A stretch of 64,000 bases of DNA, taken from the sequence record OR062947.1. The stretch is one strand, 5' to 3'. A model generated the notes under the pieces. It saw nothing but the letters and a program-made list of their open reading frames with translations. It had not been told where the DNA came from and did not search any database. Below, in pieces: positions 1 through 64,000 of the stretch (its first letter is position 1; each line of letters begins with the position of its first letter). The stretch comes from Escherichia phage 348Ecol098PP. A program made the position numbers and the translations under genes.

Positions 1-1212
1 GACAATAATAATGCCTTTACCATTTTCTGCCATGACTTTAAGCGCGTTACGTGTTTCAGTATCAACTTCACCTGATACGTAATAAACTTTTTCGTATCCA
101 AGCTCTTTAATAGCTTCAAATATTTCTTTACCGTGTGTAACGTGTTTAAACATTACAAAGGCGTTCTCGTCTTTCTTAGCCAATTTGACTGAAAGTTGAG
201 CAATCCACTTTGTACGTCGTTTTAGTCCGGTAATAATTTTAACTTCTTCTTGGTATGTTTTACCTTTTAATTTAACAGTGAATTCGTCCGGATAACGAAG
301 GAAAATACTATTAATCTTAAGCTCAGTTACCTGTCCGTCTTCCATTAATTTAGACGTGCTAACAGGACGGAAGATTTCGCCGAACATACCTACGTACTGC
401 ATTACATTGGCTTTTCCGTCTCTTAATGAGCCAGATAAACCGAATTTAAACATGCAATTATTTAATCCCGAGATGATTGAAGAAATACTTTTGCCTGTTG
501 CTAAGTGGCATTCATCGTTCATCATCATACCGAACTGAGAGAACCATTCTTTAGGCTGCTTAACTACCGTTTGCCACGTGCCAACAATAATTGGAGCGTC
601 GTTTTTAGATTTGTCCGCTTTATCAGCACCACCACCAATTTTCTTAATCATCGAATGACTAAACAAACGATAATCAACAAAATCATTAGCCATCTGGGTT
701 GTCAATGCTGTTGTAGGGACGATAATGAGAATTTTACCTTCATAGTTCTCTAGATAATACCGAGCTAAAAGTGCTTGGATTAGTGATTTACCTGCTGATG
801 TCGGAAGGTTTAAAATTCGACGACGATTAACTAGTCCTTCGTATACTGCATCTTTTTGATACCAATGTGGTTCGATTTTGGCGTTGCCTGAATAAATTTC
901 TTGTTTAGAAAGCCATGCGTCAAAATCTTCCCTGGTAAGGTCTTCAGTCTCAAAGATTTTAGGGTCAATCCATACAGAATAACTCATATTGTTACAGAAC
1001 TTTTTTATTTGTCCTACAAGTCCATATGGTAACAAACGGTTGTAATCTAAAAGACGAATTCTACCATCCCATTGCCCATAGCGATATTTTGGGTTAAATT
1101 TATACCCGTCAGCTTCAAAGCTAAAAAAGTCACGAAGTTCGTAAAACGTACTTTCGTCGCATTCAATGCGAACGTGACTAAAATCATAAAAATGTACTTT
1201 AATGTCAGTCAT
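1..1212 (-). CDS. uvsW: UvsW-type helicase, N-terminal ~404 aa (C-terminus lies beyond window start)
   Basis: Minus-strand frame open from ATG at 1212 to window edge; translation MTDIKVHFYDFSHVRIECDE...; Walker A LPTSAGKS and DECH box; adjacent to inh/hoc as in T4. Confidence 0.8.
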   Translation of the reverse strand, partial: MTDIKVHFYDFSHVRIECDESTFYELRDFFSFEADGYKFNPKYRYGQWDGRIRLLDYNRLLPYGLVGQIKKFCNNMSYSVWIDPKIFETEDLTREDFDAWLSKQEIYSGNAKIEPHWYQKDAVYEGLVNRRRILNLPTSAGKSLIQALLARYYLENYEGKILIIVPTTALTTQMANDFVDYRLFSHSMIKKIGGGADKADKSKNDAPIIVGTWQTVVKQPKEWFSQFGMMMNDECHLATGKSISSIISGLNNCMFKFGLSGSLRDGKANVMQYVGMFGEIFRPVSTSKLMEDGQVTELKINSIFLRYPDEFTVKLKGKTYQEEVKIITGLKRRTKWIAQLSVKLAKKDENAFVMFKHVTHGKEIFEAIKELGYEKVYYVSGEVDTETRNALKVMAENGKGIIIV

Positions 1213-1241
1213 GTCAAATTACCATGTAATAAATATAGTTA

Positions 1242-1249
1242 TATTTATA
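1242..1249 (-). promoter_or_regulatory. Late promoter TATAAATA (uvsW)
   Basis: Plus-strand TATTTATA 30 nt upstream of uvsW ATG on minus strand. Confidence 0.5.
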
Positions 1250-1262
1250 ATGAGGAAATACC

Positions 1263-1931
1263 ATGATCGATAAAGACTATATTGAAGAGTTACGTGCTCT
1301 TTCTGATAAAAAGGAAGCCAAAGCTAAACTGTTTGAATATGCGGAACAATTTGGTATTAGTGTTAAGAAATCAAAATCATTCGATAATATTGTTATTGAT
1401 ATCGAAGAAGCTCTTAACGCACTGGCTGATGAACCATTACCTGAAACTGATGGATTATCTATTACCGATTTAATTACCGCCGCAGATGATGTGGACGGTG
1501 TTAATTTCACCAACGAAGAAGTTAAAGAAGAAGCTATTCTGTTGTTTGATTCTCCAACAGAACAAGTTGAAGTATTAGAAGTTGTCGAACAAGAAATAGA
1601 ATTCGACCATGATAAATTTGAAGAAGCAATTACTCAGGTTGTTGAATCTGAAAAAGAGCCTGAGCCAGAAGTAAATAAAGAAGTAAAATTTGTTCTGCCT
1701 GAAAATTTTAGTCCTACACTCATTAAATTAGGCAAAGGCCCAGGGTATGTTACTGTTCCTTGGTGGATTTATCAATGGATAGCTGAAACACCTGATTGGA
1801 AATCTCGCCCAACCAGTTTTGAACATGCGTCGGCACACCAAACATTATTTAGCTTAATTTATTATATTAATCGCGATGGATCAGTTCTAATTCGCGAAAC
1901 TCGTAATTCTTCTTTCGTAACATTAAAATAA
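1263..1931 (+). CDS. inh: Inh-like protein (inhibitor of prohead protease), acidic; positional assignment
   Basis: 222 aa ORF immediately upstream of hoc, same orientation, as in T4; acidic central region. Confidence 0.5.
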   Translation: MIDKDYIEELRALSDKKEAKAKLFEYAEQFGISVKKSKSFDNIVIDIEEALNALADEPLPETDGLSITDLITAADDVDGVNFTNEEVKEEAILLFDSPTEQVEVLEVVEQEIEFDHDKFEEAITQVVESEKEPEPEVNKEVKFVLPENFSPTLIKLGKGPGYVTVPWWIYQWIAETPDWKSRPTSFEHASAHQTLFSLIYYINRDGSVLIRETRNSSFVTLK

Positions 1932-1940
1932 GGATAACTT

Positions 1941-3356
1941 ATGGCCTTCACTGTCACGTTATCTCCTCTAACTCCTACAGGGGTTATTGGAGGTTCACAA
2001 ACATTCACTGCTACACCCGCAGGTGAAGCTCCAGACGGTACTATTACATACGTCTGGACTGTAGATGATATAACACAGGGCTCTACAGCTGCTACAATGG
2101 ATTATACTCTTGCTTCTCCAGCAGGAACAAAAAAAATTAAAGTGGTTGCAACTAATACACTTTCTGAAGGAGATCCGGAAATAGCTGAGGCATCAACAAC
2201 TATCACTGTTAATAAGAAAGAAAATAATTCCACTATCACTGTTACTCCGGCTTCTCCAGCGGCAGTAGAAATTGGAACAGCAACAACATTCACTGCTAAT
2301 GTAAACAATAAACCTACTGGTGCTGCTATTGTTTATACATGGAAAGTTGACGGGGACGCTGTCGACGGTCAAAAACAATCAACCTTTGAATATACACCAA
2401 CATCTGAAGGAACTAAGTCTATAACTTGCTCTGTCACAGTGACTGCAACTGATTACGTTGATAAAACGGTAGAATCATCAGCGGTTTCTTTGACTGTAAA
2501 TAAAAAGGCTAATTCTTCAACGCTAAAAATTACACCAGAGTCTCCGACTACAGTCTTTGGTGTTCCTATTACTTTAACTGCAAATGTCTCTAGTGCACCT
2601 TCAGGTGCTACTATAACATTCCAATGGTCAATGGATGACAGTAATATTCCGGATGCAACTTCTGCTACGTATAAATTCACTCCAACCGAAGTCGGAAGTA
2701 AAACTCTTAAATGCACCGCATCTGTTTCTGCAACAAATTATGTTACAAAAGAAATTTCAGCAGAAGCAACAGTAGTAACTAATAATGCGACATTTAATAG
2801 TGCCGCCATTTCTTTATCTCCGTCATCAGTTAATACTACTGTTGGTGAAACTGCAACTTTAACAGCATCTGTTACTGGTGCTCCTGGTGATACTAATATT
2901 GTGTATTCTTGGAAGAAAGACAATGTAGAAGAAAGTAATTCTACTAATACTTATAGTATTGATACCTCCTCAGCTGGTACTCATACAATTAAAGTTGAAG
3001 CAGTATTAACTAAAGATAATTATACTTCAAAGACAATTAGTTCAACCGCTGAAGTTGTCATTGCTGAACGGGCTCCAGTTGAACCAGAAGGTGAACTACC
3101 TTATGTTCATCCTCTTCCACATCGTACTTCAGCTTACATCTGGTGTGGATGGTGGGTTATGGATGAAATACAAAAAATGACTGAAGAAGGTAAAGATTGG
3201 AAAACTGAAGATCCGGATAGTAAGTATTACTTGCATCGTTATACGCTTCAGAAGATGATGAAAGACTACCCAGAAGTTGATGTTCAAGAATCACGTAATG
3301 GATACATCATCCATAAAACTGCTTTAGAAACTGGTATCATCTATACATATCCATAA
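1941..3356 (+). CDS. hoc: Hoc outer capsid decoration protein with four tandem Ig-like repeats plus C-terminal capsid-binding domain
   Basis: 471 aa; four ~95 aa Thr/Ser-rich repeats each ending ...TVNKK/..., then a Trp-rich C-terminal domain; position between inh and rnlB. Confidence 0.7.
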   Translation: MAFTVTLSPLTPTGVIGGSQTFTATPAGEAPDGTITYVWTVDDITQGSTAATMDYTLASPAGTKKIKVVATNTLSEGDPEIAEASTTITVNKKENNSTITVTPASPAAVEIGTATTFTANVNNKPTGAAIVYTWKVDGDAVDGQKQSTFEYTPTSEGTKSITCSVTVTATDYVDKTVESSAVSLTVNKKANSSTLKITPESPTTVFGVPITLTANVSSAPSGATITFQWSMDDSNIPDATSATYKFTPTEVGSKTLKCTASVSATNYVTKEISAEATVVTNNATFNSAAISLSPSSVNTTVGETATLTASVTGAPGDTNIVYSWKKDNVEESNSTNTYSIDTSSAGTHTIKVEAVLTKDNYTSKTISSTAEVVIAERAPVEPEGELPYVHPLPHRTSAYIWCGWWVMDEIQKMTEEGKDWKTEDPDSKYYLHRYTLQKMMKDYPEVDVQESRNGYIIHKTALETGIIYTYP

Positions 3357-3360
3357 TCGT

Positions 3361-3389
3361 AAGGGGCTTCGGCCCCTTTCTTCGTTTTT
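3361..3389 (+). terminator. Rho-independent terminator after hoc
   Basis: Hairpin GGGGC-TTCG-GCCCC followed by T-rich run. Confidence 0.6.
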
Positions 3390-3444
3390 AAAGCATAAAA
3401 ACACAACTTGAGATTGATGTATATAATGGCACCAACTCGATAAC

Positions 3445-3651
3445 ATGAGATTGATTATGAGAACTGAGGTTGAAGTTTATACATTACATGAGGCGGGATT
3501 TTCATTCGTAGAAATTGCTCAAAAAATCGGTTTACAACCTAAAGAAGTTGGATTACTATGGACTAAAGCCGAGATAGCTCGGTCAAAGTTTAAAGCAAAA
3601 GAAAAAGTTGTATACCGTAAACGTTTGATTAACAAAAAGGTGAAGAAATGA
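3445..3651 (+). CDS. Small basic protein with helix-turn-helix-like segment (T4 24.3 position)
   Basis: 68 aa ORF; FSFVEIAQKIGLQPKEV resembles HTH; lysine-rich tail. Confidence 0.4.
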   Translation: MRLIMRTEVEVYTLHEAGFSFVEIAQKIGLQPKEVGLLWTKAEIARSKFKAKEKVVYRKRLINKKVKK

Positions 3652-3899
3652 GTTTTGCACAGGAATTAAGAGAAAGGGCTCTGGCCACTAAAGCTAATTT
3701 GTTGAGTGATTTTATTACTAACTTCTCTGTGATGGCAGAGAAAGCTGCTGACAAAGGTCAGACACAATTCACGTACTATCCATCAAAGAATGATTTAACT
3801 ATCACTGAGCAAGTCGGGCAGTGGTTACGTGATAATGGCTTTCAGTATAAAATTAATCACGACCAGCGTGATGGTCATTGGATAGAAATCAAGTTCTAA
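3648..3899 (+). CDS. Hypothetical protein (T4 24.2 position)
   Basis: 83 aa ORF, start overlaps previous stop (ATGA). Confidence 0.4.
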   Translation: MSFAQELRERALATKANLLSDFITNFSVMAEKAADKGQTQFTYYPSKNDLTITEQVGQWLRDNGFQYKINHDQRDGHWIEIKF

Positions 3900-3901
3900 T
3901 A

Positions 3902-3927
3902 TGCTTTACATTTTTTGATGGTATAAT
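3902..3927 (+). promoter_or_regulatory. MotA-box type middle promoter (TGCTTTA, 13 nt, TATAAT) upstream of rnlB
   Basis: aTGCTTTAca at 3902-3908 and TATAAT at 3922-3927. Confidence 0.5.
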
Positions 3928-4018
3928 GAATCTAGGTTCTATCCATTCAAATTAAACATCTGGTCGGAGACAGAGTCTCTGCTAATTATTTTGATATTAT
4001 TATTTATAATGGTGATTT

Positions 4019-5017
4019 ATGTTTAAGAAATACAGCAGTCTTGAAAACCACTACAACTCTAAGTTTATTGAAAAACTCTACACTAATGGTTTGACTACTG
4101 GTGTTTGGGTAGCACGTGAGAAAATCCATGGGACCAACTTCTCGTTAATAATTGAACGTGACAACGTCACATGCGCCAAGCGCACAGGCCCTATTCTTCC
4201 AGCAGAAGATTTTTATGGTTATGAAATCGTACTCAAGAAGTATGATAAAGCTATTAAAGCCGTTCAGGAATTCATGTACACAGCTCGAGCCGTATCATAT
4301 CAAGTATTCGGTGAATTCGCTGGTGGTGGAATCCAGAAAGGTGTTGACTACGGTGAAAAAGATTTTTATGTGTTCGATATCCTTATCAATACAGAAAGTG
4401 GTGATAATACGTATTTGACCGATTACGAAATGCAAGATTTCTGTAATGAATTCGGTTTTAAAATGGCACCAATGCTTGGTCGTGGCACATTTGATGCTCT
4501 TATCATGATTCCAAACGACCTTGATTCTGTCTTAGCCGCTTATAATGCTACTGCGTCAGAAGACCTTGTCGAAGCAAATAATTGTGTATTTGATGCTAAT
4601 GTTATTGGCGATAATACGGCAGAAGGTTATGTTCTGAAACCTTGTTTTCCTAAATGGTTGCCAAACGGTACTCGTGTAGCTATTAAGTGCAAGAACTCTA
4701 AATTCAGTGAAAAGAAAAAGTCTGATAAGCCTATTAAAACTCAGGTTCCATTAACCGAAATTGACAAAAACTTGCTTGATGTCCTAGCTTGTTATGTTAC
4801 ATTAAACCGTGTTAATAATGTGATTTCTAAGATTGGGACTGTAACGCCAAAAGATTTTGGCAAAGTGATGGGATTGACTGTTCAAGATATTCTGGAAGAA
4901 ACTTCTCGTGAAGGTATTGTATTAACATCATCCGATAATCCGAATCTTGTTAAGAAAGAATTAGTCCGAATGGTGCAAGATGTTCTGCGTCCTGCATGGA
5001 TTGAATTAGTATCATAA
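4019..5017 (+). CDS. rnlB: RNA ligase 2
   Basis: 332 aa; lysine-adenylation motif KIHGTN near N-terminus; position next to gene 24 as in T4; preceded by MotA-box type promoter. Confidence 0.85.
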
Positions 5018-5020
5018 CTA

Positions 5021-5048
5021 AAAAGGGACCGTAAGGTCCCTTTTTTTG
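5021..5048. terminator. Bidirectional terminator between rnlB (+) and gene 24 (-)
   Basis: GGGACC-GTAA-GGTCCC flanked by A-run and T-run. Confidence 0.65.
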
Positions 5049-5049
5049 T

Positions 5050-6333
5050 TTATTCATCTATAATAATTTTAGGCAATTTAACACCGAGTAAAACAGACAA
5101 GTCTGAACGTCCTGCCATTTTATCCATGTCCCCACCATCAATTATTCTCGCTTCTTTTTCGTCTTTTGCTACTGTGTAAGGATTTGCTGATAAAGCATAT
5201 CTAACCAATAATCCAATAGACGGTTGCAAGCTTTCTGGATCAACTACAACTTTAAATGCACCAACATGTTCCGGGTCATCTAAATCTACTCCTTCAGTGT
5301 ATGGAGCATAAAAGATGGACCCTACAATTTCTTTTTCGCCGATATTTTCTACAACACCCACAATAACATAATCTAACGGACTGTTGGTATCGCAGTAAAG
5401 AGGTAATCCATTTGCCAAGAATCCATAAGCATTTTGTGAAAGATACTTGTCATCTTCTGGCTTATGTTTTAACCAACCAGAAGCAGCAAGAATAGCAGCT
5501 GCACGAGCTGAGGCTACACAAAACGTTGCAGTATAAGTTGTCTCTTTTTGAATGTGTGATACCATTTCACACACCATTCGATATAATGAACGACCTGCTT
5601 CTGGAGCGGATGCATAGCTCAAGTCAATAAATCCAGTGTCAGTAATTCCAGTAACTTTATAACGTTTCGATACAGTAATTAAAGACTGAAGAATATCTTT
5701 ATTAATTTCATCAGCCATTTCAGTAGCAAGCAAATCTTCTAAGAAGTTAGGGGCATCAAATCCATTCGCTTCTAAATCTTGCGCTAATTCGACCGTGAGG
5801 CCAGTTTTAAGTTTACGAGATTTGACTGAAGTTTGCCATTTATTAATCTGGAATCTTGCATCAGAAATTTCGCTATCGGAGCTTTCAAATTTGCTTGTTA
5901 CCGCTGCATCTGAAAATAACCGTACCTTTAAATGAACGACTGCAATTTGAAGAGCTAATTCTAGATCACTTTCTTGAATATCTGCAAATGGTGTATCTTC
6001 TAACACCTTATAGACGATATTATTATATTTGAAAAAATCACCTTTATTTAGTGTGACTTTTGATTCTTCTGTGAGCTCAGTAATTTTTTCTCGGTCTACA
6101 TATCCAACTTCACCCGCATAAGTAGCACCAGTTTTAAATGTGAATTCATTATCTGGGTTAAGATATTTGATACCATAAAAAGCAGCAACAGGCTGATTAG
6201 TTCTTTGTGTTGCTACAATGTCAGAATATATTAATTTAGTCGTAGCGCGAGTCAAAGCAACGAGATTTGGGCGACCAATTGAGTTGCTAGTAGACGTTGT
6301 AGATTCACGCAATAATTTTTGGATTTTACTCAT
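5050..6333 (-). CDS. 24: Capsid vertex protein gp24
   Basis: 427 aa, same length as T4 gp24; synteny upstream of gene 23; late promoter at 6361-6368. Confidence 0.9.
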   Translation of the reverse strand: MSKIQKLLRESTTSTSNSIGRPNLVALTRATTKLIYSDIVATQRTNQPVAAFYGIKYLNPDNEFTFKTGATYAGEVGYVDREKITELTEESKVTLNKGDFFKYNNIVYKVLEDTPFADIQESDLELALQIAVVHLKVRLFSDAAVTSKFESSDSEISDARFQINKWQTSVKSRKLKTGLTVELAQDLEANGFDAPNFLEDLLATEMADEINKDILQSLITVSKRYKVTGITDTGFIDLSYASAPEAGRSLYRMVCEMVSHIQKETTYTATFCVASARAAAILAASGWLKHKPEDDKYLSQNAYGFLANGLPLYCDTNSPLDYVIVGVVENIGEKEIVGSIFYAPYTEGVDLDDPEHVGAFKVVVDPESLQPSIGLLVRYALSANPYTVAKDEKEARIIDGGDMDKMAGRSDLSVLLGVKLPKIIIDE

Positions 6334-6360
6334 TGCATTTTTTCCTTATGTGATATAGAT

Positions 6361-6368
6361 TATTTATA
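6361..6368 (-). promoter_or_regulatory. Late promoter TATAAATA (gene 24)
   Basis: Plus-strand TATTTATA upstream of gene 24 start. Confidence 0.6.
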
Positions 6369-6374
6369 AAGATT

Positions 6375-6434
6375 GTTTACAACGTATTTGGTACGTGATA
6401 CTATAGACTTATCAACTACAGAGGAGTAAACAAA
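6375..6434 (+). promoter_or_regulatory. Early promoter cassette: -35 GTTTAC, 18 nt, extended -10 TGaTACTAT, 5'UTR with SD GAGGAG
   Basis: GTTTAC 6375-6380, TACTAT 6399-6404; 6395-6440 identical to 42998-43043. Confidence 0.6.
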
Positions 6435-6704
6435 ATGACTAAAGCACGTTTCTTACGAGATACTTTAAAAGTTCTGGAAGCTGAAGCAGTTAAGTTAGTA
6501 GAAAAATATGGTGCAAAAGTTAATGGTAATGCCTTCAACAAAGTATGGATGAAAGTTGATTCTGAAGCTCGAGCTAAAGGTTATTGGGCCACTGATAAAC
6601 TTGCATCATTCAAAAACAAAGACGGTTCTCCAGCATATGTCCAAGAAGGTATGCCTAATTGGCAAAATATTTTGAAAACTTACATCGAAATTGCACAGAA
6701 ATAA
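6435..6704 (+). CDS. Hypothetical protein expressed from an early-promoter cassette, antisense to flanking capsid genes
   Basis: 89 aa ORF with SD GAGGAG, own GTTTAC/-10 promoter, followed by hairpin terminator; sits between genes 24 and 23. Confidence 0.5.
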   Translation: MTKARFLRDTLKVLEAEAVKLVEKYGAKVNGNAFNKVWMKVDSEARAKGYWATDKLASFKNKDGSPAYVQEGMPNWQNILKTYIEIAQK

Positions 6705-6707
6705 AAC

Positions 6708-6736
6708 CAAAAATGGGAGACCGAAGTCTCCCAAAA
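6708..6736. terminator. Bidirectional terminator between ORF 6435-6704 (+) and gene 23 (-)
   Basis: GGGAGAC-CGAA-GTCTCCC flanked by A-rich runs. Confidence 0.6.
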
Positions 6737-6756
6737 TAAGATTTAATCAATTAAGA

Positions 6757-8325
6757 TTAGATGCCTTTTACATATACACGGCGGAAGTAAGCGTTCTTAC
6801 CAAGGCTGTTCAGGATAGACGGCATACCGGACTGGATGCGAGCACCTGGAGCCTGCAGGGAACTTTCAGCAAACGGGTTAACACCGATACCGTAACGAGT
6901 TTTAAAGCCCATTACCGGCTGGAAGTTCTTAGGATCGGAACCACGCAGTGGGGTAAGTGCAACGTAAGGAGCATAGTAAATACCTGCATCCATTTCGTTA
7001 GCGCCTTTGTAACCAACGGTGAAGTAATCCTGTTTAGCATACTGGTCGATGTATACGCGGTATTTACCACCAAGTACACCGGCAAATACAGACTTAGTAG
7101 TGTCGGTATTAAAACCAGAAGCCAGACCCTGTGCAGCATAAGAAATACCAGTATCAACTGAAGCCAGTACGTTAACTACGTTACGGGAAGCGATAATGAA
7201 GTTACCTTCACCACGACCGGTTTGACGAGCAATTTCAACTGCTTCTTTATCAATCTGGAACAACAGAGATTTAAAGCTTTCACCGGCCCAACGAGCACCA
7301 CGGATATCAATCGGGTCCTGGAAGTCAAATACACCAGCTTTAGAACCCGGAGTCAGGGTCATACCAGATTTACCAACCTGTGCCGAGTAGTTAATCCAAT
7401 CAACAACTTCACGGTTGATTTCTAGCATAATTTCTGTAGCCAGAATACCGCTCAGTTCAGCATCAGCATCCATACCGTGTACTGCACGGAGGTCTTGTGC
7501 CAATTCGATGGAGTAAGCAGCTTTCAGCTGGCGAGATTTAGCTTCGATAACTTGTTTATCGATACGGAAGCCCATTTCGTTCCACGGGTTGTCGGTAGAA
7601 CCGTTGAAACCTTCCTGGAGTTCAGCGATAGAAGTAGCCATACCTTCAGCGATTTCTACCAGTGCACCAGCTTCCATTTGTTTCTTAACTTCTGCATCTA
7701 ATTTAGCTGCATCAGTTGCACCAGAATCAAGTGTTACGATAGCAGAAGCTTGCAGATATACAGTACCAGTTTCTTGGAAGAAGTGAGTATAGATATCACC
7801 TACAACAGTAGTAGTGTCAGCAGCCAGAGCTGGGAATTTCTTAGCAGCACCCTGTCCAGAGAACATCGCGTCTGGGGCATACATCGGATGGAAAGCTTCT
7901 TTAGCGCCAGCAGCGATAGGGTCTTTACCATATACTGCACGGAGAGCAAATACCTGACCGGTAGGGCTGTTCATAGGCTGAACACCACAAATATCAAAAG
8001 CGATCAGATTAGGAATAGCACGACGAACCATACCCATAACTGCCGGCCCAATTTGGGTTACTGCACCAGAGGTTTGACCTGCTGCGATGTTCTGAGCATT
8101 ATAACCGTGGTCACCACCAATTTCAGCTTCGGTCAAGAAAGAACCAAATGCCTGAGCGATTTTCTCGTCTTTATATTCAGGGGATACTTCGAAATCTTTT
8201 TCCTGGTTTTCGAAGATTTTAGCGATAATAGCCTGCTTGCTATTAGCGATTTCCGGCAGGCCTTCACCTTCCAGCAGTTCTTTCCATTTGTCTACGAGCT
8301 GAGCTTTAGTTTTGATAGTAGTCAT
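6757..8325 (-). CDS. 23: Major capsid protein gp23
   Basis: 522 aa; N-terminal MTTIKTKAQL...GLPEIANSKQAIIAKIFENQEKDF and body closely match remembered T4 gp23. Confidence 0.97.
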   Translation of the reverse strand: MTTIKTKAQLVDKWKELLEGEGLPEIANSKQAIIAKIFENQEKDFEVSPEYKDEKIAQAFGSFLTEAEIGGDHGYNAQNIAAGQTSGAVTQIGPAVMGMVRRAIPNLIAFDICGVQPMNSPTGQVFALRAVYGKDPIAAGAKEAFHPMYAPDAMFSGQGAAKKFPALAADTTTVVGDIYTHFFQETGTVYLQASAIVTLDSGATDAAKLDAEVKKQMEAGALVEIAEGMATSIAELQEGFNGSTDNPWNEMGFRIDKQVIEAKSRQLKAAYSIELAQDLRAVHGMDADAELSGILATEIMLEINREVVDWINYSAQVGKSGMTLTPGSKAGVFDFQDPIDIRGARWAGESFKSLLFQIDKEAVEIARQTGRGEGNFIIASRNVVNVLASVDTGISYAAQGLASGFNTDTTKSVFAGVLGGKYRVYIDQYAKQDYFTVGYKGANEMDAGIYYAPYVALTPLRGSDPKNFQPVMGFKTRYGIGVNPFAESSLQAPGARIQSGMPSILNSLGKNAYFRRVYVKGI

Positions 8326-8342
8326 TTGTGTTAACCTTTAAA

Positions 8343-9155
8343 TTAGAAACGAGATGCGACTTTCGCATATAAACTTACATTAGAATTCTGTTCTACCTGA
8401 GTTGTGGTAGTGTCAACTGCTTCGGCAACAAAATTAAGACCGGCAGCGTCATTGTCAACTGTATTTATACTTTCGGTAATAGCGGCTTCTTCTTTAGTAG
8501 AACCTTTAACCATTTCTACAATAGCAGTTAACTTAGTACCAAATGCGTCAGAATAATCCATACCTTCAACCAGGCCAATAACTTTTTCTTTCTGAGATTC
8601 AGTCAGGTCTTTTACGCTTTCATTAATAGCGGTTTCACGCTGAACGTAATTGATATATGCATCACGTTTGGTAACTTCTTCGAACAAACGAGCGGTTTCT
8701 TCTTTATGTTCGGCCAGCTCTTCTTCCATTTCTGCTACAACATCTACAGATTCTTCTGGAACAACAACGTTATGTTCAACAAACAGTTCTTTCAGACCAC
8801 CAAGCATGGATTCGAACAAATCAGCTTTAATGCCTTTATCAACTGCGATTTGGTTTTCTGCGAGCCATTCTTTTGCAAGATGGTCTAGGAATTTAGAAGC
8901 TTGTTCAGCCAATTTTTTATCAGCTTTCTCTTCAGCATCTTCTTTAGCCTTTTCAACTTCTTCTTCGGCCTTTTCGGCGATGGCTTTGATATGAGATTCA
9001 GCCAGTTTGACTGCTTCCTGCTTAACGGTGGCTTCGAATACAGTGCTGAAATTAGCTTTAACGTCCGGAGACAGTTCTACTGATTCGAAAACACTATTAA
9101 GAGCAACTGAAGTCTCGATGTTCTGAGCTTCTTTCAAAAGTTGTTCTTTGATCAT
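8343..9155 (-). CDS. 22: Prohead core scaffold protein gp22
   Basis: 270 aa, acidic coiled-coil, synteny 21-22-23. Confidence 0.85.
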   Translation of the reverse strand: MIKEQLLKEAQNIETSVALNSVFESVELSPDVKANFSTVFEATVKQEAVKLAESHIKAIAEKAEEEVEKAKEDAEEKADKKLAEQASKFLDHLAKEWLAENQIAVDKGIKADLFESMLGGLKELFVEHNVVVPEESVDVVAEMEEELAEHKEETARLFEEVTKRDAYINYVQRETAINESVKDLTESQKEKVIGLVEGMDYSDAFGTKLTAIVEMVKGSTKEEAAITESINTVDNDAAGLNFVAEAVDTTTTQVEQNSNVSLYAKVASRF

Positions 9156-9185
9156 TTTAGTGTCCTGTGGTTTAGATTACATTAT

Positions 9186-9193
9186 TATTTATA
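9186..9193 (-). promoter_or_regulatory. Late promoter TATAAATA (gene 22)
   Basis: Plus-strand TATTTATA upstream of gene 22 start. Confidence 0.6.
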
Positions 9194-9830
9194 ATGCTTT
9201 TAAACTCTCTGCGAGAGCTTTAAATGCTTCATCAGCACTGTTTTTGGTGGTTTCCACCGAATTTTCTGATTCTGATATTTGTTTAGGAGTAACCCAAGCA
9301 TCTGGAGCAGAAGGTCCCCATACGGCATCTACGCCGACGGTTAATTTAAATCCTTCGTTCACGATACGGTACCCTTTATTGGTGTCGGTTAAAGAACCAA
9401 GACCACGAGAGGAAACACCTGGAATCCAACCAGCTCGTATATTAGCAGCTAATTTATCACCGGGACCATGGTCGCCTTCAATAATTCTAGCACGTCCATA
9501 TACATCGTTTCCTTTCCACCACATATCTTCAATAATGATAGCGGCTTGCATAGGGTCAACATTTGCACGAGGTGGATGGTTTAATTCTCCAAGGGCTTGT
9601 TTGGTTGCGACTTGTTCTTTAATATAGTCACTTACTGCTTTTTCCAAAACGCGTTTAGGATATAAACGTTTATTTCGGTTAACAACCTCTGCCTGAAGAA
9701 AAATACCTTCTATATAAAGCCCTGGTTTTAAGCCAGAATCTTTTCCATCATGAGATTCCAACATTGGAACGCCATCAATAATCTCACCGGGTTGACCCCA
9801 AGTTTCAATAAGTAACTCGGGTTTATTCAT
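9189..9830 (-). CDS. 21: Prohead protease gp21
   Basis: 213 aa; size and synteny match T4 gp21. Confidence 0.88.
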   Translation of the reverse strand: MNKPELLIETWGQPGEIIDGVPMLESHDGKDSGLKPGLYIEGIFLQAEVVNRNKRLYPKRVLEKAVSDYIKEQVATKQALGELNHPPRANVDPMQAAIIIEDMWWKGNDVYGRARIIEGDHGPGDKLAANIRAGWIPGVSSRGLGSLTDTNKGYRIVNEGFKLTVGVDAVWGPSAPDAWVTPKQISESENSVETTKNSADEAFKALAESLKAL

Positions 9831-10255
9831 TAGCTTAATCCTAATGCTTTACGACGTTTAAGAGCCTTTTTACGCTTACGCAAGCCTTTAACTTGGCCTG
9901 AAGGGTTAGCTTTTTTAGCTTTAACGACCTTACGAGCGATTTGTCTACGTTTTGCTTTAGAAAGACCAGTGGTTTGGAACGCGTTACGTTCACGAGTTTT
10001 ACGGTCTTTAGTGCGGGTGACTTCACCACGAGAAGAAACATGTTTAACGATAAACTCATTTAACTGTTCTTCATTAATAATGGAAGCCATTGCAACAGCT
10101 AAATCCGTTTCAGTTTCAAGCATGTTCTCGATAATAGTATTTATATCGTCAATATCGAGAGCAGAAGACAATGCATCGATTCGGCCCTGTGCTTCAGGAA
10201 TAAGTGCTTCGACATTTTCGAGTACCAATTCATAAGATTCAGGGATAAGATACAT
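9830..10255 (-). CDS. 68: Prohead core protein gp68
   Basis: 141 aa, basic C-terminus, between 67 and 21. Confidence 0.7.
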
Positions 10256-10485
10256 TATTCATCGTCCTCATCATCTTCGTCTTCGTCGTCATCGCCTTCA
10301 TCAGCGTCGTCTTCCGAAGCTTTCTTTTCTTCTTCAGGTTCTTCGCCTTCAATCAAAAATTGAGACGCGATTTCTGCTTTGCGTGCTTCAATCAAACGAA
10401 CCGTTTTTTCTGCCATTGCACTTTCAAAAAACTTTCGAGTAGCAACGAGGTCGTTTGATTTAATAGCTTGAATTAAATCGTCCAT
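10255..10485 (-). CDS. 67: Prohead core protein gp67
   Basis: 76 aa with poly-acidic C-terminus [18 protein letters not shown]; between 20 and 68. Confidence 0.7.
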
Positions 10486-12056
10486 TAAAAATCCTCTTGT
10501 TCTTGGTCGGGGTCTTGGAAACGAGCCTCTTTCGACTCTTCTTCAATTTGCTTAGCCTCTTGTTCAATTTCCTCGTCAGACATCTGAAGAATATCTTTCA
10601 TAGCTGTTCTGTGAGAAATATATTTACCAATAAATGGTTCGGCCATCTGAAGCATATTAATGCGACGCTCCAGAATCTCAGCATCCTTTAATTCCGAGAA
10701 ATAACTATCCCGATGAAATTTTATCTTAATATTATTTATTTCATCATTCCACTCATCTTCTGTAATAATTCCTTTAAGAATTAAATTAGTTTTAAGCGGG
10801 TCTAGGAATATCTCTTCAAATTTATGTTGCAGCTCACGAATAAATTTACCAAATGACAATTCATCTCGTGTAATAGAAGTACCAGCATCAAACTGTATAC
10901 CGCCTTGGTCACTTGGAATACGGGTAATAGGAATACGTAAAGCCATATAAAGCGCATTACGGAACCAACGTACATCTTCCATATTTCCTGTATTATCTGC
11001 ACCCGGTAATGTATCAACTTCTGTTACTGCTTTACCATCACGTCGTTGTAACCAATAATCTTCGGTCATCGACATAATATGCTGCTGGTTTTTAATCTTG
11101 CCTGTAGTAGCATCATATGCAATACGGTTTTTCATCGTATTCATAACATGCTGCATATGTTCTGCTGCTTTTCTTGAAGGCATATTACCTGTATCAACGT
11201 ACCATACACGACGATCAGGAGCACGAGTAATACGATAAATTACGACGGCATCTTCAAGAAGTTTTAATTGGTTCGCTGGCTTAATAGCCCGATGCAAATA
11301 ACCGATGATATTTTTACCACAACAATCAACTAAACCAGAATGGGCATAAACAATCGCGGCTTTAGGGATTTTTATTTTTGTGCCAGCTTCATATATGCGG
11401 CCATCACAAGCATAAGATTCGTGTGATGTGTCATAAATGAAATATTCTTTATAACCCTTGACTATTTTAACACCGGCTTCAGTGGTTGTAATAACTTCAC
11501 GGACATATTGAACTTGACGTGGGTCTAAACGACGAAGCTCTTTAATACCTTCTTTAGGGCGTTTAGGGTCAATAATTTTATGGAAGAAAATTCGAGAATC
11601 TACATACCAACGCCTAAAATGGTCTGAACCTTTACGTTGGAAAGATAAATGATTCAACACTTCGTTAAATTCATCCAACATCATTGATTTTATATTTGGA
11701 CTAAATTTTGTGTTGTCTAAATTTATAGAAACGACTTCTGTGTCATCTTCGTATACGATAGCATCAGAAACTATTTCAGAGACTGCATTATCCACTTCAT
11801 AGTTCGTCATCAAATTTCGATACGTATCGATTAATTCACGGGTTGATTTGAGCCCTGGTTCTTGACTACCGAACATTCTCTGAAACATAGCATTATATGT
11901 TTGCTGTGCTTCATTTTCAGATACTTCGTATTCTTTAGCGCCGTCGTCTAATTTTGGTGTGGTGATAGATTCTAAATTTTCTTTTTCTTGGTCTTTGTAA
12001 TCACGTTCGTCCATTTTTGCCCATGGAGCAAACAAACTTAAGATATTAAATTTCAT
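10485..12056 (-). CDS. 20: Portal vertex protein gp20
   Basis: 523 aa; synteny; late promoter upstream. Confidence 0.9.
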
Positions 12057-12084
12057 TGTATTCTCCGAATGGGAATTATAGTTA

Positions 12085-12092
12085 TATTTATA
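12085..12092 (-). promoter_or_regulatory. Late promoter TATAAATA (gene 20)
   Basis: Plus-strand TATTTATA upstream of gene 20 start. Confidence 0.6.
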
Positions 12093-12140
12093 TGGACTTC
12101 TCCGTCATCACGGGAAGCTGGGGATTTCTCCCCAACCAGA

Positions 12141-12632
12141 TTATTCCCACCAATCAAGAGCAAGAGTTACTTCGAACGTTTCAATCTCGTTATTCGAATC
12201 CCAATCAAGAGATACTTCACCGACGTTAGTAGGCCACAAGCCAACAATTTCAACTTCTTTAGTGACCGTTTTAGCATCACGAGCAAATTGACGAACGATA
12301 GCGGACTTTTTATATTCAGCAGGTTTACCACCGGTAATTTCATTACCTTGTCCTGCTGCAATACCTTGCCAATCAACAAATTTCTGACGAATGCTATGAG
12401 CATCATCGTTCATTACTGTAATAGTCCAATCATCGAATGTACGATCACCGGCCACGTTAATTTTACGGTTCATATAAGAAACAGGAACCTTTTCAACGAT
12501 CGCAGCAGGAAGAGCCGTAGCACGACACTGGAAGCTAAAGTTTTGCCCAAGATAAGAGATTTCTACTTCGAACAGGTTAGGGCGAGCGAAATCACCTGAT
12601 TCGAAGGCACGAGTTACGTCATCTACAAACAT
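12141..12632 (-). CDS. 19: Tail tube protein gp19
   Basis: 163 aa, same as T4 gp19; synteny. Confidence 0.9.
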   Translation of the reverse strand: MFVDDVTRAFESGDFARPNLFEVEISYLGQNFSFQCRATALPAAIVEKVPVSYMNRKINVAGDRTFDDWTITVMNDDAHSIRQKFVDWQGIAAGQGNEITGGKPAEYKKSAIVRQFARDAKTVTKEVEIVGLWPTNVGEVSLDWDSNNEIETFEVTLALDWWE

Positions 12633-12704
12633 ATTAGCCTCTGTAGTAATATGGGCTTAGGATTAACCTGATGCCCATAGAATTAATTTTTAAACGATAT
12701 AGTA

Positions 12705-12712
12705 TATTTATA
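12705..12712 (-). promoter_or_regulatory. Late promoter TATAAATA (gene 19)
   Basis: Plus-strand TATTTATA between the gene 18 terminator hairpin and gene 19. Confidence 0.55.
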
Positions 12713-12732
12713 TGGGCTACCGAAATAGCCCA
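12713..12732 (-). terminator. Hairpin after gene 18
   Basis: GGGCTA-CCGAAA-TAGCCC between gene 18 stop and gene 19 late promoter. Confidence 0.45.
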
Positions 12733-12744
12733 TCAGGCGTCTTA

Positions 12745-14727
12745 TTAGGCACCTACAGCACCAATTAGTTCGTCGAAATCGGCACCCGTTGCTGTTGCTA
12801 CAAAGTTCAACGTAATATAATTTATCGAGCGGGCAGGTTGTAAGTAGAAAGTAGCTACAAATTCATTACGGTCGATAACTGCTGGTGTGTTATTGGTAGT
12901 ATCACAAACAACTTTAAAGTTATATACACCACCGAGAGCTTTAATACCCTGTAGATATTGAGAAGTCTCTGTACGGAAAGAAGAACGGGTAAATGCGTTG
13001 TTCAATTCAAACAGGCGATATTTAGATGCTGAACCAATGTTCGTTTTAACCATATTGAACAAACGACGAACGTTAATACGGTCAAATGGTGAAGGAACAG
13101 AAGTGGCAGTTTTATCACCGTACAGAACATACCCATCACCACCGGTACCAGTAACAGGGTTAATAGCTTCCTGATACAAACGATCACGCTGCGCTTGGCG
13201 AGTTTCAATTGCAAGCTTAATAACGTTAAGAATTTGTCCACGGTTATAACCGGCAGGAGACATCCAAGGCTGAGAAATATTGTCTGTGCGAGCACAAAGA
13301 CCAGCAATATCAGCAGCTAATGGAACCCAACGATTCACATCATTATATTTGTCATATTGATATTTATAGTTACCGTCAATAGCAGCATAAGTAGAACTTA
13401 CATTAAAGTTATTATCAGTGTAAGTTCCTGACGCAGTACGCCAATCAACCAGATTATCAACTGCACGATTAACAGGAATACCGACTATAGTTGCACGTGG
13501 TGGTGAGCAAAGAACCAAACAATCTTGGCGAGAATCACCAATTGCTACAACATGTTTCTGAACTGTAGAAGCAACTTCTAAAGATTCACCTGCACAAGAA
13601 CCAGCAATAAACAACTGCGCATTAACAGATTCACGGTCAGCAAACAAATCCCAAGCTTCCATTAAATCACCAGCGTCAACAGTTTCATTAGATGATAAGC
13701 CACCACCCAGTTTGATTACGCCAGAGAAACCTTTTGGCCAACCTTGTGCAGTAGCGAAAATATAATTGCTTGCGCCTTTAGCAAAGAAATCATCAATAAA
13801 GATATTACTACCATAAATATCGCGTTCACCACGTTTAGTAGAAAGAACCACACTCTGGACTACAGCATCGTTACGACGAACGATAATTGCATATTGGTCA
13901 TCAGTTTGTGGGCCGTACCCAAAGATTGCTTTAGCAGTAGATGCACGAGTACCACCATCAGGATAAATTTTTAACTGGGCTGAAGCACCTTTGTCATAGT
14001 CTGCTTTAGATACGATTTCAATTTCAAGCTGGTCGCCAAGTTCACCAGGATAAAGAGCAACTACGCCTGGGACACCATATTTTTTAATAGATTCTTGGAA
14101 AGTTAGAGAAGTAATAGCTTCTTCAGAAGTTTCAACTTCAGTTAACAGAATACCCGAATCGGTTACGATAGAACCAATTGTAATAACGCCAGAGAGACCA
14201 GAAGAAGAACTGGCAACTTCGGCGGTCCAGTTAGAACCCAATGCCGGATATTCATTAATTTCTTTTGCACGAGCAATAATTTTACCGGTTGGGATATAAA
14301 TGTTAAGAATTTTACCATCGACATCAACTGAAGTGACATAACCATCTGCTTCAACAGTTTCGGTCAAATACTTAACGATAATTTTATCACCAACTGCATA
14401 GTTACTACCAGCAGCAGAGATTGTGAATTCAATATTGCCTGCTACAGGAGATGAGTTCTTAGCAGTATCACGATCAACTGCGCGTACAACACGAAGGTCA
14501 TTACCATATTGAAGGAAGTTCATAGCAGACATGAAATAATCTGCTGTATCCGTATTAGGAGTACCAAACATATCAACTAATGCAACTTCATCAGTGATTT
14601 GTTTAATCTGGAATGCAGGTCCCCATTGGAATTTTCCAGCCAGGGCAGCAGTACCAGTGGAGTTATTAACTACAGTACTCTGTACGGTAGTTTCTTTGAG
14701 CTCAACGCCCGGAGAGAGAAGTGCCAT
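12745..14727 (-). CDS. 18: Tail sheath protein gp18
   Basis: 660 aa; synteny; late promoter 14755-14762. Confidence 0.9.
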   Translation of the reverse strand: MALLSPGVELKETTVQSTVVNNSTGTAALAGKFQWGPAFQIKQITDEVALVDMFGTPNTDTADYFMSAMNFLQYGNDLRVVRAVDRDTAKNSSPVAGNIEFTISAAGSNYAVGDKIIVKYLTETVEADGYVTSVDVDGKILNIYIPTGKIIARAKEINEYPALGSNWTAEVASSSSGLSGVITIGSIVTDSGILLTEVETSEEAITSLTFQESIKKYGVPGVVALYPGELGDQLEIEIVSKADYDKGASAQLKIYPDGGTRASTAKAIFGYGPQTDDQYAIIVRRNDAVVQSVVLSTKRGERDIYGSNIFIDDFFAKGASNYIFATAQGWPKGFSGVIKLGGGLSSNETVDAGDLMEAWDLFADRESVNAQLFIAGSCAGESLEVASTVQKHVVAIGDSRQDCLVLCSPPRATIVGIPVNRAVDNLVDWRTASGTYTDNNFNVSSTYAAIDGNYKYQYDKYNDVNRWVPLAADIAGLCARTDNISQPWMSPAGYNRGQILNVIKLAIETRQAQRDRLYQEAINPVTGTGGDGYVLYGDKTATSVPSPFDRINVRRLFNMVKTNIGSASKYRLFELNNAFTRSSFRTETSQYLQGIKALGGVYNFKVVCDTTNNTPAVIDRNEFVATFYLQPARSINYITLNFVATATGADFDELIGAVGA

Positions 14728-14754
14728 TTTAATTCCTCTTAATTTGCTTTATTT

Positions 14755-17071
<2,317 letters not shown>

Positions 17072-17080
17072 ATTTACCTC

Positions 17081-17905
17081 TTATTGTTTTCTAGGACCAG
17101 GAGGGGTTGGTGGAGTCGGGATTGGAATATCATGAGTATAAGTTTGTTCAACTTCGCCATTCCAATCTTGTGCTTCAACGTCTCTCGGTTTAATTTCTGT
17201 ATCAACTGATTCAAAAACACTGGCGGCTGTTTGAAGGTCTCGTTCGTTAGCATGAAAATCAAGATAAGTCGTTTTAATAAGGCCTTCAGCTGCGCCTACC
17301 GGAGGATACATCCATCCATTTACTTCAAATGTTAATGACCACTCTAAACGTCGACGAGATAAATTATCACCGTCTATTTGTTCATCCATTGCTGCTGCCA
17401 TCCATACGACTTTAATATCCCTTTCAAATGGAATATCCTGCCCATATTGCTCAATCATAGTCGTATTAAAATGCGGCTGAAAATATGGAATAATTTGCTC
17501 AACGATTTGGAACATATCATCTTCATAACGAGTAAAGATGCTCAGTTCAAAAATCATTTTAATTGGTGATGGGTTGTATTGGTCTACAATATCCTTAGTT
17601 GATTTACTCAAAAGAGAGTTATTCAATATATTCGTTTTAAACGTTGGGTTATAAACGAAATCTACCATTTGGAGATTTATACGTGGTAGAATAGTTTCGA
17701 CTTTAGCCACATCTTCTTGTGAGTTTATAGAGGTCCATTTATTAAGTTTCATCATAAAGTGCTCTTTAGATGCATACGTAATAGGAACTCTAATTAATTT
17801 ATTGCCTGTAGACAATTGACGGTTAACTTGGATATTTGAAAACAAATCGCCCATCATTGTGATATATCGCCTGAACGACGAGTTGTAAAAATAACCAAAC
17901 ATCAT
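17081..17905 (-). CDS. 15: Tail sheath stabiliser/completion protein gp15
   Basis: 274 aa, synteny. Confidence 0.85.
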   Translation of the reverse strand: MMFGYFYNSSFRRYITMMGDLFSNIQVNRQLSTGNKLIRVPITYASKEHFMMKLNKWTSINSQEDVAKVETILPRINLQMVDFVYNPTFKTNILNNSLLSKSTKDIVDQYNPSPIKMIFELSIFTRYEDDMFQIVEQIIPYFQPHFNTTMIEQYGQDIPFERDIKVVWMAAAMDEQIDGDNLSRRRLEWSLTFEVNGWMYPPVGAAEGLIKTTYLDFHANERDLQTAASVFESVDTEIKPRDVEAQDWNGEVEQTYTHDIPIPTPPTPPGPRKQ

Positions 17906-17954
17906 TTCTCCTAACCGGCCTTTCGACCGGTGTTTGCTTTATCTTATCTATTTA

Positions 17955-18719
17955 TTAATTCATAAACCCATCGTCAAATGGTGAATTTTGTCTACCACGG
18001 TTGTTAACTACTACATACGGCTCAACGTATTCACTTGCCTCTGAATTGATTTGCTCAACTTCAGAATATTCATCGATATTAATGTCATGGATACCGTCAA
18101 GATTTCTAACAGGGTTAAGTTCCAAGTCACTAAATTCAGGTATATTGATACCTTCATTTTTCTGAAGCACCGGATTGATTTCTTCGCCAGAGTAAATAAA
18201 CTTGCCTGCAGTAATTTTACGAATCGCATTTTTACCTACTTGATAGAATGGGTCATATGGTTCAACCCAGTTAATCTCAAACAAACTGTTGTCCATTGGG
18301 AAGTATATTAAATCACCTTCCTTGGGCTCCTGATTGTTGACCTGGTGTTTGAAAAGACCCGGGTTAATAGATAATGTAACTTCGTCTTGAACTTGCATTC
18401 CGAAGTTGCTGAAGAACGATTTCGCTCCTTCATAACCTTCAAAAGAGTTCAGATATGCAGCAAATTTCCATGCTTTAGTAAATTTATTTTTAAGGTCCTC
18501 ACCAAAGATAAGGTCCACAGCAACATATTCACGTGGAACATAAAAACATTCAATACCGCGCATCTGTATGCTTTCTGCCACTAGAACATCGGCTAATGTC
18601 TGACTATTCTCATAATTATTAAAATTGACAAATGGATTGAGGATTTCAGTCTCATTTGTCTGAGAATACCCACCACGATTTTCTAGCTTGGCGAAAAGAT
18701 TTTTATCATAAGTTGCCAT
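17955..18719 (-). CDS. 14: Neck protein gp14
   Basis: 254 aa, synteny. Confidence 0.85.
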
Positions 18720-18720
18720 A

Positions 18721-19647
18721 TTAACCTACCAAAATACCTGCAGGAGGGTCCAGTAAATATAACTCTTCTCGTAAAGCTTCTTTCTCTAAACGAGCTTCTT
18801 CAATTAATCGAACACCATCAACAGTGACGCCACCAGGTAACATCATACCTTGATGTTTAGCAAGAATTTGTCCATTAAGCTCTTTAGCTAATGCAGTTGC
18901 ATAATCTTTAACCCAGCGGTTGTTATATGCGCCTTGTTTAGTTGCAGGATCTTCACCAACTCGACGTCCTACCAAATTATGGTCTGGATTATCATAACGT
19001 TCAGAAATAGACCATGAATCACGAGGACCAACCTGACCGTACCCTACTGTATTTCCTACCATCTTATGGGTCTCGATATAAGAGCGAACATACGATTCAA
19101 CGATAATGACATCTTTCTGTCTAAAGTTACCCATTACTTTTAATTGCTCGTTTGCAGAGTTAAACCAAAAATCTGGAAGAGGAGCAATCATATCTTGAAG
19201 CATACCCATATAAGATACTAATTGAGAATAATACCCGAGGTCAGCGCCAAAAGCGTTCGGACCGTAGAATTTACCACAATTACTACCCATACCACCTGAA
19301 ACACCTGCCATTCCTAAAAGGAAATCAGTGAACCATGGATAAGTTGCATTACCATCCATTGAAGTAATAGAGCCAACATTTGTTCTTATAATTCTTGTTA
19401 CAGCAAATACGTTAGAACCGCGCATATCAAATACGCCGTGACGGTATTTTTCTTCGTCATCAACAAAAAATACATGGAAACCTTTATTCAACCCGTCAAA
19501 ATGGTATTCGCCATAAAGTTCTAACGCTCGTGAAATACAATCATAAATTTGGTCTGTAGTTAATTCAACATTTACAATAGGAGCGCCTAAACGACGTAAT
19601 ATTACGTCCTTTAATTCTTTAGGGTTTTGTGCATTATAACCTGACAT
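18721..19647 (-). CDS. 13: Neck protein gp13
   Basis: 308 aa, synteny. Confidence 0.85.
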
Positions 19648-19679
19648 ATAAATCCTTTAGGGCCCGAAGGCCCTTTTCA

Positions 19680-21128
19680 TTAAGCTGTAGGAAGTTCAAC
19701 CCATGCACCATCTTTGCGAACATAGAATTTACCGTCTGAAGGAGCATCTTCAATATATCCAGCTTCCTTAAGAGTTTGGATTTCAGCTTCTGCAGCGGCC
19801 AAATCAGTTTCAAGAGTAGCAATTCTAGAAGTTAAACCATTAATTGTCGTATCATGACTTTTAACTGTAGGCAATATACCACGTTCTTCAACAGTCGAAC
19901 CATTTGGGTTGGTGCCATTTATAAGAGTATTTAATGTGTTTACAGAACCCTTAATTCCTGTGCTATTAGTCCCAACATCAGTTTGAATGTTCTGAATGTC
20001 ATTACTCAGCCCACTGATAGTTCCTTCAAGCTCTCGAGTACGATAAAGCAAAGAGCCGTCTGGTTCCGGTTTCCCGCCTGAAGCGTCAACACCGACTACG
20101 TTATTTAACCATGACACATTAAAACGCAATCCTGACGAAGAATCAGAGCCGACAACAGTGTTCAATGCTCCGATAGCATCAGTATTGAGTTTAATACGTC
20201 CTTGGATTGTAGTAGGCAAATCATCAGCGCCAATGGCAGTTTCTACTGTAGTCAAACGAGGTTTAATACCACCTGATTGATTGAGCTCAAGATTAATGTC
20301 ATTTATTGCTGAACTATTTGCATTAGTTGTAGTAATAATAGAAGTCGTATTAGGATACCCAATAGACTGTTTAATGCCGTCCAAGTCAGCATTTTGACGC
20401 GACAAAGTTAAATCAATACCGGAAAGACGACTAAACACTGGAGTAGTGAAAGAAGTACGAGGTCCCATTTCTTCGCGTAAGCGTTCGACTTCAATAGTTA
20501 AAGAGCCGACGTCAGAATCAGCAAATTTAGTTTCTAAATCGGTTAAACGAACACCATGGTCGACAATTACAGAGCTATTAGTCATAATACGGCGTTTCAT
20601 ACCAGTACTATCATTTCCTGGAGTAGGAACCCCATTAATATCTTGACCAGTATATTGTCCTAATTCGTTTTTAATCCAAAGCAGGTCGCTACGAACCGTT
20701 CTATAAACTGAATCTGTTTCCTGATTATAAACACCAATATCAACAGTATTCGCATCAATATGTTCATTCAAATCATTCAATTCACTAGCATGGGTTTGAA
20801 CTGTGACTTTAATGACATCAATATCTTGGGTGTTCTGGCCTATCTGTGCAAGAGCATCAACATCCCCGGAAACATCTAAAATACCTTGAATAACTTTGAT
20901 ATCTTCATTGGCCGTATTCAAAGAAGATGCTATAGTTTTAATATTAACATCTAACGCTTCTACGTTACGTTGAACTTCAACAATAGGACGGTTCATTACA
21001 CCTTCAGAACCGTATTTTGTGTCAGCACCTGTTATTTCTTCATCGTTTTTAATCCATTCAATACGACTCTGACCCGCGTCTGGCGGGCCGTCAACATATG
21101 GTAAATCTACCAGAGTTATATCAGCCAT
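19680..21128 (-). CDS. wac: Fibritin (whisker antigen control) with C-terminal foldon
   Basis: 482 aa; C-terminal GYIEDAPSDGKFYVRKDGAWVEL matches the T4 foldon pattern; segmented coiled coil. Confidence 0.9.
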   Translation of the reverse strand: MADITLVDLPYVDGPPDAGQSRIEWIKNDEEITGADTKYGSEGVMNRPIVEVQRNVEALDVNIKTIASSLNTANEDIKVIQGILDVSGDVDALAQIGQNTQDIDVIKVTVQTHASELNDLNEHIDANTVDIGVYNQETDSVYRTVRSDLLWIKNELGQYTGQDINGVPTPGNDSTGMKRRIMTNSSVIVDHGVRLTDLETKFADSDVGSLTIEVERLREEMGPRTSFTTPVFSRLSGIDLTLSRQNADLDGIKQSIGYPNTTSIITTTNANSSAINDINLELNQSGGIKPRLTTVETAIGADDLPTTIQGRIKLNTDAIGALNTVVGSDSSSGLRFNVSWLNNVVGVDASGGKPEPDGSLLYRTRELEGTISGLSNDIQNIQTDVGTNSTGIKGSVNTLNTLINGTNPNGSTVEERGILPTVKSHDTTINGLTSRIATLETDLAAAEAEIQTLKEAGYIEDAPSDGKFYVRKDGAWVELPTA

Positions 21129-22711
21129 TATTTTACCTTAATGATATAGTTTAAAGAAATATTCCATGGACGAGTTTCATTTCCAATTAATTCTGGACGA
21201 TTCATGGTATATTTAGAGTTACGCTGAGACGCTGGATCAATTTCATATCCTTCGTTAGTAAAATATGAACGGTTATCCCAGTCAAGTCCTTTACGAGTAC
21301 CAACAAAGTTTGAACGACGAGTATTACCAAATGCACCGGAATCGTCATGTTCACCAAAACCACCAGCATGCTTATGATATGACATCTGTTGTTTTTGCAC
21401 TTCACCAACATATCCACCGGTACAACCTACCGCCAGACGAGGCTTACCGAATTGGTCATTACCATTAACATTAGGGTTAGTTAAATGGTTACCACGACCT
21501 GAGCCGCGAACAAATAATCCACGCATATCAGGCAAGCCTGGGTTAGAAGAGCTACCACCATATCGTGTCCCAATTCTAGAAGCATATACCGGACATTCTG
21601 AAGCAGAAACGGTCCCACCGTGGCAGAAGCGCCAATCAGAACTCGGTAAACTATCTGCAGCCCACATTGTAATAGCGCCAACTGGAAGAATTCGGTCTAA
21701 TTCATTTTGAGTCACAATACGATTGCCTTGAATATAACCACCAGTCATATTGACATTACCAGTTATATTAGCTCCACCAGAACCAACCGTCAATGTATTA
21801 TTAATGCGAAGCGTGCCATTAATAGTTTGTCCGCCTCGTTGGTGGATAACATCAGCATTCCAAGCAAGGGCAGAAGAACCATCACCACCTGATTGGCTAC
21901 CAGCTTGTGTAGTTAAACGAACAACTCCACGTAAAGAAGTTGTAGCACCACGCCCGTTTAATGTTGCGCCGGTCACTACAACTGAAGAGTTGTTACTATT
22001 TACTTCAGTCTGTGTCCCTAGTTTAACGACACCTTTATTAGTTTCTGATGCTACTGAATTCATAAAGGTATAAGGTGAAATTGCATAGCCTTCACGCAGG
22101 GTGCCTTGTTGTGCTTGTGCAACTGTAGCTAAACGAACAACACCTGTAATAGATTCGGTGGCGTCACTATTATTTGGAGCAATTTGTGAAATAAGTTTAA
22201 TTGCTAATTGTTGTGTTTTTAACGGGGTCATTGCCGTTGTATCGTCAGAACCAGCTAATGCCGCAGCAGAAGTTGAAATTTTAATTACACCATTTGTTGC
22301 TTCTGTTGACACTTTTGTCTGAAATACATTGTCTATTTTTTGATTCAATTTAAGCGGAGTAATTGACGCATCGTCAATAGTTCCTGTTACTGCTTCATCT
22401 TCAGTAGCATAACGAGTTAAGCCATATTGAGTTTCGGTTGCATTAGGATATTGTAGACGAGCATTCAGTGTTGCCGGAGTAACAGCTTTACTATTATCTA
22501 ATCCATCAATAACTTCTTGTGGAGTAGCTATTTGAATAATTCCTGGTGTAGTAGTTGTTGCTTCCGGTACGCCATTAACACCTGAAGGAGAAATAGCAGC
22601 TAATGCGGCTTGGACATTAGTGACTGTATCTGGAAAATTCGACCCTGTAGGGTCGAATTCAACGTAAATGGATTCGTTTGAAACGTGTTGGTATGTATTG
22701 TTATTACTCAT
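21128..22711 (-). CDS. 12: Short tail fibre gp12
   Basis: 527 aa (same as T4 gp12), synteny. Confidence 0.85.
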
Positions 22712-23385
22712 GAGGCTCTCACAAAGTGGTAGAAAACGGTAGGAGTATCATGGTTATCAAGAGTAACCGTTTGGGCACCTAATAAATTCCATGTTCCGTA
22801 TCCGGATTTTGCTTCAGACAAAATTTCTTGCGAAATTGTTACACCAAACGAAGCATATGTTGGCAACACATGACGTTGGTTATCTAAATATGTCACCTGA
22901 AGTTTATTACCTTCAGACGGATGGTCTTTATAAGAAGAAATAGCGATTTGATTAGCAATGGCTTCTTGTAAAGCTATACGAACTTGTGCCGTTAATTCGT
23001 TATCAGTCATACCGATTGTTGCTTTAACAGCAAGTCCAAATACGTTAATAACGACCGGCGTTCCAGGGGCCAAAGTATCGTCGAGAACATCACCGGAAAA
23101 AGTCCAATAATCAACTTGTGCTGTACCTTCAGGCGATATGCCTGAAGTGTTTGTGACAACAGTACCAATATCGGCTCGTGCCATATTATGGACATCATTT
23201 ATTGCAGATTCTACGTTAGCATCATAAAAACCGCGAGCTAACTGAGAAATAGTCACGGAACCTACAGCTTGGTTGTTTAAAACATCAATTTGAGATGGAT
23301 TTTTTCTGTAATTCAAAAAATCAGCATGGCGGGAAATAACTCCCGCCTTTGTATTAAGTACAGTCATTATGCAATCCTTACCCAA
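22708..23385 (-). CDS. 11: Baseplate wedge protein gp11
   Basis: 225 aa, synteny. Confidence 0.85.
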
Positions 23386-25172
23386 CGGTATACAGTTATA
23401 GATGGCTGAATATTAGTTATAGAACGTGCTGGAACATGAGATCCGTTAGTCTTTGCATAGTCTTCACGATATTTAGTGTAAATAGGACCTTCTTCATCTG
23501 GGTCGTATTGGCAACCGCCTATAATTACTGTACCATTATCATCAGAAATAAGAACCTTTTCATCGGTTTGTGTAGCTGGTAAATCAGCATTTTCTAATGT
23601 GATGGATGTTACACCAACGGTACCACCTGCGGTATGAGTAGGGTTATTATTGACGTCGAGGTCATTATTATTTAATGCAAAATTAGGATCCGACGCGTCG
23701 TCATTCCAACCTGCTAATACTTTGCCTTGTCCCCAAATTTTCCACGAACCAAAACCTAAATAAGTGGCCGGATTATTAGGGTTAACCGCATTTTCGTAAA
23801 TAGTCCCGACAGGATAAATTGTGTCAAATATTGCTGAGATAGTCGAGAATTCACGTTCATACTTAGGAACAGGTTCTACATTAGGCCATCCAATTTTATC
23901 GAAATCGGTTAATGCAACGTCACCAGTAATTTCAATGTTAGACCCTTGAGAAACATATTTCTCATCAGCGACATCAAGAATTTCTTCCATTTCAAGAAGA
24001 GTTCCTAAATCGTTATTAAACCATGTGATGGTAATAATGTCTTGGTCTTCAAATTGACGGTCAAACAGAATTGCGCTAGGGATATTATCGGTATATTCAA
24101 TCGCGTAATCTGTATACGATTGAGTCCATGTCCCACCGAGATTAGCGCATGACTCTTCAGAATCAGCATCCACACCTTCACAACGGAAAATAGGAGTTCC
24201 AACAGTACCAGCTAATTCTTGGAGAATACCATTGAAGCGAACTTCTAACGAATTCGGGTTAGGTGGTTCCGTAGGATTAATACCAAATGCTGTAAATGGA
24301 ATAGACCTGAACGTACTCAAATCAGTGACGTAAATACTTCCATCAATAGACTTTTTAGCAGTCAATTTACTATCTAAAATGCGAACTTGGCGACGAGTAT
24401 ATGAACTACGCCACTGAGAAACACCATCTAGGAATGTCTCAATTTGTACAGTGTCCCCAACATTACATGGTTGGCGTAATCTAATATTAAATCCATCAAG
24501 TGCAACCAGTTCACCAGGATTAGCGCCTGGAGAACCAAAATCACTATTATCACTGAATACATCACCATAATACAATTCGTTGCCACGATGTTTTACGCGA
24601 ATGTTGTTAACGTTATAAGAGGTCCCGTTAAAAACATCCATGAAATCGGTCTGACCTTGGGTTTCAACCAGATATTCTCTACGAGCAACATTACTAATGT
24701 CAGAGCTAACTATTTTATCAATTTGTTTGTTCTTGATGTATTCCCAACGTCCAGGAGCACAATAAACTAATTCTAAATCAGAGAACTGAACGTTAATTTC
24801 TACCGGAGATGAAGAACCTTTAATCGTGTCCCCGTTTGCCGGAATTAAAGTAACAGGGTTAATGTTCCAAGTTGCAAATACGTCACGAGCACGAATAACT
24901 TTATTATAGTCTGCAATTGTACCTTTAGGAAGATTTACCGAAACTCGCCCAGAAGTAGTATTAATTGCATAAGATTTACCCCAAGCAGCCTTAAGATTAA
25001 GACCATCAGCCGCATCATAAGTCTTCCATGCGCCAGCGGCATAAGGAACTTCACCATCACCTAATTCATAATAGATTTCGTCAAAGTTCTCATTTATTTT
25101 TTCACCACCTCGACGAAGGTAATCGCCTTGTCCGTCATCAACGACGTTACCAATTTTAATATTTTGTTTCAT
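23367..25172 (-). CDS. 10: Baseplate wedge protein gp10
   Basis: 601 aa, synteny. Confidence 0.85.
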
Positions 25173-26044
25173 TATTGAGCGACCCCAATTTTCTGAGTTG
25201 AGATAATTTTAACTGCTGAACGTAATCCAATAATATCGGATGTAATCGTCATAGTAGCAAAGTTGTTAATAATACTAAAGCTAATATTAGCAATCTCGTC
25301 GGTTTCATCTACATTACCAACTCGCATTACTGCAAATTCGGTAGAAAGAACTTCTGAGTTAATTGTATCTATTAGAATATTTATTTCGCATGTTTTTATT
25401 TTTCTACCGTCGGCGGATTGGCATGTAACAAGCAATTTAGCCATGTTATAATCTGTGCGATAAAACAGAGGAATAGAAACTGTGTTTCCTGTAAGACCCC
25501 AAGTCCCATCGACAGGAGATTCTTTCTGCCCAAACATGCTATCAGTAGAATAATTCCATACTGAAGTTGGCCCATTAATTTCAACACAACGAAGAACAAC
25601 ATGGGTATAAGGGGTGGAAATAACAAGATTATTAAGAACACCTTTAATCGAACCATCGGTTACTTGGATACTTAAAGGATTGTTAACAGAAATAGACCCA
25701 TTAGAGTTTATGAATTCTACAGAGTCACCTAATTCAGGACGGTCAATAATAACAATCACACCGCCATCAGAAGCATCAATATCATGCATGGTGCCGGGTT
25801 TAATAGGAGTTTGATAATCGACCGCCTTTCCTTTTTGATAATAACCTGTAGCATGAATAGTTTGACCTGTAGGTCCGGTTCCATCTGCTACGGCCATTTT
25901 ACGTTGATCGCCAAATGCATTGTAAATAGCGTTGATATCGTCATTTATTTTATTACCACCGTCGAATAAGATATCACCTGTTGAGGCATTACCAATTTCG
26001 CCGGTATCGATTAATTGTTTAGGAGTTTGCTTAAAAAATGCCAT
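25172..26044 (-). CDS. 9: Baseplate wedge / long tail fibre socket protein gp9
   Basis: 290 aa, synteny. Confidence 0.85.
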   Translation of the reverse strand: MAFFKQTPKQLIDTGEIGNASTGDILFDGGNKINDDINAIYNAFGDQRKMAVADGTGPTGQTIHATGYYQKGKAVDYQTPIKPGTMHDIDASDGGVIVIIDRPELGDSVEFINSNGSISVNNPLSIQVTDGSIKGVLNNLVISTPYTHVVLRCVEINGPTSVWNYSTDSMFGQKESPVDGTWGLTGNTVSIPLFYRTDYNMAKLLVTCQSADGRKIKTCEINILIDTINSEVLSTEFAVMRVGNVDETDEIANISFSIINNFATMTITSDIIGLRSAVKIISTQKIGVAQ

Positions 26045-26076
26045 AATTCTGCCTTTTGTTGTCCGATATTATATTC

Positions 26077-26084
26077 TATTTATA
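26077..26084 (-). promoter_or_regulatory. Late promoter TATAAATA (gene 9)
   Basis: Plus-strand TATTTATA between gene 8 terminator hairpin and gene 9. Confidence 0.55.
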
Positions 26085-26089
26085 GATAC

Positions 26090-26115
26090 AAAAATGGGAG
26101 CCCGAAGGCTCCCTA
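26090..26115 (-). terminator. Hairpin after gene 8
   Basis: GGGAGCC-CGAA-GGCTCCC between gene 8 stop and gene 9 late promoter. Confidence 0.5.
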
Positions 26116-26116
26116 A

Positions 26117-27121
26117 TTAAAACATAAACAAAATGTTAATTTCTTCTGTTTGGTCCATTGCCATAATAACAGGTGGGCGGTTTTCCATATAAATCATTTC
26201 ACCAGAATGACGTTGCAGGTCTCTAGGGTCGTAATAATCCTTTTCTGCTTTAACATTAGGGTCATTTGGATTTTTCTTAGCTTCTAACGGGTTTGCGATA
26301 ATTGATATCTGTCTAAAACCCTTGTTACCAGGCAAAGCTGCCTCAGGGAAATAAACAGAATCAAAATATGCTTTAAACCGCATCGTATTAGCTTTAACAC
26401 GGTAAATCAAGCCGTAGTCATCTTGTTGCCAAGTTAAGTTATTTTCATATCCCCAACGGGTGGGGTCTTCTTTAATTTCTTCCGGCCATGGAACTACAAG
26501 ATATTCATTAGTGCAACGGTTAATTGACACATCGGCAGGAATCTCATAAAGATATTCCCAAATATATCCATCACCGGTTTCGATAACCCCATTAGCATCG
26601 CCTCTGCCTTCAGGAGGAGACATAGAACGAACAGACGGGGTCCATTTACCACCTAATTTAAGACATTCATCTTTATTATCTAAAGATTCTATTGAACAGA
26701 GCCCTACGTCAGGGACATCTAAACAACGGTAAATTAACCAACCGGCTCCAACTTCTGTCGCGTTATACGGAGCAGTATTACATGCGACTATATCGTTAAT
26801 TCTAAACGTGTAAGGGTCTGGATATCGCACATCTCCCCAATCACGTCTAGGAATAACAGAATCTAACATTGAAGGTAAAACTTTAACGGTGCCCATCATA
26901 TGGGTCCACATATCAGTAACGCCAAGAACAGAATCTGTAGGATAAGGTGGGGCGAAGCCCACCTCATTTTCATTTGACGCCCAAGGCTCTGAACGTCCAA
27001 ACGTAATATAAATGGAGTTCTTATCGTCTCCATCCCCAACTGAATTATAAAAATTCAGCATTTTCTCTGTTCTAAATTTTGATGTAACTATTGCACGATA
27101 GATAACACTTGAATCATTCAT
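26117..27121 (-). CDS. 8: Baseplate wedge protein gp8
   Basis: 334 aa (same as T4), synteny. Confidence 0.85.
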   Translation of the reverse strand: MNDSSVIYRAIVTSKFRTEKMLNFYNSVGDGDDKNSIYITFGRSEPWASNENEVGFAPPYPTDSVLGVTDMWTHMMGTVKVLPSMLDSVIPRRDWGDVRYPDPYTFRINDIVACNTAPYNATEVGAGWLIYRCLDVPDVGLCSIESLDNKDECLKLGGKWTPSVRSMSPPEGRGDANGVIETGDGYIWEYLYEIPADVSINRCTNEYLVVPWPEEIKEDPTRWGYENNLTWQQDDYGLIYRVKANTMRFKAYFDSVYFPEAALPGNKGFRQISIIANPLEAKKNPNDPNVKAEKDYYDPRDLQRHSGEMIYMENRPPVIMAMDQTEEINILFMF

Positions 27122-30100
27122 CTAATTTAACCTGTGGTGGATTCACGGGGTCTCTTGGATTTCCTACATTATCGATTAACCGTTGTTCAACCAAATCTCT
27201 AAATCTAGAGAATGTTGTTCCGGACGCATCAAATAATGGGCTCATCAGTTTACGTCGTTCCGATGGAAGTTGACCTTGAAATATGGAGTTATTGTTTTCA
27301 GCGTTATAATCTTCAGGTAATGGATAATCTTGACCAGCCATAGGGCCTATTTCATATATCGCTTTACCTGTAATAGGGTCAAACTCAACATTTCCTTGTG
27401 GGTCTAATTTAGCCACTCGGTCTGCATATTTAGTCGGTAATCCAGAATCCCACTTATAGTTTTTATATTTATTAATAATGGTTTCAACATGTTTAAGTGT
27501 TAATCCGGTGTTAATAAACATTGTGAGAAGGGTAATTGCGATAAATCCAAATCCAACCGGATGAACAAAACGTAATACGTCTGATTTCCAACGAGATGAC
27601 GGAAGTTTAGATTTAATCTTCATTACGTAGTATGCTCTACCACGATTTATGTAATCGATGTTGTTCTGAGAAAGCTCTTTACCTTTAATACCACGAACAA
27701 TTTCACCTTCAAAACTAGGGAGTCTTTCAGCTTTAACTTCCTGTCCTTGGATTAAACGACCTAAGAGGTTGTGAATTGTTACAGTCCATTGTAATTTACC
27801 TTTAGAGTAACTTCTCTCGATATACGTCACATTACAACGTCCTGTAGCGGTGTATATGGTTTGACCTACTAAATCTTCTGTCAACGAATCAGATTCAATG
27901 ATGATATCATATTCGGTCCCTGAACTGGATTCAATTTCAATTTCAACATCTTCGTTATAAAGCACTTTAAACAAGAATTTATATGATGCTTCAGTTCCTT
28001 TAGTTGAATAGAAGTCATAACTTCTTGATTCAAAGAAACGAGACACTAAATCACGTTTTTCAGCGTTTAAGTAAATGTTTCGTTTATAAATCTCAGACCA
28101 TAAATATTCCCACGCATGTTCTTCTCGCGGATATTGATTTTTAATAAGATTTAAAAGGTTGTTATAATGGGTCCCATAGCCATCAGAAAGATACTGAATA
28201 TAAGCCTCACAGAATGCTTCGAAGTTTGTATTATCTAAAAGATAAGACTCCGGCATCATTGTAGTGAGCAATGGTCGTAAATCTGGGTCCGCGATACCGT
28301 TCTCTTCCACAGGAGTCCATGTGGTATCTTTTTCTTGGTTTTGTAACGATGCTGTTAAGAATATATTAGTAGGCTTCCAAATTATAGAAACATTATCTCT
28401 AACACGATAACTAAAATCATAATAAGAAATAATCTCACCTGATGATTTATAGAAAATCATGCCAGATGCATATTTTTTAAATCCGGTGAAATCTACGTTA
28501 GGCATCACTATTGTACAGTCACCGTCCTTCCAATATTCATGAACTTCACGGTCTGAAGAACTAAGTGGATGATTCTCAATAACCTTAGTGTAAAGTAAAT
28601 CAGAATAAATTACAACGGCCTTGTCTGAGTTATTAATCCAACATCGAGTACCAGACTTTCTAGAATAACTAAAGAATGGCTCGGCATAGTATTCCATCGG
28701 TTGAGGAGTGAACGATTCCCATTGAGAGTCTTCGGTTGAAATAAATGCCATCATATGGTAATGTTTATCAGCCAACCATTCGCGAGGATACTCATATTTA
28801 GCAGCCCCGATTAAACCGTACTTGACTTGTGTTTTTGGGTCATCAACAATATCCGATTCTAGAAATTTAAAATTACTAGATGAAATAGATAACTCAACAC
28901 CATCAGTAGACATACTGGTGTACCCAGGTTCAATACGACGGCGTTCTTCTTCAGTATTACCAAACACACGTTTAAATGTGCCAGCATCATGGTCTAGAAC
29001 GTAAACACCCTTATCAGCAGAATCAACAATAGGAGTGGTCCTCGGGTCGTCATTAAGATTAACAACTTCACCGATAATCAGTGCAAATATTTTACCGCCG
29101 ACAGAATCCATTTTATAGCAAACTGCCTTAGGGTTACCTGTGATGTTAAATGTTTCTTGTTCAAACAAACGTTCGGAATATGTCGGAGATAACGGGTCTG
29201 AATCAATAGGGGCATTACTAGTTTTAATAAAACGAACTTTATCTCGAGCAGCAACGTATACATAATCGTCGTTGCAAACGATAGCTTCTGCAATACGTGA
29301 TACGTTAGCAGGTAATGATGCGTAGTTACCAAATATTTCTACATCATATCCTAAATTTAACTGGTCACCAATTTTAGCAAATGTTATATCTTGAGAACTA
29401 AATCTCACATCATCAGCAGACCAACGAACGTCGGTTGATTTACGGCCGTAAAATAATTTATCATACCCAAGAACATACGTGGTGTAATCTGTCTGGTAAT
29501 ACACTGTTCTTGATACAGGGTACCCTACACGGTCATTAAACAATTTAACCGATTTCCAGGTTTGTCCCTTATCATTAGAGACTTTAACCACGGGCTGATA
29601 CCGTTCAAACAAATAAAGAATTCCTTCGGATTCCATCAAATAAACACGGTTTATATCATGACACACCTGTTGAATCGAACCTTGAATTTCATGATACTCA
29701 TTTTCGCCAATAATGAAATTTTTAATAGATGAAATATCTGCATAAGCAGGGCTAAATTGGAACGATTCATTCATTAGAGCTGCCATTATAGTGTCGTTAT
29801 TAAAATCGACATAAGCCATGTTGTTATTTGTAAATTTTTCTCTAATAAAAGTGTTAGCCAATTGCATTTCAATCATATGTTGAAATGTATACGCGTTAGT
29901 CTGAAATGATTCAAATATTTCGGTATATACCCAATCAGATCTCTCGAAGCCTTCGGCTGCAGTTGATACACGAATAATATAAGAAGTTAATGGGTCTAAG
30001 CTACTTTCGAACCAGTTGCTATCAGGAGTATATCCTAAATTTATCCATCTGTAGCTGGCAGGGGGAATTATTTCCCCATCTGCCGTTTTAGTCTCAGCGA

Positions 30101-30212
30101 TTTCTACGAAATAGTAGAAATTAGCACCAACGTCATCCCAGCGTATTTGAACTTGGTTAGCGGACAACTTGGATATTCTGAGACTTGTGACTGCTGGCGC
30201 TTTTACTGTCAT
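27114..30212 (-). CDS. 7: Baseplate wedge protein gp7
   Basis: 1032 aa (same as T4 gp7), synteny. Confidence 0.9.
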   Translation of the reverse strand: MTVKAPAVTSLRISKLSANQVQIRWDDVGANFYYFVEIAETKTADGEIIPPASYRWINLGYTPDSNWFESSLDPLTSYIIRVSTAAEGFERSDWVYTEIFESFQTNAYTFQHMIEMQLANTFIREKFTNNNMAYVDFNNDTIMAALMNESFQFSPAYADISSIKNFIIGENEYHEIQGSIQQVCHDINRVYLMESEGILYLFERYQPVVKVSNDKGQTWKSVKLFNDRVGYPVSRTVYYQTDYTTYVLGYDKLFYGRKSTDVRWSADDVRFSSQDITFAKIGDQLNLGYDVEIFGNYASLPANVSRIAEAIVCNDDYVYVAARDKVRFIKTSNAPIDSDPLSPTYSERLFEQETFNITGNPKAVCYKMDSVGGKIFALIIGEVVNLNDDPRTTPIVDSADKGVYVLDHDAGTFKRVFGNTEEERRRIEPGYTSMSTDGVELSISSSNFKFLESDIVDDPKTQVKYGLIGAAKYEYPREWLADKHYHMMAFISTEDSQWESFTPQPMEYYAEPFFSYSRKSGTRCWINNSDKAVVIYSDLLYTKVIENHPLSSSDREVHEYWKDGDCTIVMPNVDFTGFKKYASGMIFYKSSGEIISYYDFSYRVRDNVSIIWKPTNIFLTASLQNQEKDTTWTPVEENGIADPDLRPLLTTMMPESYLLDNTNFEAFCEAYIQYLSDGYGTHYNNLLNLIKNQYPREEHAWEYLWSEIYKRNIYLNAEKRDLVSRFFESRSYDFYSTKGTEASYKFLFKVLYNEDVEIEIESSSGTEYDIIIESDSLTEDLVGQTIYTATGRCNVTYIERSYSKGKLQWTVTIHNLLGRLIQGQEVKAERLPSFEGEIVRGIKGKELSQNNIDYINRGRAYYVMKIKSKLPSSRWKSDVLRFVHPVGFGFIAITLLTMFINTGLTLKHVETIINKYKNYKWDSGLPTKYADRVAKLDPQGNVEFDPITGKAIYEIGPMAGQDYPLPEDYNAENNNSIFQGQLPSERRKLMSPLFDASGTTFSRFRDLVEQRLIDNVGNPRDPVNPPQVKLDE

Positions 30213-32182
30213 TGTGAAATAGGCTCCAAATCTATAGTTAAGTACTGAGGACGTAAGTCATTTTCGAATACGATTAAAGAACCATCCTTTGTAAAAATAA
30301 TATCATCTGCAGGGTCGGAATAAAGTTCAATTGTTTGAACTTCAAAACGGTCTGAAGTGAGGTCAATTTTAGCAATGTTCCAATAAATCGAATCGGCAGG
30401 ATAATTCACTTCACCAATTGAATAGTATTTGTTTCGTCCGTCAGTAACAGTAAGTTTATTAAAATCATTACCTGTATAAGGTTGTATATTTTCGTTTTCA
30501 ACAACATCACCGTCTGCAAATGGACCAATAATAACTTGACCTATGCCACGATCATTACGGTCAGAAGATACTATGCGAACACCGTATTTAATAGTTTCGT
30601 TTGCATTTTCTGGATTAGGTCTGTGCGAATCAAACGAGAATATATTAGATTCCATCGATCTATCTTTAATCTGATTATTGTATTTAATACCGGCCTCAGG
30701 CGTTTTATAGAAGTTTTGTACTTCGCGAACCATTTGAATAGTAGCTGAAGAACCAATAATAGAAATATCTGCATCATCGACATAAGTTAGCATTTTAGAT
30801 TTTGCAAACGATGAGTTAAAAATTTCTACATCTTCAATATAATATCGGTCAATTTTATTAATAATTTGCCCTTCAAGATATTGTTCTGATTCTTGGAGTT
30901 TATTCAACGCGTATGTAACTTTGATATTCATTTTGATAAACAAATAATCAGGCGAAATAACAACAGGTGTAATAGTCCCTAAGTTATAATCATTCAAATA
31001 GTTTTTGATATCATCACGTTGGACAGAAGTCAAATACAATCCAGATTTAGGCTTAGCAGCAATATATGCGTACCCTGGTTTAGATGAATCTGTGAATGTT
31101 TGAACCGCTTGAATAATAGAACCAAACCGCTCAGAAACGAATGTGTCATAGTCGGAAGCGGTTACACAACGTTGTTGAGTTTCGCGTTTAATTGTGCCTA
31201 ATTCGCGGATACGTTCAATATCTTCAGGGTCACCACCGCCGTCAGCCCCAACAAAGTCTGGGTTATTGCTAGGGTTCTCGTTAATATCGATTACCGTGAT
31301 ATTAGCTAATGTATCAGCATAAGAAAATCCTACGGCACCGTTAGCATCTGCGCCATTAGTAGAAATATACTCAATTACGATTTTAGAACCCTGAACAGGT
31401 TTAAGGCCACCAATATAGTTAGACGTTAACGCACCTTCTGACGTGTTAATAGAGATTTCGCCTTCACCAAAATAAAATTCGGTGTTCCCATCAACTGTTT
31501 CACGCATATAATAGATTGTTGACGTAGAACCAGCGTGAACCATCGACTTACGAGTCCAGTTAATCCATTCTGCTCCGTCAACATACAACTTAACCAAATT
31601 ACGGTCAATATTCTTATCACGAATAATGATAGGTTTTAATTTATCAAATGTTAATTCAGTGCGAACAATACGTCCTTGAGCTAATCGAAGACGTGGAAAA
31701 TATTGGTTATTTTTGTCTTTAACTACAATGACATCTTCAGTAGAAACAAAGTTATATGGGTTAACAGAAGTATCTTTAGCGTATGCTAAGAAACGAGTGC
31801 CACGTGGAATGGTGATATAGTTTCTATTTAATGCATCCGTACATGTGAGCATAATTTCTGTTTGTGCTGCTGATTTAGATGAAGGCAGATATCCGTTATC
31901 TTGAGCCGCTTGTACAACAGAACTACGCAAGTTTGCAGTACGCATAAAACTTTCATATACAGCGCTATTACTAAACTGTTGGATGTAAAGAGTGTTATAT
32001 GCTAAAAGGTCACACAATACGTTTAAGCGTGAACCTTCAAAATCATAATCAAGAAATTCATTCTGTCCATTGAGCCATTCGATAATGTTCTGTTTGATTT
32101 CGGCAAATGTGCCCCCGATAAAAATCTCGGGAATAGCATTCGCTGTTCGGGTTAATTGATAATTTACAGGAGTGTTTGCCAT
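30209..32182 (-). CDS. 6: Baseplate wedge protein gp6
   Basis: ORF track runs to 32239 but MANTPVNYQ... start at 32182 fits T4 gp6 N-terminus and avoids overlap with 5.4. Confidence 0.85.
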   Translation of the reverse strand: MANTPVNYQLTRTANAIPEIFIGGTFAEIKQNIIEWLNGQNEFLDYDFEGSRLNVLCDLLAYNTLYIQQFSNSAVYESFMRTANLRSSVVQAAQDNGYLPSSKSAAQTEIMLTCTDALNRNYITIPRGTRFLAYAKDTSVNPYNFVSTEDVIVVKDKNNQYFPRLRLAQGRIVRTELTFDKLKPIIIRDKNIDRNLVKLYVDGAEWINWTRKSMVHAGSTSTIYYMRETVDGNTEFYFGEGEISINTSEGALTSNYIGGLKPVQGSKIVIEYISTNGADANGAVGFSYADTLANITVIDINENPSNNPDFVGADGGGDPEDIERIRELGTIKRETQQRCVTASDYDTFVSERFGSIIQAVQTFTDSSKPGYAYIAAKPKSGLYLTSVQRDDIKNYLNDYNLGTITPVVISPDYLFIKMNIKVTYALNKLQESEQYLEGQIINKIDRYYIEDVEIFNSSFAKSKMLTYVDDADISIIGSSATIQMVREVQNFYKTPEAGIKYNNQIKDRSMESNIFSFDSHRPNPENANETIKYGVRIVSSDRNDRGIGQVIIGPFADGDVVENENIQPYTGNDFNKLTVTDGRNKYYSIGEVNYPADSIYWNIAKIDLTSDRFEVQTIELYSDPADDIIFTKDGSLIVFENDLRPQYLTIDLEPISQ

Positions 32183-32190
32183 TTTAATTC

Positions 32191-32484
32191 CTATTTTATA
32201 AAGACTTTTGACGAGGCCTGAGAAACAGTATCCCCGCATGAAATTGGGTCAGCCATTTGAACGGCCTTTTTACCTGTGACGTATACTTTAGATGTACGAG
32301 GTTCAGTAACACCTCCATGAGTCTCGTATGGTTTTTTAATTTCTGTATGAGGTGTTATTTGGTCTCCTGCCACAAGAACAGGAATACCGCCGGTGAACAC
32401 TTTAGATTGGGAAGCATTTATTACAGTAGGAGGCCATGCTTCATGACCTGCTGTAACGCACTTGTCGTAACTTAAGCCAGACAT
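32191..32484 (-). CDS. 5.4: PAAR-type tail spike tip protein gp5.4
   Basis: 97 aa from internal Met (MSGLSYDK...), same length as T4 gp5.4; between 5.1 and 6. Confidence 0.75.
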
Positions 32485-32486
32485 TT

Positions 32487-33002
32487 TCACGGCCTCACAT
32501 AAACATAGTTTCGTAATTGATGGGCCCATTTGCTCCAATTTCCTACTATAGTTTTTGTATAAACCTTAGTAAGAGTTTTTTGTACTGGAGCTGGTGGAGG
32601 TTCTGTACCAGAGTCACTTCTAGAACCGCCTGATGAACTTTCTTCTTGGTAGTTATAAATCATTTCAACCGTATAACTAAACACTTTACGAAGATTCTGA
32701 GGAGCTCTCCACAAATATAACTGTGTGGATTCATCTTTTGGTAAATCATCCCATGAAGATGCGGTTTCAAAATCATCATTTAATCGGTATTTCAATGCAT
32801 CCGAAGAAAAGCTAAACACACTTTCATATATTCCATATAAACGATTGCCATCTACCGTAATGCCTTGTGTCGGTTCATAATCTGTTATATTTATTGACAC
32901 TAAAGTTTCGGTTGTTTCTAACTGTGGAGTAAAAAGGACGTCAATAGACGCCCCTTCCATGTCTTCTCCTAAGTCGGTATTTAAAGGAAGTATTTGTGCC
33001 AT
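32487..33002 (-). CDS. 5.1: Hypothetical protein in gp5-gp6 interval (5.1 position)
   Basis: 171 aa ORF between gene 5 and 5.4. Confidence 0.5.
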
Positions 33003-33005
33003 ATA

Positions 33006-34739
33006 TTACCCAATATCAATACGAGATCCGTCAACAGTGTATTGTCCTGAAGCTACTGAGCTCATTGTAGACATTGTTTCTGCCCAATCCCCGGCAACAG
33101 TCATATCAACATTACCATTAACGGTCCATTTAACGTTTCCGTTGACAGTGTAATCATGATTCCCTTCGACCTGAGTTTTAGCATCACCTTTAACAAGAAT
33201 ATCTGCATTTCCGTCAACAACTATTTTGATATTACCCTTAACGTAAAGAGTTCCATCGCCTTCAACAGTTTTAGTTTGGTTACCACGAATAAAGATTGTG
33301 TCATTGCCGTCTATTTGATGGAGGCGGTCTGCCATGTTATAATATATTTCATTAGCACCAACGTTAACAAGCTTATCGCCAGAAATCAAGAAGTTCCCAT
33401 CGCCATTAGTGATGTCAAAAAGGTCTTCTACAGTTTTACGAGTACGACGCCCAGACGGAGAAACTTCCTCATATGACCCTGTTGGATGAACTAAGCGATA
33501 ACGTTCATTACCTGGAGTATCGTCAAATTCTTGGATATGACCACTTTCTGTTTCCATAGCATGAACGTATGGATACTCACCACGATAACTTGATTCCGGT
33601 TCTTTAAAAAGGATACGTGAATCTAATGGAACAGGAGGACCAGCCGGGTCTTCTGGATCGGTATTTCTAGTAACTAAATCAGCACCAACTCCTGGTGAAG
33701 GCGGTGTTTTAACAGGAACACCGTATGATTCCATGTTACCAGTTAAAATAATTGTTGTTACACGTGAAGCACGCCCTTTAGTCTGTTGGAACCATAATGA
33801 ATCGCGTCCAGATTTGTATGCAGTTTTCCAATCACCTGTGGCCATTGCTTTAAGCATAGTATTGAATTTTGCTACACCACCAACACCCATTTGGAAGCAC
33901 ATGTTTTCTAATGCCATTTGACGAGACCTGTTCATTTTAGCATAAACAGGACCTACTTTAGAATTAGAACGAATGTCTTTCTGCATCTTAGCAAGGTCTT
34001 TCTCAAATAACGCTGTTGCTTCTTCTAATGTAATAGTTCCGGGATTTCCTGTTACTTCACGCCCTACTTGATCGGATAACAATTTATTAATTCGAGACAT
34101 ATCTCGGGTCTTTTCCATTACGATAAGGTGTCCAATACCTACTGTAGGATATCCGAGATGGTCCCAATACACTTTATCACGAAGACCTTCGTCACGACGT
34201 AACATTTCTGTTATTGTAAAATTAGGGTCATCATCTTCTGGAATATTTGCTAAATCTGTATCATCTGGGTTTATACCATAATCCAAGTTGTTGTCTTGAA
34301 TTACGTTAGAGTTCGAATAATAACCAGCTTCACCACCTTGGTTTAATACGTTCGTATCATTACCTAAACGTCGTGGATACTGGCCTGTCGGGTCCGAAAA
34401 ACCTTCAAGTCTATTAGGCTTTTCACGTACGATTCCGCCGTATGTACCAAGTACGATCCCGTTTGTTTTCCATTTGTCTAAGAAATGACCATATACTCGA
34501 GTTCCTTCAACAGGACCTGTAACAGAACCACCAATACCTGACATTGATGCAGACGTAATAGGTTGAATAACAGTCATCCATGGAAGTTTTTCTGTAGGAA
34601 TACCCTGCACATCGCCTTGTACTCTCTGTGCGGGATGAAGTCCAACTACTCGCACTCGAACTCGCCCTTGTTTTAATGGGTCCATTCTGTCTTCGACAAC
34701 ACCCACGAACCAATTAAGGCTACTGCTAATCATTTCCAT
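33006..34739 (-). CDS. 5: Baseplate hub subunit and tail lysozyme gp5
   Basis: 577 aa; internal lysozyme domain DEGLRDKVYWDHLGYPTVGIGHLI similar to gene e lysozyme motif; C-terminal beta-helix repeats (VxGNxxxxV). Confidence 0.9.
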   Translation of the reverse strand: MEMISSSLNWFVGVVEDRMDPLKQGRVRVRVVGLHPAQRVQGDVQGIPTEKLPWMTVIQPITSASMSGIGGSVTGPVEGTRVYGHFLDKWKTNGIVLGTYGGIVREKPNRLEGFSDPTGQYPRRLGNDTNVLNQGGEAGYYSNSNVIQDNNLDYGINPDDTDLANIPEDDDPNFTITEMLRRDEGLRDKVYWDHLGYPTVGIGHLIVMEKTRDMSRINKLLSDQVGREVTGNPGTITLEEATALFEKDLAKMQKDIRSNSKVGPVYAKMNRSRQMALENMCFQMGVGGVAKFNTMLKAMATGDWKTAYKSGRDSLWFQQTKGRASRVTTIILTGNMESYGVPVKTPPSPGVGADLVTRNTDPEDPAGPPVPLDSRILFKEPESSYRGEYPYVHAMETESGHIQEFDDTPGNERYRLVHPTGSYEEVSPSGRRTRKTVEDLFDITNGDGNFLISGDKLVNVGANEIYYNMADRLHQIDGNDTIFIRGNQTKTVEGDGTLYVKGNIKIVVDGNADILVKGDAKTQVEGNHDYTVNGNVKWTVNGNVDMTVAGDWAETMSTMSSVASGQYTVDGSRIDIG

Positions 34740-35314
34740 TATGCAATCTCCATCTCACGAATCAAATCTGTGATAAACGAGTTTATATCTTCTTTTGCAA
34801 CAATTTTTATTTTACGAAGTTTTTCATTATCTAATACTGCCGCTTCATAAGTATCTACTGCAGCTAAAGGTCCTTTATATTGCGGATACTTACGAGCTTC
34901 ATCACCTTTATCGTACCACACTAAAGGCTCGTCCGGATATGAAACCAAATTGTAAAATTTCTCACGATTTTCATTAATATGATAAAGAACTTGGTCGCCG
35001 CCCGCATTAGCATATTTCTGAATAGAAGCTTGATAAGCTGCTTCCTGAGATGTAATCCAACCATAATACGGATCATAGTTATCATTACACATCAAAAGGA
35101 CCCAGTATAATTGAGGGTTGCCATAAATTATGTTTGCTAGTTCTTCAGGACGCGGAGAGCCTTTAATATAATAAGAACGTAATCTATAATTGGCAGCAAC
35201 ACGTTTAAAGTACTCTTTATAGTTACGAAATATGTCTGTCATAGGAATAGTAGGTGCATTCTTATTAACTGTTTTAGCACTATATCCTATTGGGTCGAAG
35301 AATGTAAATAACAA
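34739..35314 (-). CDS. 53: Baseplate wedge protein gp53
   Basis: 191 aa, synteny; late promoter 35357-35364. Confidence 0.8.
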   Translation of the reverse strand: MLFTFFDPIGYSAKTVNKNAPTIPMTDIFRNYKEYFKRVAANYRLRSYYIKGSPRPEELANIIYGNPQLYWVLLMCNDNYDPYYGWITSQEAAYQASIQKYANAGGDQVLYHINENREKFYNLVSYPDEPLVWYDKGDEARKYPQYKGPLAAVDTYEAAVLDNEKLRKIKIVAKEDINSFITDLIREMEIA

Positions 35315-35341
35315 GATAGTCTCCTTCCAATATGAAATTGG

Positions 35342-35349
35342 TATAAATA
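35342..35349 (+). promoter_or_regulatory. Late promoter TATAAATA (gene 4)
   Basis: TATAAATA 27 nt upstream of gene 4 ATG. Confidence 0.6.
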
Positions 35350-35356
35350 ATAATAC

Positions 35357-35364
35357 TATTTATA
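35357..35364 (-). promoter_or_regulatory. Late promoter TATAAATA (gene 53), divergent from the gene 4 promoter
   Basis: Plus-strand TATTTATA upstream of gene 53 on minus strand. Confidence 0.55.
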
Positions 35365-35375
35365 AGGAGGACAAC

Positions 35376-35825
35376 ATGGCCTACTCTGGTAAATGGGTCC
35401 CAAAAAATTTAAAAAAATACCGTGGAGACCATACCAAAATAACGTATCGTTCAAACTGGGAAAAATTCTTTTTCGAATGGTTGGATAAAAATCCAGAAAT
35501 TATTGCATGGGGTAGTGAAACAGCAGTAATTCCATATTTTTGTAATGCTGAAGGTAAGAAACGTCGATACTATATGGACATATGGATGAAAGATGCATCA
35601 GGTCAAGAGTTTTTTGTAGAAATAAAACCAAAGAAAGAAACTCAACCACCTATTAAACCGGTGAATCTTACAACTGCGGCTAAGAAACGTTATATGAATG
35701 AAATATATACCTGGTCTGTGAACTGTGACAAATGGAAAGCTGCCTCAGCTGTTGCTGAAAAGAGAAATATAAAATTTCGAGTTCTAACCGAAGATGGTCT
35801 TAGAAAACTCGGATACAAGGGGTAA
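35376..35825 (+). CDS. 4: Head completion protein gp4
   Basis: 150 aa from [10 protein letters not shown] start with SD AAGGAGG; ORF-track upstream extension overlaps gene 53 and is rejected. Confidence 0.8.
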
Positions 35826-35827
35826 TT

Positions 35828-36649
35828 ATGAGCATATTCCAAATTATATCTGAAGGCGTACAAGCCCCTAAGATTGCTCAGTCTATGAATGAAAGAAAAT
35901 GGATTGAGATAGGATTAGAATACAAGAAAGCTAAAGAGAAAGGAATCACTGCAAAAGCATTTGCAGAATCAAAAGGAATAAAATACTCGTCGTTTACATC
36001 TGCAATGTCTAGATATGCATCATCTATTAAGACTGCACAGAAAATTGAAACGCTTGAATCTAAACCTAAAAATAAACTCAATAAGCAAGAACGTCAACTT
36101 CTGATGATAAACTCGTTTCGCAGTTCAATACGAGAAAAGATTAGAAATGAAGGCGCAGCAGTAAACAACAAATCATCTAAGTGGTTTGTTGAAACAATTA
36201 AGAAAAGTGTAAAAGGTCATAAAGTAGTCAAGCCTACGCCAGGCAAAATTTATACTTACGTGTATGATGCTAAACATAAAGATACTCTACCGTATTGGGA
36301 CAGATATCCTTTGATTATTTATTTAGGATTAGGTAAACATAATTTGATGTACGGGTTAAACTTGCACTATATCCCACCTAAAGCACGTCAACAGTTTCTT
36401 GAAGAATTGCTGAAGCAATATGCTAGCACAACTACTATTACTAATAACACAAAGTTGAAGATAGACTGGAGCAAGGTGAAAGGATTTCAAGGTGCTGACA
36501 AAATGATTAAAGCATACCTGCCAGGCCACATTAGAGGAACAATAACAGAAATCGCTCCTAAAGACTGGGCCAACATAATCATGTTACCTACTCAGCAGTT
36601 TATGTCAAAAGGAAAACGTTTCTCTGCGAATACTGTTTGGAAATCTTAA
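35828..36649 (+). CDS. 2: DNA end protector protein gp2
   Basis: 273 aa, synteny 4-2-3-1. Confidence 0.85.
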
Positions 36650-36751
36650 TTCTATTCTCTTCCGTTCTTCTGATATTCTGTTGAACCAGATTAATGGAAG
36701 AGACCTAAAACCATTATACTGCATTTTTATTAAAGCGTTTTTGAGGTGCTT

Positions 36752-37336
36752 ATGACTCGTCCAGCGAGACAGATTTTTAACCAAACAAATATAACAAACT
36801 TTGTTGTGGATATCCCAGATAGTACACGAACTTCAGGTTTTGTGCTCAATGCCCAAACGGCTCCATTGCCAGGTGTGAGAATTCCTGTTGTTGAAACTGT
36901 GACAGGCACAATGGGGCTAGGACGTGCAATGCGTGCAGGCACCACATTTGAATATGACCCTTTTATTGTACGATTTATAGTTGATGAAGACATGACGTCC
37001 TGGATGAACATGTATAAATGGATGCTCAGCACTAATAATTATATAACCGGCCATAATACGGCCCACTCTGATGGTCCTGAGTTTGTTACTTTGCACATTT
37101 TAAACAACAATAAGACCGAAGTAGTTTTGACGGCAAATTTCTATAAACCATGGATTTCCGATTTGAGTGAAATTGAATTTAGTTACACTGAAGACTCTGA
37201 CCCTGCCGTTACTTGCGTAGCAACTATTCATTACGCGTATATGACGATAGAAAAAGATGGCGAAGTCATTGTATCTCAACAACCACGTCAAGCGGTCGAA
37301 TCTAAATCCATTTCTAGACACCCTTCCTTGCGTTAA
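36752..37336 (+). CDS. 3: Tail completion / sheath stabiliser gp3
   Basis: ATG at 36752 (MTRPARQ...), 194 aa; synteny. Confidence 0.75.
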   Translation: MTRPARQIFNQTNITNFVVDIPDSTRTSGFVLNAQTAPLPGVRIPVVETVTGTMGLGRAMRAGTTFEYDPFIVRFIVDEDMTSWMNMYKWMLSTNNYITGHNTAHSDGPEFVTLHILNNNKTEVVLTANFYKPWISDLSEIEFSYTEDSDPAVTCVATIHYAYMTIEKDGEVIVSQQPRQAVESKSISRHPSLR

Positions 37337-37389
37337 TCGCTTCTAGCTCCGTATGTTATAATCACTCATAAATTATATGAGGAAAACCT

Positions 37390-38124
37390 ATGGAGCTAAT
37401 CTTTTTAAGTGGCATCAAACGTAGTGGTAAAGACACTACTGCTGATTACATCAATTCAAACTTTAAATCCGTAAAATACCAATTGGCATATCCGATTAAA
37501 GACGCTCTAGCAATAGCCTGGGGACGTAGGCATGCTGAAAACCCTGATGTATTCACAGAGTTGAAATACGAATACTTTGAAGGCATTGGATACGACCGTG
37601 AAACACCATTAAATCTCAATAAGTTGGATGTTATTGAATTATTGGAAGAAGCGCTAATTTATTTGCAAAGTCAATATTTACCAATTAATAATGTTAAAGT
37701 ATTATCATCGTTAGAAGGTGGATATTCGTATCTAGATATTAAACCATATGAAGCCCTGCGTGAAGCTATAAATAATATCAACGACACATGGTCAATCCGC
37801 CGTCTTATGCAAGCCCTCGGTACGGATGTTGTCGTTAATTTATTTGACCGTATGTATTGGGTTAAACTTTTTGCATTAAACTATATGGATTATATTGGAA
37901 GTGATTTCGATTACTATGTCGTAACCGATACACGTCAAGTCCATGAAATGGAAACCGCTAGAGCGATGGGTGCTACAGTTATTCATGTGGTTCGCTCTGG
38001 TACGGAATCCACCGATAAACATATTACAGAAGCTGGGTTGCCTATTGAAGAAGGCGATTTAGTTATTACAAACGACGGCTCTTTAGAAGAGCTTTATTCT
38101 AAAATTGAAACAATCTTAAGGTAA
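37390..38124 (+). CDS. 1: Deoxynucleoside monophosphate kinase
   Basis: 244 aa; P-loop GIKRSGKDT; synteny 3-1-57A. Confidence 0.9.
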   Translation: MELIFLSGIKRSGKDTTADYINSNFKSVKYQLAYPIKDALAIAWGRRHAENPDVFTELKYEYFEGIGYDRETPLNLNKLDVIELLEEALIYLQSQYLPINNVKVLSSLEGGYSYLDIKPYEALREAINNINDTWSIRRLMQALGTDVVVNLFDRMYWVKLFALNYMDYIGSDFDYYVVTDTRQVHEMETARAMGATVIHVVRSGTESTDKHITEAGLPIEEGDLVITNDGSLEELYSKIETILR

Positions 38125-38128
38125 TAAA

Positions 38129-38814
<686 letters not shown>

Positions 38815-38827
38815 TTTTCACAAAACA

Positions 38828-38857
38828 GTTTACATAAAGATGATGGTGTGTTACTAT
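38828..38857 (+). promoter_or_regulatory. Early promoter GTTTAC / TGTTACTAT
   Basis: GTTTAC 38828-38833, 18-nt spacer, TACTAT 38852-38857. Confidence 0.55.
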
Positions 38858-38891
38858 CATCCTATCAAATAAACAGCCTCAAGGAAATAAA

Positions 38892-39203
38892 ATGAAAACT
38901 TATCAAGAGTTTATCGCTGAAGCTACTAAAGCCGATAAAAATTTTATTATTAACACCACCGGTCCGTTAGATGATGAATACGCTAATGCTATTATTAAGT
39001 CAATTTCTAATCAAGGCGTTGAAGTAACAAATTTCGAATATAAGAAAAATGATACTTATATGATAATTAGTATCAAAAAAGGTTCAAAGGCTAAAATTAA
39101 ATCTGCATTTGGTGTTATGCGAGTCGACCAAATCGATAACCACGATTTTTCACAAACAGGGGCCAAACGCCAAAACACCATTTCTTCTAAAGGCATAAAA
39201 TAA
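38892..39203 (+). CDS. Internal-protein-like, capsid-targeting leader MKTYQEFIAE
   Basis: 103 aa; N-terminal 10 aa identical to the remembered T4 IP capsid-targeting sequence ending ...IAE (gp21 cleavage context); early promoter upstream. Confidence 0.6.
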   Translation: MKTYQEFIAEATKADKNFIINTTGPLDDEYANAIIKSISNQGVEVTNFEYKKNDTYMIISIKKGSKAKIKSAFGVMRVDQIDNHDFSQTGAKRQNTISSKGIK

Positions 39204-39241
39204 TTTACAACTTGATAGGACTACTATATCATAGTCCTATC
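39203..39241 (+). promoter_or_regulatory. Early promoter-like element inside a 10-bp inverted repeat GATAGGACTA / TAGTCCTATC
   Basis: aTTTACa 39203-39209; IR arms 39214-39223 and 39232-39241. Confidence 0.45.
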
Positions 39242-39264
39242 AAAATAACCAAATGGAACCTAAA

Positions 39265-39528
39265 ATGAAAACTTTCAACGAATTCATCTCAGAATCGTCT
39301 GGTGTGAAAATTAACAAAGCGGTCAATCAGGTTATTGCTGATATTCTTAATTTGTATAACATTGACTTAACTCCGCATATCACGCTTGGTAACAAACGAA
39401 ACTTTTTCATATTTGACACATCCGAACTTGATGAAAATCAGTTCAATAACATTCAACGTTTTGCGAATGATAAAGGTCTTCGACACGAGCCTGGTGGCTA
39501 TAAAAAATACGCAATATATTTGAAATAA
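39265..39528 (+). CDS. Internal-protein-like, leader MKTFNEFISE
   Basis: 87 aa from internal Met of ORF 39253..39528; CTS-like leader. Confidence 0.55.
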   Translation: MKTFNEFISESSGVKINKAVNQVIADILNLYNIDLTPHITLGNKRNFFIFDTSELDENQFNNIQRFANDKGLRHEPGGYKKYAIYLK

Positions 39529-39530
39529 AG

Positions 39531-39560
39531 GTATACAAGCCTATAGGGATATGTTATAGT
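39531..39560 (+). promoter_or_regulatory. Early promoter GTATAC / TGTTATAGT
   Basis: -35-like 39531-39536, 18-nt spacer, TATAGT 39555-39560. Confidence 0.5.
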
Positions 39561-39597
39561 AGTCCTATCAAAACAAATGAGTAAATGGAGAAATAAA

Positions 39598-39783
39598 ATG
39601 AAACGCGCTGAACTGATTCGTAATGTTGCTGTAGTAATTGCTTCAATGGCTTTTAGTTTTTCGATGTTTGTAGGATTCATTTGTGGACTACTGACAACAA
39701 CTGAAAACTCTATCTCATTGGTAGTAGCATTTCTAATCGGCTTAATCGCTATCGTTATGGATAAAATTGCAAAAGGTGAGTAA
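39598..39783 (+). CDS. Small membrane protein
   Basis: 61 aa from Met with SD GGAGAA; two hydrophobic helices. Confidence 0.45.
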   Translation: MKRAELIRNVAVVIASMAFSFSMFVGFICGLLTTTENSISLVVAFLIGLIAIVMDKIAKGE

Positions 39784-39784
39784 A

Positions 39785-40147
39785 ATGAAATATCACGTAT
39801 ATGCGGATTTTGAAGCAAATCCTTCTAAAGACCCCGATTGTCGTTTGATACGCAGACCATTTGATTCAGCAGCTCAAGCCTGGGCCTGGATTAAAACTTG
39901 TACTCCTTCTTACACTTTCTTTGAAGTGGTAGATGATAACGGTGTTCTGCATCCAGAACCTACAGAAACTATTAATTTCCTTCTGTTTGCAGGTTATGAC
40001 TGTTATCCTCTTGGCGGTATTGATGATCTTGTTGCTACAGGAAAAACTGTTGAGGCTCTTCGCGAAATCTACAAAAATGCTGAAGAAAATTTTGACTGGT
40101 ATCATATTGTTGATGCTCATACCTTTGAAATGGTGGAACATTCATGA
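39785..40147 (+). CDS. Hypothetical protein
   Basis: 120 aa from MKYHVYADFE with SD AAGGTGAG. Confidence 0.45.
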   Translation: MKYHVYADFEANPSKDPDCRLIRRPFDSAAQAWAWIKTCTPSYTFFEVVDDNGVLHPEPTETINFLLFAGYDCYPLGGIDDLVATGKTVEALREIYKNAEENFDWYHIVDAHTFEMVEHS

Positions 40148-40434
40148 TTCTTTACGCTAAAATAAAATCTGTCGAGAACGGATATGAAAGCGACCGTCGA
40201 GCGGCTAAAGCATTAGTCGATGACTACGGTATTTTGACTATTTTTGAGGTTGAAAAGGTTTACATCGACCGTTCGTCTTCACAGGTCAAATTACTATGGG
40301 AAGACCGTAAATTTAATACAGTGAACTTTGATTTCTTTATTGAAACCGAATCAGGTCCTGTTGAATATGATATTTTCAAGAATCCTTTGAAATTACGTTG
40401 CATTGAATATAATTACATTAATATGGTACGGTGA
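40144..40434 (+). CDS. Hypothetical protein
   Basis: 96 aa ORF, ATGA-overlap with upstream gene. Confidence 0.45.
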   Translation: MILYAKIKSVENGYESDRRAAKALVDDYGILTIFEVEKVYIDRSSSQVKLLWEDRKFNTVNFDFFIETESGPVEYDIFKNPLKLRCIEYNYINMVR

Positions 40435-40438
40435 GTAA

Positions 40439-40954
40439 ATGAATATTTGTTTAGGCAGTACAATTCCTAAGGGTTACGTAATTGATGTCACTACTTGGGA
40501 AAATGACGGCGACAACTATAAAACCAAAACATTATTTGGTGTAGAAGAGCATGAGCTCCAACAGTTTAAATATCTCTTGAAGAAATTTAAGAGTCGTCAT
40601 TCTAGCACTAAAGCTGAACGTTACTGTGGTAATACACCATTCAGTGATTGCTCGCTTTTAATCTATGAATACTTGGTTGAAGGACTGTTCTCAGACCAGC
40701 TTTATCCAGAATTCATTAAAAAGGTCTTTGGTATTGAAGTCGACCTTGGTGATAAATCTGAAGAAGACGAAGCCCGCGTATTCGACCTGTTCTTTGTGAA
40801 AGGCGATGAGGTATCTCAAGGACTTATTGATATTCTTGGCTATGCTTCTGAATACTACGACTATGATTTCTTGCGTGTAGTTGAACGTGTTGAATTCGCT
40901 TATATTGAAGAAGAAATTGTTTTGCCGACTGTTAAAATGATTGATTTGCTTTAA
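40439..40954 (+). CDS. Hypothetical protein
   Basis: 171 aa ORF. Confidence 0.5.
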   Translation: MNICLGSTIPKGYVIDVTTWENDGDNYKTKTLFGVEEHELQQFKYLLKKFKSRHSSTKAERYCGNTPFSDCSLLIYEYLVEGLFSDQLYPEFIKKVFGIEVDLGDKSEEDEARVFDLFFVKGDEVSQGLIDILGYASEYYDYDFLRVVERVEFAYIEEEIVLPTVKMIDLL

Positions 40955-41033
40955 GAATTATGTGTTATTATTAATTCATACCCTCTATTACCAAAGGTGC
41001 TCTAAAGTGCCTTTCATAATAGAAAGTTATTTA

Positions 41034-41107
41034 GGCCCTGTAGCTCAACGGTTAGCAGCAGTCCCCTCATAAGGGAAAGGTTACCAGTTCGAATCTGGTC
41101 TGGGTCA
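41034..41107 (+). tRNA. tRNA with anticodon CAU (Ile2/Met type; T4 tRNA-Ile uses CAU)
   Basis: Hand-folded cloverleaf: acceptor GGCCCUG, T-arm ACCAG-UUCGAAU-CUGGU, anticodon loop CUCAUAA; one acceptor mismatch and a weak outer anticodon-stem pair; no encoded CCA. Confidence 0.55.
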
Positions 41108-41113
41108 TATATT

Positions 41114-41189
41114 CGAGGCATAGCTCAGAAGGAAGAGCAAGGACCTTCTAAGTCCTAGGTCGTAGGTTCGATCCCTACTGTCTCGACCA
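41114..41189 (+). tRNA. tRNA-Arg (anticodon UCU)
   Basis: Hand-folded canonical cloverleaf: acceptor CGAGGCA/UGUCUCG, D-arm GCUC-AGAAGGAA-GAGC, anticodon arm AGGAC-CUUCUAA-GUCCU, T-arm GUAGG-UUCGAUC-CCUAC, encoded CCA. Confidence 0.8.
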
Positions 41190-41207
41190 ACTTTAAGTGA
41201 GGAAAAT

Positions 41208-41552
41208 ATGAAAGGCAATATTTATCTGGTAGTTCATGATTTAACGTTTTATTTTAACGAATATGATACAGTTATTTCTCATCGATTGATTAATTCGCTG
41301 TATCAGCATGCCGATTACATTTATGTTCAAAATGAATTTGGACATTGGAAGTTCATTAAAAACCGTTCTGGGTTAACTAGTTTTGAATACTTTGATCGCA
41401 AAGACCTTTTAAACGAAATCCCATTGCAACATCGGTTCCAGAAACGCGAATCATTATATTATTGCCGTCATATACCAAACGCCGAATGTGTTAATGAAGC
41501 GATTAATCTATGGCGTCGGCGTCGAGAGCAAATTGATGATATGCCAAAATAA
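41208..41552 (+). CDS. Hypothetical protein within tRNA region
   Basis: 114 aa ORF between tRNA-Arg and structured RNA region. Confidence 0.45.
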   Translation: MKGNIYLVVHDLTFYFNEYDTVISHRLINSLYQHADYIYVQNEFGHWKFIKNRSGLTSFEYFDRKDLLNEIPLQHRFQKRESLYYCRHIPNAECVNEAINLWRRRREQIDDMPK

Positions 41553-41559
41553 GAAGCCG

Positions 41560-41812
41560 GGTCGCTACCGGTAAGTCGTCGGACTGATGTTCCCTGAGTA
41601 AGGACTGGTCTTAATAAATCTTTATGATTTGTTAATATCCCCTTACATCACAGCAGAAACGGCGCACAGAATTATCGATTCGAGGAAATATCTTTGCCGT
41701 AAGCCGAGTAGCGTTTTTGACGGAACGTTCGGATATGGTCGAGATATGGCCTTTTAAAAATATTGAGTAGCGTCAACTACTTAATAACCGGGTTCGAATC
41801 CCGGCGTTTCGT
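41560..41812 (+). ncRNA. Candidate stable small RNA(s) with tRNA-like 3' end (comparable to T4 RNA C/D species)
   Basis: ~375 nt ORF-free region; canonical T-arm CCGGG-UUCGAAU-CCCGG at 41788-41804 with 7-bp acceptor pairing (41721-41727 with 41805-41811) but no canonical anticodon arm; followed by terminator. Confidence 0.35.
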
Positions 41813-41851
41813 ACAAACACTTACTTAGTAGGTGGAAACCCCGACAAGGTA

Positions 41852-41884
41852 TATAGCCCCTTCCGAAAGGTTGGGGCTTTTTTG
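41852..41884 (+). terminator. Rho-independent terminator after tRNA/small-RNA region
   Basis: AGCCCCTTCCGAAAGGTTGGGGCT + TTTTTT; same module as 57113-57145. Confidence 0.65.
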
Positions 41885-41892
41885 TATAAATA
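41885..41892 (+). promoter_or_regulatory. Late promoter TATAAATA upstream of the 208-aa CTS-bearing gene
   Basis: TATAAATA 36 nt upstream of ATG 41928. Confidence 0.55.
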
Positions 41893-41927
41893 TAGTAAAC
41901 AATAAACCTACTTTCTAAGGACCGTCA

Positions 41928-42554
41928 ATGTATACTTTTAATGAATTTTTAGCCGAAACGGAAGTAATCACCGAAGCCGGTGTACGTATGACAAAAGAGA
42001 AATGGCAAGCTGCTTACGATGCTATTTCTGGTACAAAAACTAGTACAGAGTTTTTCAAAAACGTTCAAGCCATGTACGGTATCGACACTTCCAGCCAAAA
42101 AGAATATTACAGAGCTTCTAAAGCATTCAAAGATATTGTTAGTGGTGGTGTTTCTGCTAAATCGGGTTCGCCTAAAGTAAAACCTGCTCCTACCATTCCT
42201 AAACCTGCGACCCCTAAAGCAATAGCAAAACCTGAGCCTAAGCCGGAAGTAAAAGCAACTCCTAAAGCTCCTGCTCTTAAGTTTGATACTTCTAGCCTGG
42301 AAAAAAAATATAAACAACTATCTTCGCTTGTTCGCGATATTGAATCCGATACATCTTCACTCGTTCGTGAATTCAATAGTCTTCGTAATGGCCAACATAT
42401 CAACAACCTTGATACCCCGGACCTTTATCGTCTTTATTTGACTATCGAAGGTTTGAAGTACACTCAACCACTTCACGACGCGATTAAAGAAAAACTTCGT
42501 CAGGCAGGTCGTTTGGCTGCTGACGCTGCTCAGTATGCAAAAACTCGTAAGTAA
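41928..42554 (+). CDS. Internal-protein-like (large), leader MYTFNEFLAE, proline/lysine-rich linker
   Basis: 208 aa; CTS-like N-terminus; PKVKPAPTIPKPATPKAIAKPEPKPEVKATPKAP linker; TATAAATA late promoter at 41885-41892. Confidence 0.55.
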   Translation: MYTFNEFLAETEVITEAGVRMTKEKWQAAYDAISGTKTSTEFFKNVQAMYGIDTSSQKEYYRASKAFKDIVSGGVSAKSGSPKVKPAPTIPKPATPKAIAKPEPKPEVKATPKAPALKFDTSSLEKKYKQLSSLVRDIESDTSSLVREFNSLRNGQHINNLDTPDLYRLYLTIEGLKYTQPLHDAIKEKLRQAGRLAADAAQYAKTRK

Positions 42555-42555
42555 A

Positions 42556-42585
42556 GAATGGGGACTTCGGTCCCCTTTAGGGGGT
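42556..42585 (+). terminator. Rho-independent terminator
   Basis: GGGGAC-TTCG-GTCCCC then TTTAGGGGG. Confidence 0.55.
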
Positions 42586-42606
42586 CTATAACTTACTGAA
42601 AAAGTT

Positions 42607-42635
42607 GTTTACTTCTTCCCTAGATGTGTTACTAT
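42607..42635 (+). promoter_or_regulatory. Early promoter GTTTAC / TGTTACTAT
   Basis: GTTTAC 42607-42612, 17-nt spacer, TACTAT 42630-42635. Confidence 0.55.
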
Positions 42636-42663
42636 AGACCTATCAAAACACGTGGAGAATATT

Positions 42664-42969
42664 ATGAGTCTTTACACTGAACTGAATAAAAAATCTGAAG
42701 AATCCGCTGAAACTATTTTTAAAAACGTGCAAAAGCGTATTTTAGAAAAGATGTATAACACTGCAGCTAAAGGTGAAAAATCTTGCCGGTTTCCGATTAG
42801 GTGTTCTTCAGATTTATGCGCAAATACTATTGAATGGCTGGAAAGTGAAGGTCTTACAGTAGAGAAAAACCCGGCGACTTCTATTGACGGCGAATCATAT
42901 ATTAGTATTTCTTGGGATAAACCACGTATGAATGAAGGACACTACAAGTTGTTAAGTTGGAAAAATTAA
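42664..42969 (+). CDS. Hypothetical protein
   Basis: 101 aa from MSLYTELNKK with SD GGAGAA; early promoter upstream. Confidence 0.45.
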   Translation: MSLYTELNKKSEESAETIFKNVQKRILEKMYNTAAKGEKSCRFPIRCSSDLCANTIEWLESEGLTVEKNPATSIDGESYISISWDKPRMNEGHYKLLSWKN

Positions 42970-42978
42970 AAATAATGA

Positions 42979-43007
42979 TGTACAAGCACCAAGGATGGTG
43001 ATACTAT
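42979..43007 (+). promoter_or_regulatory. Early promoter TGTACA / TGaTACTAT (duplicate of 6395-6404 -10 region)
   Basis: TGTACA 42979-42984, 17-nt spacer, TACTAT 43002-43007. Confidence 0.55.
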
Positions 43008-43043
43008 AGACTTATCAACTACAGAGGAGTAAACAAAATGACT
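42998..43043 (+). repeat. 46-bp exact duplicate of 6395-6440 (promoter -10, 5'UTR, SD, ATGACT)
   Basis: gTGATACTATAGACTTATCAACTACAGAGGAGTAAACAAAATGACT at both loci. Confidence 0.8.
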
Positions 43044-43202
43044 ACTTTAATTATTTGGTTCGATGAAAATGAAGAAACATACTGTGTGAATATTGGTGAA
43101 AGTCCAATGCCTGAATTTGAATCCTCAGATAAAAACTCTGTTGTATCTTGGGCTGAAGGTTATAAAGCAGCTAAAGGTGACGTTGAAATAATTTACATCT
43201 AA
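43038..43202 (+). CDS. Small hypothetical protein (54 aa)
   Basis: Below ORF-track cutoff; preceded by the exact promoter/5'UTR cassette also found at 6395-6440. Confidence 0.35.
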   Translation: MTTLIIWFDENEETYCVNIGESPMPEFESSDKNSVVSWAEGYKAAKGDVEIIYI

Positions 43203-43220
43203 GTAAGTTTATGTTATAGT
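43191..43220 (+). promoter_or_regulatory. Early promoter ATTTAC / TGTTATAGT
   Basis: -35 43191-43196, TATAGT 43215-43220; followed by AGTCCTATCAAA box. Confidence 0.5.
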
Positions 43221-43248
43221 AGTCCTATCAAATCAAGAGGAAAACAAA

Positions 43249-43476
43249 ATGGCTAAAGTTAGTATTGATGTCGTTGATTATGAATACACCGAAGAAGTTA
43301 TTCGCAACCGTCACCCTGAAGTTCGTATCGATTCAGCCCAAGATTCCAAGTTCTGGACAACTGAGCTTAATCTGAGTGGTCCTTATGAAGCTGTTAAGAA
43401 GTTCATGGTTGAAGAATACTGCGAAGGCATGCACCCGGAAGACGCCAAGTTTTATGTCAATTTGATTAAAAAATAA
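43249..43476 (+). CDS. Hypothetical protein
   Basis: 75 aa ORF with early promoter. Confidence 0.45.
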   Translation: MAKVSIDVVDYEYTEEVIRNRHPEVRIDSAQDSKFWTTELNLSGPYEAVKKFMVEEYCEGMHPEDAKFYVNLIKK

Positions 43477-43511
43477 TTTACAAACTCTTGAGAGCAGAGT
43501 ATAATGCTCTC
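43477..43511 (+). promoter_or_regulatory. Promoter TTTACA / TATAAT with GAGAGC/GCTCTC inverted repeat around the -10
   Basis: TTTACA 43477-43482, 17-nt spacer, TATAAT 43500-43505; IR 43490-43495 / 43506-43511. Confidence 0.5.
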
Positions 43512-43546
43512 ATTGGATAATAAACCACCAATTGAAAGGTAATAAT

Positions 43547-44140
43547 ATGAACACACTGAAGAAACTTGTCGAATTCATCCGCACTAAATTGGGTACTGCT
43601 ATGGCTAAAAATCTGACTGTCGAAGAACAGTATAACGCAGCTGCAGATAAGTTGATTACCCAAATCAAAGAACTAAAAACGGCTTCTGTTAAATCTATTA
43701 ATGAAGAAAAACGTATTCGCGAACTTGTTAATGAAAAGAACAAGCAAGCCGCTTCTAAGGAACGTGAAATTCGTAAGCTCCTGGCCGAAGGACAAGATGT
43801 TACCATGCATGCTAAGCTTGGTCTTCTGTATCGTCGAACTGCCGAACAACTTAATACAAAAGCTGACGGGTATGCCGCTATGCGAATTGAAATTGCTCGT
43901 AAGGTGGTTGAACTTGATGATGCTCGTCAGAACCTGGCAATCAAACTCGAATACATTCGTGAAACTCGAGCAGCCAATGCCCTTGGTATCTCTACGGCCG
44001 ATGATGTAATTGAAATCGCTGCACTGACTAAGGTTGATATCGAAGACACTCTGACTCGTGTTGAAACGTTCAATGGCACTCCAGCAGGTGTCGAAACCAC
44101 TTCTGCTGATGTACAAGAATATATTAACTCTTTGAAATAA
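43547..44140 (+). CDS. Coiled-coil protein with PspA/IM30-like character
   Basis: 197 aa from [10 protein letters not shown]; long amphipathic heptad pattern; segment pattern reminiscent of PspA (weak, by eye). Confidence 0.35.
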
Positions 44141-44148
44141 AATAATAC

Positions 44149-44170
44149 GGAGGACTCCGGTCCTCCTTTT
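44149..44170 (+). terminator. Rho-independent terminator
   Basis: GGAGGAC-TCCG-GTCCTCC + TTTT. Confidence 0.55.
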
Positions 44171-44189
44171 GGATAATAAAGGAGTTAAC

Positions 44190-44792
44190 ATGCGAAACCA
44201 AAATAATGATATTGACTCAATGTTCGAAGAGTTCCGAGATAAGGTAAATCCACCTACGTCTTTAGTTGATTCATTACGATATGTTGCAACCGGACGTAAA
44301 TGGTACTGGTCGTCTTCTTATGAGACCACCGAGAAAACGGCTAGCCATAGCAGAAAATCTTTATTAGCCCCAGGTATTATGATTCATGATATCGGAGCTA
44401 TTGCTAAACTAGTTGCAGATCATGATATTAGATTCACCGATTTCGTTGCTCCTACATGGTCTGTTTGTTGTTTAAACACTGAATTGGAATATATCAGCGA
44501 ACGCTCTGAAGATTATTATGGTTTTAGAGATAAGCTTCTGAGGTCTAATATGTTTTATATCGATACAGAAGTTCTAGTCGATAATAAAAAATATTACTTT
44601 ACGTTAATCATCGATTCTGAAACTATGTATGAAGGCAAGCCTTTGCTTAAAAGAGTTGATGCTTTAAGTGCTATTGATGCGCTTTATGAAACCATGGTTG
44701 TTAGTCCTAATTTCACTAACAATTTAATCCTTGAGCAATTTATTATGGAATGTAGAGAATATGTCAAAGCCAACCCTGTACATGCCAAGTAA
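44190..44792 (+). CDS. Hypothetical protein with C-terminal FIMECR tail
   Basis: 200 aa from MRNQNN; ends ...EQFIMECREYVKANPVHAK. Confidence 0.45.
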   Translation: MRNQNNDIDSMFEEFRDKVNPPTSLVDSLRYVATGRKWYWSSSYETTEKTASHSRKSLLAPGIMIHDIGAIAKLVADHDIRFTDFVAPTWSVCCLNTELEYISERSEDYYGFRDKLLRSNMFYIDTEVLVDNKKYYFTLIIDSETMYEGKPLLKRVDALSAIDALYETMVVSPNFTNNLILEQFIMECREYVKANPVHAK

Positions 44793-45153
44793 GCCCTGGG
44801 CATACGAATACAAACGTAAATTAATCCCAAACGAAGTACTATTTGGCCCTATTTTAGCTTTAGCATTTTTAATCTTTATGATTATAGGAGCTGTTTTAGA
44901 TTCTAGTGAAGTTATATCGTCTGATGCAGTGTTTTTACTTATTATAGCTGGGTCGTTTATTGTGCCATTTTTATTAATGCCTATTAATTGGGTGGGATAT
45001 TGGTACCAAGGACGTCATCACAGAGCTAGAGTACGCGAATGGAAAATTCAATGTGCAAAAGCAAGAGCTCAATATGACGAGGCTGTTAAAAAATATGAAT
45101 ATGACGAAGCCATGGAATTCGTTAAGGAGATAAGATGCAAAAGCCTGAACTGA
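44761..45153 (+). CDS. Small membrane protein with C-terminal EFVKEIRCK tail
   Basis: 130 aa from ATG at 44761; two hydrophobic helices. Confidence 0.45.
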   Translation: MSKPTLYMPSKPWAYEYKRKLIPNEVLFGPILALAFLIFMIIGAVLDSSEVISSDAVFLLIIAGSFIVPFLLMPINWVGYWYQGRHHRARVREWKIQCAKARAQYDEAVKKYEYDEAMEFVKEIRCKSLN

Positions 45154-45162
45154 ATTTATGCT

Positions 45163-45192
45163 GTTTACGCTTCTCAAATGATTAGTTATAAT
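45163..45192 (+). promoter_or_regulatory. Early promoter GTTTAC / TATAAT
   Basis: GTTTAC 45163-45168, 18-nt spacer, TATAAT 45187-45192. Confidence 0.5.
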
Positions 45193-45255
45193 GAACTCCT
45201 AGCTAGACGTGAAAATGAAACAATCGAAAACTTTATTAAGGAATGTAGAAAATGA
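45178..45255 (+). pseudogene. Vestigial 25-codon ORF retaining the ENFIKECRK tail
   Basis: MISYNELLARRENETIENFIKECRK; contains the -10 of the promoter for the next gene, so likely a remnant 3' end. Confidence 0.3.
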
Positions 45256-45557
45256 GTAAGATTATTGAAATTAAAGTACCAGAGTTTAATGATGCCAAAT
45301 CCGCTTCAGATGCAATTTATAAACTTCTGAATCAAGCTGAACGTATCGAAGAAGAAGCAACAAAGATCGCAGACCAATATGCCGTATCATTTTCTGTAGG
45401 TGATTATGGTAGCGGTCGTACTTATTATCCTAAGGGTGAAATCGTATCCCAGTGGATGAAAAATGAAATTGAAAATAATGGTGGCGATGTTAAGCGTGAA
45501 GGTAATGGTTACGTTATTACTGAAGGTGCTTGGGTTTCGTCTTCTGCGTTGTGCTAA
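45252..45557 (+). CDS. Small protein, WVSSSxxC-tail family member 1
   Basis: 101 aa; ends GAWVSSSALC. Confidence 0.5.
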   Translation: MSKIIEIKVPEFNDAKSASDAIYKLLNQAERIEEEATKIADQYAVSFSVGDYGSGRTYYPKGEIVSQWMKNEIENNGGDVKREGNGYVITEGAWVSSSALC

Positions 45558-45566
45558 GGAATCATT

Positions 45567-45839
45567 ATGTCTAAAGAACAAACCGAACTGGCTGAAGCTG
45601 TAGCAAAAATCTATGCAGCTATTGAGGCTGCCAAAGAAATTGCTGATAAACAAAACACAACATTCGACTTGCACCCAGCTTATGGTATGGGTGGAACCTA
45701 TCATTCACCCGGACATCTTAAAGCCGATCTTGAACGTTGTACAAAAAACGGCTATGCTGAATGGGCTGACGTTTACCAATACGACTACAACCTGAGCCTC
45801 GAAACTGGTGGTTGGGTCGCATCTTCTCACACTTGCTAA
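45567..45839 (+). CDS. Small protein, WVSSSxxC-tail family member 2
   Basis: 90 aa; ends GGWVASSHTC. Confidence 0.5.
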   Translation: MSKEQTELAEAVAKIYAAIEAAKEIADKQNTTFDLHPAYGMGGTYHSPGHLKADLERCTKNGYAEWADVYQYDYNLSLETGGWVASSHTC

Positions 45840-45848
45840 GGAAACTAT

Positions 45849-46046
45849 ATGTCTCGTGAATTAGATTGTGCTGTACGTACCGCAGTAGCTGCCCTGGAAA
45901 ACCTGTTCCAAATTGCAACAGAAGAACGCGAAGAAGTTACATTGTGGATTGAAGATAACGCAGGTCTGAATCTCCAGGACGCGATCTCATTATCCCACAA
46001 TAGTATCACTGTTCAAGGCTGGGTATCATCTAGTTATTCTTGCTAA
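45849..46046 (+). CDS. Small protein, WVSSSxxC-tail family member 3
   Basis: 65 aa; ends QGWVSSSYSC. Confidence 0.5.
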   Translation: MSRELDCAVRTAVAALENLFQIATEEREEVTLWIEDNAGLNLQDAISLSHNSITVQGWVSSSYSC

Positions 46047-46050
46047 AACA

Positions 46051-46088
46051 GTTTACAACAAGATAGGGCTATGTTATAGTAGTCCTAT
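46051..46088 (+). promoter_or_regulatory. Early promoter GTTTAC / TGTTATAGT with imperfect IR ATAGGGCT / AGTCCTAT
   Basis: GTTTAC 46051-46056, TATAGT 46075-46080. Confidence 0.55.
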
Positions 46089-46108
46089 CAAATTAAATGG
46101 AGTCCACA

Positions 46109-46348
46109 ATGATTTATTACGAAAGTATCGGAACCAAAGTGGTTGCTAAAACCATTACTCGTGAAAAGTTTGCAAAGATATTCGATATGCGTTATAAAAA
46201 ATCTGAACACAAAGGCATCCGATTCGAAGATGCGCACTGTACAATTTGCCCTTATAATGAAGACATAAACGGTACAATCGTTCCATTGGTAGAGGCTTCA
46301 CACGATGACCTCTGGGATGAATATGATATCGCATGTCGTGAAATTTAA
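46109..46348 (+). CDS. Hypothetical protein
   Basis: 79 aa from MIYYESIG with SD GGAG. Confidence 0.4.
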   Translation: MIYYESIGTKVVAKTITREKFAKIFDMRYKKSEHKGIRFEDAHCTICPYNEDINGTIVPLVEASHDDLWDEYDIACREI

Positions 46349-46376
46349 GTTAATGAATTAATCCGAGGAAAATATT

Positions 46377-47333
46377 ATGATGTTAGTTATTGGTTCTCGT
46401 GCACTTCACTATCACGGTCTTATTGATTCTAGCGCTATCAAAAATAGTGATTGGGACTTTATTGCGGACCAAGGTTCTTGGAATGCATTCAAAAATCAAA
46501 TGATGGGTGTATATGTTCACCAAGATAACCCTAATGTTCAAGTTTTCAAATGCTTCCATAATGGACGCGAAACTCATTTTGAAGCATATATTGTTCCGGC
46601 AATCACTAATGTCCGTGAATTAGTCGGTGAACTCACTCCTGAAGATTTCACGTCTTCTTATGACCTTTTAAAATACGCCAAGAAAAATTTGACTAAAGAC
46701 CGTTTGAACGGGTTTTACTGGGCAACTCCTGAGATATGTCTTGCAATTAAGATGTCTCATCGTTTCAAGAAAAATAATCCATTCTTTTTAAAGACTATGA
46801 ACCATATTCAGTATCTTCGTGGTAAAGGTGTTACACTGAACGATGAACTTACTGAAATTATGCTGAAACGCCAGAAAGAAACCTTGAACTATGCTCACCC
46901 AGTTCTTGACACTTCTAAAAGTGCGTTCTTTAAAGATGACATCTATACATATGACCATGATACTATTCATGAAGCCATTGCACTAACAGACCGTCCAGCG
47001 TATACATTTTATATGAAAGATGGTTCTGAAGTCATGACCTCACGCGAGAAGTTCGAATCGTTACCCGAAATGATTAAACTGGCTGGTGTATACGAAGAAT
47101 CATGTGTACTAGCATTAGAACGTTCTCAAATTCCTAATGACTTTAAAATTAACCCTGAAGCCAGTTTTATGATGGCATTGGAAAAAGTCTGTACAAGCAT
47201 CACCTCCGGTTGGTTCCGTGAATACGCATACGAGAACTATTATGAAGTAGTGGCTATGTATCATAAGCTCGGCAAAAATGATTACGTCAAACGTTTCAAA
47301 CAAAATTTCCATATGGTAAAACCTTTCAAATAA
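46377..47333 (+). CDS. Hypothetical protein (318 aa)
   Basis: Long ORF; N-terminal IGSRAL...SDWDF loosely resembles a nucleotidyltransferase motif (weak). Confidence 0.45.
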   Translation: MMLVIGSRALHYHGLIDSSAIKNSDWDFIADQGSWNAFKNQMMGVYVHQDNPNVQVFKCFHNGRETHFEAYIVPAITNVRELVGELTPEDFTSSYDLLKYAKKNLTKDRLNGFYWATPEICLAIKMSHRFKKNNPFFLKTMNHIQYLRGKGVTLNDELTEIMLKRQKETLNYAHPVLDTSKSAFFKDDIYTYDHDTIHEAIALTDRPAYTFYMKDGSEVMTSREKFESLPEMIKLAGVYEESCVLALERSQIPNDFKINPEASFMMALEKVCTSITSGWFREYAYENYYEVVAMYHKLGKNDYVKRFKQNFHMVKPFK

Positions 47334-47345
47334 CTTCACAAAACT

Positions 47346-47383
47346 GTTTACGCAATTATAGGACTATGTTATAGTAGTCCTAT
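47346..47383 (+). promoter_or_regulatory. Early promoter GTTTAC / TGTTATAGT inside IR AATAGGACTA / TAGTCCTATT
   Basis: GTTTAC 47346-47351, TATAGT 47370-47375; IR arms 47357-47366 and 47374-47383. Confidence 0.55.
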
Positions 47384-47403
47384 TAAAACATGAGGAGAAT
47401 ATT

Positions 47404-47709
47404 ATGAAATTAGGCGAAACCAACCGAATTGGTCTTTTAACAATATTTGCATCACCTTTTTACGCAACTCTTTCTGTTGCAGTATTACAAAAGGCTTACA
47501 GTATGGATGGTGTTCCTGGTTTTGTATTCTTATCACCGTTTTTATTATTCGTCGGAGCTTTGTTATTATATGCCACGACTAGTTTCGACCATAATGTCTG
47601 GGTCAATTATAAATGTAAATTGTCCGAAGAAGAACACGCAGAAGCTCGTAAAAAAGCTATTGAATCTACCAATCTAGAAAATTTCATTAAAGAATGTCGA
47701 GGAAAATAA
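47404..47709 (+). CDS. Small membrane protein with C-terminal ENFIKECRGK tail
   Basis: 101 aa; two hydrophobic helices. Confidence 0.5.
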   Translation: MKLGETNRIGLLTIFASPFYATLSVAVLQKAYSMDGVPGFVFLSPFLLFVGALLLYATTSFDHNVWVNYKCKLSEEEHAEARKKAIESTNLENFIKECRGK

Positions 47710-47710
47710 T

Positions 47711-48397
47711 ATGAATAGTTCTAAAGTGTTTAATAGTCAAGCTCGTGCAGTAGGTGGTTTTGCTCATGCGATTAAAAACGACCAGATTAAAAACGAGCCT
47801 ATGTTCTTTAACTGCGATTTGAATTTTGCTTTTGATAATGGTGGTCCAATTACTCGTAGCTTTATCATGAACTTGCCAGATGATTGGAACACCGACCAGG
47901 TTGTATTTGATTCACGAGTCCACATGCTGATGCCAGGTTGGTACCCTGCTATTCCTGGATATCACCATGACGATGTTCCACGCCCTGATATTCCAGTTGG
48001 TCAACACTTTATTACTGCAGGACAACCTGACTATGACAATCCTCGTTATTTGTCTGAACATATTCTTGGTCTTGTTAACGCTGATGTGTGTCCTACTCAT
48101 TTTGCAACAGGAACTGCAGAGTTCAGTCAGATTCCTGATGGCGAACTTATCTATCGCCAGTGGCACAAAGAAGTCCTCGAAAAAATTGAAAAAGGTGAAC
48201 TAGAGAAATGGGAAGCTCCAGATCGTACTCTTCTTCAGTTTGATTGGCAAACATGGCACACTGGTTCTCGTGCAATTAGTAACGGATGGCGTTGGTTCGG
48301 ACGTGTATCTCGTAATACAGACCGAGTTAAAAAGATTACCAATGAAATTCGTGTCAACGCTCAAGTTTATCTGGAATTCCCTATGGAAGGCTGGTAA
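47711..48397 (+). CDS. Hypothetical protein (228 aa)
   Basis: Starts 2 nt after previous stop; His-rich PGYHHDD segment. Confidence 0.45.
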   Translation: MNSSKVFNSQARAVGGFAHAIKNDQIKNEPMFFNCDLNFAFDNGGPITRSFIMNLPDDWNTDQVVFDSRVHMLMPGWYPAIPGYHHDDVPRPDIPVGQHFITAGQPDYDNPRYLSEHILGLVNADVCPTHFATGTAEFSQIPDGELIYRQWHKEVLEKIEKGELEKWEAPDRTLLQFDWQTWHTGSRAISNGWRWFGRVSRNTDRVKKITNEIRVNAQVYLEFPMEGW

Positions 48398-48876
48398 TGA
48401 TTAACAATAATATAGACGATGGCAATGAAGGTATTTCGTATTATTCAGTAGATTGGACAGGATGTCCATCCTACTTAGTGAAACATATTTGCCAAGAATT
48501 TAAAATCGACCAGCCAGCAGGTATTATCGTGAACAGATACATTAATGGATATCAACCTATCGATGAAGTAATACGAACAACTCAAGCTGAGCTTGAAAAG
48601 TTTTTCAATAAGTGCCAATGGATAACAGGATGGATTATATTTGTACCGTCGGTATGGTTTTTCGGTACTAAGGTGAGTTCTTTCGGTTTTGTTGATATTA
48701 TTGCTATCTTATTAGCATCTACTATCGTAAGTATTATTGGTGGTATTATTGGTGGAGGTACTGTAGGCATCATTATTAATCTTGTTAAAAGTAGTTTACA
48801 GGAACGTAAAGACAAGATAAAAGCCAAGAATAATGAAGTTGAACGTTTTATTACCGAATGCAGGAATTTGAGATGA
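48397..48876 (+). CDS. Membrane protein with C-terminal ERFITECRNLR tail
   Basis: 159 aa; Gly/Ile-rich helices IIGGIIGGGTVGIII. Confidence 0.5.
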   Translation: MINNNIDDGNEGISYYSVDWTGCPSYLVKHICQEFKIDQPAGIIVNRYINGYQPIDEVIRTTQAELEKFFNKCQWITGWIIFVPSVWFFGTKVSSFGFVDIIAILLASTIVSIIGGIIGGGTVGIIINLVKSSLQERKDKIKAKNNEVERFITECRNLR

Positions 48877-49109
48877 GTATAGCAATTTACGTTAAATCAG
48901 AATCATGTGATAGTTATCTGTACACATACGATAAAGATGTGTCAGAAGAAAAAATCAAAGACGACCTTAATATGGACCTTGATATGTTCTGTCCTATTGC
49001 AGATTACAAACTTGCGGTCTCTAATAGTGAAAGTCCATCTAAAGAAACGCGCATTGAAGAATTTATGTCCGAATTAATGGCCAAATCATGGGACCGAGAT
49101 GATGAGTAA
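48873..49109 (+). CDS. Hypothetical protein
   Basis: 78 aa from ATG overlapping previous stop (ATGA). Confidence 0.4.
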   Translation: MSIAIYVKSESCDSYLYTYDKDVSEEKIKDDLNMDLDMFCPIADYKLAVSNSESPSKETRIEEFMSELMAKSWDRDDE

Positions 49110-49557
49110 GAAAAATAAAGTGAAAGAACTATCAGCCGGTATTATTTTCCTTACCGAAGATAAAGAGTTATTCATGGGGCGTGTAACTGGTTCTCGTCCT
49201 AAAGGTGCATTAGCTCATCGGTGGGATATTCCTAAAGGCCGTGTCGAACCTGGCGAATCTCCTATTGAAGCCGCTATTCGTGAATGCGAAGAAGAAACTG
49301 GGTTTACACAATATGACCCTGCCTTCCTGAAAGACTTAGGTGAACGTCATTACTCAGACAATAAGAATATTCATCTGTTCCAATATACCATCCCTGTAGA
49401 GCACGAGCAATTCAGAAACAGTGTTTGTAATTCCTATCATACATTCCCAGACGGACGTCAGATTCCTGAATTTGATGCATTCGCTTTAATTAAACCTTCT
49501 CAATGGGAATATGTAATGGGCAAATCATTATATAAGGTGCTCACTACCCTCCTATAA
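49099..49557 (+). CDS. nudE: Nudix hydrolase
   Basis: 152 aa; Nudix box GRVEPGESPIEAAIRECEEETG; immediately upstream of e as in T4. Confidence 0.8.
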   Translation: MMSKKNKVKELSAGIIFLTEDKELFMGRVTGSRPKGALAHRWDIPKGRVEPGESPIEAAIRECEEETGFTQYDPAFLKDLGERHYSDNKNIHLFQYTIPVEHEQFRNSVCNSYHTFPDGRQIPEFDAFALIKPSQWEYVMGKSLYKVLTTLL

Positions 49558-49565
49558 GTAATAAA

Positions 49566-49589
49566 TACCTCCTATAAACGTGGGAGGTA
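49566..49589 (+). promoter_or_regulatory. Gene e translation-initiation hairpin: IR TACCTCC / GGAGGTA with TATAAAcg in the loop
   Basis: Arms 49566-49572 and 49583-49589; right arm is the SD of e; loop carries a late-promoter-like box. Confidence 0.5.
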
Positions 49590-49591
49590 TT

Positions 49592-50080
49592 ATGAATATA
49601 TTTGAAATGCTTCGTAATGACGAAGGTCTTAGACTGACTTTATATAAAGACACTGAAGGCTTTTGGACGATTGGCATAGGCCATTTAGTAACAAAGAACC
49701 CGTCTTTAGCCGTAGCTAAAGCTGAACTTGACAGAATGATCGGTCGTAAATGCAACGGTACAATTACCCTTGATGAGGCTGAAAAGCTATTTAATGAAGA
49801 CGTTGATAAAGCCGTTCGCGGAATCTTGGGTAATGCTAAACTTAAACCGGTATACGATTCTTTAGATGCAGTTCGTCGATGTGCATTGGTCAATATGGTC
49901 TTCCAAATGGGTGTAGCAGGCGTCGCCGGTTTTACTAATTCTCTTCGTATGCTTCAACAGAAACGTTGGGATGAAGCGGCAGTAAATCTAGCCCAATCTA
50001 AATGGTATCGTCAGACACCTAATCGCGCGAAACGCGTAATCTCAACATTTAAAACAGGAACTTGGAAAGCGTATATATGA
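49592..50080 (+). CDS. e: Endolysin (T4 lysozyme)
   Basis: 162 aa from [32 protein letters not shown]...; close match to remembered T4 lysozyme. Confidence 0.95.
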
Positions 50081-50358
50081 AAACATATAGTGAATTTTTA
50101 TCAGAATCTATTCTTAACGAAGCTACTGACACATTTGCAACTAAGCTAGGTGCAGCTTTGGTTGAAGCTGAAAGTCTATTAGCACGTATTTCTGAACTTG
50201 CTAGTAAGATAGATACTCGCAAATTTGAGCGCACCAGTGATATCGTTAAGCTTGAAGCCTTATTGCGTATGTGCGATAAACCGGAAGAAATCGCTAAGAA
50301 CGGCTCGCTGATGAAACAACGTCTTGAAAAATATATTTCAGGCGCTTCAGAAAAATAG
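50077..50358 (+). CDS. Internal-protein-like, leader [10 protein letters not shown]
   Basis: 93 aa; start overlaps e stop (ATGA); CTS-like leader. Confidence 0.55.
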
Positions 50359-50359
50359 T

Positions 50360-50413
50360 GTTTACTTCCTCCAAGGGTTTTGATACTATACATTCATCAA
50401 CTACTTGGAGGAA
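50360..50413 (+). promoter_or_regulatory. Early promoter upstream of denV with 10-bp IR TTCCTCCAAG / CTTGGAGGAA pairing the -35/-10 spacer with the SD
   Basis: GTTTAC 50360-50365, TACTAT 50384-50389; IR arms 50366-50375 and 50404-50413. Confidence 0.6.
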
Positions 50414-50416
50414 ATT

Positions 50417-50830
50417 ATGACTCGTATCAATTTAACACTTGTTTCTGAACTGACCGACCAACACCTTATGGCTGAGTATCGTGAATTACCACGCGTATTT
50501 GGTGCAGTCCGTAAACATGTTCAAAACGGTAAACGTGTAAAGGATTTTAAAATCTCTCCAACATTTATCTTAGGCACAGGTCACGTAACATTCTTTTACG
50601 ACAAACTCGAATTTTTACGTTTACGACAAATCGAGCTAATCGCTGAATGTTTGAAACGTGGTTTCAAAATCAAGGACACGACAGTCCAGGATATTTCCGA
50701 CATCCCTGCCGAATTTCGTAATAATTATGTCCCGTCCGAAGCGTCCATTGCGATAAGTCAAGCGCGCTTAGATGAAAAAATTGCTCAACGTCCGACTTGG
50801 TACAAATACTATGGTAAATCAATTTACTAA
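50417..50830 (+). CDS. denV: Endonuclease V (pyrimidine dimer DNA glycosylase)
   Basis: 137 aa from [12 protein letters not shown]...; close match to remembered T4 DenV. Confidence 0.93.
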
Positions 50831-50836
50831 GGAAAA

Positions 50837-51097
50837 ATGAAAATGTATCAAGAATTTATCGTTGAAGCAGATGCCAAAGGTCCTAAATTTAAAGTTAAAG
50901 CTTTCATTGGTGATGCGGAAGACTTTGGCTCATTAAAACGTAATGGGTATTCTTTCTTAGGTGGCAATGGTAAAGAAATCAACACCTATGCAAAACGTAG
51001 TGAAATTGCTTATGTTGTAGCAAGTCCTAAAGTAGATGTTGACGATATTGGATATGATTTTAACAACTTCGGAATTATTTCTGGCGGTAAAGCTTAA
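50837..51097 (+). CDS. Internal-protein-like, leader MKMYQEFIVE
   Basis: 86 aa; CTS-like leader. Confidence 0.55.
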   Translation: MKMYQEFIVEADAKGPKFKVKAFIGDAEDFGSLKRNGYSFLGGNGKEINTYAKRSEIAYVVASPKVDVDDIGYDFNNFGIISGGKA

Positions 51098-51100
51098 ACG

Positions 51101-51130
51101 GTTTACGCTTAAGTATTAATATGGTATAAT
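51101..51130 (+). promoter_or_regulatory. Early promoter GTTTAC / TGGTATAAT
   Basis: GTTTAC 51101-51106, 18-nt spacer, TATAAT 51125-51130. Confidence 0.55.
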
Positions 51131-51161
51131 TACTCTATCAAAACAAACAAGGAAACAAAAA

Positions 51162-51476
51162 ATGAAAACGTATAAAGAATTTATTGCAGAATCCGCCAAC
51201 CAACGCGTTGAAGGTGGTTATATTTGGATTGAACAAGTTGAGCCACCGAGCCGCACTTCTACAGGTAAATGGAAAATTACTGTTGACGGTCCTGGCGGTA
51301 AACGTAGGACTCTTAAAGAAATTAATGGGTACTATGAAGAAGCTCTTTCGGATGCAGGAACTTACATGATGCAAATCATGATTAAAAACCCTGAAAACCG
51401 TTTTGCAGCTAAAGTCTTCCGTCGTATTGGTAATAAACTTTATGATGCATACTCTAAAAACTTCCCTAAAGAATAA
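51162..51476 (+). CDS. Internal-protein-like, leader MKTYKEFIAE
   Basis: 104 aa; CTS-like leader; early promoter 51101-51130. Confidence 0.6.
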   Translation: MKTYKEFIAESANQRVEGGYIWIEQVEPPSRTSTGKWKITVDGPGGKRRTLKEINGYYEEALSDAGTYMMQIMIKNPENRFAAKVFRRIGNKLYDAYSKNFPKE

Positions 51477-51501
51477 CATAAATTAAAACAATAGGAACAA
51501 A

Positions 51502-51831
51502 ATGAAAACATATCAGGAGTTTATCACTGAAGTTACATTATCTGCGGAACAGAAAGCTGCTATCGAAGAAGGTAAAAATCCCAAAGTAACATATAAAGTA
51601 AATAGTAAAGGCGTTTTTGATGGCTTGGTTCAAGACCCTGAATTGAAAAAAGTTCTTTCTAAAACTAATGCGTACTTTGCTCCTAAATTTAACACAGCCG
51701 GTGTACTTATTGGATTGGATGTATTCAACTCTAAAGGTGTTCTATCTAATGCCTTTGGTTATGCCGCTAACAAAATTACCAAAGCCGCATGGGAATCCAA
51801 TACTAAACAAGCTCAAAAGCCTAGAGTATAA
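51502..51831 (+). CDS. Internal-protein-like, leader MKTYQEFITE
   Basis: 109 aa; CTS-like leader. Confidence 0.6.
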   Translation: MKTYQEFITEVTLSAEQKAAIEEGKNPKVTYKVNSKGVFDGLVQDPELKKVLSKTNAYFAPKFNTAGVLIGLDVFNSKGVLSNAFGYAANKITKAAWESNTKQAQKPRV

Positions 51832-52003
51832 TTCTTGCCTAATAAAGGGAAACGCAACCTCTCCTTATGAACGTCGAGTCCTCTAAGTGATGTACCTTTT
51901 CCAACCTGTAATAAGGTCGAGCGCAATGCGGTAATGGGTTTACATAGCGAGTCGAAGGACCTAACATGTGCCATGGAATGGCCCAAACCTTAAGAGAAAT
52001 AAT

Positions 52004-52543
52004 ATGAGAACATTTTTAACTGGTCCTTATCTATCCCTGATGAATGCTTTTACACACCATTCTGATGCTAGAGTAGAAGAAATTTGTAAGAATGGTTATG
52101 TCCCACCATTTGAAGACGTACTCAAGCAGTACTGTACACTTCGTTTAGACGGTGGCAGACAATCAGGTAAATCAACCGCAATAACTAATTTTGCTGTTAA
52201 TTGGCTGTATGATGGTGGAACAGTTATTGTTCTTTCTAATACTTCAGCTTATGCTAAAATTTCTGCTGGCAACATTAAAAAAGAATTTTCTCGTTATTCT
52301 AGCGATGATATTCGATTCCGTTTATTTACTGATTCTGTTCGTAGTTTTATTGGCAATGAAGGTTCTAAATTCCGTGGATTAACGCTTTCTCGTATTCTGT
52401 ATATAATTGACGAGCCTATTAAAGCTCCTGATATGGATAAGATTTACAATGTCCACATTAAAACAGTACAGCACTGCTGCAAAAGCAAATATTGCATCGG
52501 CGGTAATGCTCGTCCTCAATTTTTTGTGATTGGAATGCAATGA
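52004..52543 (+). CDS. Small P-loop NTPase
   Basis: 179 aa from MRTFLTG; Walker A GGRQSGKST, Walker B-like ILYIIDEP. Confidence 0.45.
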   Translation: MRTFLTGPYLSLMNAFTHHSDARVEEICKNGYVPPFEDVLKQYCTLRLDGGRQSGKSTAITNFAVNWLYDGGTVIVLSNTSAYAKISAGNIKKEFSRYSSDDIRFRLFTDSVRSFIGNEGSKFRGLTLSRILYIIDEPIKAPDMDKIYNVHIKTVQHCCKSKYCIGGNARPQFFVIGMQ

Positions 52544-52848
52544 TGACCACTATTGAAGTTTTTGAGTATTGTTATAACAGCCCAGTATGCAATAAAAGGG
52601 CTCTTGTAGAAAATTATGAGATTTACCATTTTAAACCTAAACGATATCGTTTGACTAAAGGTCCGTTCGCAGGGCAGCAGGTTCTTTGTACTGCTCCTAA
52701 TGCACGGTTGATGACTAGTATTCCGCATTTCAAAATGGAATTTATTGATGGGCCATTTAAGGGATTAATCACTCAAAGTTTAATGGCGTTTAATTCCGAC
52801 CCATTTTTGATTAAAGAACAATCTTGGATAAATTTATTTTCTAATTGA
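52540..52848 (+). CDS. Hypothetical protein
   Basis: 102 aa, ATGA overlap with upstream. Confidence 0.4.
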   Translation: MMTTIEVFEYCYNSPVCNKRALVENYEIYHFKPKRYRLTKGPFAGQQVLCTAPNARLMTSIPHFKMEFIDGPFKGLITQSLMAFNSDPFLIKEQSWINLFSN

Positions 52849-52854
52849 GGTTAT

Positions 52855-53217
52855 ATGAAAGCATATCAAATTCTTGAAGGTGCACATAAAGGCACTATTT
52901 ATTTTGAAGACGGTACTCAAGCCCGGATTATTGTCTCTAAGACTTTTAAAGAAGACTCTATTGTAGACCCGGAAATTTTCTATGGTTTGAATGCCCGTGA
53001 AATTGAAATTGAACATCAACCTAAAGTTAAAATTGAAGGTGGTCAACATCTGAACGTTAACGTTCTGCGTCGTGAAACTCTAGAAGATGCAGTTAAGCAT
53101 CCGGAAAAATATCCGCAGCTGACCATCCGTGTATCCGGTTATGCAGTTCGCTTTAACTCTCTGACTCCAGAACAGCAGCGCGACGTTATCGCTCGTACCT
53201 TTACTGAGAGTCTATAA
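52855..53217 (+). CDS. Autonomous glycyl-radical cofactor (GrcA/YfiD-like; T4 tk.4/Y06I type)
   Basis: 120 aa; C-terminal ...[60 protein letters not shown] contains RVSGY glycyl-radical motif. Confidence 0.8.
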
Positions 53218-53441
53218 TGGCTAAATTGATTATAGAAGGGTCTGAAGATGTTTTAAAATGTTTTGCCGCCTGGTTTAGTTGCTCAGGCGAGCAATCATTC
53301 ATTGAAGCATTTAGAACGGGTGATATTACTGGAAAATATCCGTCAACCGATATCACTGTACGCGGATATGGTATTAATGAGCCTATCCAATTGGTCGAAT
53401 ATGACCTTGCCACCGATGAGGAAATTCCTTATGTCGATTGA
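53217..53441 (+). CDS. Hypothetical protein
   Basis: 74 aa ORF. Confidence 0.4.
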   Translation: MAKLIIEGSEDVLKCFAAWFSCSGEQSFIEAFRTGDITGKYPSTDITVRGYGINEPIQLVEYDLATDEEIPYVD

Positions 53442-53697
53442 AGACATCAAAGGCTACAAGCCGCATACCGATGATAAAATCAGTAAAGTGAACGCTATTA
53501 AAGACGCAGAAGTCCGTCTTGGATTGTTGTTTGATGCTCTGATTGAAGAAGCATATATCTTGAAAGAAAACGAAACAGAGCAACAAACCAAAGAAGATAT
53601 GGATGCAGTGCAGGCTCTTAAGTATGCTAAGCAACATCTAAAAGAAGCCAGCATGTGGGCATGTCGTGCGGTATTTCGACCTGAGGAAAAATACTAA
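53431..53697 (+). CDS. Hypothetical protein
   Basis: 88 aa from MSIEDIKGYK with SD GAGGAA. Confidence 0.4.
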   Translation: MSIEDIKGYKPHTDDKISKVNAIKDAEVRLGLLFDALIEEAYILKENETEQQTKEDMDAVQALKYAKQHLKEASMWACRAVFRPEEKY

Positions 53698-53912
53698 TGG
53701 CTTCTACTATTACTGGGTTATTGGACTTTCAAGAAAAGGTCAACAAAATTTGTAGTGAATACTTAAAGTATCTTGAAGAAGACCTTGAAGATTGTAAGGA
53801 AGAAGGCGAAGAAGACTATGCTGACCAGCGTCGTCGCCAAATCGAAGAGATGAGGCATTTCGCCAATATGGTATCTAAAGAATCTTGGGCTTTAACTCCA
53901 TTTTATCAATAA
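53697..53912 (+). CDS. Hypothetical acidic protein
   Basis: 71 aa ORF. Confidence 0.4.
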   Translation: MASTITGLLDFQEKVNKICSEYLKYLEEDLEDCKEEGEEDYADQRRRQIEEMRHFANMVSKESWALTPFYQ

Positions 53913-53916
53913 AGTA

Positions 53917-53967
53917 GTTTACTTCTCCTCTAGTTGTGTTACTATAGACCTGTCAACTAGAGGAGAA
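53917..53967 (+). promoter_or_regulatory. regB early promoter with perfect 14-bp IR TTCTCCTCTAGTTG / CAACTAGAGGAGAA (spacer vs SD)
   Basis: GTTTAC 53917-53922, TACTAT 53940-53945; IR arms 53923-53936 and 53954-53967. Confidence 0.65.
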
Positions 53968-53973
53968 ATCAAA

Positions 53974-54432
53974 ATGACTATCAATTCAGACGTTTTTATC
54001 CGCCGTAATAAACTCCGTCGAATCTTTGAAACGGAGTTCCGCAAAATAAATGCCGGTATAAAAGATGCTGCAAAGTCTCTTGGACTACCAGGCTTTCATA
54101 TCAAGTATTCTCAACATCTCTTAGATCGTGCCATCCAGAGAGAAATAGATGAGAATTACGTTTTTGAATTATTTCATAAAGTAAAAAATCATGTTAAAGA
54201 AGTTGCAGAATTTTTATCAATGCCGGCACGTCCAGATGTTGATGAAGATTTTGTCGAAGGTGTCGAATATCGCCCAGGCCGTTTAGAAATAACTGATGGA
54301 AATCTTTGGTTAGGACTTACAGTTTGTCGCGAAAATCCAGCATTCAAAATGAAGACTCTTCAATGCAGAATGGCTATTATTAACAGTAAACGACTACCAG
54401 GAAAAGCTTCTAAAGCAGTGATTAAAATCTAG
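53974..54432 (+). CDS. regB: RegB endoribonuclease
   Basis: 152 aa; MTINSDVFIRRNKLRR...YSQHLLDRAIQREIDE...RLPGKASKAVIK matches remembered T4 RegB. Confidence 0.9.
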   Translation: MTINSDVFIRRNKLRRIFETEFRKINAGIKDAAKSLGLPGFHIKYSQHLLDRAIQREIDENYVFELFHKVKNHVKEVAEFLSMPARPDVDEDFVEGVEYRPGRLEITDGNLWLGLTVCRENPAFKMKTLQCRMAIINSKRLPGKASKAVIKI

Positions 54433-54440
54433 AGGTAAAC

Positions 54441-54983
54441 ATGAGAAAAGCACTACTCGCTGGTCTATTTGCTCTTTCGTTATCAGCACATAGCTCCGAG
54501 CATACTTTTAGTAATGTCCAACTCGATAACTTGAATTATGCTTATCAGTTTGGGGAACAGTTTTCTAAGGACGGAAAATTTAAAACGCATGAAAATATGC
54601 ATAAGAAAGGACTTGGATACATAATGGCCGCAATACTATGGCAAGAATCATCTGCCGGTATTAATCTTAAAGATAAGAAAGGTCACCATGCGTATGGAAT
54701 GTTCCAAAACTATCTACCGTCAATGAGGGCAAGAATTAACCAGCTTGGTTATAATATGACTGATGCCCAAATTAAGAAAATGCTATCTAAGCGGTCTAAT
54801 TCAGCCAGATGGGCTTATATCGAATTTTCTTATTGGTTAAATATACATAATGGGGATATAAGAAAAGCTATATCCTCATATAATGCGGGATGGAAGACAA
54901 GTGCTGGAAGTAAATATGCTTCTGAAGTCCTAGAAAAGGCTAATTACCTTAAATCAAATAAACTACTGGAAATAAAAGAATGA
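54441..54983 (+). CDS. Secreted lytic transglycosylase (SLT-domain) protein
   Basis: 180 aa; N-terminal signal peptide; SLT-like motifs WQESS, AYGMFQ, YNAG. Confidence 0.55.
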   Translation: MRKALLAGLFALSLSAHSSEHTFSNVQLDNLNYAYQFGEQFSKDGKFKTHENMHKKGLGYIMAAILWQESSAGINLKDKKGHHAYGMFQNYLPSMRARINQLGYNMTDAQIKKMLSKRSNSARWAYIEFSYWLNIHNGDIRKAISSYNAGWKTSAGSKYASEVLEKANYLKSNKLLEIKE

Positions 54984-55327
54984 CCAAAATGTTGGCTTTA
55001 ATAGTTGGCTTGGTTTCATTTAACGCTCTTGCTAATACTACATATACTGATGTAACGGAGTATACAAACAGAACGGCGTCTGATTATTGTGGTAAAAGTC
55101 AAGAGTGTAAAGTAGATTTTTCACAAAAATTGTTATATGCGTATAAAGACGGAGAAAAAGATGGGGCGTCTAGTAGGTTCAAGGCGTCTACCTTAATTAA
55201 AAGATACTATAAAAAATGGCAAATATTAGAATGCTCGGTGGCGGAACCTAAAGATAAGGCAGCATGCAATTCTATGGTGGACCGTCTAGTTGACTCTTAT
55301 ACTAGAGGACTTGCAGCAAGTGATTAA
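54980..55327 (+). CDS. Predicted exported/periplasmic protein
   Basis: 115 aa; signal peptide MTKMLALIVGLVSFNALA; 4 Cys. Confidence 0.45.
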   Translation: MTKMLALIVGLVSFNALANTTYTDVTEYTNRTASDYCGKSQECKVDFSQKLLYAYKDGEKDGASSRFKASTLIKRYYKKWQILECSVAEPKDKAACNSMVDRLVDSYTRGLAASD

Positions 55328-55784
55328 AAACTATATCAAGGGCGATATTGTCGCCCTGTTTTCTAAAGGTAATAATATTGCTCATGGGTGTAATTGTTTT
55401 CATACAATGGGCGCTGGTGTGGCAGGACAATTAGCAAAGGCTTATCCAAAAATTCTGGAAGCCGATAAACTTCAAACCGAATTCGGAGACGAGTCTAAAC
55501 TCGGGACTTATTCGGTTTATGAAAAATATTTTAAGACCCATAAAGCTTATTGCTTTAATCTTTATACACAGTTTGAGCCGGGACCTAATTTTGAGTACTC
55601 TGCTTTAATGAATTGTATAATAGAATTAAATGAATTCGGAAAGAATAAGATAACAAAGCCTGTAATTTATATGCCAAGAATTGGTGCAGGTATTGGTGGT
55701 GGAAACTGGGACGTCATCGAAGAGATTTTAGATACGTATTCTACTAAACTAGAAATTGTGATTGTTGATTGGGAACCTAAATGA
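55320..55784 (+). CDS. Macro-domain protein (ADP-ribose binding/processing)
   Basis: Macro-like motifs GDIV...IAHGCNC...GAGVAGQLAKA and IGAGIGGG; start uncertain (GTG 55320 or TTG 55290). Confidence 0.5.
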   Translation: MIKNYIKGDIVALFSKGNNIAHGCNCFHTMGAGVAGQLAKAYPKILEADKLQTEFGDESKLGTYSVYEKYFKTHKAYCFNLYTQFEPGPNFEYSALMNCIIELNEFGKNKITKPVIYMPRIGAGIGGGNWDVIEEILDTYSTKLEIVIVDWEPK

Positions 55785-55963
55785 AATTAACTAAAGAAGA
55801 GAAAGCTAAACTGTTCGAACTTATCCATGACCTATTGGATGAGCAAGCAGCCACCAATGCGTACGATGAATATGCTCCTTTAACAGATGAAGAATATCAA
55901 GCATTGATGGAATCATTTGACAGGAAAGAACAAGAACTCATTGACTACGTGAATTCACTATAA
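55781..55963 (+). CDS. Hypothetical acidic protein
   Basis: 60 aa ORF overlapping upstream stop. Confidence 0.4.
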   Translation: MKLTKEEKAKLFELIHDLLDEQAATNAYDEYAPLTDEEYQALMESFDRKEQELIDYVNSL

Positions 55964-55972
55964 GGGACTCTT

Positions 55973-56554
55973 ATGGCTAGTTTAATTTTTACATATGCCG
56001 CTATGAACGCTGGTAAGTCTGCTTCATTACTTACTGCCGCACATAACTATAAAGAACGTGGCATGGGTGTATTAGTTCTTAAACCGGCTATTGATACTCG
56101 TGATTCAAAGGGTGAAATAGTCTCTCGTATTGGTATTCGTCAGGATGCCAATATAATTACAAAAGACATGGATATCTTTGAATTCTATAAATGGGCTGCA
56201 GCACAAAAGGATATTCACTGCGTATTTGTTGACGAAGCTCAGTTCTTAACTACTGAAAAGGTGTATCAACTTAGTCGTATTGTTGACGTATACAATGTGC
56301 CAGTAATGGCATATGGACTACGAACAGATTTTAAAGGTAATCTATTTGAAGGTTCTCAAGCATTAATGGCTATTGCCGATAAGCTTGTTGAACTTAAAGG
56401 TGTCTGTCATTGTGGTAAAAAGGCCACAATGGTAGCTAGAGTCACGGAAGATGGACTTCCAATTACAGATGGCAGTCAAATTGAAATTGGTGATACCGAT
56501 AGATATGTGTCATTATGCCGGAAGCATTGGAATGATTTGACAGGGTTGTTATAA
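55973..56554 (+). CDS. tk: Thymidine kinase
   Basis: 193 aa; P-loop AMNAGKSA; C-terminal Cys cluster; size matches T4 Tk. Confidence 0.9.
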   Translation: MASLIFTYAAMNAGKSASLLTAAHNYKERGMGVLVLKPAIDTRDSKGEIVSRIGIRQDANIITKDMDIFEFYKWAAAQKDIHCVFVDEAQFLTTEKVYQLSRIVDVYNVPVMAYGLRTDFKGNLFEGSQALMAIADKLVELKGVCHCGKKATMVARVTEDGLPITDGSQIEIGDTDRYVSLCRKHWNDLTGLL

Positions 56555-56581
56555 ATACTAATATCTAACCAAGAGGTATAT

Positions 56582-56794
56582 ATGCAGCAATTAAACGAAA
56601 GACAACTTCGTAATCTTACTGTAACCCAATTGGATGAAATCCGAAGAGAATTAGGACATTCTATTTCTCATTTAAACGAGGATATCCGTCAAACTGGTTC
56701 TAAAGCTGATTATACACGCAAGCGCAAGCTGGAAAAATACCTCACAGATGTTAAGGCCGTCCAAAGGCGAAAAATAAATACTGGCCAAAATTAA
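56582..56794 (+). CDS. Hypothetical protein (T4 rI.-1 position)
   Basis: 70 aa ORF between tk and rI. Confidence 0.45.
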
Positions 56795-56806
56795 CAGGAG
56801 GCCTAT

Positions 56807-57109
56807 ATGGCCTTAAGAGCGATAGCTGTCATGGCGATGCTGGGGTTTTTTGCAGCAACAACTCCTATCGTTGGTACTGCATATATCGACCCATATTTTG
56901 ATAACTTTATGGAATCAGGGATTAAAAACGTATATACTTTGTTTGAAATTCAAAATGTCGAGAATTCTGAAAAATTCTATAAGTATATGGCAAAGCATTA
57001 CAAAAATAGCCCCTGTGATGATGCATTTGAATGTCATGAACAAGGCATAAAAACTGCCAGACAATTTGCCGAGTTCATGAAAATAAAATTAGAGCCTACA
57101 TCTATCTAA
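56807..57109 (+). CDS. rI: Lysis inhibition regulator RI (antiholin)
   Basis: 100 aa; signal-anchor MALRAIAVMAMLGFFAA then DPYFDNFMESGIKNVY...; resembles remembered T4 RI. Confidence 0.8.
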   Translation: MALRAIAVMAMLGFFAATTPIVGTAYIDPYFDNFMESGIKNVYTLFEIQNVENSEKFYKYMAKHYKNSPCDDAFECHEQGIKTARQFAEFMKIKLEPTSI

Positions 57110-57112
57110 TTT

Positions 57113-57145
57113 ACTAGCCCCTTCCGAAAGGTTGGGGCTTTTTGG
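57113..57145 (+). terminator. Rho-independent terminator after rI
   Basis: Same hairpin+T-run module as 41852-41884. Confidence 0.65.
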
Positions 57146-57154
57146 CATCTATCA

Positions 57155-57206
57155 GTTTACTTCTCCTCAGGTTGTGTTATAGTAAACCTTACTTACTAGA
57201 GGAGAA
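57155..57206 (+). promoter_or_regulatory. Early promoter with IR TTCTCCTC / GAGGAGAA (spacer vs SD)
   Basis: GTTTAC 57155-57160, TATAGT 57179-57184; IR 57161-57168 and 57199-57206. Confidence 0.55.
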
Positions 57207-57210
57207 CGTT

Positions 57211-57390
57211 ATGTCACGTAAAGAAAAAATTTCTAAGTTAATGTTTTTGATTGAAGAGTACGCTAATGCGGTATCTGATTGGGAAAATGCTCATGGTTGC
57301 GAAGATGGAGACATCGACATTAACAGAGCTATGAAAAAGATGGCTGATACGCACACCGAATTGCAAATGTATGTTAACGAGATTATGTGA
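57211..57390 (+). CDS. Hypothetical protein
   Basis: 59 aa from MSRKEK with SD GAGGAGAA. Confidence 0.4.
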   Translation: MSRKEKISKLMFLIEEYANAVSDWENAHGCEDGDIDINRAMKKMADTHTELQMYVNEIM

Positions 57391-57397
57391 GGACATT

Positions 57398-57607
57398 ATG
57401 CTTTACGATTATACTGGAAAATCTGAAGACGGTGTACTTGAACTTTTACCTGAAAGTGCTGAAGATGATGATATGACGACGGTGATGTTTTGTAAAAATG
57501 GCCCTGGGGATAAGGGATGGATTTATCTTCGTCAAGAAAATGACTTAATTGTTTTGGACCCTAAACAAGTTGAAGAACTTTATCAACATTTAAAACACAA
57601 TCGGTAG
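57398..57607 (+). CDS. Hypothetical acidic protein
   Basis: 69 aa from MLYDYTGK. Confidence 0.4.
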   Translation: MLYDYTGKSEDGVLELLPESAEDDDMTTVMFCKNGPGDKGWIYLRQENDLIVLDPKQVEELYQHLKHNR

Positions 57608-57645
57608 TTTACAACTTGGTAGGACTATGTTATAGTAGTCCTACC
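57607..57645 (+). promoter_or_regulatory. Early promoter inside IR GGTAGGACTA / TAGTCCTACC
   Basis: GTTTAC 57607-57612, TATAGT 57631-57636; IR 57618-57627 and 57636-57645. Confidence 0.55.
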
Positions 57646-57664
57646 AAAACAAATGGAGAACAAA

Positions 57665-57775
57665 ATGAAACTTTTGCTTATCGCTTATGTTGTAGTACAA
57701 TACAATTATCCGATGTTTACGTATAACATGGTAAATGGTATAATGAATCTTATTGAAGCGAGTATGGTAAAATGA
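57665..57775 (+). CDS. Possible 36-aa hydrophobic peptide
   Basis: Short ORF MKLLLIAYVVVQYNYPMF... directly behind an early promoter stem-loop. Confidence 0.25.
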   Translation: MKLLLIAYVVVQYNYPMFTYNMVNGIMNLIEASMVK

Positions 57776-57887
57776 CCTGTGAACAAGCTAATAAATTGAT
57801 AGATCTTATTTAATTTTTATAGAAATCAGGTTGATGCTCGTCAGAATTATTTGGTGAATTTTGTTGAAACTTTAATTGGTGAATAAT

Positions 57888-58418
57888 ATGAAAACTGTAA
57901 TTGAAACGACTGAGTTGTTTGGTGATTTATGTATCGAAAAACGTGGTTATGCGTACGTTCTGACGCAAGAAGATGATGTTGTTACTATTCTTCCTATGGA
58001 ACTAGACAAGATTTTGAAACTCAATCCACCTGGTCATGCATCTGTAATTAACATTGATGGAGACCTTCAAGTTCGTTTTTATCACGGACTTTATAGCGGG
58101 GTTAATATCGAAACCGAAGATGAATGTTTTTCTATTAATAATTGGAAAACATTTGTCACTAAGGTGAAAGAATTCATGGAATCTGAAACAGCCAAAAAGG
58201 CCAAACTTCAATGGGCTAAATGCCGTAATGCTTTTATTACAAATCAGGACCGCCCTGACTATACAACAGTCCTGGGAGTTAATCCTTCTTATGAAGATGG
58301 TGATGTCGTAGTTATTCGTCAAATTGATGACCTTCGTCAACATATCATTACATTAGACAAAGATGAAGCAGTTGCTCTTAAAGCTTATCTTGATTCTATT
58401 ATCCCGACTTTGAAATAA
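57888..58418 (+). CDS. Hypothetical protein
   Basis: 176 aa from MKTVIETTE. Confidence 0.45.
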   Translation: MKTVIETTELFGDLCIEKRGYAYVLTQEDDVVTILPMELDKILKLNPPGHASVINIDGDLQVRFYHGLYSGVNIETEDECFSINNWKTFVTKVKEFMESETAKKAKLQWAKCRNAFITNQDRPDYTTVLGVNPSYEDGDVVVIRQIDDLRQHIITLDKDEAVALKAYLDSIIPTLK

Positions 58419-58427
58419 GGAATTATT

Positions 58428-58901
58428 ATGATTATCAATGAAAACTCTTGGCACTTTAAAATTTATGCAGCGTTCAATAGTACATGGAATCGTCCGAAAA
58501 CGTTGTGTGCTTATTTTTGGAAAACGTTAATCCCGGTATTGGCTGCTTCAATTATTGGATTTGCGATTTTAGCAGCAGTCACAATCATTGGCCAGGAAAT
58601 TTTAACTAAATTCTTTGTTTTTAGCAGTCTATGGACATTAGTTCCAGCCTCAATTGGTGTAGGCATTTTAATGGTAGCAGTCATGGCTTTTATTGCTACT
58701 GGGTTGGTAATTGGTCCGTCTTGGTTGTTAGACAAATATAACGACAGAAAATATTATAAAGAAATTGAGCTCATTGCACAAAACCAAGAACGAATTAAAA
58801 ATGGACTTGAGCCTATTGAACGTAAGAAATCATTAATAGGTGAATACCTTAAAGCTCGTAAAGAAAAAGTCTGTCCTACTCTTGAATATAAGGCTAAATG
58901 A
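58428..58901 (+). CDS. Membrane protein
   Basis: 157 aa with 3 predicted TM helices. Confidence 0.45.
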   Translation: MIINENSWHFKIYAAFNSTWNRPKTLCAYFWKTLIPVLAASIIGFAILAAVTIIGQEILTKFFVFSSLWTLVPASIGVGILMVAVMAFIATGLVIGPSWLLDKYNDRKYYKEIELIAQNQERIKNGLEPIERKKSLIGEYLKARKEKVCPTLEYKAK

Positions 58902-59887
58902 TGAAAACAATTATGAAAGGCTACTTTGGTAGCCACCTTTATGGAACGTCTACTCCTGAATCTGACGTCGATTTTAAAGAAATTTATGTCCCTCATGCTC
59001 GTGATATCTTGACCGGTAACGTTAAAGAACACATGAGCAAGAACACGAATAACACATCTTCTAAGAACACAAAAGACGACGTGGACCATGAGTTGTATAG
59101 TCTCAAATATTTCTTTAAACTAGCTGCGGATGGTGAAACCGTCGCATTAGATATGCTTCACACTCCACCAAGTCTAGTAGTTAAATCTGATTTGCCTGAT
59201 GTATGGAAGTATATTCAAGATAACAGGTCTCGTTTCTATACCACTAACATGAAATCTTATTTAGGGTATGTCCGTAAGCAAGCTTCTAAATATGGTGTCA
59301 AGGGTTCTCGACTGGCTGTTCTTCGTCAAGCCCTTAAACGTTCTAATGAATGGGGACAATACTTTGATAATGGTGCAGTAATTCGTTTATCACATATGAA
59401 GAATGTTCTGCCTGTAGGTGAATTTGCTTCGTGGGTTGAAACCGAAAACGAGAAAACAGGTAAGCAAACATTCTATAATCTGTTAGACCGTAAATTCCAA
59501 GACACATTAACCAATAAAGAGTTCAATGCCATCCTGGTTAAACTGGAAGAGAACTATGGTGAACGTGCTCGTAAGGCAGAAGCTAACGAAGGTATTGACT
59601 GGAAAGCATTGAGTCATGCATGTCGTGGTGGACTTCAACTATTGGAAATTTACAAAACCGACGACCTGGTTTACCCACTTCAGGATGCTCCATTTATTCT
59701 CGATGTTAAGCTTGGTAAACATACATTTAAAACTGTACAAGAATTCCTAGAAGATATCGTTGACCAAGTTGAACAAGCATCAGAACAAGCCGCTAAGAAC
59801 GGTATGCAACAAAAAGTAGATATGAGTTTCTGGGATGATTTCCTTGAGCAAGTCTATCTCGAAAATCATAATTCTTACTATAAATAA
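58898..59887 (+). CDS. Nucleotidyltransferase-fold protein (pol-beta-like GS...D.D motif)
   Basis: 329 aa; N-terminal YFGSHLYGTSTPESDVDF and later ALDMLH (third acidic residue); ATGA-coupled to upstream membrane ORF. Confidence 0.5.
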   Translation: MMKTIMKGYFGSHLYGTSTPESDVDFKEIYVPHARDILTGNVKEHMSKNTNNTSSKNTKDDVDHELYSLKYFFKLAADGETVALDMLHTPPSLVVKSDLPDVWKYIQDNRSRFYTTNMKSYLGYVRKQASKYGVKGSRLAVLRQALKRSNEWGQYFDNGAVIRLSHMKNVLPVGEFASWVETENEKTGKQTFYNLLDRKFQDTLTNKEFNAILVKLEENYGERARKAEANEGIDWKALSHACRGGLQLLEIYKTDDLVYPLQDAPFILDVKLGKHTFKTVQEFLEDIVDQVEQASEQAAKNGMQQKVDMSFWDDFLEQVYLENHNSYYK

Positions 59888-59918
59888 ATAGATAAATAAC
59901 CCTTAACTTGAGGTAAAT

Positions 59919-60200
59919 ATGAAAAAATTAGTAATTGGTTTATTCGCAGTAATGATGGCATTCTCTGTTGGTGCTACCACAGGTGCAGCCGGCGGTAGTG
60001 CAGGAGCTGGTGGTAACCAGTCTTCTGGGCCTTCCAACGGTTCGGTAAATGCATCACATTCTCAGGGTATTGAGAACATTAAATCAAGCTATATTAATAG
60101 CACGGCCGGACAAGCAACTGAAGCATGGTCAAAGGGCCGAGTAGTTACTCGCTCCGTATTCTGTGATATGCCTAATTATGTTGCTAAGTGCGATAAGTAA
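59919..60200 (+). CDS. Small secreted Gly/Ser-rich protein
   Basis: 93 aa; signal peptide MKKLVIGLFAVMMAFSVGA; followed by terminator. Confidence 0.45.
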   Translation: MKKLVIGLFAVMMAFSVGATTGAAGGSAGAGGNQSSGPSNGSVNASHSQGIENIKSSYINSTAGQATEAWSKGRVVTRSVFCDMPNYVAKCDK

Positions 60201-60203
60201 ATG

Positions 60204-60235
60204 TGGGGACCTTCGGGTCCCTTTAGGGGGTTAAA
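60204..60235 (+). terminator. Rho-independent terminator
   Basis: GGGGACC-TTCG-GGTCCC then TTTAGGGGG (related to 42556-42585). Confidence 0.55.
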
Positions 60236-60251
60236 ATATTTAAAAAAGTAG

Positions 60252-60279
60252 TGTACATGCTTTTAGGATATGTTATTAT
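60252..60279 (+). promoter_or_regulatory. Early promoter TGTACA / TGTTATTAT
   Basis: -35 60252-60257, TATTAT 60274-60279. Confidence 0.45.
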
Positions 60280-60317
60280 AGACCTATCGAAACGAAATGA
60301 GTAAATTGGAGAATAAA

Positions 60318-61298
60318 ATGTTCAACGTTCAAATCAAAAAAGGTATCTATCGTAATAACGAAATCTCTGGTTCTTATGTTGCCACAAAGACCTGGTTCCC
60401 GGCAAAGCTTAATCCTGAATGTTCCCACTTAGGTGATGGTAAAATTTTCGTTATTATTGATGGTTCTGAACGTGGAGTATGGGTCTTCAAATCAGACATC
60501 GTAATGGAAGGAGTTGAGACATCACCAGTTGCAGTTGTTGAAAGCACTGAAGATATGAAAACTCGTATCAACAAACGCTTTAAAGTAATGAACATGATGA
60601 CGAATGGCATTATCGATGGCAAAATTCGTTCACTCATTATTTCAGGTGCAGCCGGTATTGGTAAGACGTATTCTCTGGATAAAGCACTTAATAATGCTAA
60701 TGATAATGGTTTCATCAAATACAAAAGCATTAATGGTAAAATCTCTGGTATTGGCCTTTACGAACAACTTTGGCTCAACCGTGATGCAGACAGCGTTCTC
60801 TTAATCGACGACGTTGACGTATTCTCAGATATGGACATCTTGAACCTTCTTAAAGCAGCATTAGATACAGGCGATAAACGCAAAGTTTGTTGGAGCACTG
60901 CGTCATCTTATCTCGAGGATAAGGGTATTGATAAAGAATTTGAGTTTGAAGGTACTATCGTTTTCATTACAAACGTTGATATAGATAAAGAGTTAGAACG
61001 GGGTTCGAAACTTGCTCCACACCTTCAAGCTTTAGTATCTCGTTCAGTGTATCTCGACCTTGGAGTACACTCTAATGAAGAGATTATGGTTCGAGTTGAA
61101 GATGTAATATTATCTACTGACATGATGCAGAAACGTGGTCTGACGGATGCAGAAACGTATAAAGCATTGTCCTGGATGAAGGCTAATGTATCTCGTCTTC
61201 GCAATGTATCATTACGTACCGCTCTTTATGTAGCAGATTTTATTTCAACTGATAAAGATGGTTGGGAGGAAATCTCTGAAGTAACTTTACTGAAATAA
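60318..61298 (+). CDS. AAA+/P-loop ATPase with N-terminal ~100 aa domain
   Basis: 326 aa from MFNVQIKKG; Walker A GAAGIGKT, Walker B VLLIDDVD, sensor-1-like FITN. Confidence 0.5.
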   Translation: MFNVQIKKGIYRNNEISGSYVATKTWFPAKLNPECSHLGDGKIFVIIDGSERGVWVFKSDIVMEGVETSPVAVVESTEDMKTRINKRFKVMNMMTNGIIDGKIRSLIISGAAGIGKTYSLDKALNNANDNGFIKYKSINGKISGIGLYEQLWLNRDADSVLLIDDVDVFSDMDILNLLKAALDTGDKRKVCWSTASSYLEDKGIDKEFEFEGTIVFITNVDIDKELERGSKLAPHLQALVSRSVYLDLGVHSNEEIMVRVEDVILSTDMMQKRGLTDAETYKALSWMKANVSRLRNVSLRTALYVADFISTDKDGWEEISEVTLLK

Positions 61299-61435
61299 GC
61301 TTATAGGAAGTTCTGAGGTAACAAAAGCCATAAAGATGAATAATCATATGGCTTACCTCAAAGAAGGACACCAGGAACCTACTGAGGGCATAGAAATATT
61401 TAAAATAATGATGTACAAATCAAAGAGGATATGTT

Positions 61436-61723
61436 ATGGATTTTATGCAAAAAATTAAAGCCGCAGTCGAACTGTATGCTCATCGTATGGTTAGTTCTAC
61501 GATGCAATATAGTGAGGAGGTTCGCCAGGACTCTTCCTTGAAAGGAAAAACTAAAGCCTTAATTACCTTAGATCGTTTGCAAAAGAATGCCATAGAGATG
61601 CTCCAGTACGACAAGGGTGTATATAAGAAAGAACAGGAAGAGAAACTTAAATCTGAAAAATTACAAAAAATCCCGAAGTCTGTTTGGTTCAGTGGAAAAA
61701 ATACCGAAAAAAGTTTCTTTTAG
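61436..61723 (+). CDS. Hypothetical protein
   Basis: 95 aa ORF. Confidence 0.4.
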   Translation: MDFMQKIKAAVELYAHRMVSSTMQYSEEVRQDSSLKGKTKALITLDRLQKNAIEMLQYDKGVYKKEQEEKLKSEKLQKIPKSVWFSGKNTEKSFF

Positions 61724-61725
61724 TT

Positions 61726-61760
61726 GTTTACAAGGTCTATGGTTATGTTATTATAGACCT
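61726..61760 (+). promoter_or_regulatory. Early promoter GTTTAC / TGTTATTAT with IR AGGTCTA / TAGACCT
   Basis: GTTTAC 61726-61731, TATTAT 61749-61754; IR 61733-61739 and 61754-61760. Confidence 0.5.
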
Positions 61761-61781
61761 ATCAACTACTGGAGGTAAAAC

Positions 61782-62309
61782 ATGAACGCTAAAGATATTT
61801 TCAACCTGGTAAATTATAACGACGGTAAATTTAAATCTGAAGCACAAAGCAAGTTCTTTAATGACGTTGCTTATGGTAACGAGATTACCGTGGACGGAGG
61901 TCAGATTTTCAAATCTCGCTGGAATTGGATTGTTATCATCGATTCAGTTGGAATTGTGGAAGTCTACAAAAACACTAACAAAAAACGTACATTATTCTGG
62001 TCTCGTGAAACTAACGAGCAGTACAAAAAGGATAAAGCATCTCGTTTATCCAAAGTAACCCAGGAAGATATCGACTTCATCAAGAAAGATATCGAGATGT
62101 ACGAAAATTTAATTGCTGAAGACCAGGCAGTACTCGATAAGTTTGATGAAATTAAAGCTTCTCGTGAAATCCCTGACTTCATGAAAGAAACAGTAAACGA
62201 ACGATACGCTCTCACTTCAGAACGTATTGCAAACTATACAAAACAGAAAGCAGAACGTATTAGTACTCTTCGGAAATTTGAAGAACGTTTAAAGACGGTT
62301 CACGCATAA
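61782..62309 (+). CDS. Hypothetical protein
   Basis: 175 aa ORF behind early promoter stem-loop. Confidence 0.45.
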   Translation: MNAKDIFNLVNYNDGKFKSEAQSKFFNDVAYGNEITVDGGQIFKSRWNWIVIIDSVGIVEVYKNTNKKRTLFWSRETNEQYKKDKASRLSKVTQEDIDFIKKDIEMYENLIAEDQAVLDKFDEIKASREIPDFMKETVNERYALTSERIANYTKQKAERISTLRKFEERLKTVHA

Positions 62310-62311
62310 AC

Positions 62312-62336
62312 GCTTTACCCAAGGACGGGTTATAAT
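62312..62336 (+). promoter_or_regulatory. MotA-box type middle promoter (cGCTTTA, 12 nt, TATAAT)
   Basis: GCTTTAC at 62312-62318 and TATAAT at 62331-62336; spacing too short for a -35/-10 sigma70 promoter. Confidence 0.4.
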
Positions 62337-62371
62337 GGTTTTGAGTTCCAATTCAATCTGAGGAAATAGTT

Positions 62372-63367
62372 ATGAGCATTACATCTGATGCGGTAAAACA
62401 TGAAATTAACGGTTTATGTGCTTCACAGATTAAAGTGTGGTTTAAAGACCATAACGATCGCAGAGCACTTAATTATGAACAAATTGCTATCCAAGTTCAT
62501 CAATTACTGGTTAGTAAATTTGATTTTCATATGCCGTCTGAAATCTATACTAATCTGCCGCGAGCACTTATTAAAGCGTGTAAAGGTTATGGAAAATCAA
62601 TGGCTGATGGAATCTTCAGCGCGCTGAATAAACTTAACGTTCTGTCGATGATTAACTCTAACAACATCCTGCGTAATCTAGGACGTACTGATTTGTTCGG
62701 CCGTGAACAGTGTAAAATGCCTTTGAAATGGATTGTTGCTCATCTTAACGAGAACCAAACACGTTTTATGGCCGTAACAGCACGCTTACAAATGGGCCTA
62801 GATCGTCAGATGAACTTTAAAACTCATCCACGTTATTCAGGTTCAACTGACTTTTATAAATGTGAGCTTCAAAAGGTTGCAGGTAAAACTGTCTTAGTAG
62901 TTCGTGTAACGTTTGAAGGACGACGTCAAGGATATTTTGACATAATCGGCTCCGGGCTTAAACATTGTGGATTTATCGACGAAGTTGATATCAAGCGAGA
63001 CGGCATTGGATACCGTATTGGATATGTTTGTACTCTTAAAGAAGAGATTTCAGGACCAGCACCAGGACTAAAAGACGTTAGATATAAAGACGAGCTCGTT
63101 GAAGAAATAAAAGAAGTTGAATATGATATCAACCAAGAAGATGCTCTTAAAGACCTTATTGATGAACCGAACCAAGACGTTATTCCTGTTCAGAAATTTG
63201 AATCAAAACATGCTGAGCAAATCAAATACTTTGAAGCTTTGATTAACGAACTTAATGTAACTATTCAACAGACTGACGATGAAATCTCACGATTAGCAGG
63301 TTTAAACGGTAAAAATAAAACAGAACGAGCTAATCTTATTCAGGTAGTAAAACTTCTTAAGGAATGA
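62372..63367 (+). CDS. Hypothetical protein (331 aa)
   Basis: Long ORF behind MotA-box type promoter. Confidence 0.45.
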   Translation: MSITSDAVKHEINGLCASQIKVWFKDHNDRRALNYEQIAIQVHQLLVSKFDFHMPSEIYTNLPRALIKACKGYGKSMADGIFSALNKLNVLSMINSNNILRNLGRTDLFGREQCKMPLKWIVAHLNENQTRFMAVTARLQMGLDRQMNFKTHPRYSGSTDFYKCELQKVAGKTVLVVRVTFEGRRQGYFDIIGSGLKHCGFIDEVDIKRDGIGYRIGYVCTLKEEISGPAPGLKDVRYKDELVEEIKEVEYDINQEDALKDLIDEPNQDVIPVQKFESKHAEQIKYFEALINELNVTIQQTDDEISRLAGLNGKNKTERANLIQVVKLLKE

Positions 63368-63396
63368 TGTACAACCAAGGATGGTTGGAGTATAAT
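63368..63396 (+). promoter_or_regulatory. Promoter TGTACA / TATAAT (17-nt spacer)
   Basis: TGTACA 63368-63373, TATAAT 63391-63396. Confidence 0.5.
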
Positions 63397-63422
63397 AAAT
63401 TTTTCAACATGAGGAATATAAA

Positions 63423-64000
63423 ATGGCTTTTATTACACGTAGAGAACTTATCAAAGAATTTACCTCGAACGCATATACTCCAGGACCTAATCCTATCCGT
63501 ATGCCTGTAAAGACTCCTGAAGAGATTGAGGAAATCTGTTCATATTATGGGATTACTTCTCGTAAGTTTACTCAATTTGAATGCGTTACTAACACACCCG
63601 TTAAAGAGTTCATTAAAAATGGCGAGTTCAGCCGTTTATTGGCCAAACAGAAACTTCGTAATTTTTGTATTGGCGGTGAAGGACAATATTTCGCTAAGCA
63701 GTTCCGGAATAACCTTAACAATCTGATGGCCATTGCTTCTCGTATTCGTCCTCAAGCAATTAACATGAAACATTTGAAATATACTTACGATAAGTTGGAA
63801 ATCATGGTTATCAGTGAGAACGAGTTCACTCTCACGTATAAACCTAAGAATGATAACGTTGCTCGTGTATTCCACCAAGCGTTGGAAGTTTTAGGTGATA
63901 ATATTCACCAGATTAAAGCAATTTATTCTCGTGAGCTTAATATTATCGACCCTATCAAGAATAAGGGCCATATCGCTATCCAAGCTCGTGTATCTATTGG
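63423..64000 (+). CDS. Hypothetical protein, 3' end beyond window
   Basis: Open frame from ATG 63423 (MAFITRRELIKEF...) to window end; SD GAGGAA. Confidence 0.45.
   Translation, partial: MAFITRRELIKEFTSNAYTPGPNPIRMPVKTPEEIEEICSYYGITSRKFTQFECVTNTPVKEFIKNGEFSRLLAKQKLRNFCIGGEGQYFAKQFRNNLNNLMAIASRIRPQAINMKHLKYTYDKLEIMVISENEFTLTYKPKNDNVARVFHQALEVLGDNIHQIKAIYSRELNIIDPIKNKGHIAIQARVSI

Follow-up and report, generated by a model that had tools for sequence, protein, structure and literature searches.

In the 64,000-nt window of Escherichia phage 348Ecol098PP analysed here, two small genes 36.6 kb apart start with the same 47 bp, which cover the -10 element, the leader, the ribosome-binding site and the first codons. 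We consider it probable that this repeat is the scar of a short-patch ectopic exchange between two dispersed early promoter/leader/SD cassettes, by which the leader of a resident gene between the capsid genes 24 and 23 was overwritten.

The 47-bp repeat and its two loci

According to its matches, the window belongs to the genus Mosigvirus of the Tevenvirinae (RB69-like T-even phages). Bases 5000-8400 are 95-99% identical to about 150 RB69-like phages, with MM02, NicPhage and PhAPEC2 as the best matches at 98.9%. An exact-match search of the 64-kb window found that positions 6395-6441 and 42998-43044, both on the plus strand, are identical over 47 bp. The initial annotation had reported this repeat with a length of 46 bp; the identity is confirmed, but the A after ATGACT is shared as well. 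The 47-mer is the longest exact direct repeat of the window, the next ones being a 29-bp terminator pair and promoter cores of about 24 bp. No further site with three or fewer mismatches is present in the window, where none was expected from 100 shuffles, and the best third match within the window reaches 32/47. An exact scan of the IMG/VR viral contigs with 36 nt of the cassette, for further genomic contexts, returned no match. As a separate observation, intrinsic terminators of the window also recur in nearly identical form at distant sites. For example, 41854-41882 and 57115-57143 share the exact 29-bp sequence TAGCCCCTTCCGAAAGGTTGGGGCTTTTT, and the gene 23 terminator (6701-6750) is 78% identical to the terminator at 26082-26131.

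The content of the repeat is as previously described: the extended -10 (TGaTACTAT, 6396-6404 in copy 1), the 5'UTR with the presumed start site, the SD sequence GAGGAG (6421-6426) and the first two codons (ATG at 6435, followed by ACT), plus one further base. The distance from GAGGAG to ATG is 8 nt in both copies. Both edges of the identity are sharp, with only 23/60 identical positions in the left flank and 16/60 in the right flank; the 5' edge falls in the -35/-10 spacer and the 3' edge at codon 3. It also holds that the -35 regions, both outside the repeat, are unlike (GTTTAC at 6375-6380 versus ATGTAC at 42978-42983) and that the ORFs behind the two copies are unrelated, since the 89-aa ORF (phrog_6003) and the 54-aa ORF (phrog_5461) belong to different PHROG families. 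Judging from these comparisons, the 47-bp identity must stem from copying between two non-homologous loci; chance or a mere consensus would be impossible as its source.

At locus 1, the order is hoc, 24.3, 24.2 and rnlB on the plus strand, gene 24 on the minus strand, the 89-aa ORF on the plus strand and gene 23 on the minus strand, followed by genes 22, 21 and 68. Gene 24 (capsid vertex protein, 5050-6333, minus strand) is a 427-aa ORF matching the annotated gp24 of PhAPEC2 and other Mosigvirus, and gene 23 (major capsid protein, 6757-8325, minus strand) is a 522-aa ORF annotated as gp23 in relatives. The early-type 89-aa ORF (6435-6704, plus strand) therefore lies opposite to both capsid genes, in agreement with the initial annotation. 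The T4-type late promoter of gene 24, TATAAATA, is an exact match at 6361-6368 on the minus strand, 28 nt upstream of the gene 24 ATG. It stands back-to-back with the early -35 GTTTAC (6375-6380, plus strand), which is resident at the locus and starts seven bases past TATAAATA. A consensus scan gave this early promoter as TTTACA-17-TACTAT preceded by TG. With the layout GTTTAC-18-TGaTACTAT and an AT-rich block upstream, it matches the T4-type early consensus (GTTTAC, about 17-18 bp, TGnTAnnnT, A-rich upstream). The RB69 equivalents of both promoters were predicted by Nolan 2006, as late Pl:109573 for gene 24 and early Pe:109605 for locus 1.

The 89-aa ORF is of the RB69ORF188c family, is an annotated CDS in relatives and matches phrog_6003 (E=2e-45), a PHROG family without known function. 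A Pfam search with the protein gave no family above cut-off, DUF4859 being sub-threshold at 17.9 bits against a cut-off of 22.6. The AlphaFold model of the protein has a pLDDT of 86.6, and a Foldseek search with it found nothing in PDB at E<=0.001 and only a same-family member in BFVD. A literature search for RB69ORF188c and RB69ORF145c by ORF name found no papers. In RB69 itself (NC_004928, about 109291-109571), a +1 and a -1 frameshift, accompanied by clustered substitutions, divide the gap ORF into ORF188c and ORF189c. The cause is either decay of the gene in the laboratory strain or errors of the early sequencing, and the frameshifted reference suggests that the phage can do without this gene under laboratory conditions.

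The initial annotation had also given the 89-aa ORF a bidirectional terminator of its own. This candidate was rejected, because the U-tract is on the minus strand only and the hairpin is that of the gene 23 intrinsic terminator (6704-6733, minus strand), which overlaps the stop codon of the 89-aa ORF. The loop of the hairpin (6714-6733) is UUCG, and a T-run extends down to 6704; on the minus strand the hairpin reads GGGAGAC-UUCG-GUCUCCC (TGGGAGACTTCGGTCTCCCA) and then TTTTTGGTTT, while on the plus strand it is followed by AAATAAGATT with no U-tract. Terminator calls are confined to the gene 23 strand both in our window scan and in the ARNold annotations of PhAPEC2 and KAW3E185. An Rfam scan of 6200-6900 gave nothing close to any gathering score. 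No GIY-YIG endonuclease ORF is present in the 423-bp gap (6334-6756), the 89-aa protein being its sole ORF.

Locus 2 is in the e.6-e.8 region, with the order RB69ORF146c-like gene (42652-42969), 54-aa ORF (43038-43202), frd.3-like gene (43249-43476) and e.6. Its -35 region ATGTAC (42978-42983, plus strand) is orthologous to GTGTAC of T2, slur04 and Lutter, and the promoter has the layout ATGTAC-18-TGaTACTAT behind the AT-rich AAAAATTAAAAATAAT. The RB69 equivalent was predicted as the early promoter Pe:72567 (Nolan 2006). Copy 2 of the repeat (42998-43044, plus strand) heads the 54-aa ORF (plus strand), which is RB69ORF145c (phrog_5461, E=1e-35) and has orthologues with the same ATGACTACT start in T2 (T2_134) and in about 110 Tequatrovirus records at 80-90% identity. 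The cassette is present at locus 2 in every Mosigvirus genome examined. The next early promoter/leader cassette (43190-43251, plus strand), a member of repeat family D1, heads the frd.3-like 75-aa ORF. Since the -10, start site, 5'UTR and ribosome-binding site are the same at the two genes of the repeat, we infer that both would be expressed alike and immediately after infection. The GGAG in the shared ribosome-binding site is a motif of the RegB type.

The gene 24-gene 23 gap in related phages

With the 89-aa protein as query, tblastn returned 239 phage records, of which about 120 have at least 80% identity and 119 less than 60%. JS98 (Dhakavirus) and VR20 (Gaprivervirus) have distant homologues (31-38% identity) in this gap, in the same orientation, and three T4-like contigs from metagenomes have intermediate alleles (61-71% identity), which also stand between gp24 and gp23. 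The family is also found in the gap of KAW3E185 and LF82-4. In all of these, the small ORF has the strand and the -35 seen in the window and is back-to-back with the late promoter of gene 24. Across the genera, the family at locus 1 stands behind at least four different -10/leader versions. The orthologous leaders in relatives are quite different and evidently functional. When the gap was aligned for six phages, the gene 24 leader, the TATAAATA box and the (G/A)TTTACA -35 were orthologous throughout, and the -10/leader/SD segment was lineage-specific. The TATAAATA block is kept in T4, JS98, VR20, KAW3E185 and LF82-4, and the position of the -35 is conserved in all genera compared, T4 having ATTTAC there. 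The bases of copy 1 that differ from its locus-1 orthologues extend from about 6398 to 6431. Among the outgroup alleles, P0005 is the nearest, at 70% aa identity; it agrees with the window from codon 3 on (AAAGCACG), but its leader is different and its codon 2 is AAT. On this comparative evidence, the 89-aa gene is a resident of the gap, and only a 34-47-bp -10/leader/SD segment was replaced in the lineage of the window.

The initial annotation had concluded that the cassette inserted an early-type gene into the late block, which does not agree with homologues sharing gap, strand and -35 across genera behind other leaders. It had further proposed that the regulatory cassette moves as a unit; an exchange of -10, leader and SD is supported, but the cassette is without a -35 of its own. 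Its proposal had been set against a picture in which related phages all have the same ORF and an invariant cassette in the 23-24 gap. The ORF family is indeed shared, but the cassette varies. Overall, the earlier reading of regulatory cassettes as exchange points is partly supported: it was right in spirit, and wrong on the gene insertion and on the ORF's own terminator.

LF82-4, KAW3E185 and JK45 (Mosigvirus) have a JS98-type allele in the gap, directly followed by a segD-like homing endonuclease gene (1571-2230, 3681-4340 and 41892-42551, respectively). The imported JS98-type tract has its left end at the SD in LF82-4 but within the leader of gene 24 in KAW3E185, and these tracts of allele plus endonuclease gene look like products of endonuclease-driven co-conversion. 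In T4, the gap between genes 23 and 24 is occupied by segD in the opposite orientation, in agreement with the initial annotation. At this T4 locus (AF158101, 5234-5323), ATTTAC, 18 bp and TGaTATTAT precede segD next to the gene 24 late promoter, and this promoter-like site is the positional homologue of the locus-1 early promoter. According to a 2010 review, no promoter specific to segD could be identified. On two of the metagenomic contigs, two tandem gp24-like genes (337-2901; 427 and 426 aa) stand upstream of the small ORF, which indicates a putative duplication of the vertex protein gene.

Two further junctions were found in the cassette. PhAPEC2 is without the 54-aa ORF, and its ORF54 cassette is joined to the frd.3 leader 211 bp downstream (locus about 5262-5308), the partner being the cassette that corresponds to 43190-43251 in the window. 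The junction sequence is ...ACAGAGGAG|AAACAAAATGGCT, also given as ...CAACTACAGAGGAG|AAACAAAATGGCT, with the break after GAGGAG. The tandem cassettes are 211 bp apart and were joined within their SD, which is the outcome expected of an excision of the PeSL type discussed below. AV117 and ATK47 gave single-piece matches to this junction and have apparently also lost ORF54. The LF82 phages are identical to the window at locus 1 up to GAGGAG, and then continue with the JS98-type leader end, ORF and homing endonuclease gene. The claim that recombination takes place near the start codon is consistent with these junctions, which are located in the cassette near the SD and start codon, the breaks of PhAPEC2 and LF82-4 both following GAGGAG. 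By the junction sequences, a single cassette was used in three independent exchanges, namely the PhAPEC2 type, the LF82 type and that marked by the edges of the 47-bp identity.

The proposed exchange and its rivals

We propose that the 89-aa gene was already in the 24-23 gap, divergent from gene 24, with an early promoter whose -35 abutted the late promoter. In an ancestor of most Mosigvirus, about 34-47 bp of the locus-1 -10, leader and SD, perhaps including codon 2, would have been overwritten, and the donor was most probably the matching segment of the e.8-region gene RB69ORF145c. The exchange would have been homologous, non-crossover and gene-conversion-like. The similarity of about 60-85% among cassettes would be the homology used by the T4-type recombination system, which works efficiently on short homology, and a heteroduplex or synthesis-dependent patch would have copied one leader into the other cassette. 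Within the window, the early promoter/leader cassettes have a mutual identity of about 60-70%, with longer exact cores. A crossover between the direct repeats would cost the phage 36.6 kb of essential genes, so that only patch events would survive. Instead of a single genome, two phages infecting the same cell could have supplied the partners of the exchange.

No difference separates the two copies in the window, in ST0 or in O157 typing phage 3. Private changes were seen in copy 1 alone for RB69 (3 substitutions) and in copy 2 alone for APCEc01, mar008P4 and JK45 (1 each). Ongoing concerted evolution of the two copies was considered and rejected on account of these private changes; the sequences are best explained by one old event, after which the copies drifted slowly and independently.

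For the direction of transfer, locus 2 (the RB69ORF145c leader) appears the likelier donor and locus 1 the recipient. Locus 2 is favoured by the presence of the cassette there in all Mosigvirus examined, together with the sequence shared by Tequatrovirus. KAW3E185 and JK45 have the cassette at locus 2 although their locus-1 leader is of the JS98 type. In Tequatrovirus (T2, slur04 and Lutter), locus 2 shares the upstream flank CAAGGAyGGTG, GGTG.TA.TATAGACTTATC and the ATGACTACT start, with a mid-leader that is not conserved and has small indels relative to Mosigvirus. We account for the limited strength of the direction evidence by two facts. Firstly, the metagenomic allele P0004 also begins with ATGACTAAA behind a different leader, which weakens codon 2 (ACT) as a direction marker and makes it non-diagnostic. 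Secondly, the first 21 nt of the cassette are near a widespread consensus, JS98 locus 1 matching 18/21.

The reverse or an outside origin is unlikely in our view. In this reading, the leader came from the 23-24 locus or from another phage, and the e.8-region gene received its copy, for example, through inter-phage recombination or through co-conversion linked to the segD-like endonuclease. In its favour, direction markers are few, the Mosigvirus leader at locus 2 differs in its middle part from the Tequatrovirus orthologues, and homing endonucleases evidently drive traffic at locus 1. Nevertheless, the cassette is at locus 1 in only a subset of the Mosigvirus that all have it at locus 2, GACTTATC and ATGACTAC are common to Mosigvirus and Tequatrovirus at locus 2, and no locus-1 outgroup has the leader of the window.

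It is improbable that the identity is functionally maintained, with the two genes co-regulated through their leader (e.g. by RegB at GGAG or by a translational repressor) and a locus-1 antisense RNA helping to silence gene 23 until late. Such an early antisense RNA across gene 23 could arise, since there is no plus-strand terminator between the locus-1 promoter and gene 23.

Quite improbable is the movement of promoter/leader, 89-aa ORF and terminator as one unit, whether as a moron or as a PeSL mini-circle, into the 24-23 gap. PeSL+ORF cassettes and mini-circles are documented in RB49/phi1 (PMC2839356, PMC4122927), and the gap is variable, with segD in T4 and an ORF plus homing endonuclease gene in KAW3E185, LF82-4 and JK45. 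By the comparative data, however, this reading already appears largely refuted: behind other leaders, homologous ORFs stand in the same gap in three or more genera and also in relatives from metagenomes, the -35/late-promoter block on the left is orthologous throughout, T4 included, the repeat leaves out the -35 and reaches only to codon 3, from where the ORF is orthologous to P0005, and the terminator is that of gene 23.

Finally, convergence of both leaders on one optimal early promoter/leader/SD under selection, with no transfer at all, can draw on a strong T-even consensus (83-87% matches to the 47-mer stand before alc, regB, denV and frd.3 in other T-even genera), but it would need many independent lineages to reach the same 47-mer and is very unlikely in view of 47/47 identity including non-consensus positions when other cassettes of the same genome reach at most 32/47, the sharp edges, and the quite different yet evidently functional orthologous leaders at locus 1.

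Relation to known shuffling modules

The idea of cassette shuffling is already published as PeSL-mediated modular shuffling. PeSLs are composites of an AT-rich region, early -35/-10, SD and ATG which serve as linkers for modular shuffling (Arbiol 2010, PMC2839356; Comeau 2014, PMC4122927). They are dispersed in multiple copies as intergenic homology patches for the insertion, deletion and replacement of small ORFs, and their crossovers were mapped between -10 and ATG and between -10 and SD (PMC2839356, PMC4122927). The window cassette is similar in having an AT-rich region and early -35/-10, with SD/ATG at the 3' end, and in having its junctions inside the element beside variable ORFs (after the SD in PhAPEC2 and LF82-4, and at codon 3). 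It differs in being without a convincing stem-loop, and thus is not a textbook PeSL: in folding, locus 2 had z=-0.87, and locus 1 reached z=-2.06 through a pairing of -35 and leader that locus 2 does not have. Two other differences are that one copy, instead of being in a hyperplastic region, is part of the conserved capsid block, and that the leader of a resident gene was patched with no gain or loss of an ORF. Its membership in the PeSL class would therefore be partial, with the promoter, the SD/ATG and the junctions in agreement and the stem-loop not. As for other promoters of the window, some early promoters have a 10-12-bp perfect palindrome across the -10 (GATAGGACTA-tgttatag-TAGTCCTATC), at 46062-46089, 57616-57647 and other members of family D1 (39202, 39530 and 47345). 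The neighbouring promoters at 46050 and 57606 both have such a palindrome, and the fold of the 57606 copy has a z of -3.4. By analogy, these palindromic -10 promoters resemble the published PeSL class whose stem-loop overlaps the -10.

Of the analogues with T4 early promoters, the nearest are the 5' modules of the T-even IP genes, which are based on early promoters and reach into the first codons of unrelated genes (Repoila 1994, as discussed in PMC2839356). According to that discussion, these modules are thought to mediate shuffling (Repoila 1994, in PMC2839356). A difference is that the shared IP codons encode a capsid-targeting peptide, whereas the pair in the window shares Met-Thr only, with no peptide function implied. 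Elsewhere in the window, seven dissimilar small ORFs on the plus strand (38892, 39265, 41928, 50077, 50837, 51162 and 51502) have a MKTYQEFIAE-like start, and their first 10 or so codons constitute the repeat families D5 and D7 at the DNA level. We take the MKTYQEFIAE-like decapeptide to be the T4 internal-protein capsid-targeting sequence. These seven ORFs look like a large set of putative IP-type genes with a common 5' module.

When compared to the T4 segD locus, locus 1 has the same intergenic gap, the same orientation opposite to the capsid genes and the same late-promoter block. However, segD of T4 is a free-standing GIY-YIG homing endonuclease gene, while the gap of the window is without an endonuclease and the 89-aa ORF is unrelated to SegD. 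Morons (Hendrix/Juhala), which are autonomous promoter-gene-terminator units, are similar in that a small ORF with its own predicted promoter is placed between late structural genes. They differ in that the position of the 89-aa ORF is kept across genera and it has no terminator of its own, and a regulatory sequence as the vehicle of exchange, as proposed here, is outside the moron concept.

We therefore regard the repeat as a mostly ordinary recombination footprint, of a type already described for T4-type phages, which involves no new mechanism. For annotation, it is a warning that identical 5' ends do not mean related genes. For the RB69-like phages, it is a clean natural case in which conserved early promoter/leader cassettes served as linkers for recombination, with three independent junctions in one cassette, one of them within an otherwise conserved capsid gene block. 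It would also extend the PeSL idea to a cassette without a stem-loop, in which only the expression signals were swapped and the gene was kept.

Follow-up and report, generated by a model that had tools for sequence, protein, structure and literature searches.

Leader-bearing internal protein genes in the Mosigvirus Escherichia phage 348Ecol098PP

Seven genes with a common leader

The window analyzed here, a stretch of 64,000 nucleotides from Escherichia phage 348Ecol098PP (OR062947.1), is that of a Mosigvirus, an RB69-like T-even phage (~96% identical). Seven open reading frames singled out by a first-pass annotation for a shared N-terminal leader, at 38892, 39265, 41928, 50077, 50837, 51162 and 51502, are all present at these starts on the + strand, and code for proteins of 103, 87, 208, 93, 86, 104 and 109 aa, respectively. 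With the exception of 41928, the genes map to the two classical ip loci (57B to trna.4, and e-denV-vs.8), with the strand orientation known from T4. The leader pattern originally proposed fits five of the genes, the deviations being Tyr for Lys at position 2 in 41928 and Met for Thr at position 3 in 50837.

The assignment of this leader to the T4 capsid-targeting sequence was confirmed, the 38892 leader being identical by BLASTP to that of T4 IPII/IPIII. According to the summary in PMC9026906 of the IPIII mutants of Mullaney & Black (1996), targeting depends on an aromatic residue 4 and on Phe7, and processing on Ile/Leu8 and Glu10; all of these residues are kept in the seven leaders of the window. 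A seven-position leader score retrieved seven matching ORF starts from the window but not one from 100 shuffled versions, which excludes a chance origin, and loosening the threshold brought up no further leader ORF in the window, the long IPI type included. Glu10 is followed by A, S, T or V in the seven, and by A/S/T in 127 of 144 surveyed leaders. Synonymous codons vary between the seven leaders, and the leader is thus conserved as a peptide and not by recent gene conversion. The mature proteins have predicted pI values of 8.2-9.7 in six cases, compared to 9.0-9.65 for the T4 internal proteins, 50077 being the sole non-basic member.

The head-assembly genes gp20, gp21, gp22, gp23 and gp24 are located between 5 and 12 kb of the window. 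The scaffolding core protein gp22 (8343..9155, - strand; Pfam T4_CASP, E 1.5e-89) corresponds to the core into which the leader carries internal proteins in T4 (PMC3012670, PMC9026906), and the gp21 prohead protease (Pfam Peptidase_S77, E 2.8e-107; 9189..9830, - strand) would be responsible for removing the leaders. Canonical gp21 sites are kept in gp24 (MSKIQKLLRE/S, the slash marking the cut) and in gp23 (FLTE/A at residue 66).

The ipI and e-denV loci

At the ipI locus, a PeSL-type early promoter-like site (38829..38861, + strand; TTTACA-17-TACTAT, TG-extended), with a 9-bp inverted repeat across its -10 (38839-38847 / 38853-38861), lies upstream of 38892 (38892..39203). This gene codes for an Ip7-family internal protein (leader MKTYQEFIAE/A; predicted mature form 93 aa, pI 9.5), which is 96% identical to RB69 ORF156c and ~67% to T2 ip7, and which public records name “Ip7 protein” or “internal head protein”. 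Its AF2 model (mean pLDDT 68) exhibits a ferredoxin-like core at residues 16-72 and a disordered basic tail, and the fold search returned generic ACT/RRM-like matches only (best E 0.016). Between the two ip genes lies another PeSL (39204..39243, + strand; TTTACA-17-TATCAT) with a perfect 12-bp inverted repeat (39212-39223 / 39232-39243). Both sites agree with the PeSL consensus TTTACW-N17-TAYWAT (PMC4122927) and combine it with a stem-loop beside variable genes. The second gene, 39265 (39265..39528; leader MKTFNEFISE), codes for an Ip9-family protein with a predicted mature form of 77 aa and pI 9.0; its start at 39265, and not at the ATG at 39253, is supported by a Shine-Dalgarno-like GGAA 8-12 nt upstream. 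The protein is ~72% identical to RB32 Ip9 and to VR20/25/26 ip9, and the records of phages SF, Av-05 and phiE142 call it “internal head protein”.

Gene 39265 occupies the exact ipI position of RB69, mar005P1 and T4, with the same flanks, yet the window, unlike RB69 and mar005P1, contains no ipI ortholog. Compared to RB69, homology extends as far as nucleotide 27 of the leader (39291) and returns at 39531, a PeSL, such that the body (39292-39530) alone is replaced; compared to mar005P1, homology stops at 38914 and returns likewise at 39531. The unit of exchange is a cassette bounded by the leader and the following promoter stem-loop. Since the 5' breakpoints, 39291 and 38914, fall inside leader coding sequence, the leader doubles as a stretch of homology for recombination. 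As with the PeSL mobile regulatory cassettes of T4-type phages (Arbiol 2010; Comeau 2014), elements made of a promoter and a stem-loop flank the ip cassettes here, and the 3' breakpoint at 39531 coincides with one; the 5' breakpoints within leader coding sequence at this ipI locus set the window apart.

The e-denV locus holds four of the genes. The ATG of 50077 (50077..50358, + strand), an Ip5-family internal protein of mature pI ~6.3, overlaps the stop of the lysozyme gene e (ATGA). Its protein has a second site, LNE/A, at residue 15, shares 48-54% identity with T2 ip5, bas37_0261 and PST ipV, and appears in UniRef and RefSeq under the label “internal head protein”. The candidate internal protein gene 50837 (50837..51097, + strand; leader MKMYQEFIVE/A) starts 6 nt after denV; its product is 94% identical to RB69 ORF125c, is present in 217 phage records and is called “internal head protein” in ST0, SHSML-52-1, LF82-31 and CGG4-1. 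An early-type promoter-like site (51102..51130, + strand; TTTACG-17-TATAAT, TG-extended), which matches as a promoter but has a weak inverted repeat, precedes 51162 (51162..51476, + strand; leader MKTYKEFIAE/S). The latter is an Ip10 ortholog, which shares a 90%-identity cluster with Ip10 of phage Pol (CAA84455.1), the printed sequences of the two being near-identical, and which is 72% identical to the “Ip10” of SP18; in RB69, a +1 insertion truncates the copy. The last gene, 51502 (51502..51831, + strand; leader MKTYQEFITE/V), belongs to a narrow family found in Mosigvirus, with ~36%-identity relatives in AnYang/WG01-type phages, and its RB69 copy carries E10A (GAA to GCA).

Dissimilar bodies and a third locus

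Past the leader the proteins diverge, with no detectable similarity after ~10 residues, and the description of the bodies as unrelated is thereby borne out at the sequence level. In an all-against-all BLASTP of the seven, matches were restricted to the first 10-11 residues or were marginal; leader-stripped Smith-Waterman comparison against shuffles gave one weak pair only (38892/39265, z = 4.4), and hhalign between the seven body profiles gave no pair above 30% probability. PHROGs places 38892 and 50837 in one family and 51162 and 51502 in another, which we read as leader-driven merging rather than demonstrated homology. The structure models were of moderate confidence and yielded no functional clue. 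Orthology to T4 IPI/IPII/IPIII, which the first-pass annotation had named as an outcome that would overturn its proposal, was rejected for all seven, the BLASTP matches being confined to the leader and accompanied by no profile or Smith-Waterman signal.

This diversity bears on whether some or all of the seven may be mainly structural head fillers, which would neutralize or organize the packed DNA or aid core assembly with no specific host target. The basic character of six mature forms, the ~1000 internal protein molecules embedded in T4 DNA (PMC3012670) and the fact that none of the seven has a known target fit such a function. A generic filler would nevertheless have no need of at least 28 unrelated body families, near-identical phages differ in the presence or absence of ip genes, the T4 Ip genes are described as non-essential while all three have specific targets, and 50077 is not basic. 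A mainly structural role seems unlikely.

The remaining gene, 41928 (41928..42554, + strand), belongs to a two-domain helical family with a late promoter; its site is a third locus, which adjoins tRNA genes outside the two classical ip loci and constitutes a minor hot spot in the survey. A terminator-like hairpin (41855-41883) is followed by the T4 late-promoter motif TATAAATA (41885-41892; the two together 41855..41892, + strand), 43 nt upstream of the gene, and this motif is found upstream in all five surveyed members of the 41928 body cluster. The leader is the variant MYTFNEFLAE, and a second, nearly invariant site, ITE/A, is found at residue 16. The protein comprises a helical N-domain, a Pro/Ala/Lys-rich linker (~75-118) and a conserved three-helix C-domain, modeled by AF2 with a mean pLDDT of 73 (~90 in the C-domain); fold searches in the PDB and BFVD gave no informative match. 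RB69 has other genes at this site, including ORF149c, itself with a leader (MKTYAEFLTE).

In some genes, 41928 and those with early-type promoters being the candidates, the leader could be an inherited relic and the unpackaged protein could act in the infected cell. The Tyr2 and third locus of 41928 and the early-type promoter-like sites at three genes are consistent with this, as are two observations on leaderless proteins: IPIII expressed in the host without its leader still works, and the Ip9 body, which has leaderless relatives in the unrelated phages of Kagunavirus, Seuratvirus and Kuttervirus, works there without one, judged by its conservation. The leader peptide is, however, kept despite synonymous change and across orthologs whose bodies are just 45-70% identical, and the 41928 family keeps the aromatic residue at 4, Phe at 7, a near-invariant [IL]-x-E/A at residue 16 and, always, the late promoter. 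The early-type promoter layout of 38892, 39265 and 51162 is moreover the same as that of T4 ipI, ipII and ipIII, where it lies 60-80 nt upstream of genes for packaged proteins. A relic leader is accordingly rated as quite improbable.

Known relatives and proposed role

The view that this is the likeliest place in the window for undescribed biology did not hold. Leader-bearing polymorphic Ips of T-even phages were described in 1994 (Repoila et al. 1994), PMC12373910 gives the number reported as at least 10, and all seven exact sequences are public. Four belong to named families (38892 to Ip7, 39265 to Ip9, 50077 to Ip5 and 51162 to Ip10) and five are annotated as internal head protein in some record, whereas every record examined lists 41928 and 51502 as “hypothetical”. 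No named Ip relative was found for these two, and 50837 has just its “internal head protein” annotation. The size of the set was also thought notable against the three genes of T4: seven is indeed the top of the range in our own survey of 26 T4-like genomes (1-7 leader genes per genome, median 4), but RB69 and mar005P1 have six each.

The direct sequence relatives of 50077, 38892, 39265 and 51162 are Ip5, Ip7, Ip9 and Ip10 of T2, RB15/RB32, PST and phage Pol (the Repoila et al. 1994 series), of which the window versions are diverged Mosigvirus forms; T2 Ip5 differs further in being encoded at the ipI locus, its counterpart here at e-denV. T4 IPII/IPIII (Ip2, Ip3) share the 38892 leader, the e-denV locus and strand of 50077-51831, the promoter-like layout and a small basic protein, yet their bodies resemble none of the seven, and the defined GmrSD targets are those of Ip2/Ip3 (PMC12373910). 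Bas37_0260 of phage KarlGJung, the single Ip outside T4 whose target is known, resembles the window genes in its leader, its ipI locus and the two-gene arrangement there; its body (cluster C3) has no homolog among the window proteins.

The seven genes are probably the Mosigvirus set of T-even Ip proteins, packaged, trimmed by gp21, injected, most likely inhibiting host type IV nucleases, and diversified by cassette exchange. By analogy to T4, each protein would be made with the N-terminal capsid-targeting sequence, which would direct it into the core formed by the gp22 scaffold as the prohead assembles; gp21 would then cut after the Glu of [IL]-x-E at residue 10, or possibly, in 41928 and 50077, at the second, better conserved site (residues 16 and 15, respectively). 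The small, mostly basic mature protein would remain in the head with the DNA and enter the host with it. No virion proteomics or N-terminal sequencing of any Mosigvirus Ip was found in the searchable literature. Several features sit less easily with this set: 41928 lies outside the classical loci, has Tyr2 and is far larger than the rest, and 50077 is not basic.

The injected counter-defence role first suggested for these genes is the accepted reading for the class (PMC3012670; PMC12373910; 10.1101/2025.11.20.689424). Ip1, Ip2 and Ip3 are inhibitors of three distinct GmrSD type IV restriction enzymes, one apiece (PMC12373910), IPIII is required in strain ECOR17, and the leader-bearing Bas37_0260 blocks McrBC. 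These four are the only models for the anti-restriction role and target of the window proteins, and they suggest that each mature protein is most likely an immediate stoichiometric inhibitor of one host nuclease variant attacking the sugar-modified cytosine DNA of the phage, whether from the GmrSD family or a different type IV enzyme such as McrBC.

When ip4-10 from T4-like phages were tried against 15 GmrSD groups, none inhibited reproducibly, and a GmrSD target is therefore unproven for the Ip5, Ip7, Ip9 and Ip10 families. The proteins could thus be packaged and injected but directed at targets other than GmrSD, for instance McrBC-like enzymes, other modification-dependent nucleases with specificity for arabinosylated cytosine, or unrelated defence systems. 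The McrBC target of Bas37_0260 points the same way, as does the cytosine of Mosigvirus DNA, which is arabinosylated and not glucosylated, and the presence of the Ip9 body in Seuratvirus and Kuttervirus. These two genera carry other DNA hypermodifications. All three T4 Ips of known target nevertheless act on GmrSD variants, and the authors of the GmrSD study propose the same role for both loci entire; targets outside GmrSD are a tentative but serious possibility.

With respect to IPI (Ip1, IPI*) of T4/RB69, the inhibitor of the CT596 GmrSD, 39265 shares the position but not the leader type, that of IPI being 19 residues long and cut at ITE/A. The phage studied here is predicted to go without IPI-type protection. 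The diversity of the Mosigvirus set would be kept by cassette exchange, in which the leader or the upstream promoter may provide the 5' homology and the next PeSL the 3' homology.

Seven leader-bearing genes and their known class

The first-pass annotation had proposed that seven genes carry the T4-type capsid-targeting leader, and all seven plus-strand ORFs, named here by their start positions (38892, 39265, 41928, 50077, 50837, 51162 and 51502), were found where it had placed them; the feature is real and was correctly recognised. The leader pattern proposed with it holds in five of the ORFs and fails in 41928, which has Tyr at position 2 (MYTFNEFLAE), and in 50837, which has Met at position 3 (MKMYQEFIVE). 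The leaders of 38892, 39265, 51162 and 51502 read MKTYQEFIAE, MKTFNEFISE, MKTYKEFIAE and MKTYQEFITE. For the T4 IPIII leader it has been shown (Mullaney & Black 1996, as summarised in PMC9026906) that positions 4 and 7 are needed for targeting and positions 8 and 10 for cleavage, and these four positions are kept in all seven window leaders. A seven-position leader score retrieves exactly these ORFs from the window; 100 shuffles gave no such ORF. Synonymous codons vary among the leaders, and it is thus the peptide that is conserved. Each start is preceded at 8-12 nt by a GGAA-type ribosome-binding site, the placement of which favours the start at 39265 over an upstream ATG at 39253. The start codon of the Ip5-like gene shares bases with the stop codon of the lysozyme gene e (ATGA, 50077-50080), an arrangement suggestive of translational coupling, whereas in T4 a gap of 87 nt separates e from ipIII.

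The window also codes on its minus strand for gp24 (5050-6333), gp23 (6757-8325), the gp22 scaffold (8343-9155), the gp21 prohead protease (9189-9830; Peptidase_S77, E 2.8e-107) and the gp20 portal (10485-12056). The N-terminus of gp24 reads MSKIQKLLRE/S (a slash marks a known or predicted cleavage site) and gp23 carries FLTE/A at residue 66; both [IL]-x-E sites agree with the [IL]-x-E processing requirement of T4 IPIII.

Leader ORFs were surveyed within 10 kb on either side of denV and 57B in T4-like contigs and in RB69, mar005P1 and T4. The scan gave 175 leader ORFs (144 unique), every one of them on the anchor strand, which fall into 28 BLAST-level body clusters and are concentrated at most 1 kb after 57B, around denV and, to a lesser extent, 3-5 kb after 57B. 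All seven window bodies belong to clusters that are also present in other contigs. The contrast drawn earlier between seven such genes here and three in T4 is less striking than it seems: seven ties the survey maximum, but the 26 genomes covered at both loci range from 1 to 7 (median 4), and the close relatives RB69 and mar005P1 have six each. Long leaders of the IPI type escape the strict score, which therefore counts only two in T4.

The divergence of the bodies was confirmed, as all-versus-all BLASTP matches were marginal or restricted to the leader. Once the leader was stripped, Smith-Waterman comparison against shuffles left 38892/39265 as the sole, weak standout (z = 4.4; 2 of 300 shuffles), and profile-profile alignment of the 28 body clusters with hhalign gave no pair above 30% probability. 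PHROGs places 38892 with 50837 in one group and 51162 with 51502 in another (phrog_2667, phrog_3966), which would make the bodies distant paralogs; neither hhalign nor Smith-Waterman supports this after leader removal, and the merging is probably an effect of the common leader. Database groupings thus look distorted, in that PHROGs unites bodies without similarity after leader removal. One 90%-identity cluster joins 50837 with denV proteins, possibly via fused ORF calls, and owing to such distortion KS_S4 CDS0075, from a siphovirus, is labelled 'internal head protein'. By BLASTP none of the seven proteins is an ortholog of T4 IPI, IPII or IPIII. No Pfam domain was detected in any of them, and a PDB sequence search gave no match below E 0.04.

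The suggestion that this is a place for undescribed biology fared less well, since the class goes back three decades and most of its members already bear names. The exact sequences of all seven proteins are public, e.g., in phages SF and 348Ecol098PP. The product of 38892 belongs to the Ip7 family (67% identical to T2 ip7, and named 'Ip7 protein' in Enterobacter phages), that of 39265 to the Ip9 family (~72% to ip9 of RB32 and VR20/25/26; ip9 is present in RB15 too), and that of 50077 to the Ip5 family (48-54% identical to T2 ip5, bas37_0261 and PST ipV). The 51162 protein is near-identical to Ip10 of phage Pol (CAA84455.1, same 90% cluster) and 72% identical to SP18 Ip10, while 50837 is labelled 'internal head protein' in ST0, SHSML-52-1, LF82-31 and CGG4-1. 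In all public records examined, 41928 and 51502 are annotated as 'hypothetical', and these two families could now be relabelled. A short RB15 record (Z35082) holds ip5, ip9 and ip7; judging by citing papers and GenBank names, this record and the Ip names appear to trace back to Repoila et al. 1994. Copies of the Ip7-like gene (at least 90% identity) and of the Ip9-like gene (at least 95%) occur in ~26 phage records each, and those of the denV-side genes in 76-232 records at thresholds of at least 90-95%. The known picture of how the Ip class works is unchanged.

Exchange of cassettes at the internal-protein loci

The 13 kb region is ~96% identical to the Mosigvirus genomes moskry, mar005P1 and RB69, and follows the gene order of RB69 and T4: 57A/57B, the ipI locus, trna.4-trna.2, two tRNA genes (Met and Arg), e.8-e.2, nudE, e, denV and vs.8. 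At the ipI locus, homology with RB69 runs from 57B through 38892 and the following promoter into 27 nt of the next leader, ends at 39291, and restarts at 39531 in the promoter stem-loop before trna.4; the body alone is swapped, being Ip9-like in the window and IPI in RB69. With mar005P1, homology is interrupted at 38914, 23 nt into the first leader, and the restart is again at 39531. On the tRNA side, the match to RB69 stops at 41891 and restarts at 42656, and the e-denV-vs.8 cluster is collinear and 98% identical. Within this cluster, RB69 (AY303349) shows three lesions relative to the window, at 12499-12545, 13583-13855 and 13924-13959 of its stretch L001: ORF127c has a compensated -1/+1 frameshift that scrambles its leader to MKTYMNFYQN, ORF124c (Ip10) is shortened by an additional G (+1), and ORF123c carries E10A (GAA to GCA). 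These are either laboratory-strain decay or early sequencing errors.

Promoter-like sites of the form TTTAC[AG]-17-TAnnnT lie 5' of 38892, 39265 and 51162 and match those of T4 ipI, ipII and ipIII. Inverted repeats cross the -10 of the sites before ip genes and fit the published PeSL elements, promoters with stem-loops reported to mediate modular shuffling (PMC4122927). Such repeats are not a speciality of ip genes, as they recur at several of the window's other early-type promoter-like sites. Near-identical palindromes (GATAGGACTA ... TAGTCCTATC) lie over the -10 at 39204, 46052, 47347 and 57608, and partly at 39532 and 43192; these early-type promoter-like sites stand upstream of several small variable genes and match PeSL. 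Among the other small genes, three tandem plus-strand ORFs (45252-45557, 45567-45839 and 45849-46046; 101, 90 and 65 aa) share a C-terminal motif, G-x-W-V-[SA]-S-S-x-x-C, in the copies GAWVSSSALC, GGWVASSHTC and QGWVSSSYSC, and from their sequences look like a small paralog family.

The 41928 family and the Ip9 body

Clustering of the relatives of 41928 at 90% identity gives 18 clusters, and at 50% it leaves 13 representatives; wherever the source is named or the contig is long, the carrier is a T4-like phage. Of the full-length relatives examined, nearly all open with a leader variant (e.g., MKTYNEFLNE, MLKFKDILTE, MITFNEFLNE), and a second site, [IL]-x-E/A, is nearly invariant at about residue 16. 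An N-domain is followed by a Pro/Ala/Lys linker and a C-domain, the latter being different in two representatives. The AF2 model is all-helical (mean pLDDT 73, C-domain ~90) with a disordered linker; its best PDB structure match has E 2.5, and BFVD returned its own family alone. Upstream of 41928 lies a hairpin that resembles a terminator, together with the late-promoter motif TATAAATA, and the late motif precedes all five surveyed members of this body cluster. With its ~200 aa, its late promoter and its position at a third locus beside the tRNA genes, the protein may stand for a third class of injected head proteins that has so far gone unrecognised, one that combines a leader and conserved second cleavage site with a helical N-domain, a linker and an exchangeable C-domain. 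The 51502 family is found in Mosigvirus only, with relatives of ~36% identity in AnYang/WG01-type phages.

In the AF2 model of 38892 (mean pLDDT 68), residues 16-72 form a β-α-β-β-α core, and the basic tail is disordered. The PDB structure matches of the model are generic ferredoxin-like folds (ACT, RRM; best E 0.016), and IPI* is absent from the top 50.

Relatives of the Ip9 body (residues ~16-87 of 39265; window 39265-39528) that lack the leader occur in phages of unrelated families, among them Kagunavirus JSSK01_64 (2507-2725 of stretch L118; 72 aa, 57% identical, E 9e-23), with in-frame stop codons upstream, and Seuratvirus KS_S4 CDS0075 (2492-2716 of L119; 74 aa). In Kuttervirus pertopsoe_86 (467-2734 of L120; 755 aa) the body forms the C-terminal ~75 residues. 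This gene adjoins 'structural protein' genes, and its N-terminus (L120, 467-530), MAIPSFLNFLEE/SKQLDE/A, fits the T4-leader pattern [FY]-x-x-F-[IL]-x-E, which raises the possibility that Ackermannviridae have a large head protein with a leader. The distribution of the Ip9 body would fit the uptake of a pre-existing phage gene and its fusion to the leader. On this reading the body may be a counter-defence domain shared widely among phages, which T-even phages acquired and joined to the leader. That the set goes beyond what has been described, with 41928 as a third class of injected head protein and the Ip9 body as such a shared domain, is nevertheless considered rather unlikely.

Possible targets of the predicted injected proteins

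IPIII has been shown to be required on strain ECOR17 (Srikant et al.). Silas et al. (2025) found that Ip1, Ip2 and Ip3 block one variant each of the type IV restriction enzyme GmrSD, obtained no reproducible hit for ip4-10 against 15 GmrSD groups, and proposed that both Ip loci are aimed at GmrSD variants (PMC12373910). The HIDEN-SEQ preprint describes the blocking of McrBC by Bas37_0260, a leader-bearing protein of the ipI locus. Neither ipI-locus gene of the window is this inhibitor, which belongs to a body cluster (C3) absent from the window. Protection against CT596 GmrSD has been reported for the IPI of RB69. RB69 (L001, 954-1253) and mar005P1 (stretch L002, 593-880) have an ipI ortholog, whereas the window has none, with the Ip9-like gene (39265-39528) in that position; lacking IPI, this phage is predicted to be sensitive to CT596-type GmrSD. 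The searchable literature yielded nothing on Mosigvirus virion proteomes or on the RB69 ORF names.

Host immunity meets the injected internal proteins before any other phage molecule, and targets are known for four of them only (Ip1, Ip2, Ip3 and Bas37_0260). This phage contributes seven candidates from a lineage in which the DNA, of the RB69 type, carries arabinosylated and not glucosylated cytosine, so that the targets may be uncharacterised restriction enzymes. Through its leaderless relatives, the function of the Ip9 body can be probed in phages other than T-even ones. If the reading of the Ip9 body as a shared counter-defence domain is true, a host system shared by phages with differing DNA hypermodifications could be its target, and the seven genes would open a way to nucleases specific for DNA with arabinosylated cytosine.

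Follow-up and report, generated by a model that had tools for sequence, protein, structure and literature searches.

What RNA is encoded at the distal end of the small tRNA cluster in this phage? The 64-kb window, meaning the whole stretch of DNA that was analyzed, comes from a T-even phage of the Mosigvirus (RB69-like) type. The original prediction, made from the letters alone, described a reduced tRNA set followed by a T arm and an acceptor helix closed around sequence that forms no D or anticodon arm. Two readings were offered: a stable RNA like those of the T4 cluster, or a tRNA-derived element engaging RNase P or the CCA-adding enzyme. The locus was examined by alignment with T4, comparative folding and searches for homologs.

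Organization of the tRNA and small-RNA cluster

ARAGORN and Rfam find only two tRNAs in the 64 kb of the window, against eight in T4, as had been predicted. They belong to the following cluster:

40950-40974, + strand: candidate T4-type middle promoter 5' of the tRNA/small-RNA cluster, with MotA box TGCTTTA, 12-nt spacer and -10-like TATTAT (a motif match only)
41034-41107, + strand: tRNA with anticodon CAU (ARAGORN; Rfam tRNA, 52.4 bits), sharing 72/74 positions with the T4 gene that is annotated tRNA-Ile
41114-41189, + strand: tRNA-Arg (UCU), the AGA reader (ARAGORN; Rfam, 66 bits)
41208-41552, + strand: ORF114, 114 aa, phrog_3355, between tRNA-Arg and rnaD; homolog of the T2L 'trna.2' ORF (PMC2330249)
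41549-41668, + strand: very probable rnaD (species 2) ortholog, 104/120 identical in the T4 rnaD alignment, with a 6-nt spacer to rnaC
41675-41813, + strand: very probable rnaC (species 1) ortholog, 139 nt, 138/139 identical in the T4 alignment; MFE -50.2 kcal/mol, z-score -4.6
41818-41834, + strand: small 3'-trailer hairpin between rnaC and the terminator (from folding); its T4 counterpart has an altered sequence
41855-41884, + strand: intrinsic terminator, an AGCCCC..GGGGCU hairpin followed by a U run (from folding), conserved with T4 and annotated as a terminator in phage G53

The CAU tRNA is presumably the ortholog of T4 tRNA-Ile and would read AUA after lysidine modification. tRNA-Arg (UCU) differs in sequence from T4 tRNA-Arg, and the alignment gives low similarity outside the universal positions. 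AGA and AUA occur at 6.9 and 12.0 per 1000 codons in the window ORFs; together with the near-identity of the CAU gene to T4 tRNA-Ile, this upholds the earlier reading of the pair as decoders of these two codons. A further candidate middle promoter, TGCTCTA...TAATAG with its start at 41001, was seen by motif match. In T4, a middle promoter just 5' of the tRNA cluster drives one transcript of ~1.75 kb, which spans the tRNAs and the species II and species I RNAs and terminates after species I (PMC2330249).

ORF114 follows tRNA-Arg and runs into rnaD, whose first bases are shared with the ORF114 stop codon. Its sequence gave no match in Pfam or among solved structures in the PDB, and no significant fold match was found with its AlphaFold model (pLDDT 73). 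The predicted range of the cluster, 41034-41812, correctly took in the tRNAs and rnaC but did not set ORF114 and rnaD apart. Beyond ORF114, the predicted 375-nt ORF-free region (41553-41927) indeed lacks a credible ORF, containing just a 42-aa TTG ORF and a 34-aa ORF. The terminator expected there was also recovered, as a hairpin and U run shared with T4. A terminator consensus scan called none at this site, though direct folding and T4 conservation show one; an internal U.U pair hid it from the simple scanner.

Relationship to T4 rnaD and rnaC

The T4 species 1 and species 2 RNAs were described in the 1970s. The ORF-free region can be matched position by position to rnaD and rnaC of T4, at the identities given above, so that the predicted "stable RNA comparable to T4 RNA species C/D" turned out to be literally right. 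Gene order also agrees: tRNA-Arg, here followed by ORF114, then rnaD, rnaC and the terminator, with flanks that align with T4 and the same order and terminator. As in T4, rnaC is the last RNA gene of the tRNA cluster, 3' of rnaD and 5' of the cluster terminator. The best explanation, and a very likely one, is that 41549-41813 comprises orthologs of T4 rnaD (species 2) and rnaC (species 1), with rnaC adopting a four-arm, tRNA-framed fold.

Relative to T4 rnaC (AF158101 70908-71046, 139 nt), the window copy occupies the same place 3' of rnaD, precedes the same terminator and differs by a single base at an unpaired position. Given this identity and shared position, the fold should be the same and the biogenesis presumably so; the transcript ends used here for both RNAs are taken over from the T4 annotation. 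The tRNA-like element of the original prediction is the 3' two-thirds of rnaC. Its size was underestimated: the RNA is 139 nt rather than about 94 nt, and the annotated T4 RNA starts 45 nt further upstream. The 5' context of rnaC differs between the phages, with two tRNAs, and ORF114 between tRNA-Arg and rnaD, in the window and eight tRNAs and segB in T4. T4 RNAC and RNAD were detected by Northern blot as real late RNAs that accumulate as stable species (PMC9697503), and a passage in PMC2330249, citing Broida and Abelson 1985, has rnaC cut from the polycistronic tRNA precursor. The RNAs themselves are already known, and their presence here is of ordinary value as a discovery.

The rnaD copy is more diverged. 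It shares with T4 rnaD (AF158101 71053-71171, 119 nt) the 5' and 3' domains and the place immediately 5' of rnaC, whereas the central hairpin has diverged. The 3' end reads ...GCGCACCA in T4, with CCA encoded, and ...GCGCACAG in the window; the 5' neighbor is tRNA-Arg directly in T4 and, in the window, the ORF114 stop codon, with an overlap of a few bases. The predicted rnaD fold (MFE z-score -3.2) opens at the 5' end with a hairpin of 5 bp and a 7-nt GUCGCUA loop, continues with a long arm that is hypervariable at its tip, and is closed by a stem to which the 3' end contributes; the consensus fold from 13 sequences has 7 covarying pairs. Because that consensus fold has no acceptor/T-arm frame, rnaD was rejected as a candidate tRNA-like RNA. 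Phage lines evolved on the host ECOR34 all acquired an identical rnaD SNP (PMC12685909), which suggests a host-dependent function.

Predicted four-arm fold of rnaC

For the fold of rnaC, 21 distinct homologs representing about 8 phage genera were aligned with MAFFT, blind to structure, and folded together with RNAalifold. The consensus is the same four-arm fold as the single-sequence MFE structure. It contains 39 pairs, with 98.3% of cells paired and double changes (covariation) at 22 of them; none of 500 shuffles reached the observed values, and slid controls were 41-51% paired. A covariance model of the RNA scores 177 bits and finds one copy in the window. These comparative data indicate that rnaC is a four-arm RNA built on a tRNA frame, with the following predicted parts:

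41676-41682, + strand: 5' strand of P1, CGAUUCG, pairing with 41805-41811; the acceptor-like stem so formed has 7 bp, among them two U.U mismatches that are invariant
41683-41752, + strand: P2, a long arm in the D-arm position with five helical segments; 12/19 pairs with double changes, 95-100% of cells paired
41717-41722, + strand: apical loop of P2, UUGACG, the proposed kissing partner of 41771-41776
41753-41760, + strand: J2/3 junction, UUUAAAAA, A-rich and largely conserved in the alignment
41761-41786, + strand: P3 hairpin with a 10-bp stem, 8/10 pairs with double changes, and a nearly invariant 6-nt loop, CGUCAA (41771-41776)
41788-41804, + strand: P4, the T arm CCGGG-UUCGAAU-CCCGG, whose middle pair changes from G-C to U-A in 9 sequences
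41805-41816, + strand: 3' strand of P1, CGUUUCG, then the conserved tail UACAA; in the T4 annotation the last bases of the RNA are ...CGUA, corresponding to an end at 41813 in the window

The perfect T arm noted earlier is thus present at P4. The idea of an acceptor/T-arm pair around unstructured sequence did not survive, as two further arms make this a four-arm RNA. P1 meets the T arm without an intervening base, as in tRNA (7 + 5 bp), and in the consensus P2 and P3 stand where a tRNA has its D and anticodon arms. One P1 pair shows a compensatory change, from A-U in the T4/Mosigvirus group (9 sequences) to G-C in all other genera (12 sequences); the support for P1 is this single covarying pair, one evolutionary event, and the two invariant U.U mismatches weigh against the stem. 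All 21 sequences share U138 and the CAA next to it on the 3' side. Three homologs depart from the canonical T loop, with UGCAUCC or UGCAUGC in its place, and strict mimicry of tRNA therefore does not extend to every member.

Compared with canonical tRNA (RF00005), rnaC shares an end-to-end 7-bp stem adjoining a 5-bp T arm, a UUCGAAU loop in most members, a four-way junction and a slot in tRNA arrays. P1 and the T arm, with its 7-nt loop, reproduce the acceptor/T-arm half of a tRNA, each with one covarying pair. The RNA departs from the cloverleaf in the rest of its body, with a 70-nt P2 and a 10-bp P3 bearing a 6-nt loop instead of D and anticodon arms; it also lacks an anticodon, is 139 nt long, and has two U.U mismatches in its acceptor-like stem. 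Its genome-encoded tail is N-CAA (UA-CAA, invariant in the 21 homologs) and not the N-CCA of tRNA, although CCA could be added after trimming. The only other matches of the rnaC covariance model, all weak, are genuine tRNAs. In the reverse direction, default ARAGORN and the Rfam tRNA models gave no match on rnaC, the top Rfam match being tRNA-Sec, whose 17 bits fall well short of the threshold of 47. At gathering and permissive Rfam thresholds only the two tRNAs pass; the hits to isrK, to tRNA-Sec on rnaC and to NsiR1 on the terminator are noise.

An acceptor-like stem and T arm on a non-tRNA body are also found in the tRNA-like domain of tmRNA, in YrlA (Y-RNA-like) and in plant-virus tRNA-like structures, a likeness of architecture only. 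Unlike tmRNA and YrlA, rnaC has no G3.U70 alanine identity pair, tag reading frame or Ro-binding stem, and homology is not suggested; neither tmRNA (ARAGORN, Rfam) nor YrlA (Rfam) was found at rnaC. The predicted coaxial acceptor/T stem of 7 + 5 bp with its T loop would match the geometry of an RNase P minihelix substrate.

A probable kissing-loop contact

The apical loops of P2 and P3, UUGACG and CGUCAA, are exact reverse complements at 6/6 positions in 21/21 sequences. In Klebsiella phages both loops are changed together, to UUGGCG and CGCCAA, converting an A-U to a G-C pair. With CGCCAA facing an unchanged UUGACG, the duplex would contain an A.C mismatch and is predicted at -0.4 kcal/mol; UUGGCG facing CGUCAA would form a G.U pair. 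Only 4 of 500 shuffles equaled the observed value, and slid controls were 16-50% paired. The energy of the loop-loop duplex ranges from -5.5 kcal/mol in this sequence to -7.6 kcal/mol, and a match by chance is expected at about 1.2e-3. From this covariation the two loops probably kiss. Support is moderate, because the loop covariation is one event in one Klebsiella-phage clade. Since P3 is far shorter than P2, the loops could meet within one molecule only through a sharp bend; a dimer of two molecules joined by the same loops fits the data equally well. The contact, suggested by the alignment, is a new detail of rnaC. The comparative model as a whole, with its four-arm tRNA frame, U.U acceptor-like stem and covarying kissing loops, opens the function of the RNA to experimental test.

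Distribution and annotation of rnaC

Karam-, Moon-, Winkler- and Gelderlandviruses, and likewise SonariX, carry rnaC inside tRNA arrays, flanked by tRNA genes and in the place of one. It lies directly 3' of a tRNA gene in five genera and in four of them also directly 5' of the next tRNA. In PEi26 it occurs alone, with no tRNA found within 400 nt. Both RNAs are present in the T4 and RB69 groups, rnaD occurs without rnaC in Dhakaviruses, where rnaC has been lost precisely, and several genera have no rnaD. This separate occurrence identifies the two as independent modules, with rnaC behaving as a gene in a tRNA slot.

A strict rnaC core motif recovered 15 true viral loci and one chance match from public collections. 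A short 3' motif and a two-anchor gapped motif returned mostly chance matches and, after an nhmmer filter, few extra viral copies. None of the at least 120 bacterial or archaeal loci listed in the motif scan was a true rnaC homolog. Rfam has no family for rnaC or rnaD, and among the annotated records listed, out of ~800 carrying the locus, few name either RNA. Many GenBank records mislabel the locus as a tRNA (Lys, Met, OTHER) or as a spurious 'hypothetical protein'. The model has value for annotation here, as the pseudo-tRNA labels rely on a helix that has not been kept in evolution.

Alternative explanations

That helix is the acceptor of the original prediction, said to enclose ~60 nt. Its two strands are indeed complementary in this phage: 41720-41727 (ACGGAACG) can form 8 pairs, including one G.U, with 41806-41813 (CGUUUCGU). 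Standing beside a perfect T arm, it could make 41720-41813 (94 nt) a genuine but unusual tRNA gene, either class II or intron-containing. With relaxed settings ARAGORN does predict a tRNA at this place, Rfam gives its weak tRNA-Sec match, and the locus is annotated as tRNA-Lys in phage 55, tRNA-Met in SonariX and tRNA-OTHER in G9062. The homologs speak against it. No compensatory change supports the internal helix. One of its pairs is broken in 11 of the 21 sequences, the Melville, PEi26 and Klebsiella-phage groups lose 3 of the 8, and all 500 shuffles pair more often than the real alignment does; it is not a conserved pairing. Its 5' strand, ACGGAACG, is taken up by P2, as part of the apical loop and the 3' strand of the apical hairpin, which is 100% paired with 4/6 pairs covarying, and the true partner of the 3' strand CGUUUCG is the RNA's own 5' end at 41676-41682. 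The default searches, negative as described above with tRNA-Sec far below threshold, fold no conventional class II tRNA in the region, as the prediction had anticipated. The relaxed ARAGORN calls conflict with each other, one being Leu-UAA with a 5-nt intron and the other a 4-base anticodon 'Lys|Stop', with poor D and anticodon stems in both; this inconsistency led to the rejection of an intron-containing tRNA and of one whose variable arm is long. With the start of the annotated T4 RNA also lying upstream of the supposed gene, an unusual tRNA is highly improbable. The chance that the locus encodes a small protein is smaller still, close to nil. The 42-aa ORF at 41629-41757 is present, and many records, G53, F48 and RB69 among them, have a CDS feature over it, but it begins with TTG, its substitutions track base-pair covariation rather than codon structure, and it was rejected on the in-frame stops found in T4 itself and four other lineages, among them the Melville, PEi26 and Klebsiella-phage homologs.

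Two further explanations accept the RNAs and differ on what they do. rnaC and rnaD could be mere processing or stability elements of the tRNA transcript, serving as 3' protection or spacers and having no function after release. Their position in T4 and in the window, where they close the tRNA operon on its 3' side right before the terminator, would suit such elements, as would the loss of rnaC from Dhakaviruses and the lack of rnaD in several genera, by which neither RNA is indispensable; no phenotype is reported in the literature. This is nevertheless unlikely. rnaC lies in mid-array in four genera and alone in PEi26, and a spacer needs neither invariant loops, an invariant P1 and junction, nor 22 covarying pairs across about 8 genera. 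The T4 RNAs accumulate as stable species (PMC9697503), and the shared rnaD SNP of all ECOR34-evolved lines (PMC12685909) also argues for more than a passive element. Alternatively, rnaC could be a base-pairing regulatory sRNA that uses its loops, UUGACG and CGUCAA, or its A-rich junction as seeds on host or phage mRNAs. 

The single-stranded motifs are invariant, as seeds would be, and RNAC and RNAD have loosely been termed 'small regulatory RNAs' (PMC9697503; PMC12685909). The loops are, however, complementary to each other and covary, and their mutual pairing explains the conservation without an external target. The RNA is not known to act on any target, and its compact tRNA-like architecture is atypical of Hfq-type sRNAs, which makes an sRNA decidedly unlikely.

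Proposed biogenesis and role

The reading preferred here is that of a tRNA-framed RNA handled by the tRNA machinery. The two tRNAs, ORF114, rnaD and rnaC would be carried, as in T4, on one transcript running from the middle promoter near 40950 to the terminator at 41855-41884. rnaC would then be excised like a tRNA, with RNase P generating the 5' end and endo- and exonucleases, possibly with the CCA-adding enzyme, generating the 3' end; the acceptor/T-arm handle may be the source of its stability. Excision of this kind is consistent with the placement of rnaC directly 3' of a tRNA gene in five genera. The second reading offered at the outset, a tRNA-derived element engaging RNase P or the CCA-adding enzyme, would likewise fit the anatomy and genomic position of the RNA. 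Because rnaC has no anticodon arm it cannot decode, and judged by its predicted fold it is most likely a tRNA mimic that is processed like a tRNA and does not act as a decoder.

What the mimic might do is a matter for speculation. It may bind a host or phage factor that recognizes tRNA, through the conserved P1 and junction and the kissing-loop body, although this role is rather doubtful. A narrower and quite unlikely version is that rnaC is a non-decoding counter-defence RNA of T-even tRNA clusters, which would neutralize or hijack such a factor. Its targets might then be, for example, a defence nuclease of the host that cleaves tRNA, or an enzyme that modifies or repairs tRNA, with the acceptor/T-arm frame serving processing, and perhaps CCA repair, and the U.U stem, junction and kissing-loop body serving binding. 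A precedent for this speculative decoy idea is the T5 tRNA-Lys that neutralizes PARIS (PMC11464382), likewise phage-encoded, tRNA-shaped and located in a tRNA cluster. Anti-defence phage tRNAs such as T5 tRNA-Lys are decoding tRNAs that replace the cleaved host tRNA, whereas rnaC has no anticodon arm. If rnaC did act in counter-defence, the convergent rnaD mutation that arose on a new host (PMC12685909) would belong to the same arms race.

The ORF-free stretch holds orthologs of T4 rnaD and rnaC

The window comes from a Mosigvirus-type (RB69-like) T-even phage; positions 40950–41950 matched 776 phage records and were 97% identical to Escherichia phage NHEP36. The original prediction had recognized only two tRNAs, followed by a tRNA-like element in an ORF-free region ending in a strong terminator. 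ARAGORN, and Rfam at curated thresholds, likewise found two tRNAs and no further tRNAs or other Rfam families in the 64-kb window, whereas the homologous region of T4 has eight tRNAs. The features of the region are as follows.

Features of the tRNA region
40950–40974 and 41001–41026: MotA-box-like motifs with correctly spaced -10-like hexamers, just upstream of the tRNAs (motif match only)
41034–41107: tRNA, anticodon CAU (ARAGORN and Rfam)
41114–41189: tRNA-Arg, anticodon UCU (ARAGORN and Rfam)
41208–41552, + strand: 114-aa ORF (ORF114), phrog_3355, homolog of the T2L "trna.2" ORF
41549–41668: rnaD ortholog, 104/120 identical to T4
41675–41813: rnaC ortholog, 138/139 identical to T4

In the T4 GenBank record, tRNA-Arg is directly followed by two misc_RNAs, rnaD (species 2, 119 nt) and rnaC (species 1, 139 nt). 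The ORF-free region, confirmed as such, aligns to these base for base, trailer and terminator hairpin included, which bears out both the terminator and the suggestion of a stable RNA comparable to T4 species C/D. The tRNA-like element (41720–41813) is the 3' two-thirds of rnaC and is thus already known from T4, where rnaC and rnaD are described as genuine RNAs whose function is unknown (PMC3014915), expressed late and validated by Northern blot (PMC9697503). Homologs were recorded in another T4-like phage, and during evolution on a new host all three phage lines gained the same rnaD SNP (PMC12685909). A literature search found no later functional assignment for either RNA.

The CAU tRNA is identical at 72 of 74 bases to the T4 gene annotated tRNA-Ile. 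In the window's long ORFs, AGA and AUA occur at 6.9 and 12.0 per 1000 codons, respectively; E. coli uses AGA at about 2 and AUA at 4–5. Given these frequencies, the proposal that the two tRNAs are retained to serve AGA and AUA codons is reasonable. The Arg-UCU tRNA shares its anticodon with T4 tRNA-Arg but clearly differs in sequence, and seems to be part of a T2L-type module, comprising tRNA-Arg and the trna.2 ORF, that is replaced by SegB homing in T4 x T2L crosses (PMC2330249). T4 has nothing at the position of ORF114 and instead carries segB upstream of its tRNA-Arg. The TAA stop of ORF114 overlaps the first bases of rnaD, and in the Karamvirus array a family member lies behind the last tRNA; ORF114 itself gave no Pfam, PDB-sequence, or fold match. 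The MotA-box-like motifs would fit the middle promoter reported for the T4 tRNA cluster (PMC2330249). A perfect late-promoter motif, TATAAATA, lies at 41885–41892, directly past the terminator and ahead of a 208-aa ORF at 41928.

rnaC folds as a four-way junction

Homologs were collected by distant BLAST (802 phage records, the most divergent matching rnaC only). Copies from Karam-, Moon-, Winkler-, Gelderland-, Kanagawa-, and Marfaviruses, as well as from an unclassified 248-kb Enterobacter phage, came from additional searches and motif scans. The 21 distinct rnaC sequences were aligned with MAFFT (alignment A5) and folded by RNAalifold with no structure given beforehand. The result was a four-way junction.

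Arms of rnaC
P1, 41676–41682 with 41805–41811: links both RNA ends
P2, 41683–41752: long arm
P3, 41761–41786: 10-bp hairpin
P4, 41788–41804: T arm

The original prediction had a perfect T arm and an acceptor helix enclosing about 60 nt. The T arm was recovered intact as P4. The 8-bp complementarity behind the helix (41720–41727 with 41806–41813) is present in the window, but the helix itself was not borne out by the comparison with the four-arm fold.

Pairing in A5: four-arm fold versus predicted acceptor helix
Cells paired: 98.3% versus 89.9%
Pairs changed on both sides: 22/39 versus 0/8
Shuffles matching the observed pairing: 0/500 versus 500/500
Cells paired in slid controls: 41–51% versus 26–45%
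Worst pair: every pair at least 81% paired versus one pair broken in 11/21

Substitutions that break the acceptor helix act as compensatory changes within the four-arm fold: at 41723, G to A converts U·G to U-A in a local hairpin, and A-U becomes G-C at the P1 pair 41678/41809. The internal strand has a different sequence in the Melville, PEi26, and Klebsiella-phage groups and still forms the local hairpin there. In the minimum free energy fold of the 139-nt rnaC (-50.2 kcal/mol; z-score -4.6), too, the partner of the 3' strand is the 5' end of the RNA itself. On the covariation and pair counts, the acceptor helix appears to be accidental complementarity.

A structural detail new in this analysis is the complementarity of two loops. 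The P2 tip loop, UUGACG (41717–41722), is the exact reverse complement of the P3 tip loop, CGUCAA (41771–41776), and both are near-invariant in all genera compared. In the Klebsiella-phage clade both are altered (UUGGCG and CGCCAA) with all six Watson-Crick pairs retained. All six positions pair in 21/21 sequences, against 16–50% for slid controls; the loop-loop duplex energy is -5.5 to -7.6 kcal/mol, and a perfect 6-nt complement would arise by chance among three loops of such composition with a probability of about 1.2e-3. These data are read as a probable kissing-loop contact tying arms 2 and 3. Because the covariation amounts to one evolutionary event and P2 is far longer than P3, the loops may instead pair between molecules as a reciprocal dimer. 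In three homologs (A5 rows L022, L024, and Serratia_LC53; columns 129–135), the T loop UUCGAAU is replaced by UGCAUGC or UGCAUCC with the stem kept, so T-loop identity is less constrained than the P2/P3 loops and the P1/junction sequence.

rnaC has a tRNA-like frame and is independent of rnaD

As in a canonical tRNA, the 7-bp P1 abuts the T arm (5 bp, UUCGAAU loop) with zero bases between. In Karam-, Moon-, Winkler-, and Gelderlandviruses and Enterobacter phage SonariX, rnaC occupies an exact tRNA-gene slot, a few bases from its neighbors; in the Karamvirus locus, for example, rnaC (701–850) lies between tRNA-Trp, which ends at 700, and tRNA-Gly, which begins at 852. From A5 a covariance model was derived that found a single copy in the window (177 bits), and its only other, weak matches in 149 kb of phage tRNA regions were genuine tRNAs. 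Unlike a tRNA, however, rnaC lacks both a D arm and an anticodon arm, and default ARAGORN and Rfam tRNA models gave no match on it. Relaxed ARAGORN produced incompatible calls (one a Leu-UAA interrupted by a 5-nt intron, another with a 4-base anticodon) built on the discredited helix. A degenerate tRNA is essentially excluded.

The tail after P1 reads U-A-C-A-A, one base off the tRNA N-CCA, and U138 and CAA are invariant in 21/21 homologs, which points to a conserved signal at the 3' end. The tail U-(A/C)-C-A-A (window 41812–41816) is kept in every genus, whether a tRNA, CDS, or terminator comes next. In the 950-nt locus of Edwardsiella phage PEi26 (L135), no tRNA was detected, and rnaC (398–547) is solitary, preceded by a CDS; its excision would not always depend on flanking tRNAs.

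In rnaD, conserved 5' and 3' domains flank a hypervariable hairpin, and the closing pair of the 5' hairpin covaries; its consensus fold revealed no tRNA-like frame. The T4 rnaD 3' end (L002, 2054–2060) is ...GCGCACCA, with a tRNA-like CCA encoded, that of the window (41662–41669) is ...GCGCACAG, with CCG or CCU in other phages; CCA is thus not conserved in the DNA. Dhakaviruses (CLBP2 and VR5; L008/L009, about 695–905) keep rnaD, the post-rnaC trailer, and the terminator with rnaC precisely missing, a pattern resembling clean deletion of the 139-nt module. At least six further genera show the reverse, rnaC but no rnaD; the two RNAs are independent modules.

A possible role for rnaC

By analogy with T4 and general tRNA biology, the tRNAs and small RNAs would form one transcript from which tRNA-processing machinery could free rnaC: RNase P would act on its 5' side and nucleases on its 3' side, where CCA might then be added. 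The invariant U·U stem, junction, and kissing-loop body might then offer a binding surface for a tRNA-recognizing factor, in which case rnaC would, speculatively, be a non-decoding tRNA mimic. Rival readings take rnaC as a processing by-product or as a base-pairing sRNA. A small ORF is also annotated there, many records laying a "hypothetical protein" over rnaC; that frame contains stop codons in T4 and four other lineages, and a coding function is essentially excluded. The analysis also yields a corrected anatomy, a structural model for rnaC that can be tested, and the exposure of a widespread annotation error.

Mis-annotation in public records

The same 94 nt are labeled tRNA-Lys, tRNA-Met, or tRNA-OTHER in GenBank records, labels explained by pseudo-tRNA calls on the discredited helix. 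Records mislabeling rnaC/rnaD include OQ599310 (L001, 1272–1365), PQ898399 (L137, 456–550), MK373779, MK327943 (L003, 1181–1309), MG746602 (L136, 416–553), and AY303349. Among the matches listed, few records carry correct labels, mostly RB-series phages and T4 derivatives, and Rfam has no family for rnaC or rnaD. SonariX (PQ898399), a 248-kb "partial genome" with a Karamvirus-like tRNA array that includes rnaC, is of unusual size for the group and may be an assembly chimera or concatemer.

Follow-up and report, generated by a model that had tools for sequence, protein, structure and literature searches.

The DNA analysed in this work (the window) is a stretch of 64,000 nucleotides from Escherichia phage 348Ecol098PP, a T-even phage of the genus Mosigvirus belonging to the JS09 / mar005P1 type. 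The order of its genes (3, 1, 57A, 57B, ipI-type genes, tRNA.4-tRNA.2, tRNA-Met, tRNA-Arg, ..., frd.3, e.6, e.5) is the same as in RB69 and T4. The gene studied here was located at 41928..42554 on the plus strand, where an open reading frame of 208 codons starting with the leader MYTFNEFLAE had been recognized in the original prediction. A Shine-Dalgarno sequence, AAGGA, can be read directly at 41917..41921 (plus strand), 6 nt ahead of the ATG. The encoded protein (208 aa, 23.1 kDa, pI 9.5) belongs to PHROG 2280, and its sequence is that of WLY86529.1 from Escherichia phage 348Ecol098PP. The 1.1 kb region around the reading frame shares 98-98.5% identity with many genomes of the JS09 / mar005P1 type. 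WLY86529.1 and its cluster mates are called 'hypothetical protein' in all records and source names examined.

Stable RNA genes lie upstream of the gene. A homolog of rnaD (~41549-41668, plus strand), identical to T4 in 91 of 107 aligned nucleotides, is followed by an rnaC homolog (41675-41813, plus strand), in which 138 of 139 nucleotides are identical to T4. An Rfam scan of the interval 40900-42700 returned two tRNAs only; it was silent on the rnaC and rnaD homologs because Rfam has no model for them. In several GenBank records of Mosigvirus phages, e.g. that of TU01, small 'hypothetical protein' coding sequences are drawn over rnaC and rnaD (the equivalent in the window is a 42-aa reading frame at 41629-41757), and these coding sequence calls are probably spurious. 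The TU01 record also places tRNA-Met (5436-5507; 41034-41107 in the window) on the minus strand. ARAGORN and Rfam put it on the plus strand, like the neighbouring tRNA-Arg, and the strand given for TU01 was probably annotated in error. In T4, tRNA-Arg and rnaD are immediate neighbours; in the window they are separated by a 114-aa reading frame (41208-41552, plus strand) homologous to RB69ORF150c. This reading frame, whose stop codon overlaps with the beginning of the rnaD-like sequence, looks like an insertion into the transcription unit of the stable RNAs.

The unit comprising the tRNA, rnaD and rnaC genes ends in a terminator hairpin with a T-run at 41855..41884 (plus strand; stem 41855-41878), which has a folding energy of -16 kcal/mol (z = -3.25) and is conserved downstream of rnaC in T4 and RB69. 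This terminator insulates the 208-codon reading frame from transcription upstream. It is abutted by an exact match to the T4-type late promoter motif recognized by gp55, TATAAATA, at 41885..41892 (plus strand), with a putative transcription start at ~41898-41900. The original prediction had placed this motif 36 nt upstream of the gene; the motif is indeed there, but its spacing to the ATG is 35 nt. In the window TATAAATA occurs 17 times, compared to 8.5 ± 3.1 in shuffled sequences, and none of 100 shuffles reached 17. The unambiguous late-type sites of the window lie 25-36 nt ahead of a co-oriented start codon, a range into which the 35 nt of the present site fits. The arrangement was compared in nine lineages representing eight genera (the window, JS98, CBH8, Kosakonia 305, fHe-Yen9-01, PG7, Marfa, CIP9 and RB69). 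ATAAATA was found 27-38 nt ahead of the ATG in all nine, with a chance probability of 0.002-0.03 per locus. The sequence between hairpin and ATG has diverged among these lineages, yet the position of ATAAATA was kept. A generic scan for sigma-70 promoters and terminators, which does not extend to T4 late promoters, was uninformative at this locus. No time-course transcriptome of a Mosigvirus was found in the literature, and according to a 2026 preprint neither time-resolved RNA sequencing nor mass spectrometry had been carried out for Mosigvirus AV110.

Just 3' of the stop codon there is a second hairpin, GGGGACTTCGGTCCCC (GGGGAC-TTCG-GTCCCC), at 42560..42575 (plus strand). Its folding energy of -12 kcal/mol (z = -0.81) is unexceptional alone. 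A hairpin was found at the equivalent place in JS98, CBH8, Kosakonia 305 and Marfa, and in JS98 the pairing is kept through changes on both strands (GGAGAC...GTCTCC). From this sequence comparison, GGGGACTTCGGTCCCC is the probable 3' end of the late transcript. With the terminator and the abutting late promoter upstream and this hairpin downstream, the reading frame therefore looks like a self-contained unit between two hairpins. The region 42560-42635 (plus strand) continues from the hairpin into GTTTAC (42607-42612), N17 and TACTAT (42630-42635), an early-type promoter for the next gene, combining terminator and early promoter in a PeSL-type cassette; a like arrangement follows the homologs in JS98, CBH8 and Marfa. 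PeSL cassettes are proposed mediators of gene shuffling in T4-like phages.

An early-type promoter is located directly upstream of T4 ipI, ipII and ipIII, and also of other reading frames of the window that carry a capsid targeting sequence (CTS; GTTTAC...TAnnAT at least for those at 38892, 39265 and 51162). Within 120-150 nt upstream of the three T4 genes or of the window's other CTS reading frames, TATAAATA was not found. The difference between late and early-type promoters indicates that regulation of the 208-aa gene is unlike that of the genes presumed to be related to it in function.

The leader MYTFNEFLAE (41928..41957, plus strand) was aligned to the leaders of T4 IPII and IPIII. In T4, the first 10 residues of IPIII (MKTYQEFIAE) are enough for loading proteins into the prohead core (PMC9026906; PMC3012670); residues 4 and 7 of this CTS serve targeting and residues 8 and 10 serve processing (PMC9026906). 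The prohead protease gp21 cleaves after L/I-x-E (PMC9026906; PMC3012670). The leader of the 208-aa protein has the features of a T4 CTS, namely an aromatic residue at position 4, Phe at position 7 and an L-x-E end, and these are conserved across the family: F4 and F7 correspond to the targeting positions and L8-A9-E10 to the gp21 motif. The following segment, TEVITE (41958..41975, plus strand), contains a second candidate gp21 site, I14-T15-E16, and at this place [LIV]-x-E followed by A or S recurs in most homologs. Cleavage at one or the other site is predicted to expose T11 or A17 as the mature N-terminus, with computed values of ~21-22 kDa and pI 9.7-9.8 for the product. From the match to the experimentally defined CTS of T4 IPIII we infer that MYTFNEFLAE is a capsid targeting sequence.

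The pattern M-x-x-[YF]-x-[ED]-[FI]-[LIV]-x-E was found 6-7 times in the six-frame translation of the window, where 0.005-0.01 occurrences are expected. All occurrences are on the plus strand, 2-16 codons past an in-frame stop, and belong to the reading frames at 38892, 39265, 41928, 50077, 50837, 51162 and 51502. The six reading frames other than the one at 41928 are 86-109 codons long. With respect to these, and to T4 IPI (95 aa) and IPII (100 aa), the earlier description of the 208-aa protein as twice the size of classical internal proteins is justified, but it does not hold for T4 IPIII, which has 193 aa. When 14 family members were compared, conservation was highest in the leader (mean pairwise identity 58%, compared to 35% for the N-terminal and 26% for the C-terminal domain), and all four functional CTS positions are kept even in relatives with only 20-25% overall identity.

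The structure of the protein was predicted by AlphaFold2 using an alignment of 10 sequences, which yielded a mean pLDDT of 71.7, with low confidence for the leader. A small N-terminal three-helix domain (residues 19-74; 41982..42149, plus strand; pLDDT about 85), carrying the conserved motif ERMTKxKWQ, is followed by a disordered polycationic tract rich in Pro, Ala and Lys (residues 75-116; 42150..42275, plus strand) with a net charge of +7 and a pLDDT of 32-35 for residues 75-112. The C-terminal part (residues 117-208; 42276..42551, plus strand) is predicted to be a three-helix bundle (pLDDT about 88) and has the conserved motif FDTS...LRNGQHxNNLxTPDLYxLYLxIExLKYTQP. This helical / disordered / helical-bundle succession agrees with the N-terminal globular part, linker and helical C-terminal domain that had been proposed from the letters, and the Pro/Lys-rich linker given there, PKVKPAPTIPKPATPKAIAKPEPKPEVKATPKAP, corresponds exactly to residues 82-115.

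Searches of Pfam, NCBIfam and PDB sequences with the whole protein, with each domain and with divergent relatives returned nothing significant. The sole profile match was compositional, between the tract and the TonB spacer (E = 0.002; 18 bits at a cut-off of 315). Fold comparison of the domains gave generic helical-bundle matches only, with no informative fold, and no known anti-defence or enzymatic effector domain or fold was recognisable. Since the searches were empty apart from the TonB-spacer match, the protein is unlikely to be an enzymatic effector, and its domains rather resemble binding modules. The tract was present in all 15 family members analysed, with a length of 19-46 aa, a net charge of +3 to +9 and a P+A+K content of 39-80%. 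T4 internal proteins are basic and DNA-binding, and in the head only their lysines touch DNA phosphates (PMC9026906; PMC3012670). Taking into account these contacts and the invariably positive net charge, the tract is plausibly, by analogy, a DNA-contacting polycation rather than a mere spacer.

The protein matched PHROG 2280 ('unknown function') over its full length (E = 1.3e-57; residues 1-203 against positions 1-178 of the 178-position profile). By tblastn, it was found in 138 phage records, including phages of the genera Mosigvirus, Dhakavirus, Winklervirus, Kanagawavirus, Tegunavirus, Karamvirus, Marfavirus and others; among the matches listed all were 'hypothetical' and none was an obvious T4-type Tequatrovirus. 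A profile search of 1.84 billion cluster representatives found 14 clusters only, which shows that the family is narrow. Its synteny is constant, the gene lying between the tRNA/rnaC-rnaD cluster and e.8/e.6, and the pI of all 15 members is in the basic range (9.0-9.8). Members from Mosigvirus hardly vary except in the tract, where most of the differences (2-residue indels and substitutions) are concentrated; this near-invariance of the remainder points to purifying selection.

More distant relatives differ in entire domains. CIP9 and P0023 kept the leader, the N-terminal domain and the tract, and have an unrelated C-terminal domain; in P0026 the leader, the N-terminal domain and the P/A/K tract are followed by a third kind of C-terminal domain. 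None of these alternative C-terminal domains of CIP9, P0023 and P0026 had a Pfam match. Conversely, in P0025, P0027 and gp153 of Yen9-01 the tract and the C-terminal domain type were kept behind different N-terminal parts. At least three types of C-terminal and two or three types of N-terminal modules were seen. These swaps among the relatives indicate that the two folded parts are evolutionarily separable. The original prediction had suggested separable targeting and effector parts: the separability of the domains is borne out by the swaps, but the targeting signal is the 10-residue leader and not the N-terminal domain.

In the Yersinia phage fHe-Yen9-01 (locus 1501-2616) two tandem paralogs, gp154 and gp153, both match PHROG 2280 over the full length and have different N-terminal parts; their sequences point to a duplication followed by module exchange. 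The copy in RB69 (locus 18429-18991, minus strand) is divergent and has the canonical leader MKTYAEFLTE; a frameshift divides it into ORF149c and ORF148c, which suggests that at least this stock can do without the gene. In the SSE1 copy (locus 595-1203) an extra T is present in a T-run of the leader, and the annotated protein starts with MNFLAE, without the CTS. The frameshifts in RB69 and SSE1 could be real inactivations or sequencing errors.

Direct evidence for the presence of the protein in virions comes from an ortholog. MAR005P1_00015 (VCU44362.1) of phage vB_Eco_mar005P1 is 99.5% identical to the 208-aa protein, with one substitution in 208 residues, and its GenBank entry bears the note 'confirmed structural protein by MS'. 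ESI-MS/MS of CsCl-purified mar005P1 virions detected five proteins only, MAR005P1_00015 being one of them; the other four were the tail sheath, the prohead core protein, the major capsid protein and the packaged Alt ADP-ribosyltransferase (PMC6563131). This shallow analysis shows presence in the particle, and was made on the ortholog and not on the phage of the window. Absence from capsids, which had been named beforehand as an observation that would speak against an internal protein, is thus contradicted by the MS data on this close ortholog. A full-text search of the literature found no paper on the virion proteome of fHe-Yen9-01. Searches for JS98 or the Kosakonia cowanii phage in connection with mass spectrometry likewise brought up no virion proteome from a phage bearing the family, and searches with accession numbers and locus tags gave no match.

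Taken together, we propose, with a probability of about 0.8, that the 208-aa protein is a late-expressed, CTS-loaded internal head protein of JS09-like Mosigvirus phages, belonging to a family that has not yet been annotated as such. In the envisaged pathway, RNA polymerase modified by gp55 would start at TATAAATA late in infection and produce a monocistronic mRNA of ~0.67 kb between the rnaC terminator and the hairpin at 42560-42575. As judged from the match to the CTS of T4 IPIII, MYTFNEFLAE would direct the protein to the scaffolding core while the prohead is being assembled; gp21 would then remove the leader after LAE10 and/or ITE16 to yield a basic protein of ~21-22 kDa. The processed protein would then stay in the DNA-filled head; the MS data on the ortholog document its presence in the virion, and its location inside the head is predicted. 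The P/A/K tract and the basic domains may lie against the packaged DNA, and at infection the protein may leave the head together with the DNA, in the manner of the T4 internal proteins. The two small helical domains probably act as binding modules rather than as enzymes. Injection and an effector role of the 208-aa protein are put forward here as hypotheses. What is new is the assignment, as the databases have no internal-head label for the family; the class, T-even internal head proteins, is already known, and diverse CTS proteins in these phages are expected.

Of the roles that such a protein could have, one is that of a helper in head assembly and DNA condensation like T4 IPIII, i.e. an abundant basic component of the core that contributes to the assembly rate and to neutralisation of DNA charge and has no part to play in the next host. 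The size, which is near that of IPIII (208 vs 193 aa), and the basic character are consistent with such a role, and loss of IPIII in T4 halves the rate of head assembly and lowers the burst size (PMC9026906). The window has no IPIII homolog, the tract is conserved in composition and not in sequence, as expected of a counter-ion, and the purifying selection is strong. The protein was also detected in an MS run that yielded only five proteins, but detection is no proof of abundance because the low-copy Alt was detected in the same run. The suggestion that the protein replaces IPIII where IPIII is missing was rejected, as p000v, G2469, Marfa and Clarke_MM3 carry both it and genuine IPIII homologs. 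The family is thus not simply a replacement of IPIII, and we regard the pure helper role as possible but somewhat unlikely. Another role, which would add a specific function to the packaging model rather than compete with packaging, is that of an injected counter-defence effector comparable to T4 IPI*, in which, once ejected, one of the helical domains would bind and inactivate a nuclease or some other immunity protein of the host, such as a type IV enzyme directed at the modified cytosines of these phages. T-even internal proteins are seen as an injected defence set, and IPI* inhibits GmrSD (PMC3012670; PMC4122927). The exchange of N- and C-terminal domains and the tandem paralogs of Yen9-01 are patterns common in arms-race genes, and the family occurs in genera reported to have arabinosylated cytosine DNA (PMC13326640), although this may merely mirror phylogeny. 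On the other hand, similarity to a known anti-defence protein and a catalytic or inhibitor fold were both lacking, and the folded domains are nearly invariant in Mosigvirus, with no sign of rapid diversification; on balance a counter-defence function is unlikely. Extending this thought, the family could be a natural modular carrier, in which the CTS loads the protein, the tract rides on the DNA and the swapped helical modules retarget it to host factors, perhaps to immunity proteins acting on arabinosylated cytosine DNA. We consider this distinctly improbable; if true, the protein would be a counter-defence factor with two heads and a tether to the DNA, in contrast to IPI* with its single domain.

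The two remaining explanations question the place of the protein rather than its role. As the MS data show presence in purified particles only, the protein might reside elsewhere in the virion, as a capsid decoration or a neck or tail protein, and the resemblance of its leader to a CTS might be inherited sequence without a targeting role. Extended Pro-rich spacers do occur in surface-exposed proteins too, and the tract gave the weak compositional match to the TonB spacer, but no segment of the family is better conserved than the leader, in which all four CTS positions are kept, and searches of PHROGs and Pfam revealed no resemblance to Hoc, to Soc or to a family of tail proteins. These observations make a location outside the head interior very unlikely. 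It is even harder to believe that the protein is no virion component at all but an abundant cytoplasmic protein of the late period that came along in the CsCl purification. Non-structural proteins do turn up at low levels as contaminants when virions of related phages are analysed by deep MS (PMC13119998); in the mar005P1 run, however, the four other proteins were all genuine virion proteins, an impurity would have needed a better score than dozens of true structural proteins, and packaging is predicted independently by the CTS leader.

The T-even internal proteins are the first protein cargo that the phage delivers into a new host, and to our knowledge IPI* is the only one among them with a known target. 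The present family occurs in at least eight genera of T-even phages of Enterobacterales, many of which are used for phage therapy, and it is physically present in virions. Interpreting it as a CTS-loaded head protein puts the annotation right and assigns a role that can be tested to the largest internal protein of these phages. The features that seem worth following are its modularity with two domains, the conservation of the polycationic tract and the late promoter of its own. The modular build could also serve the delivery of foreign proteins, as has already been done with the CTS of IPIII.

Comparison with known systems places the protein in a class defined by its leader. T-even internal proteins have been described as diverse injected defence proteins with only the CTS in common (PMC3012670). 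The other CTS reading frames of the window and of RB69 share with the 208-aa protein the type of leader, the strand and a location in the hyperplastic regions around ipI and e/denV, but differ from it in being single-domain proteins with unrelated bodies. When the leaders were removed, no similarity was detected among the seven CTS proteins of the window. The CTS reading frames of the window and of RB69 other than the 208-aa one fall into PHROGs 2667, 7673 and 3499, which are annotated as 'internal head protein', and into PHROG 3966. Three of those in the window belong to PHROGs with the 'internal head protein' name; those at 51162 and 51502 belong to PHROG 3966 of 'unknown function', despite their canonical MKTY.EFI.E leaders. 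The likeness of the tract to the Pro-rich spacer of TonB is one of composition only (P+A+K 55-80% in most members, net positive). In composition the tract also resembles the Lys/Ala/Pro-rich DNA-binding tails of the type found in the C-terminal domain of histone H1.

The T4 protein IPI* is the paradigm of counter-defence by a small CTS-loaded protein that is processed and injected, and which inhibits the type IV restriction enzyme GmrSD. It shares this loading route with the model proposed here, but its 76 residues form a compact alpha/beta fold (PMC3012670), whereas the 208-aa protein is predicted to be all-helical and two-domain and is 2.5 times larger. No sequence similarity was found between the 208-aa protein and T4 IPI. 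With T4 IPII and IPIII, homology beyond the leader was considered and rejected, as BLASTP and hhalign aligned the leader region alone (residues 2-26 in the comparison with IPIII). The bodies of T4 IPI, IPII and IPIII had no homolog anywhere in the window; in tblastn, IPIII matched leaders only.

The closest functional analogue of the 208-aa protein is T4 IPIII (NP_049735; PHROG 5341). Both proteins begin with a 10-residue CTS that ends in the gp21 motif (MKTYQEFIAE in IPIII, MYTFNEFLAE in the 208-aa protein), both are basic and packaged in the virion, and they are similar in size (193 and 208 aa). The two differ in that IPIII has no disordered P/A/K tract, and in their assignment to PHROG 5341 and PHROG 2280, respectively. 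They also differ in the setting of the gene: ipIII lies beside gene e and has an early-type promoter, whereas the gene of the 208-aa protein lies between rnaC and e.8 and has a late promoter. Membership in the IPIII family was rejected, as the mature proteins have no homology and the PHROGs are different.
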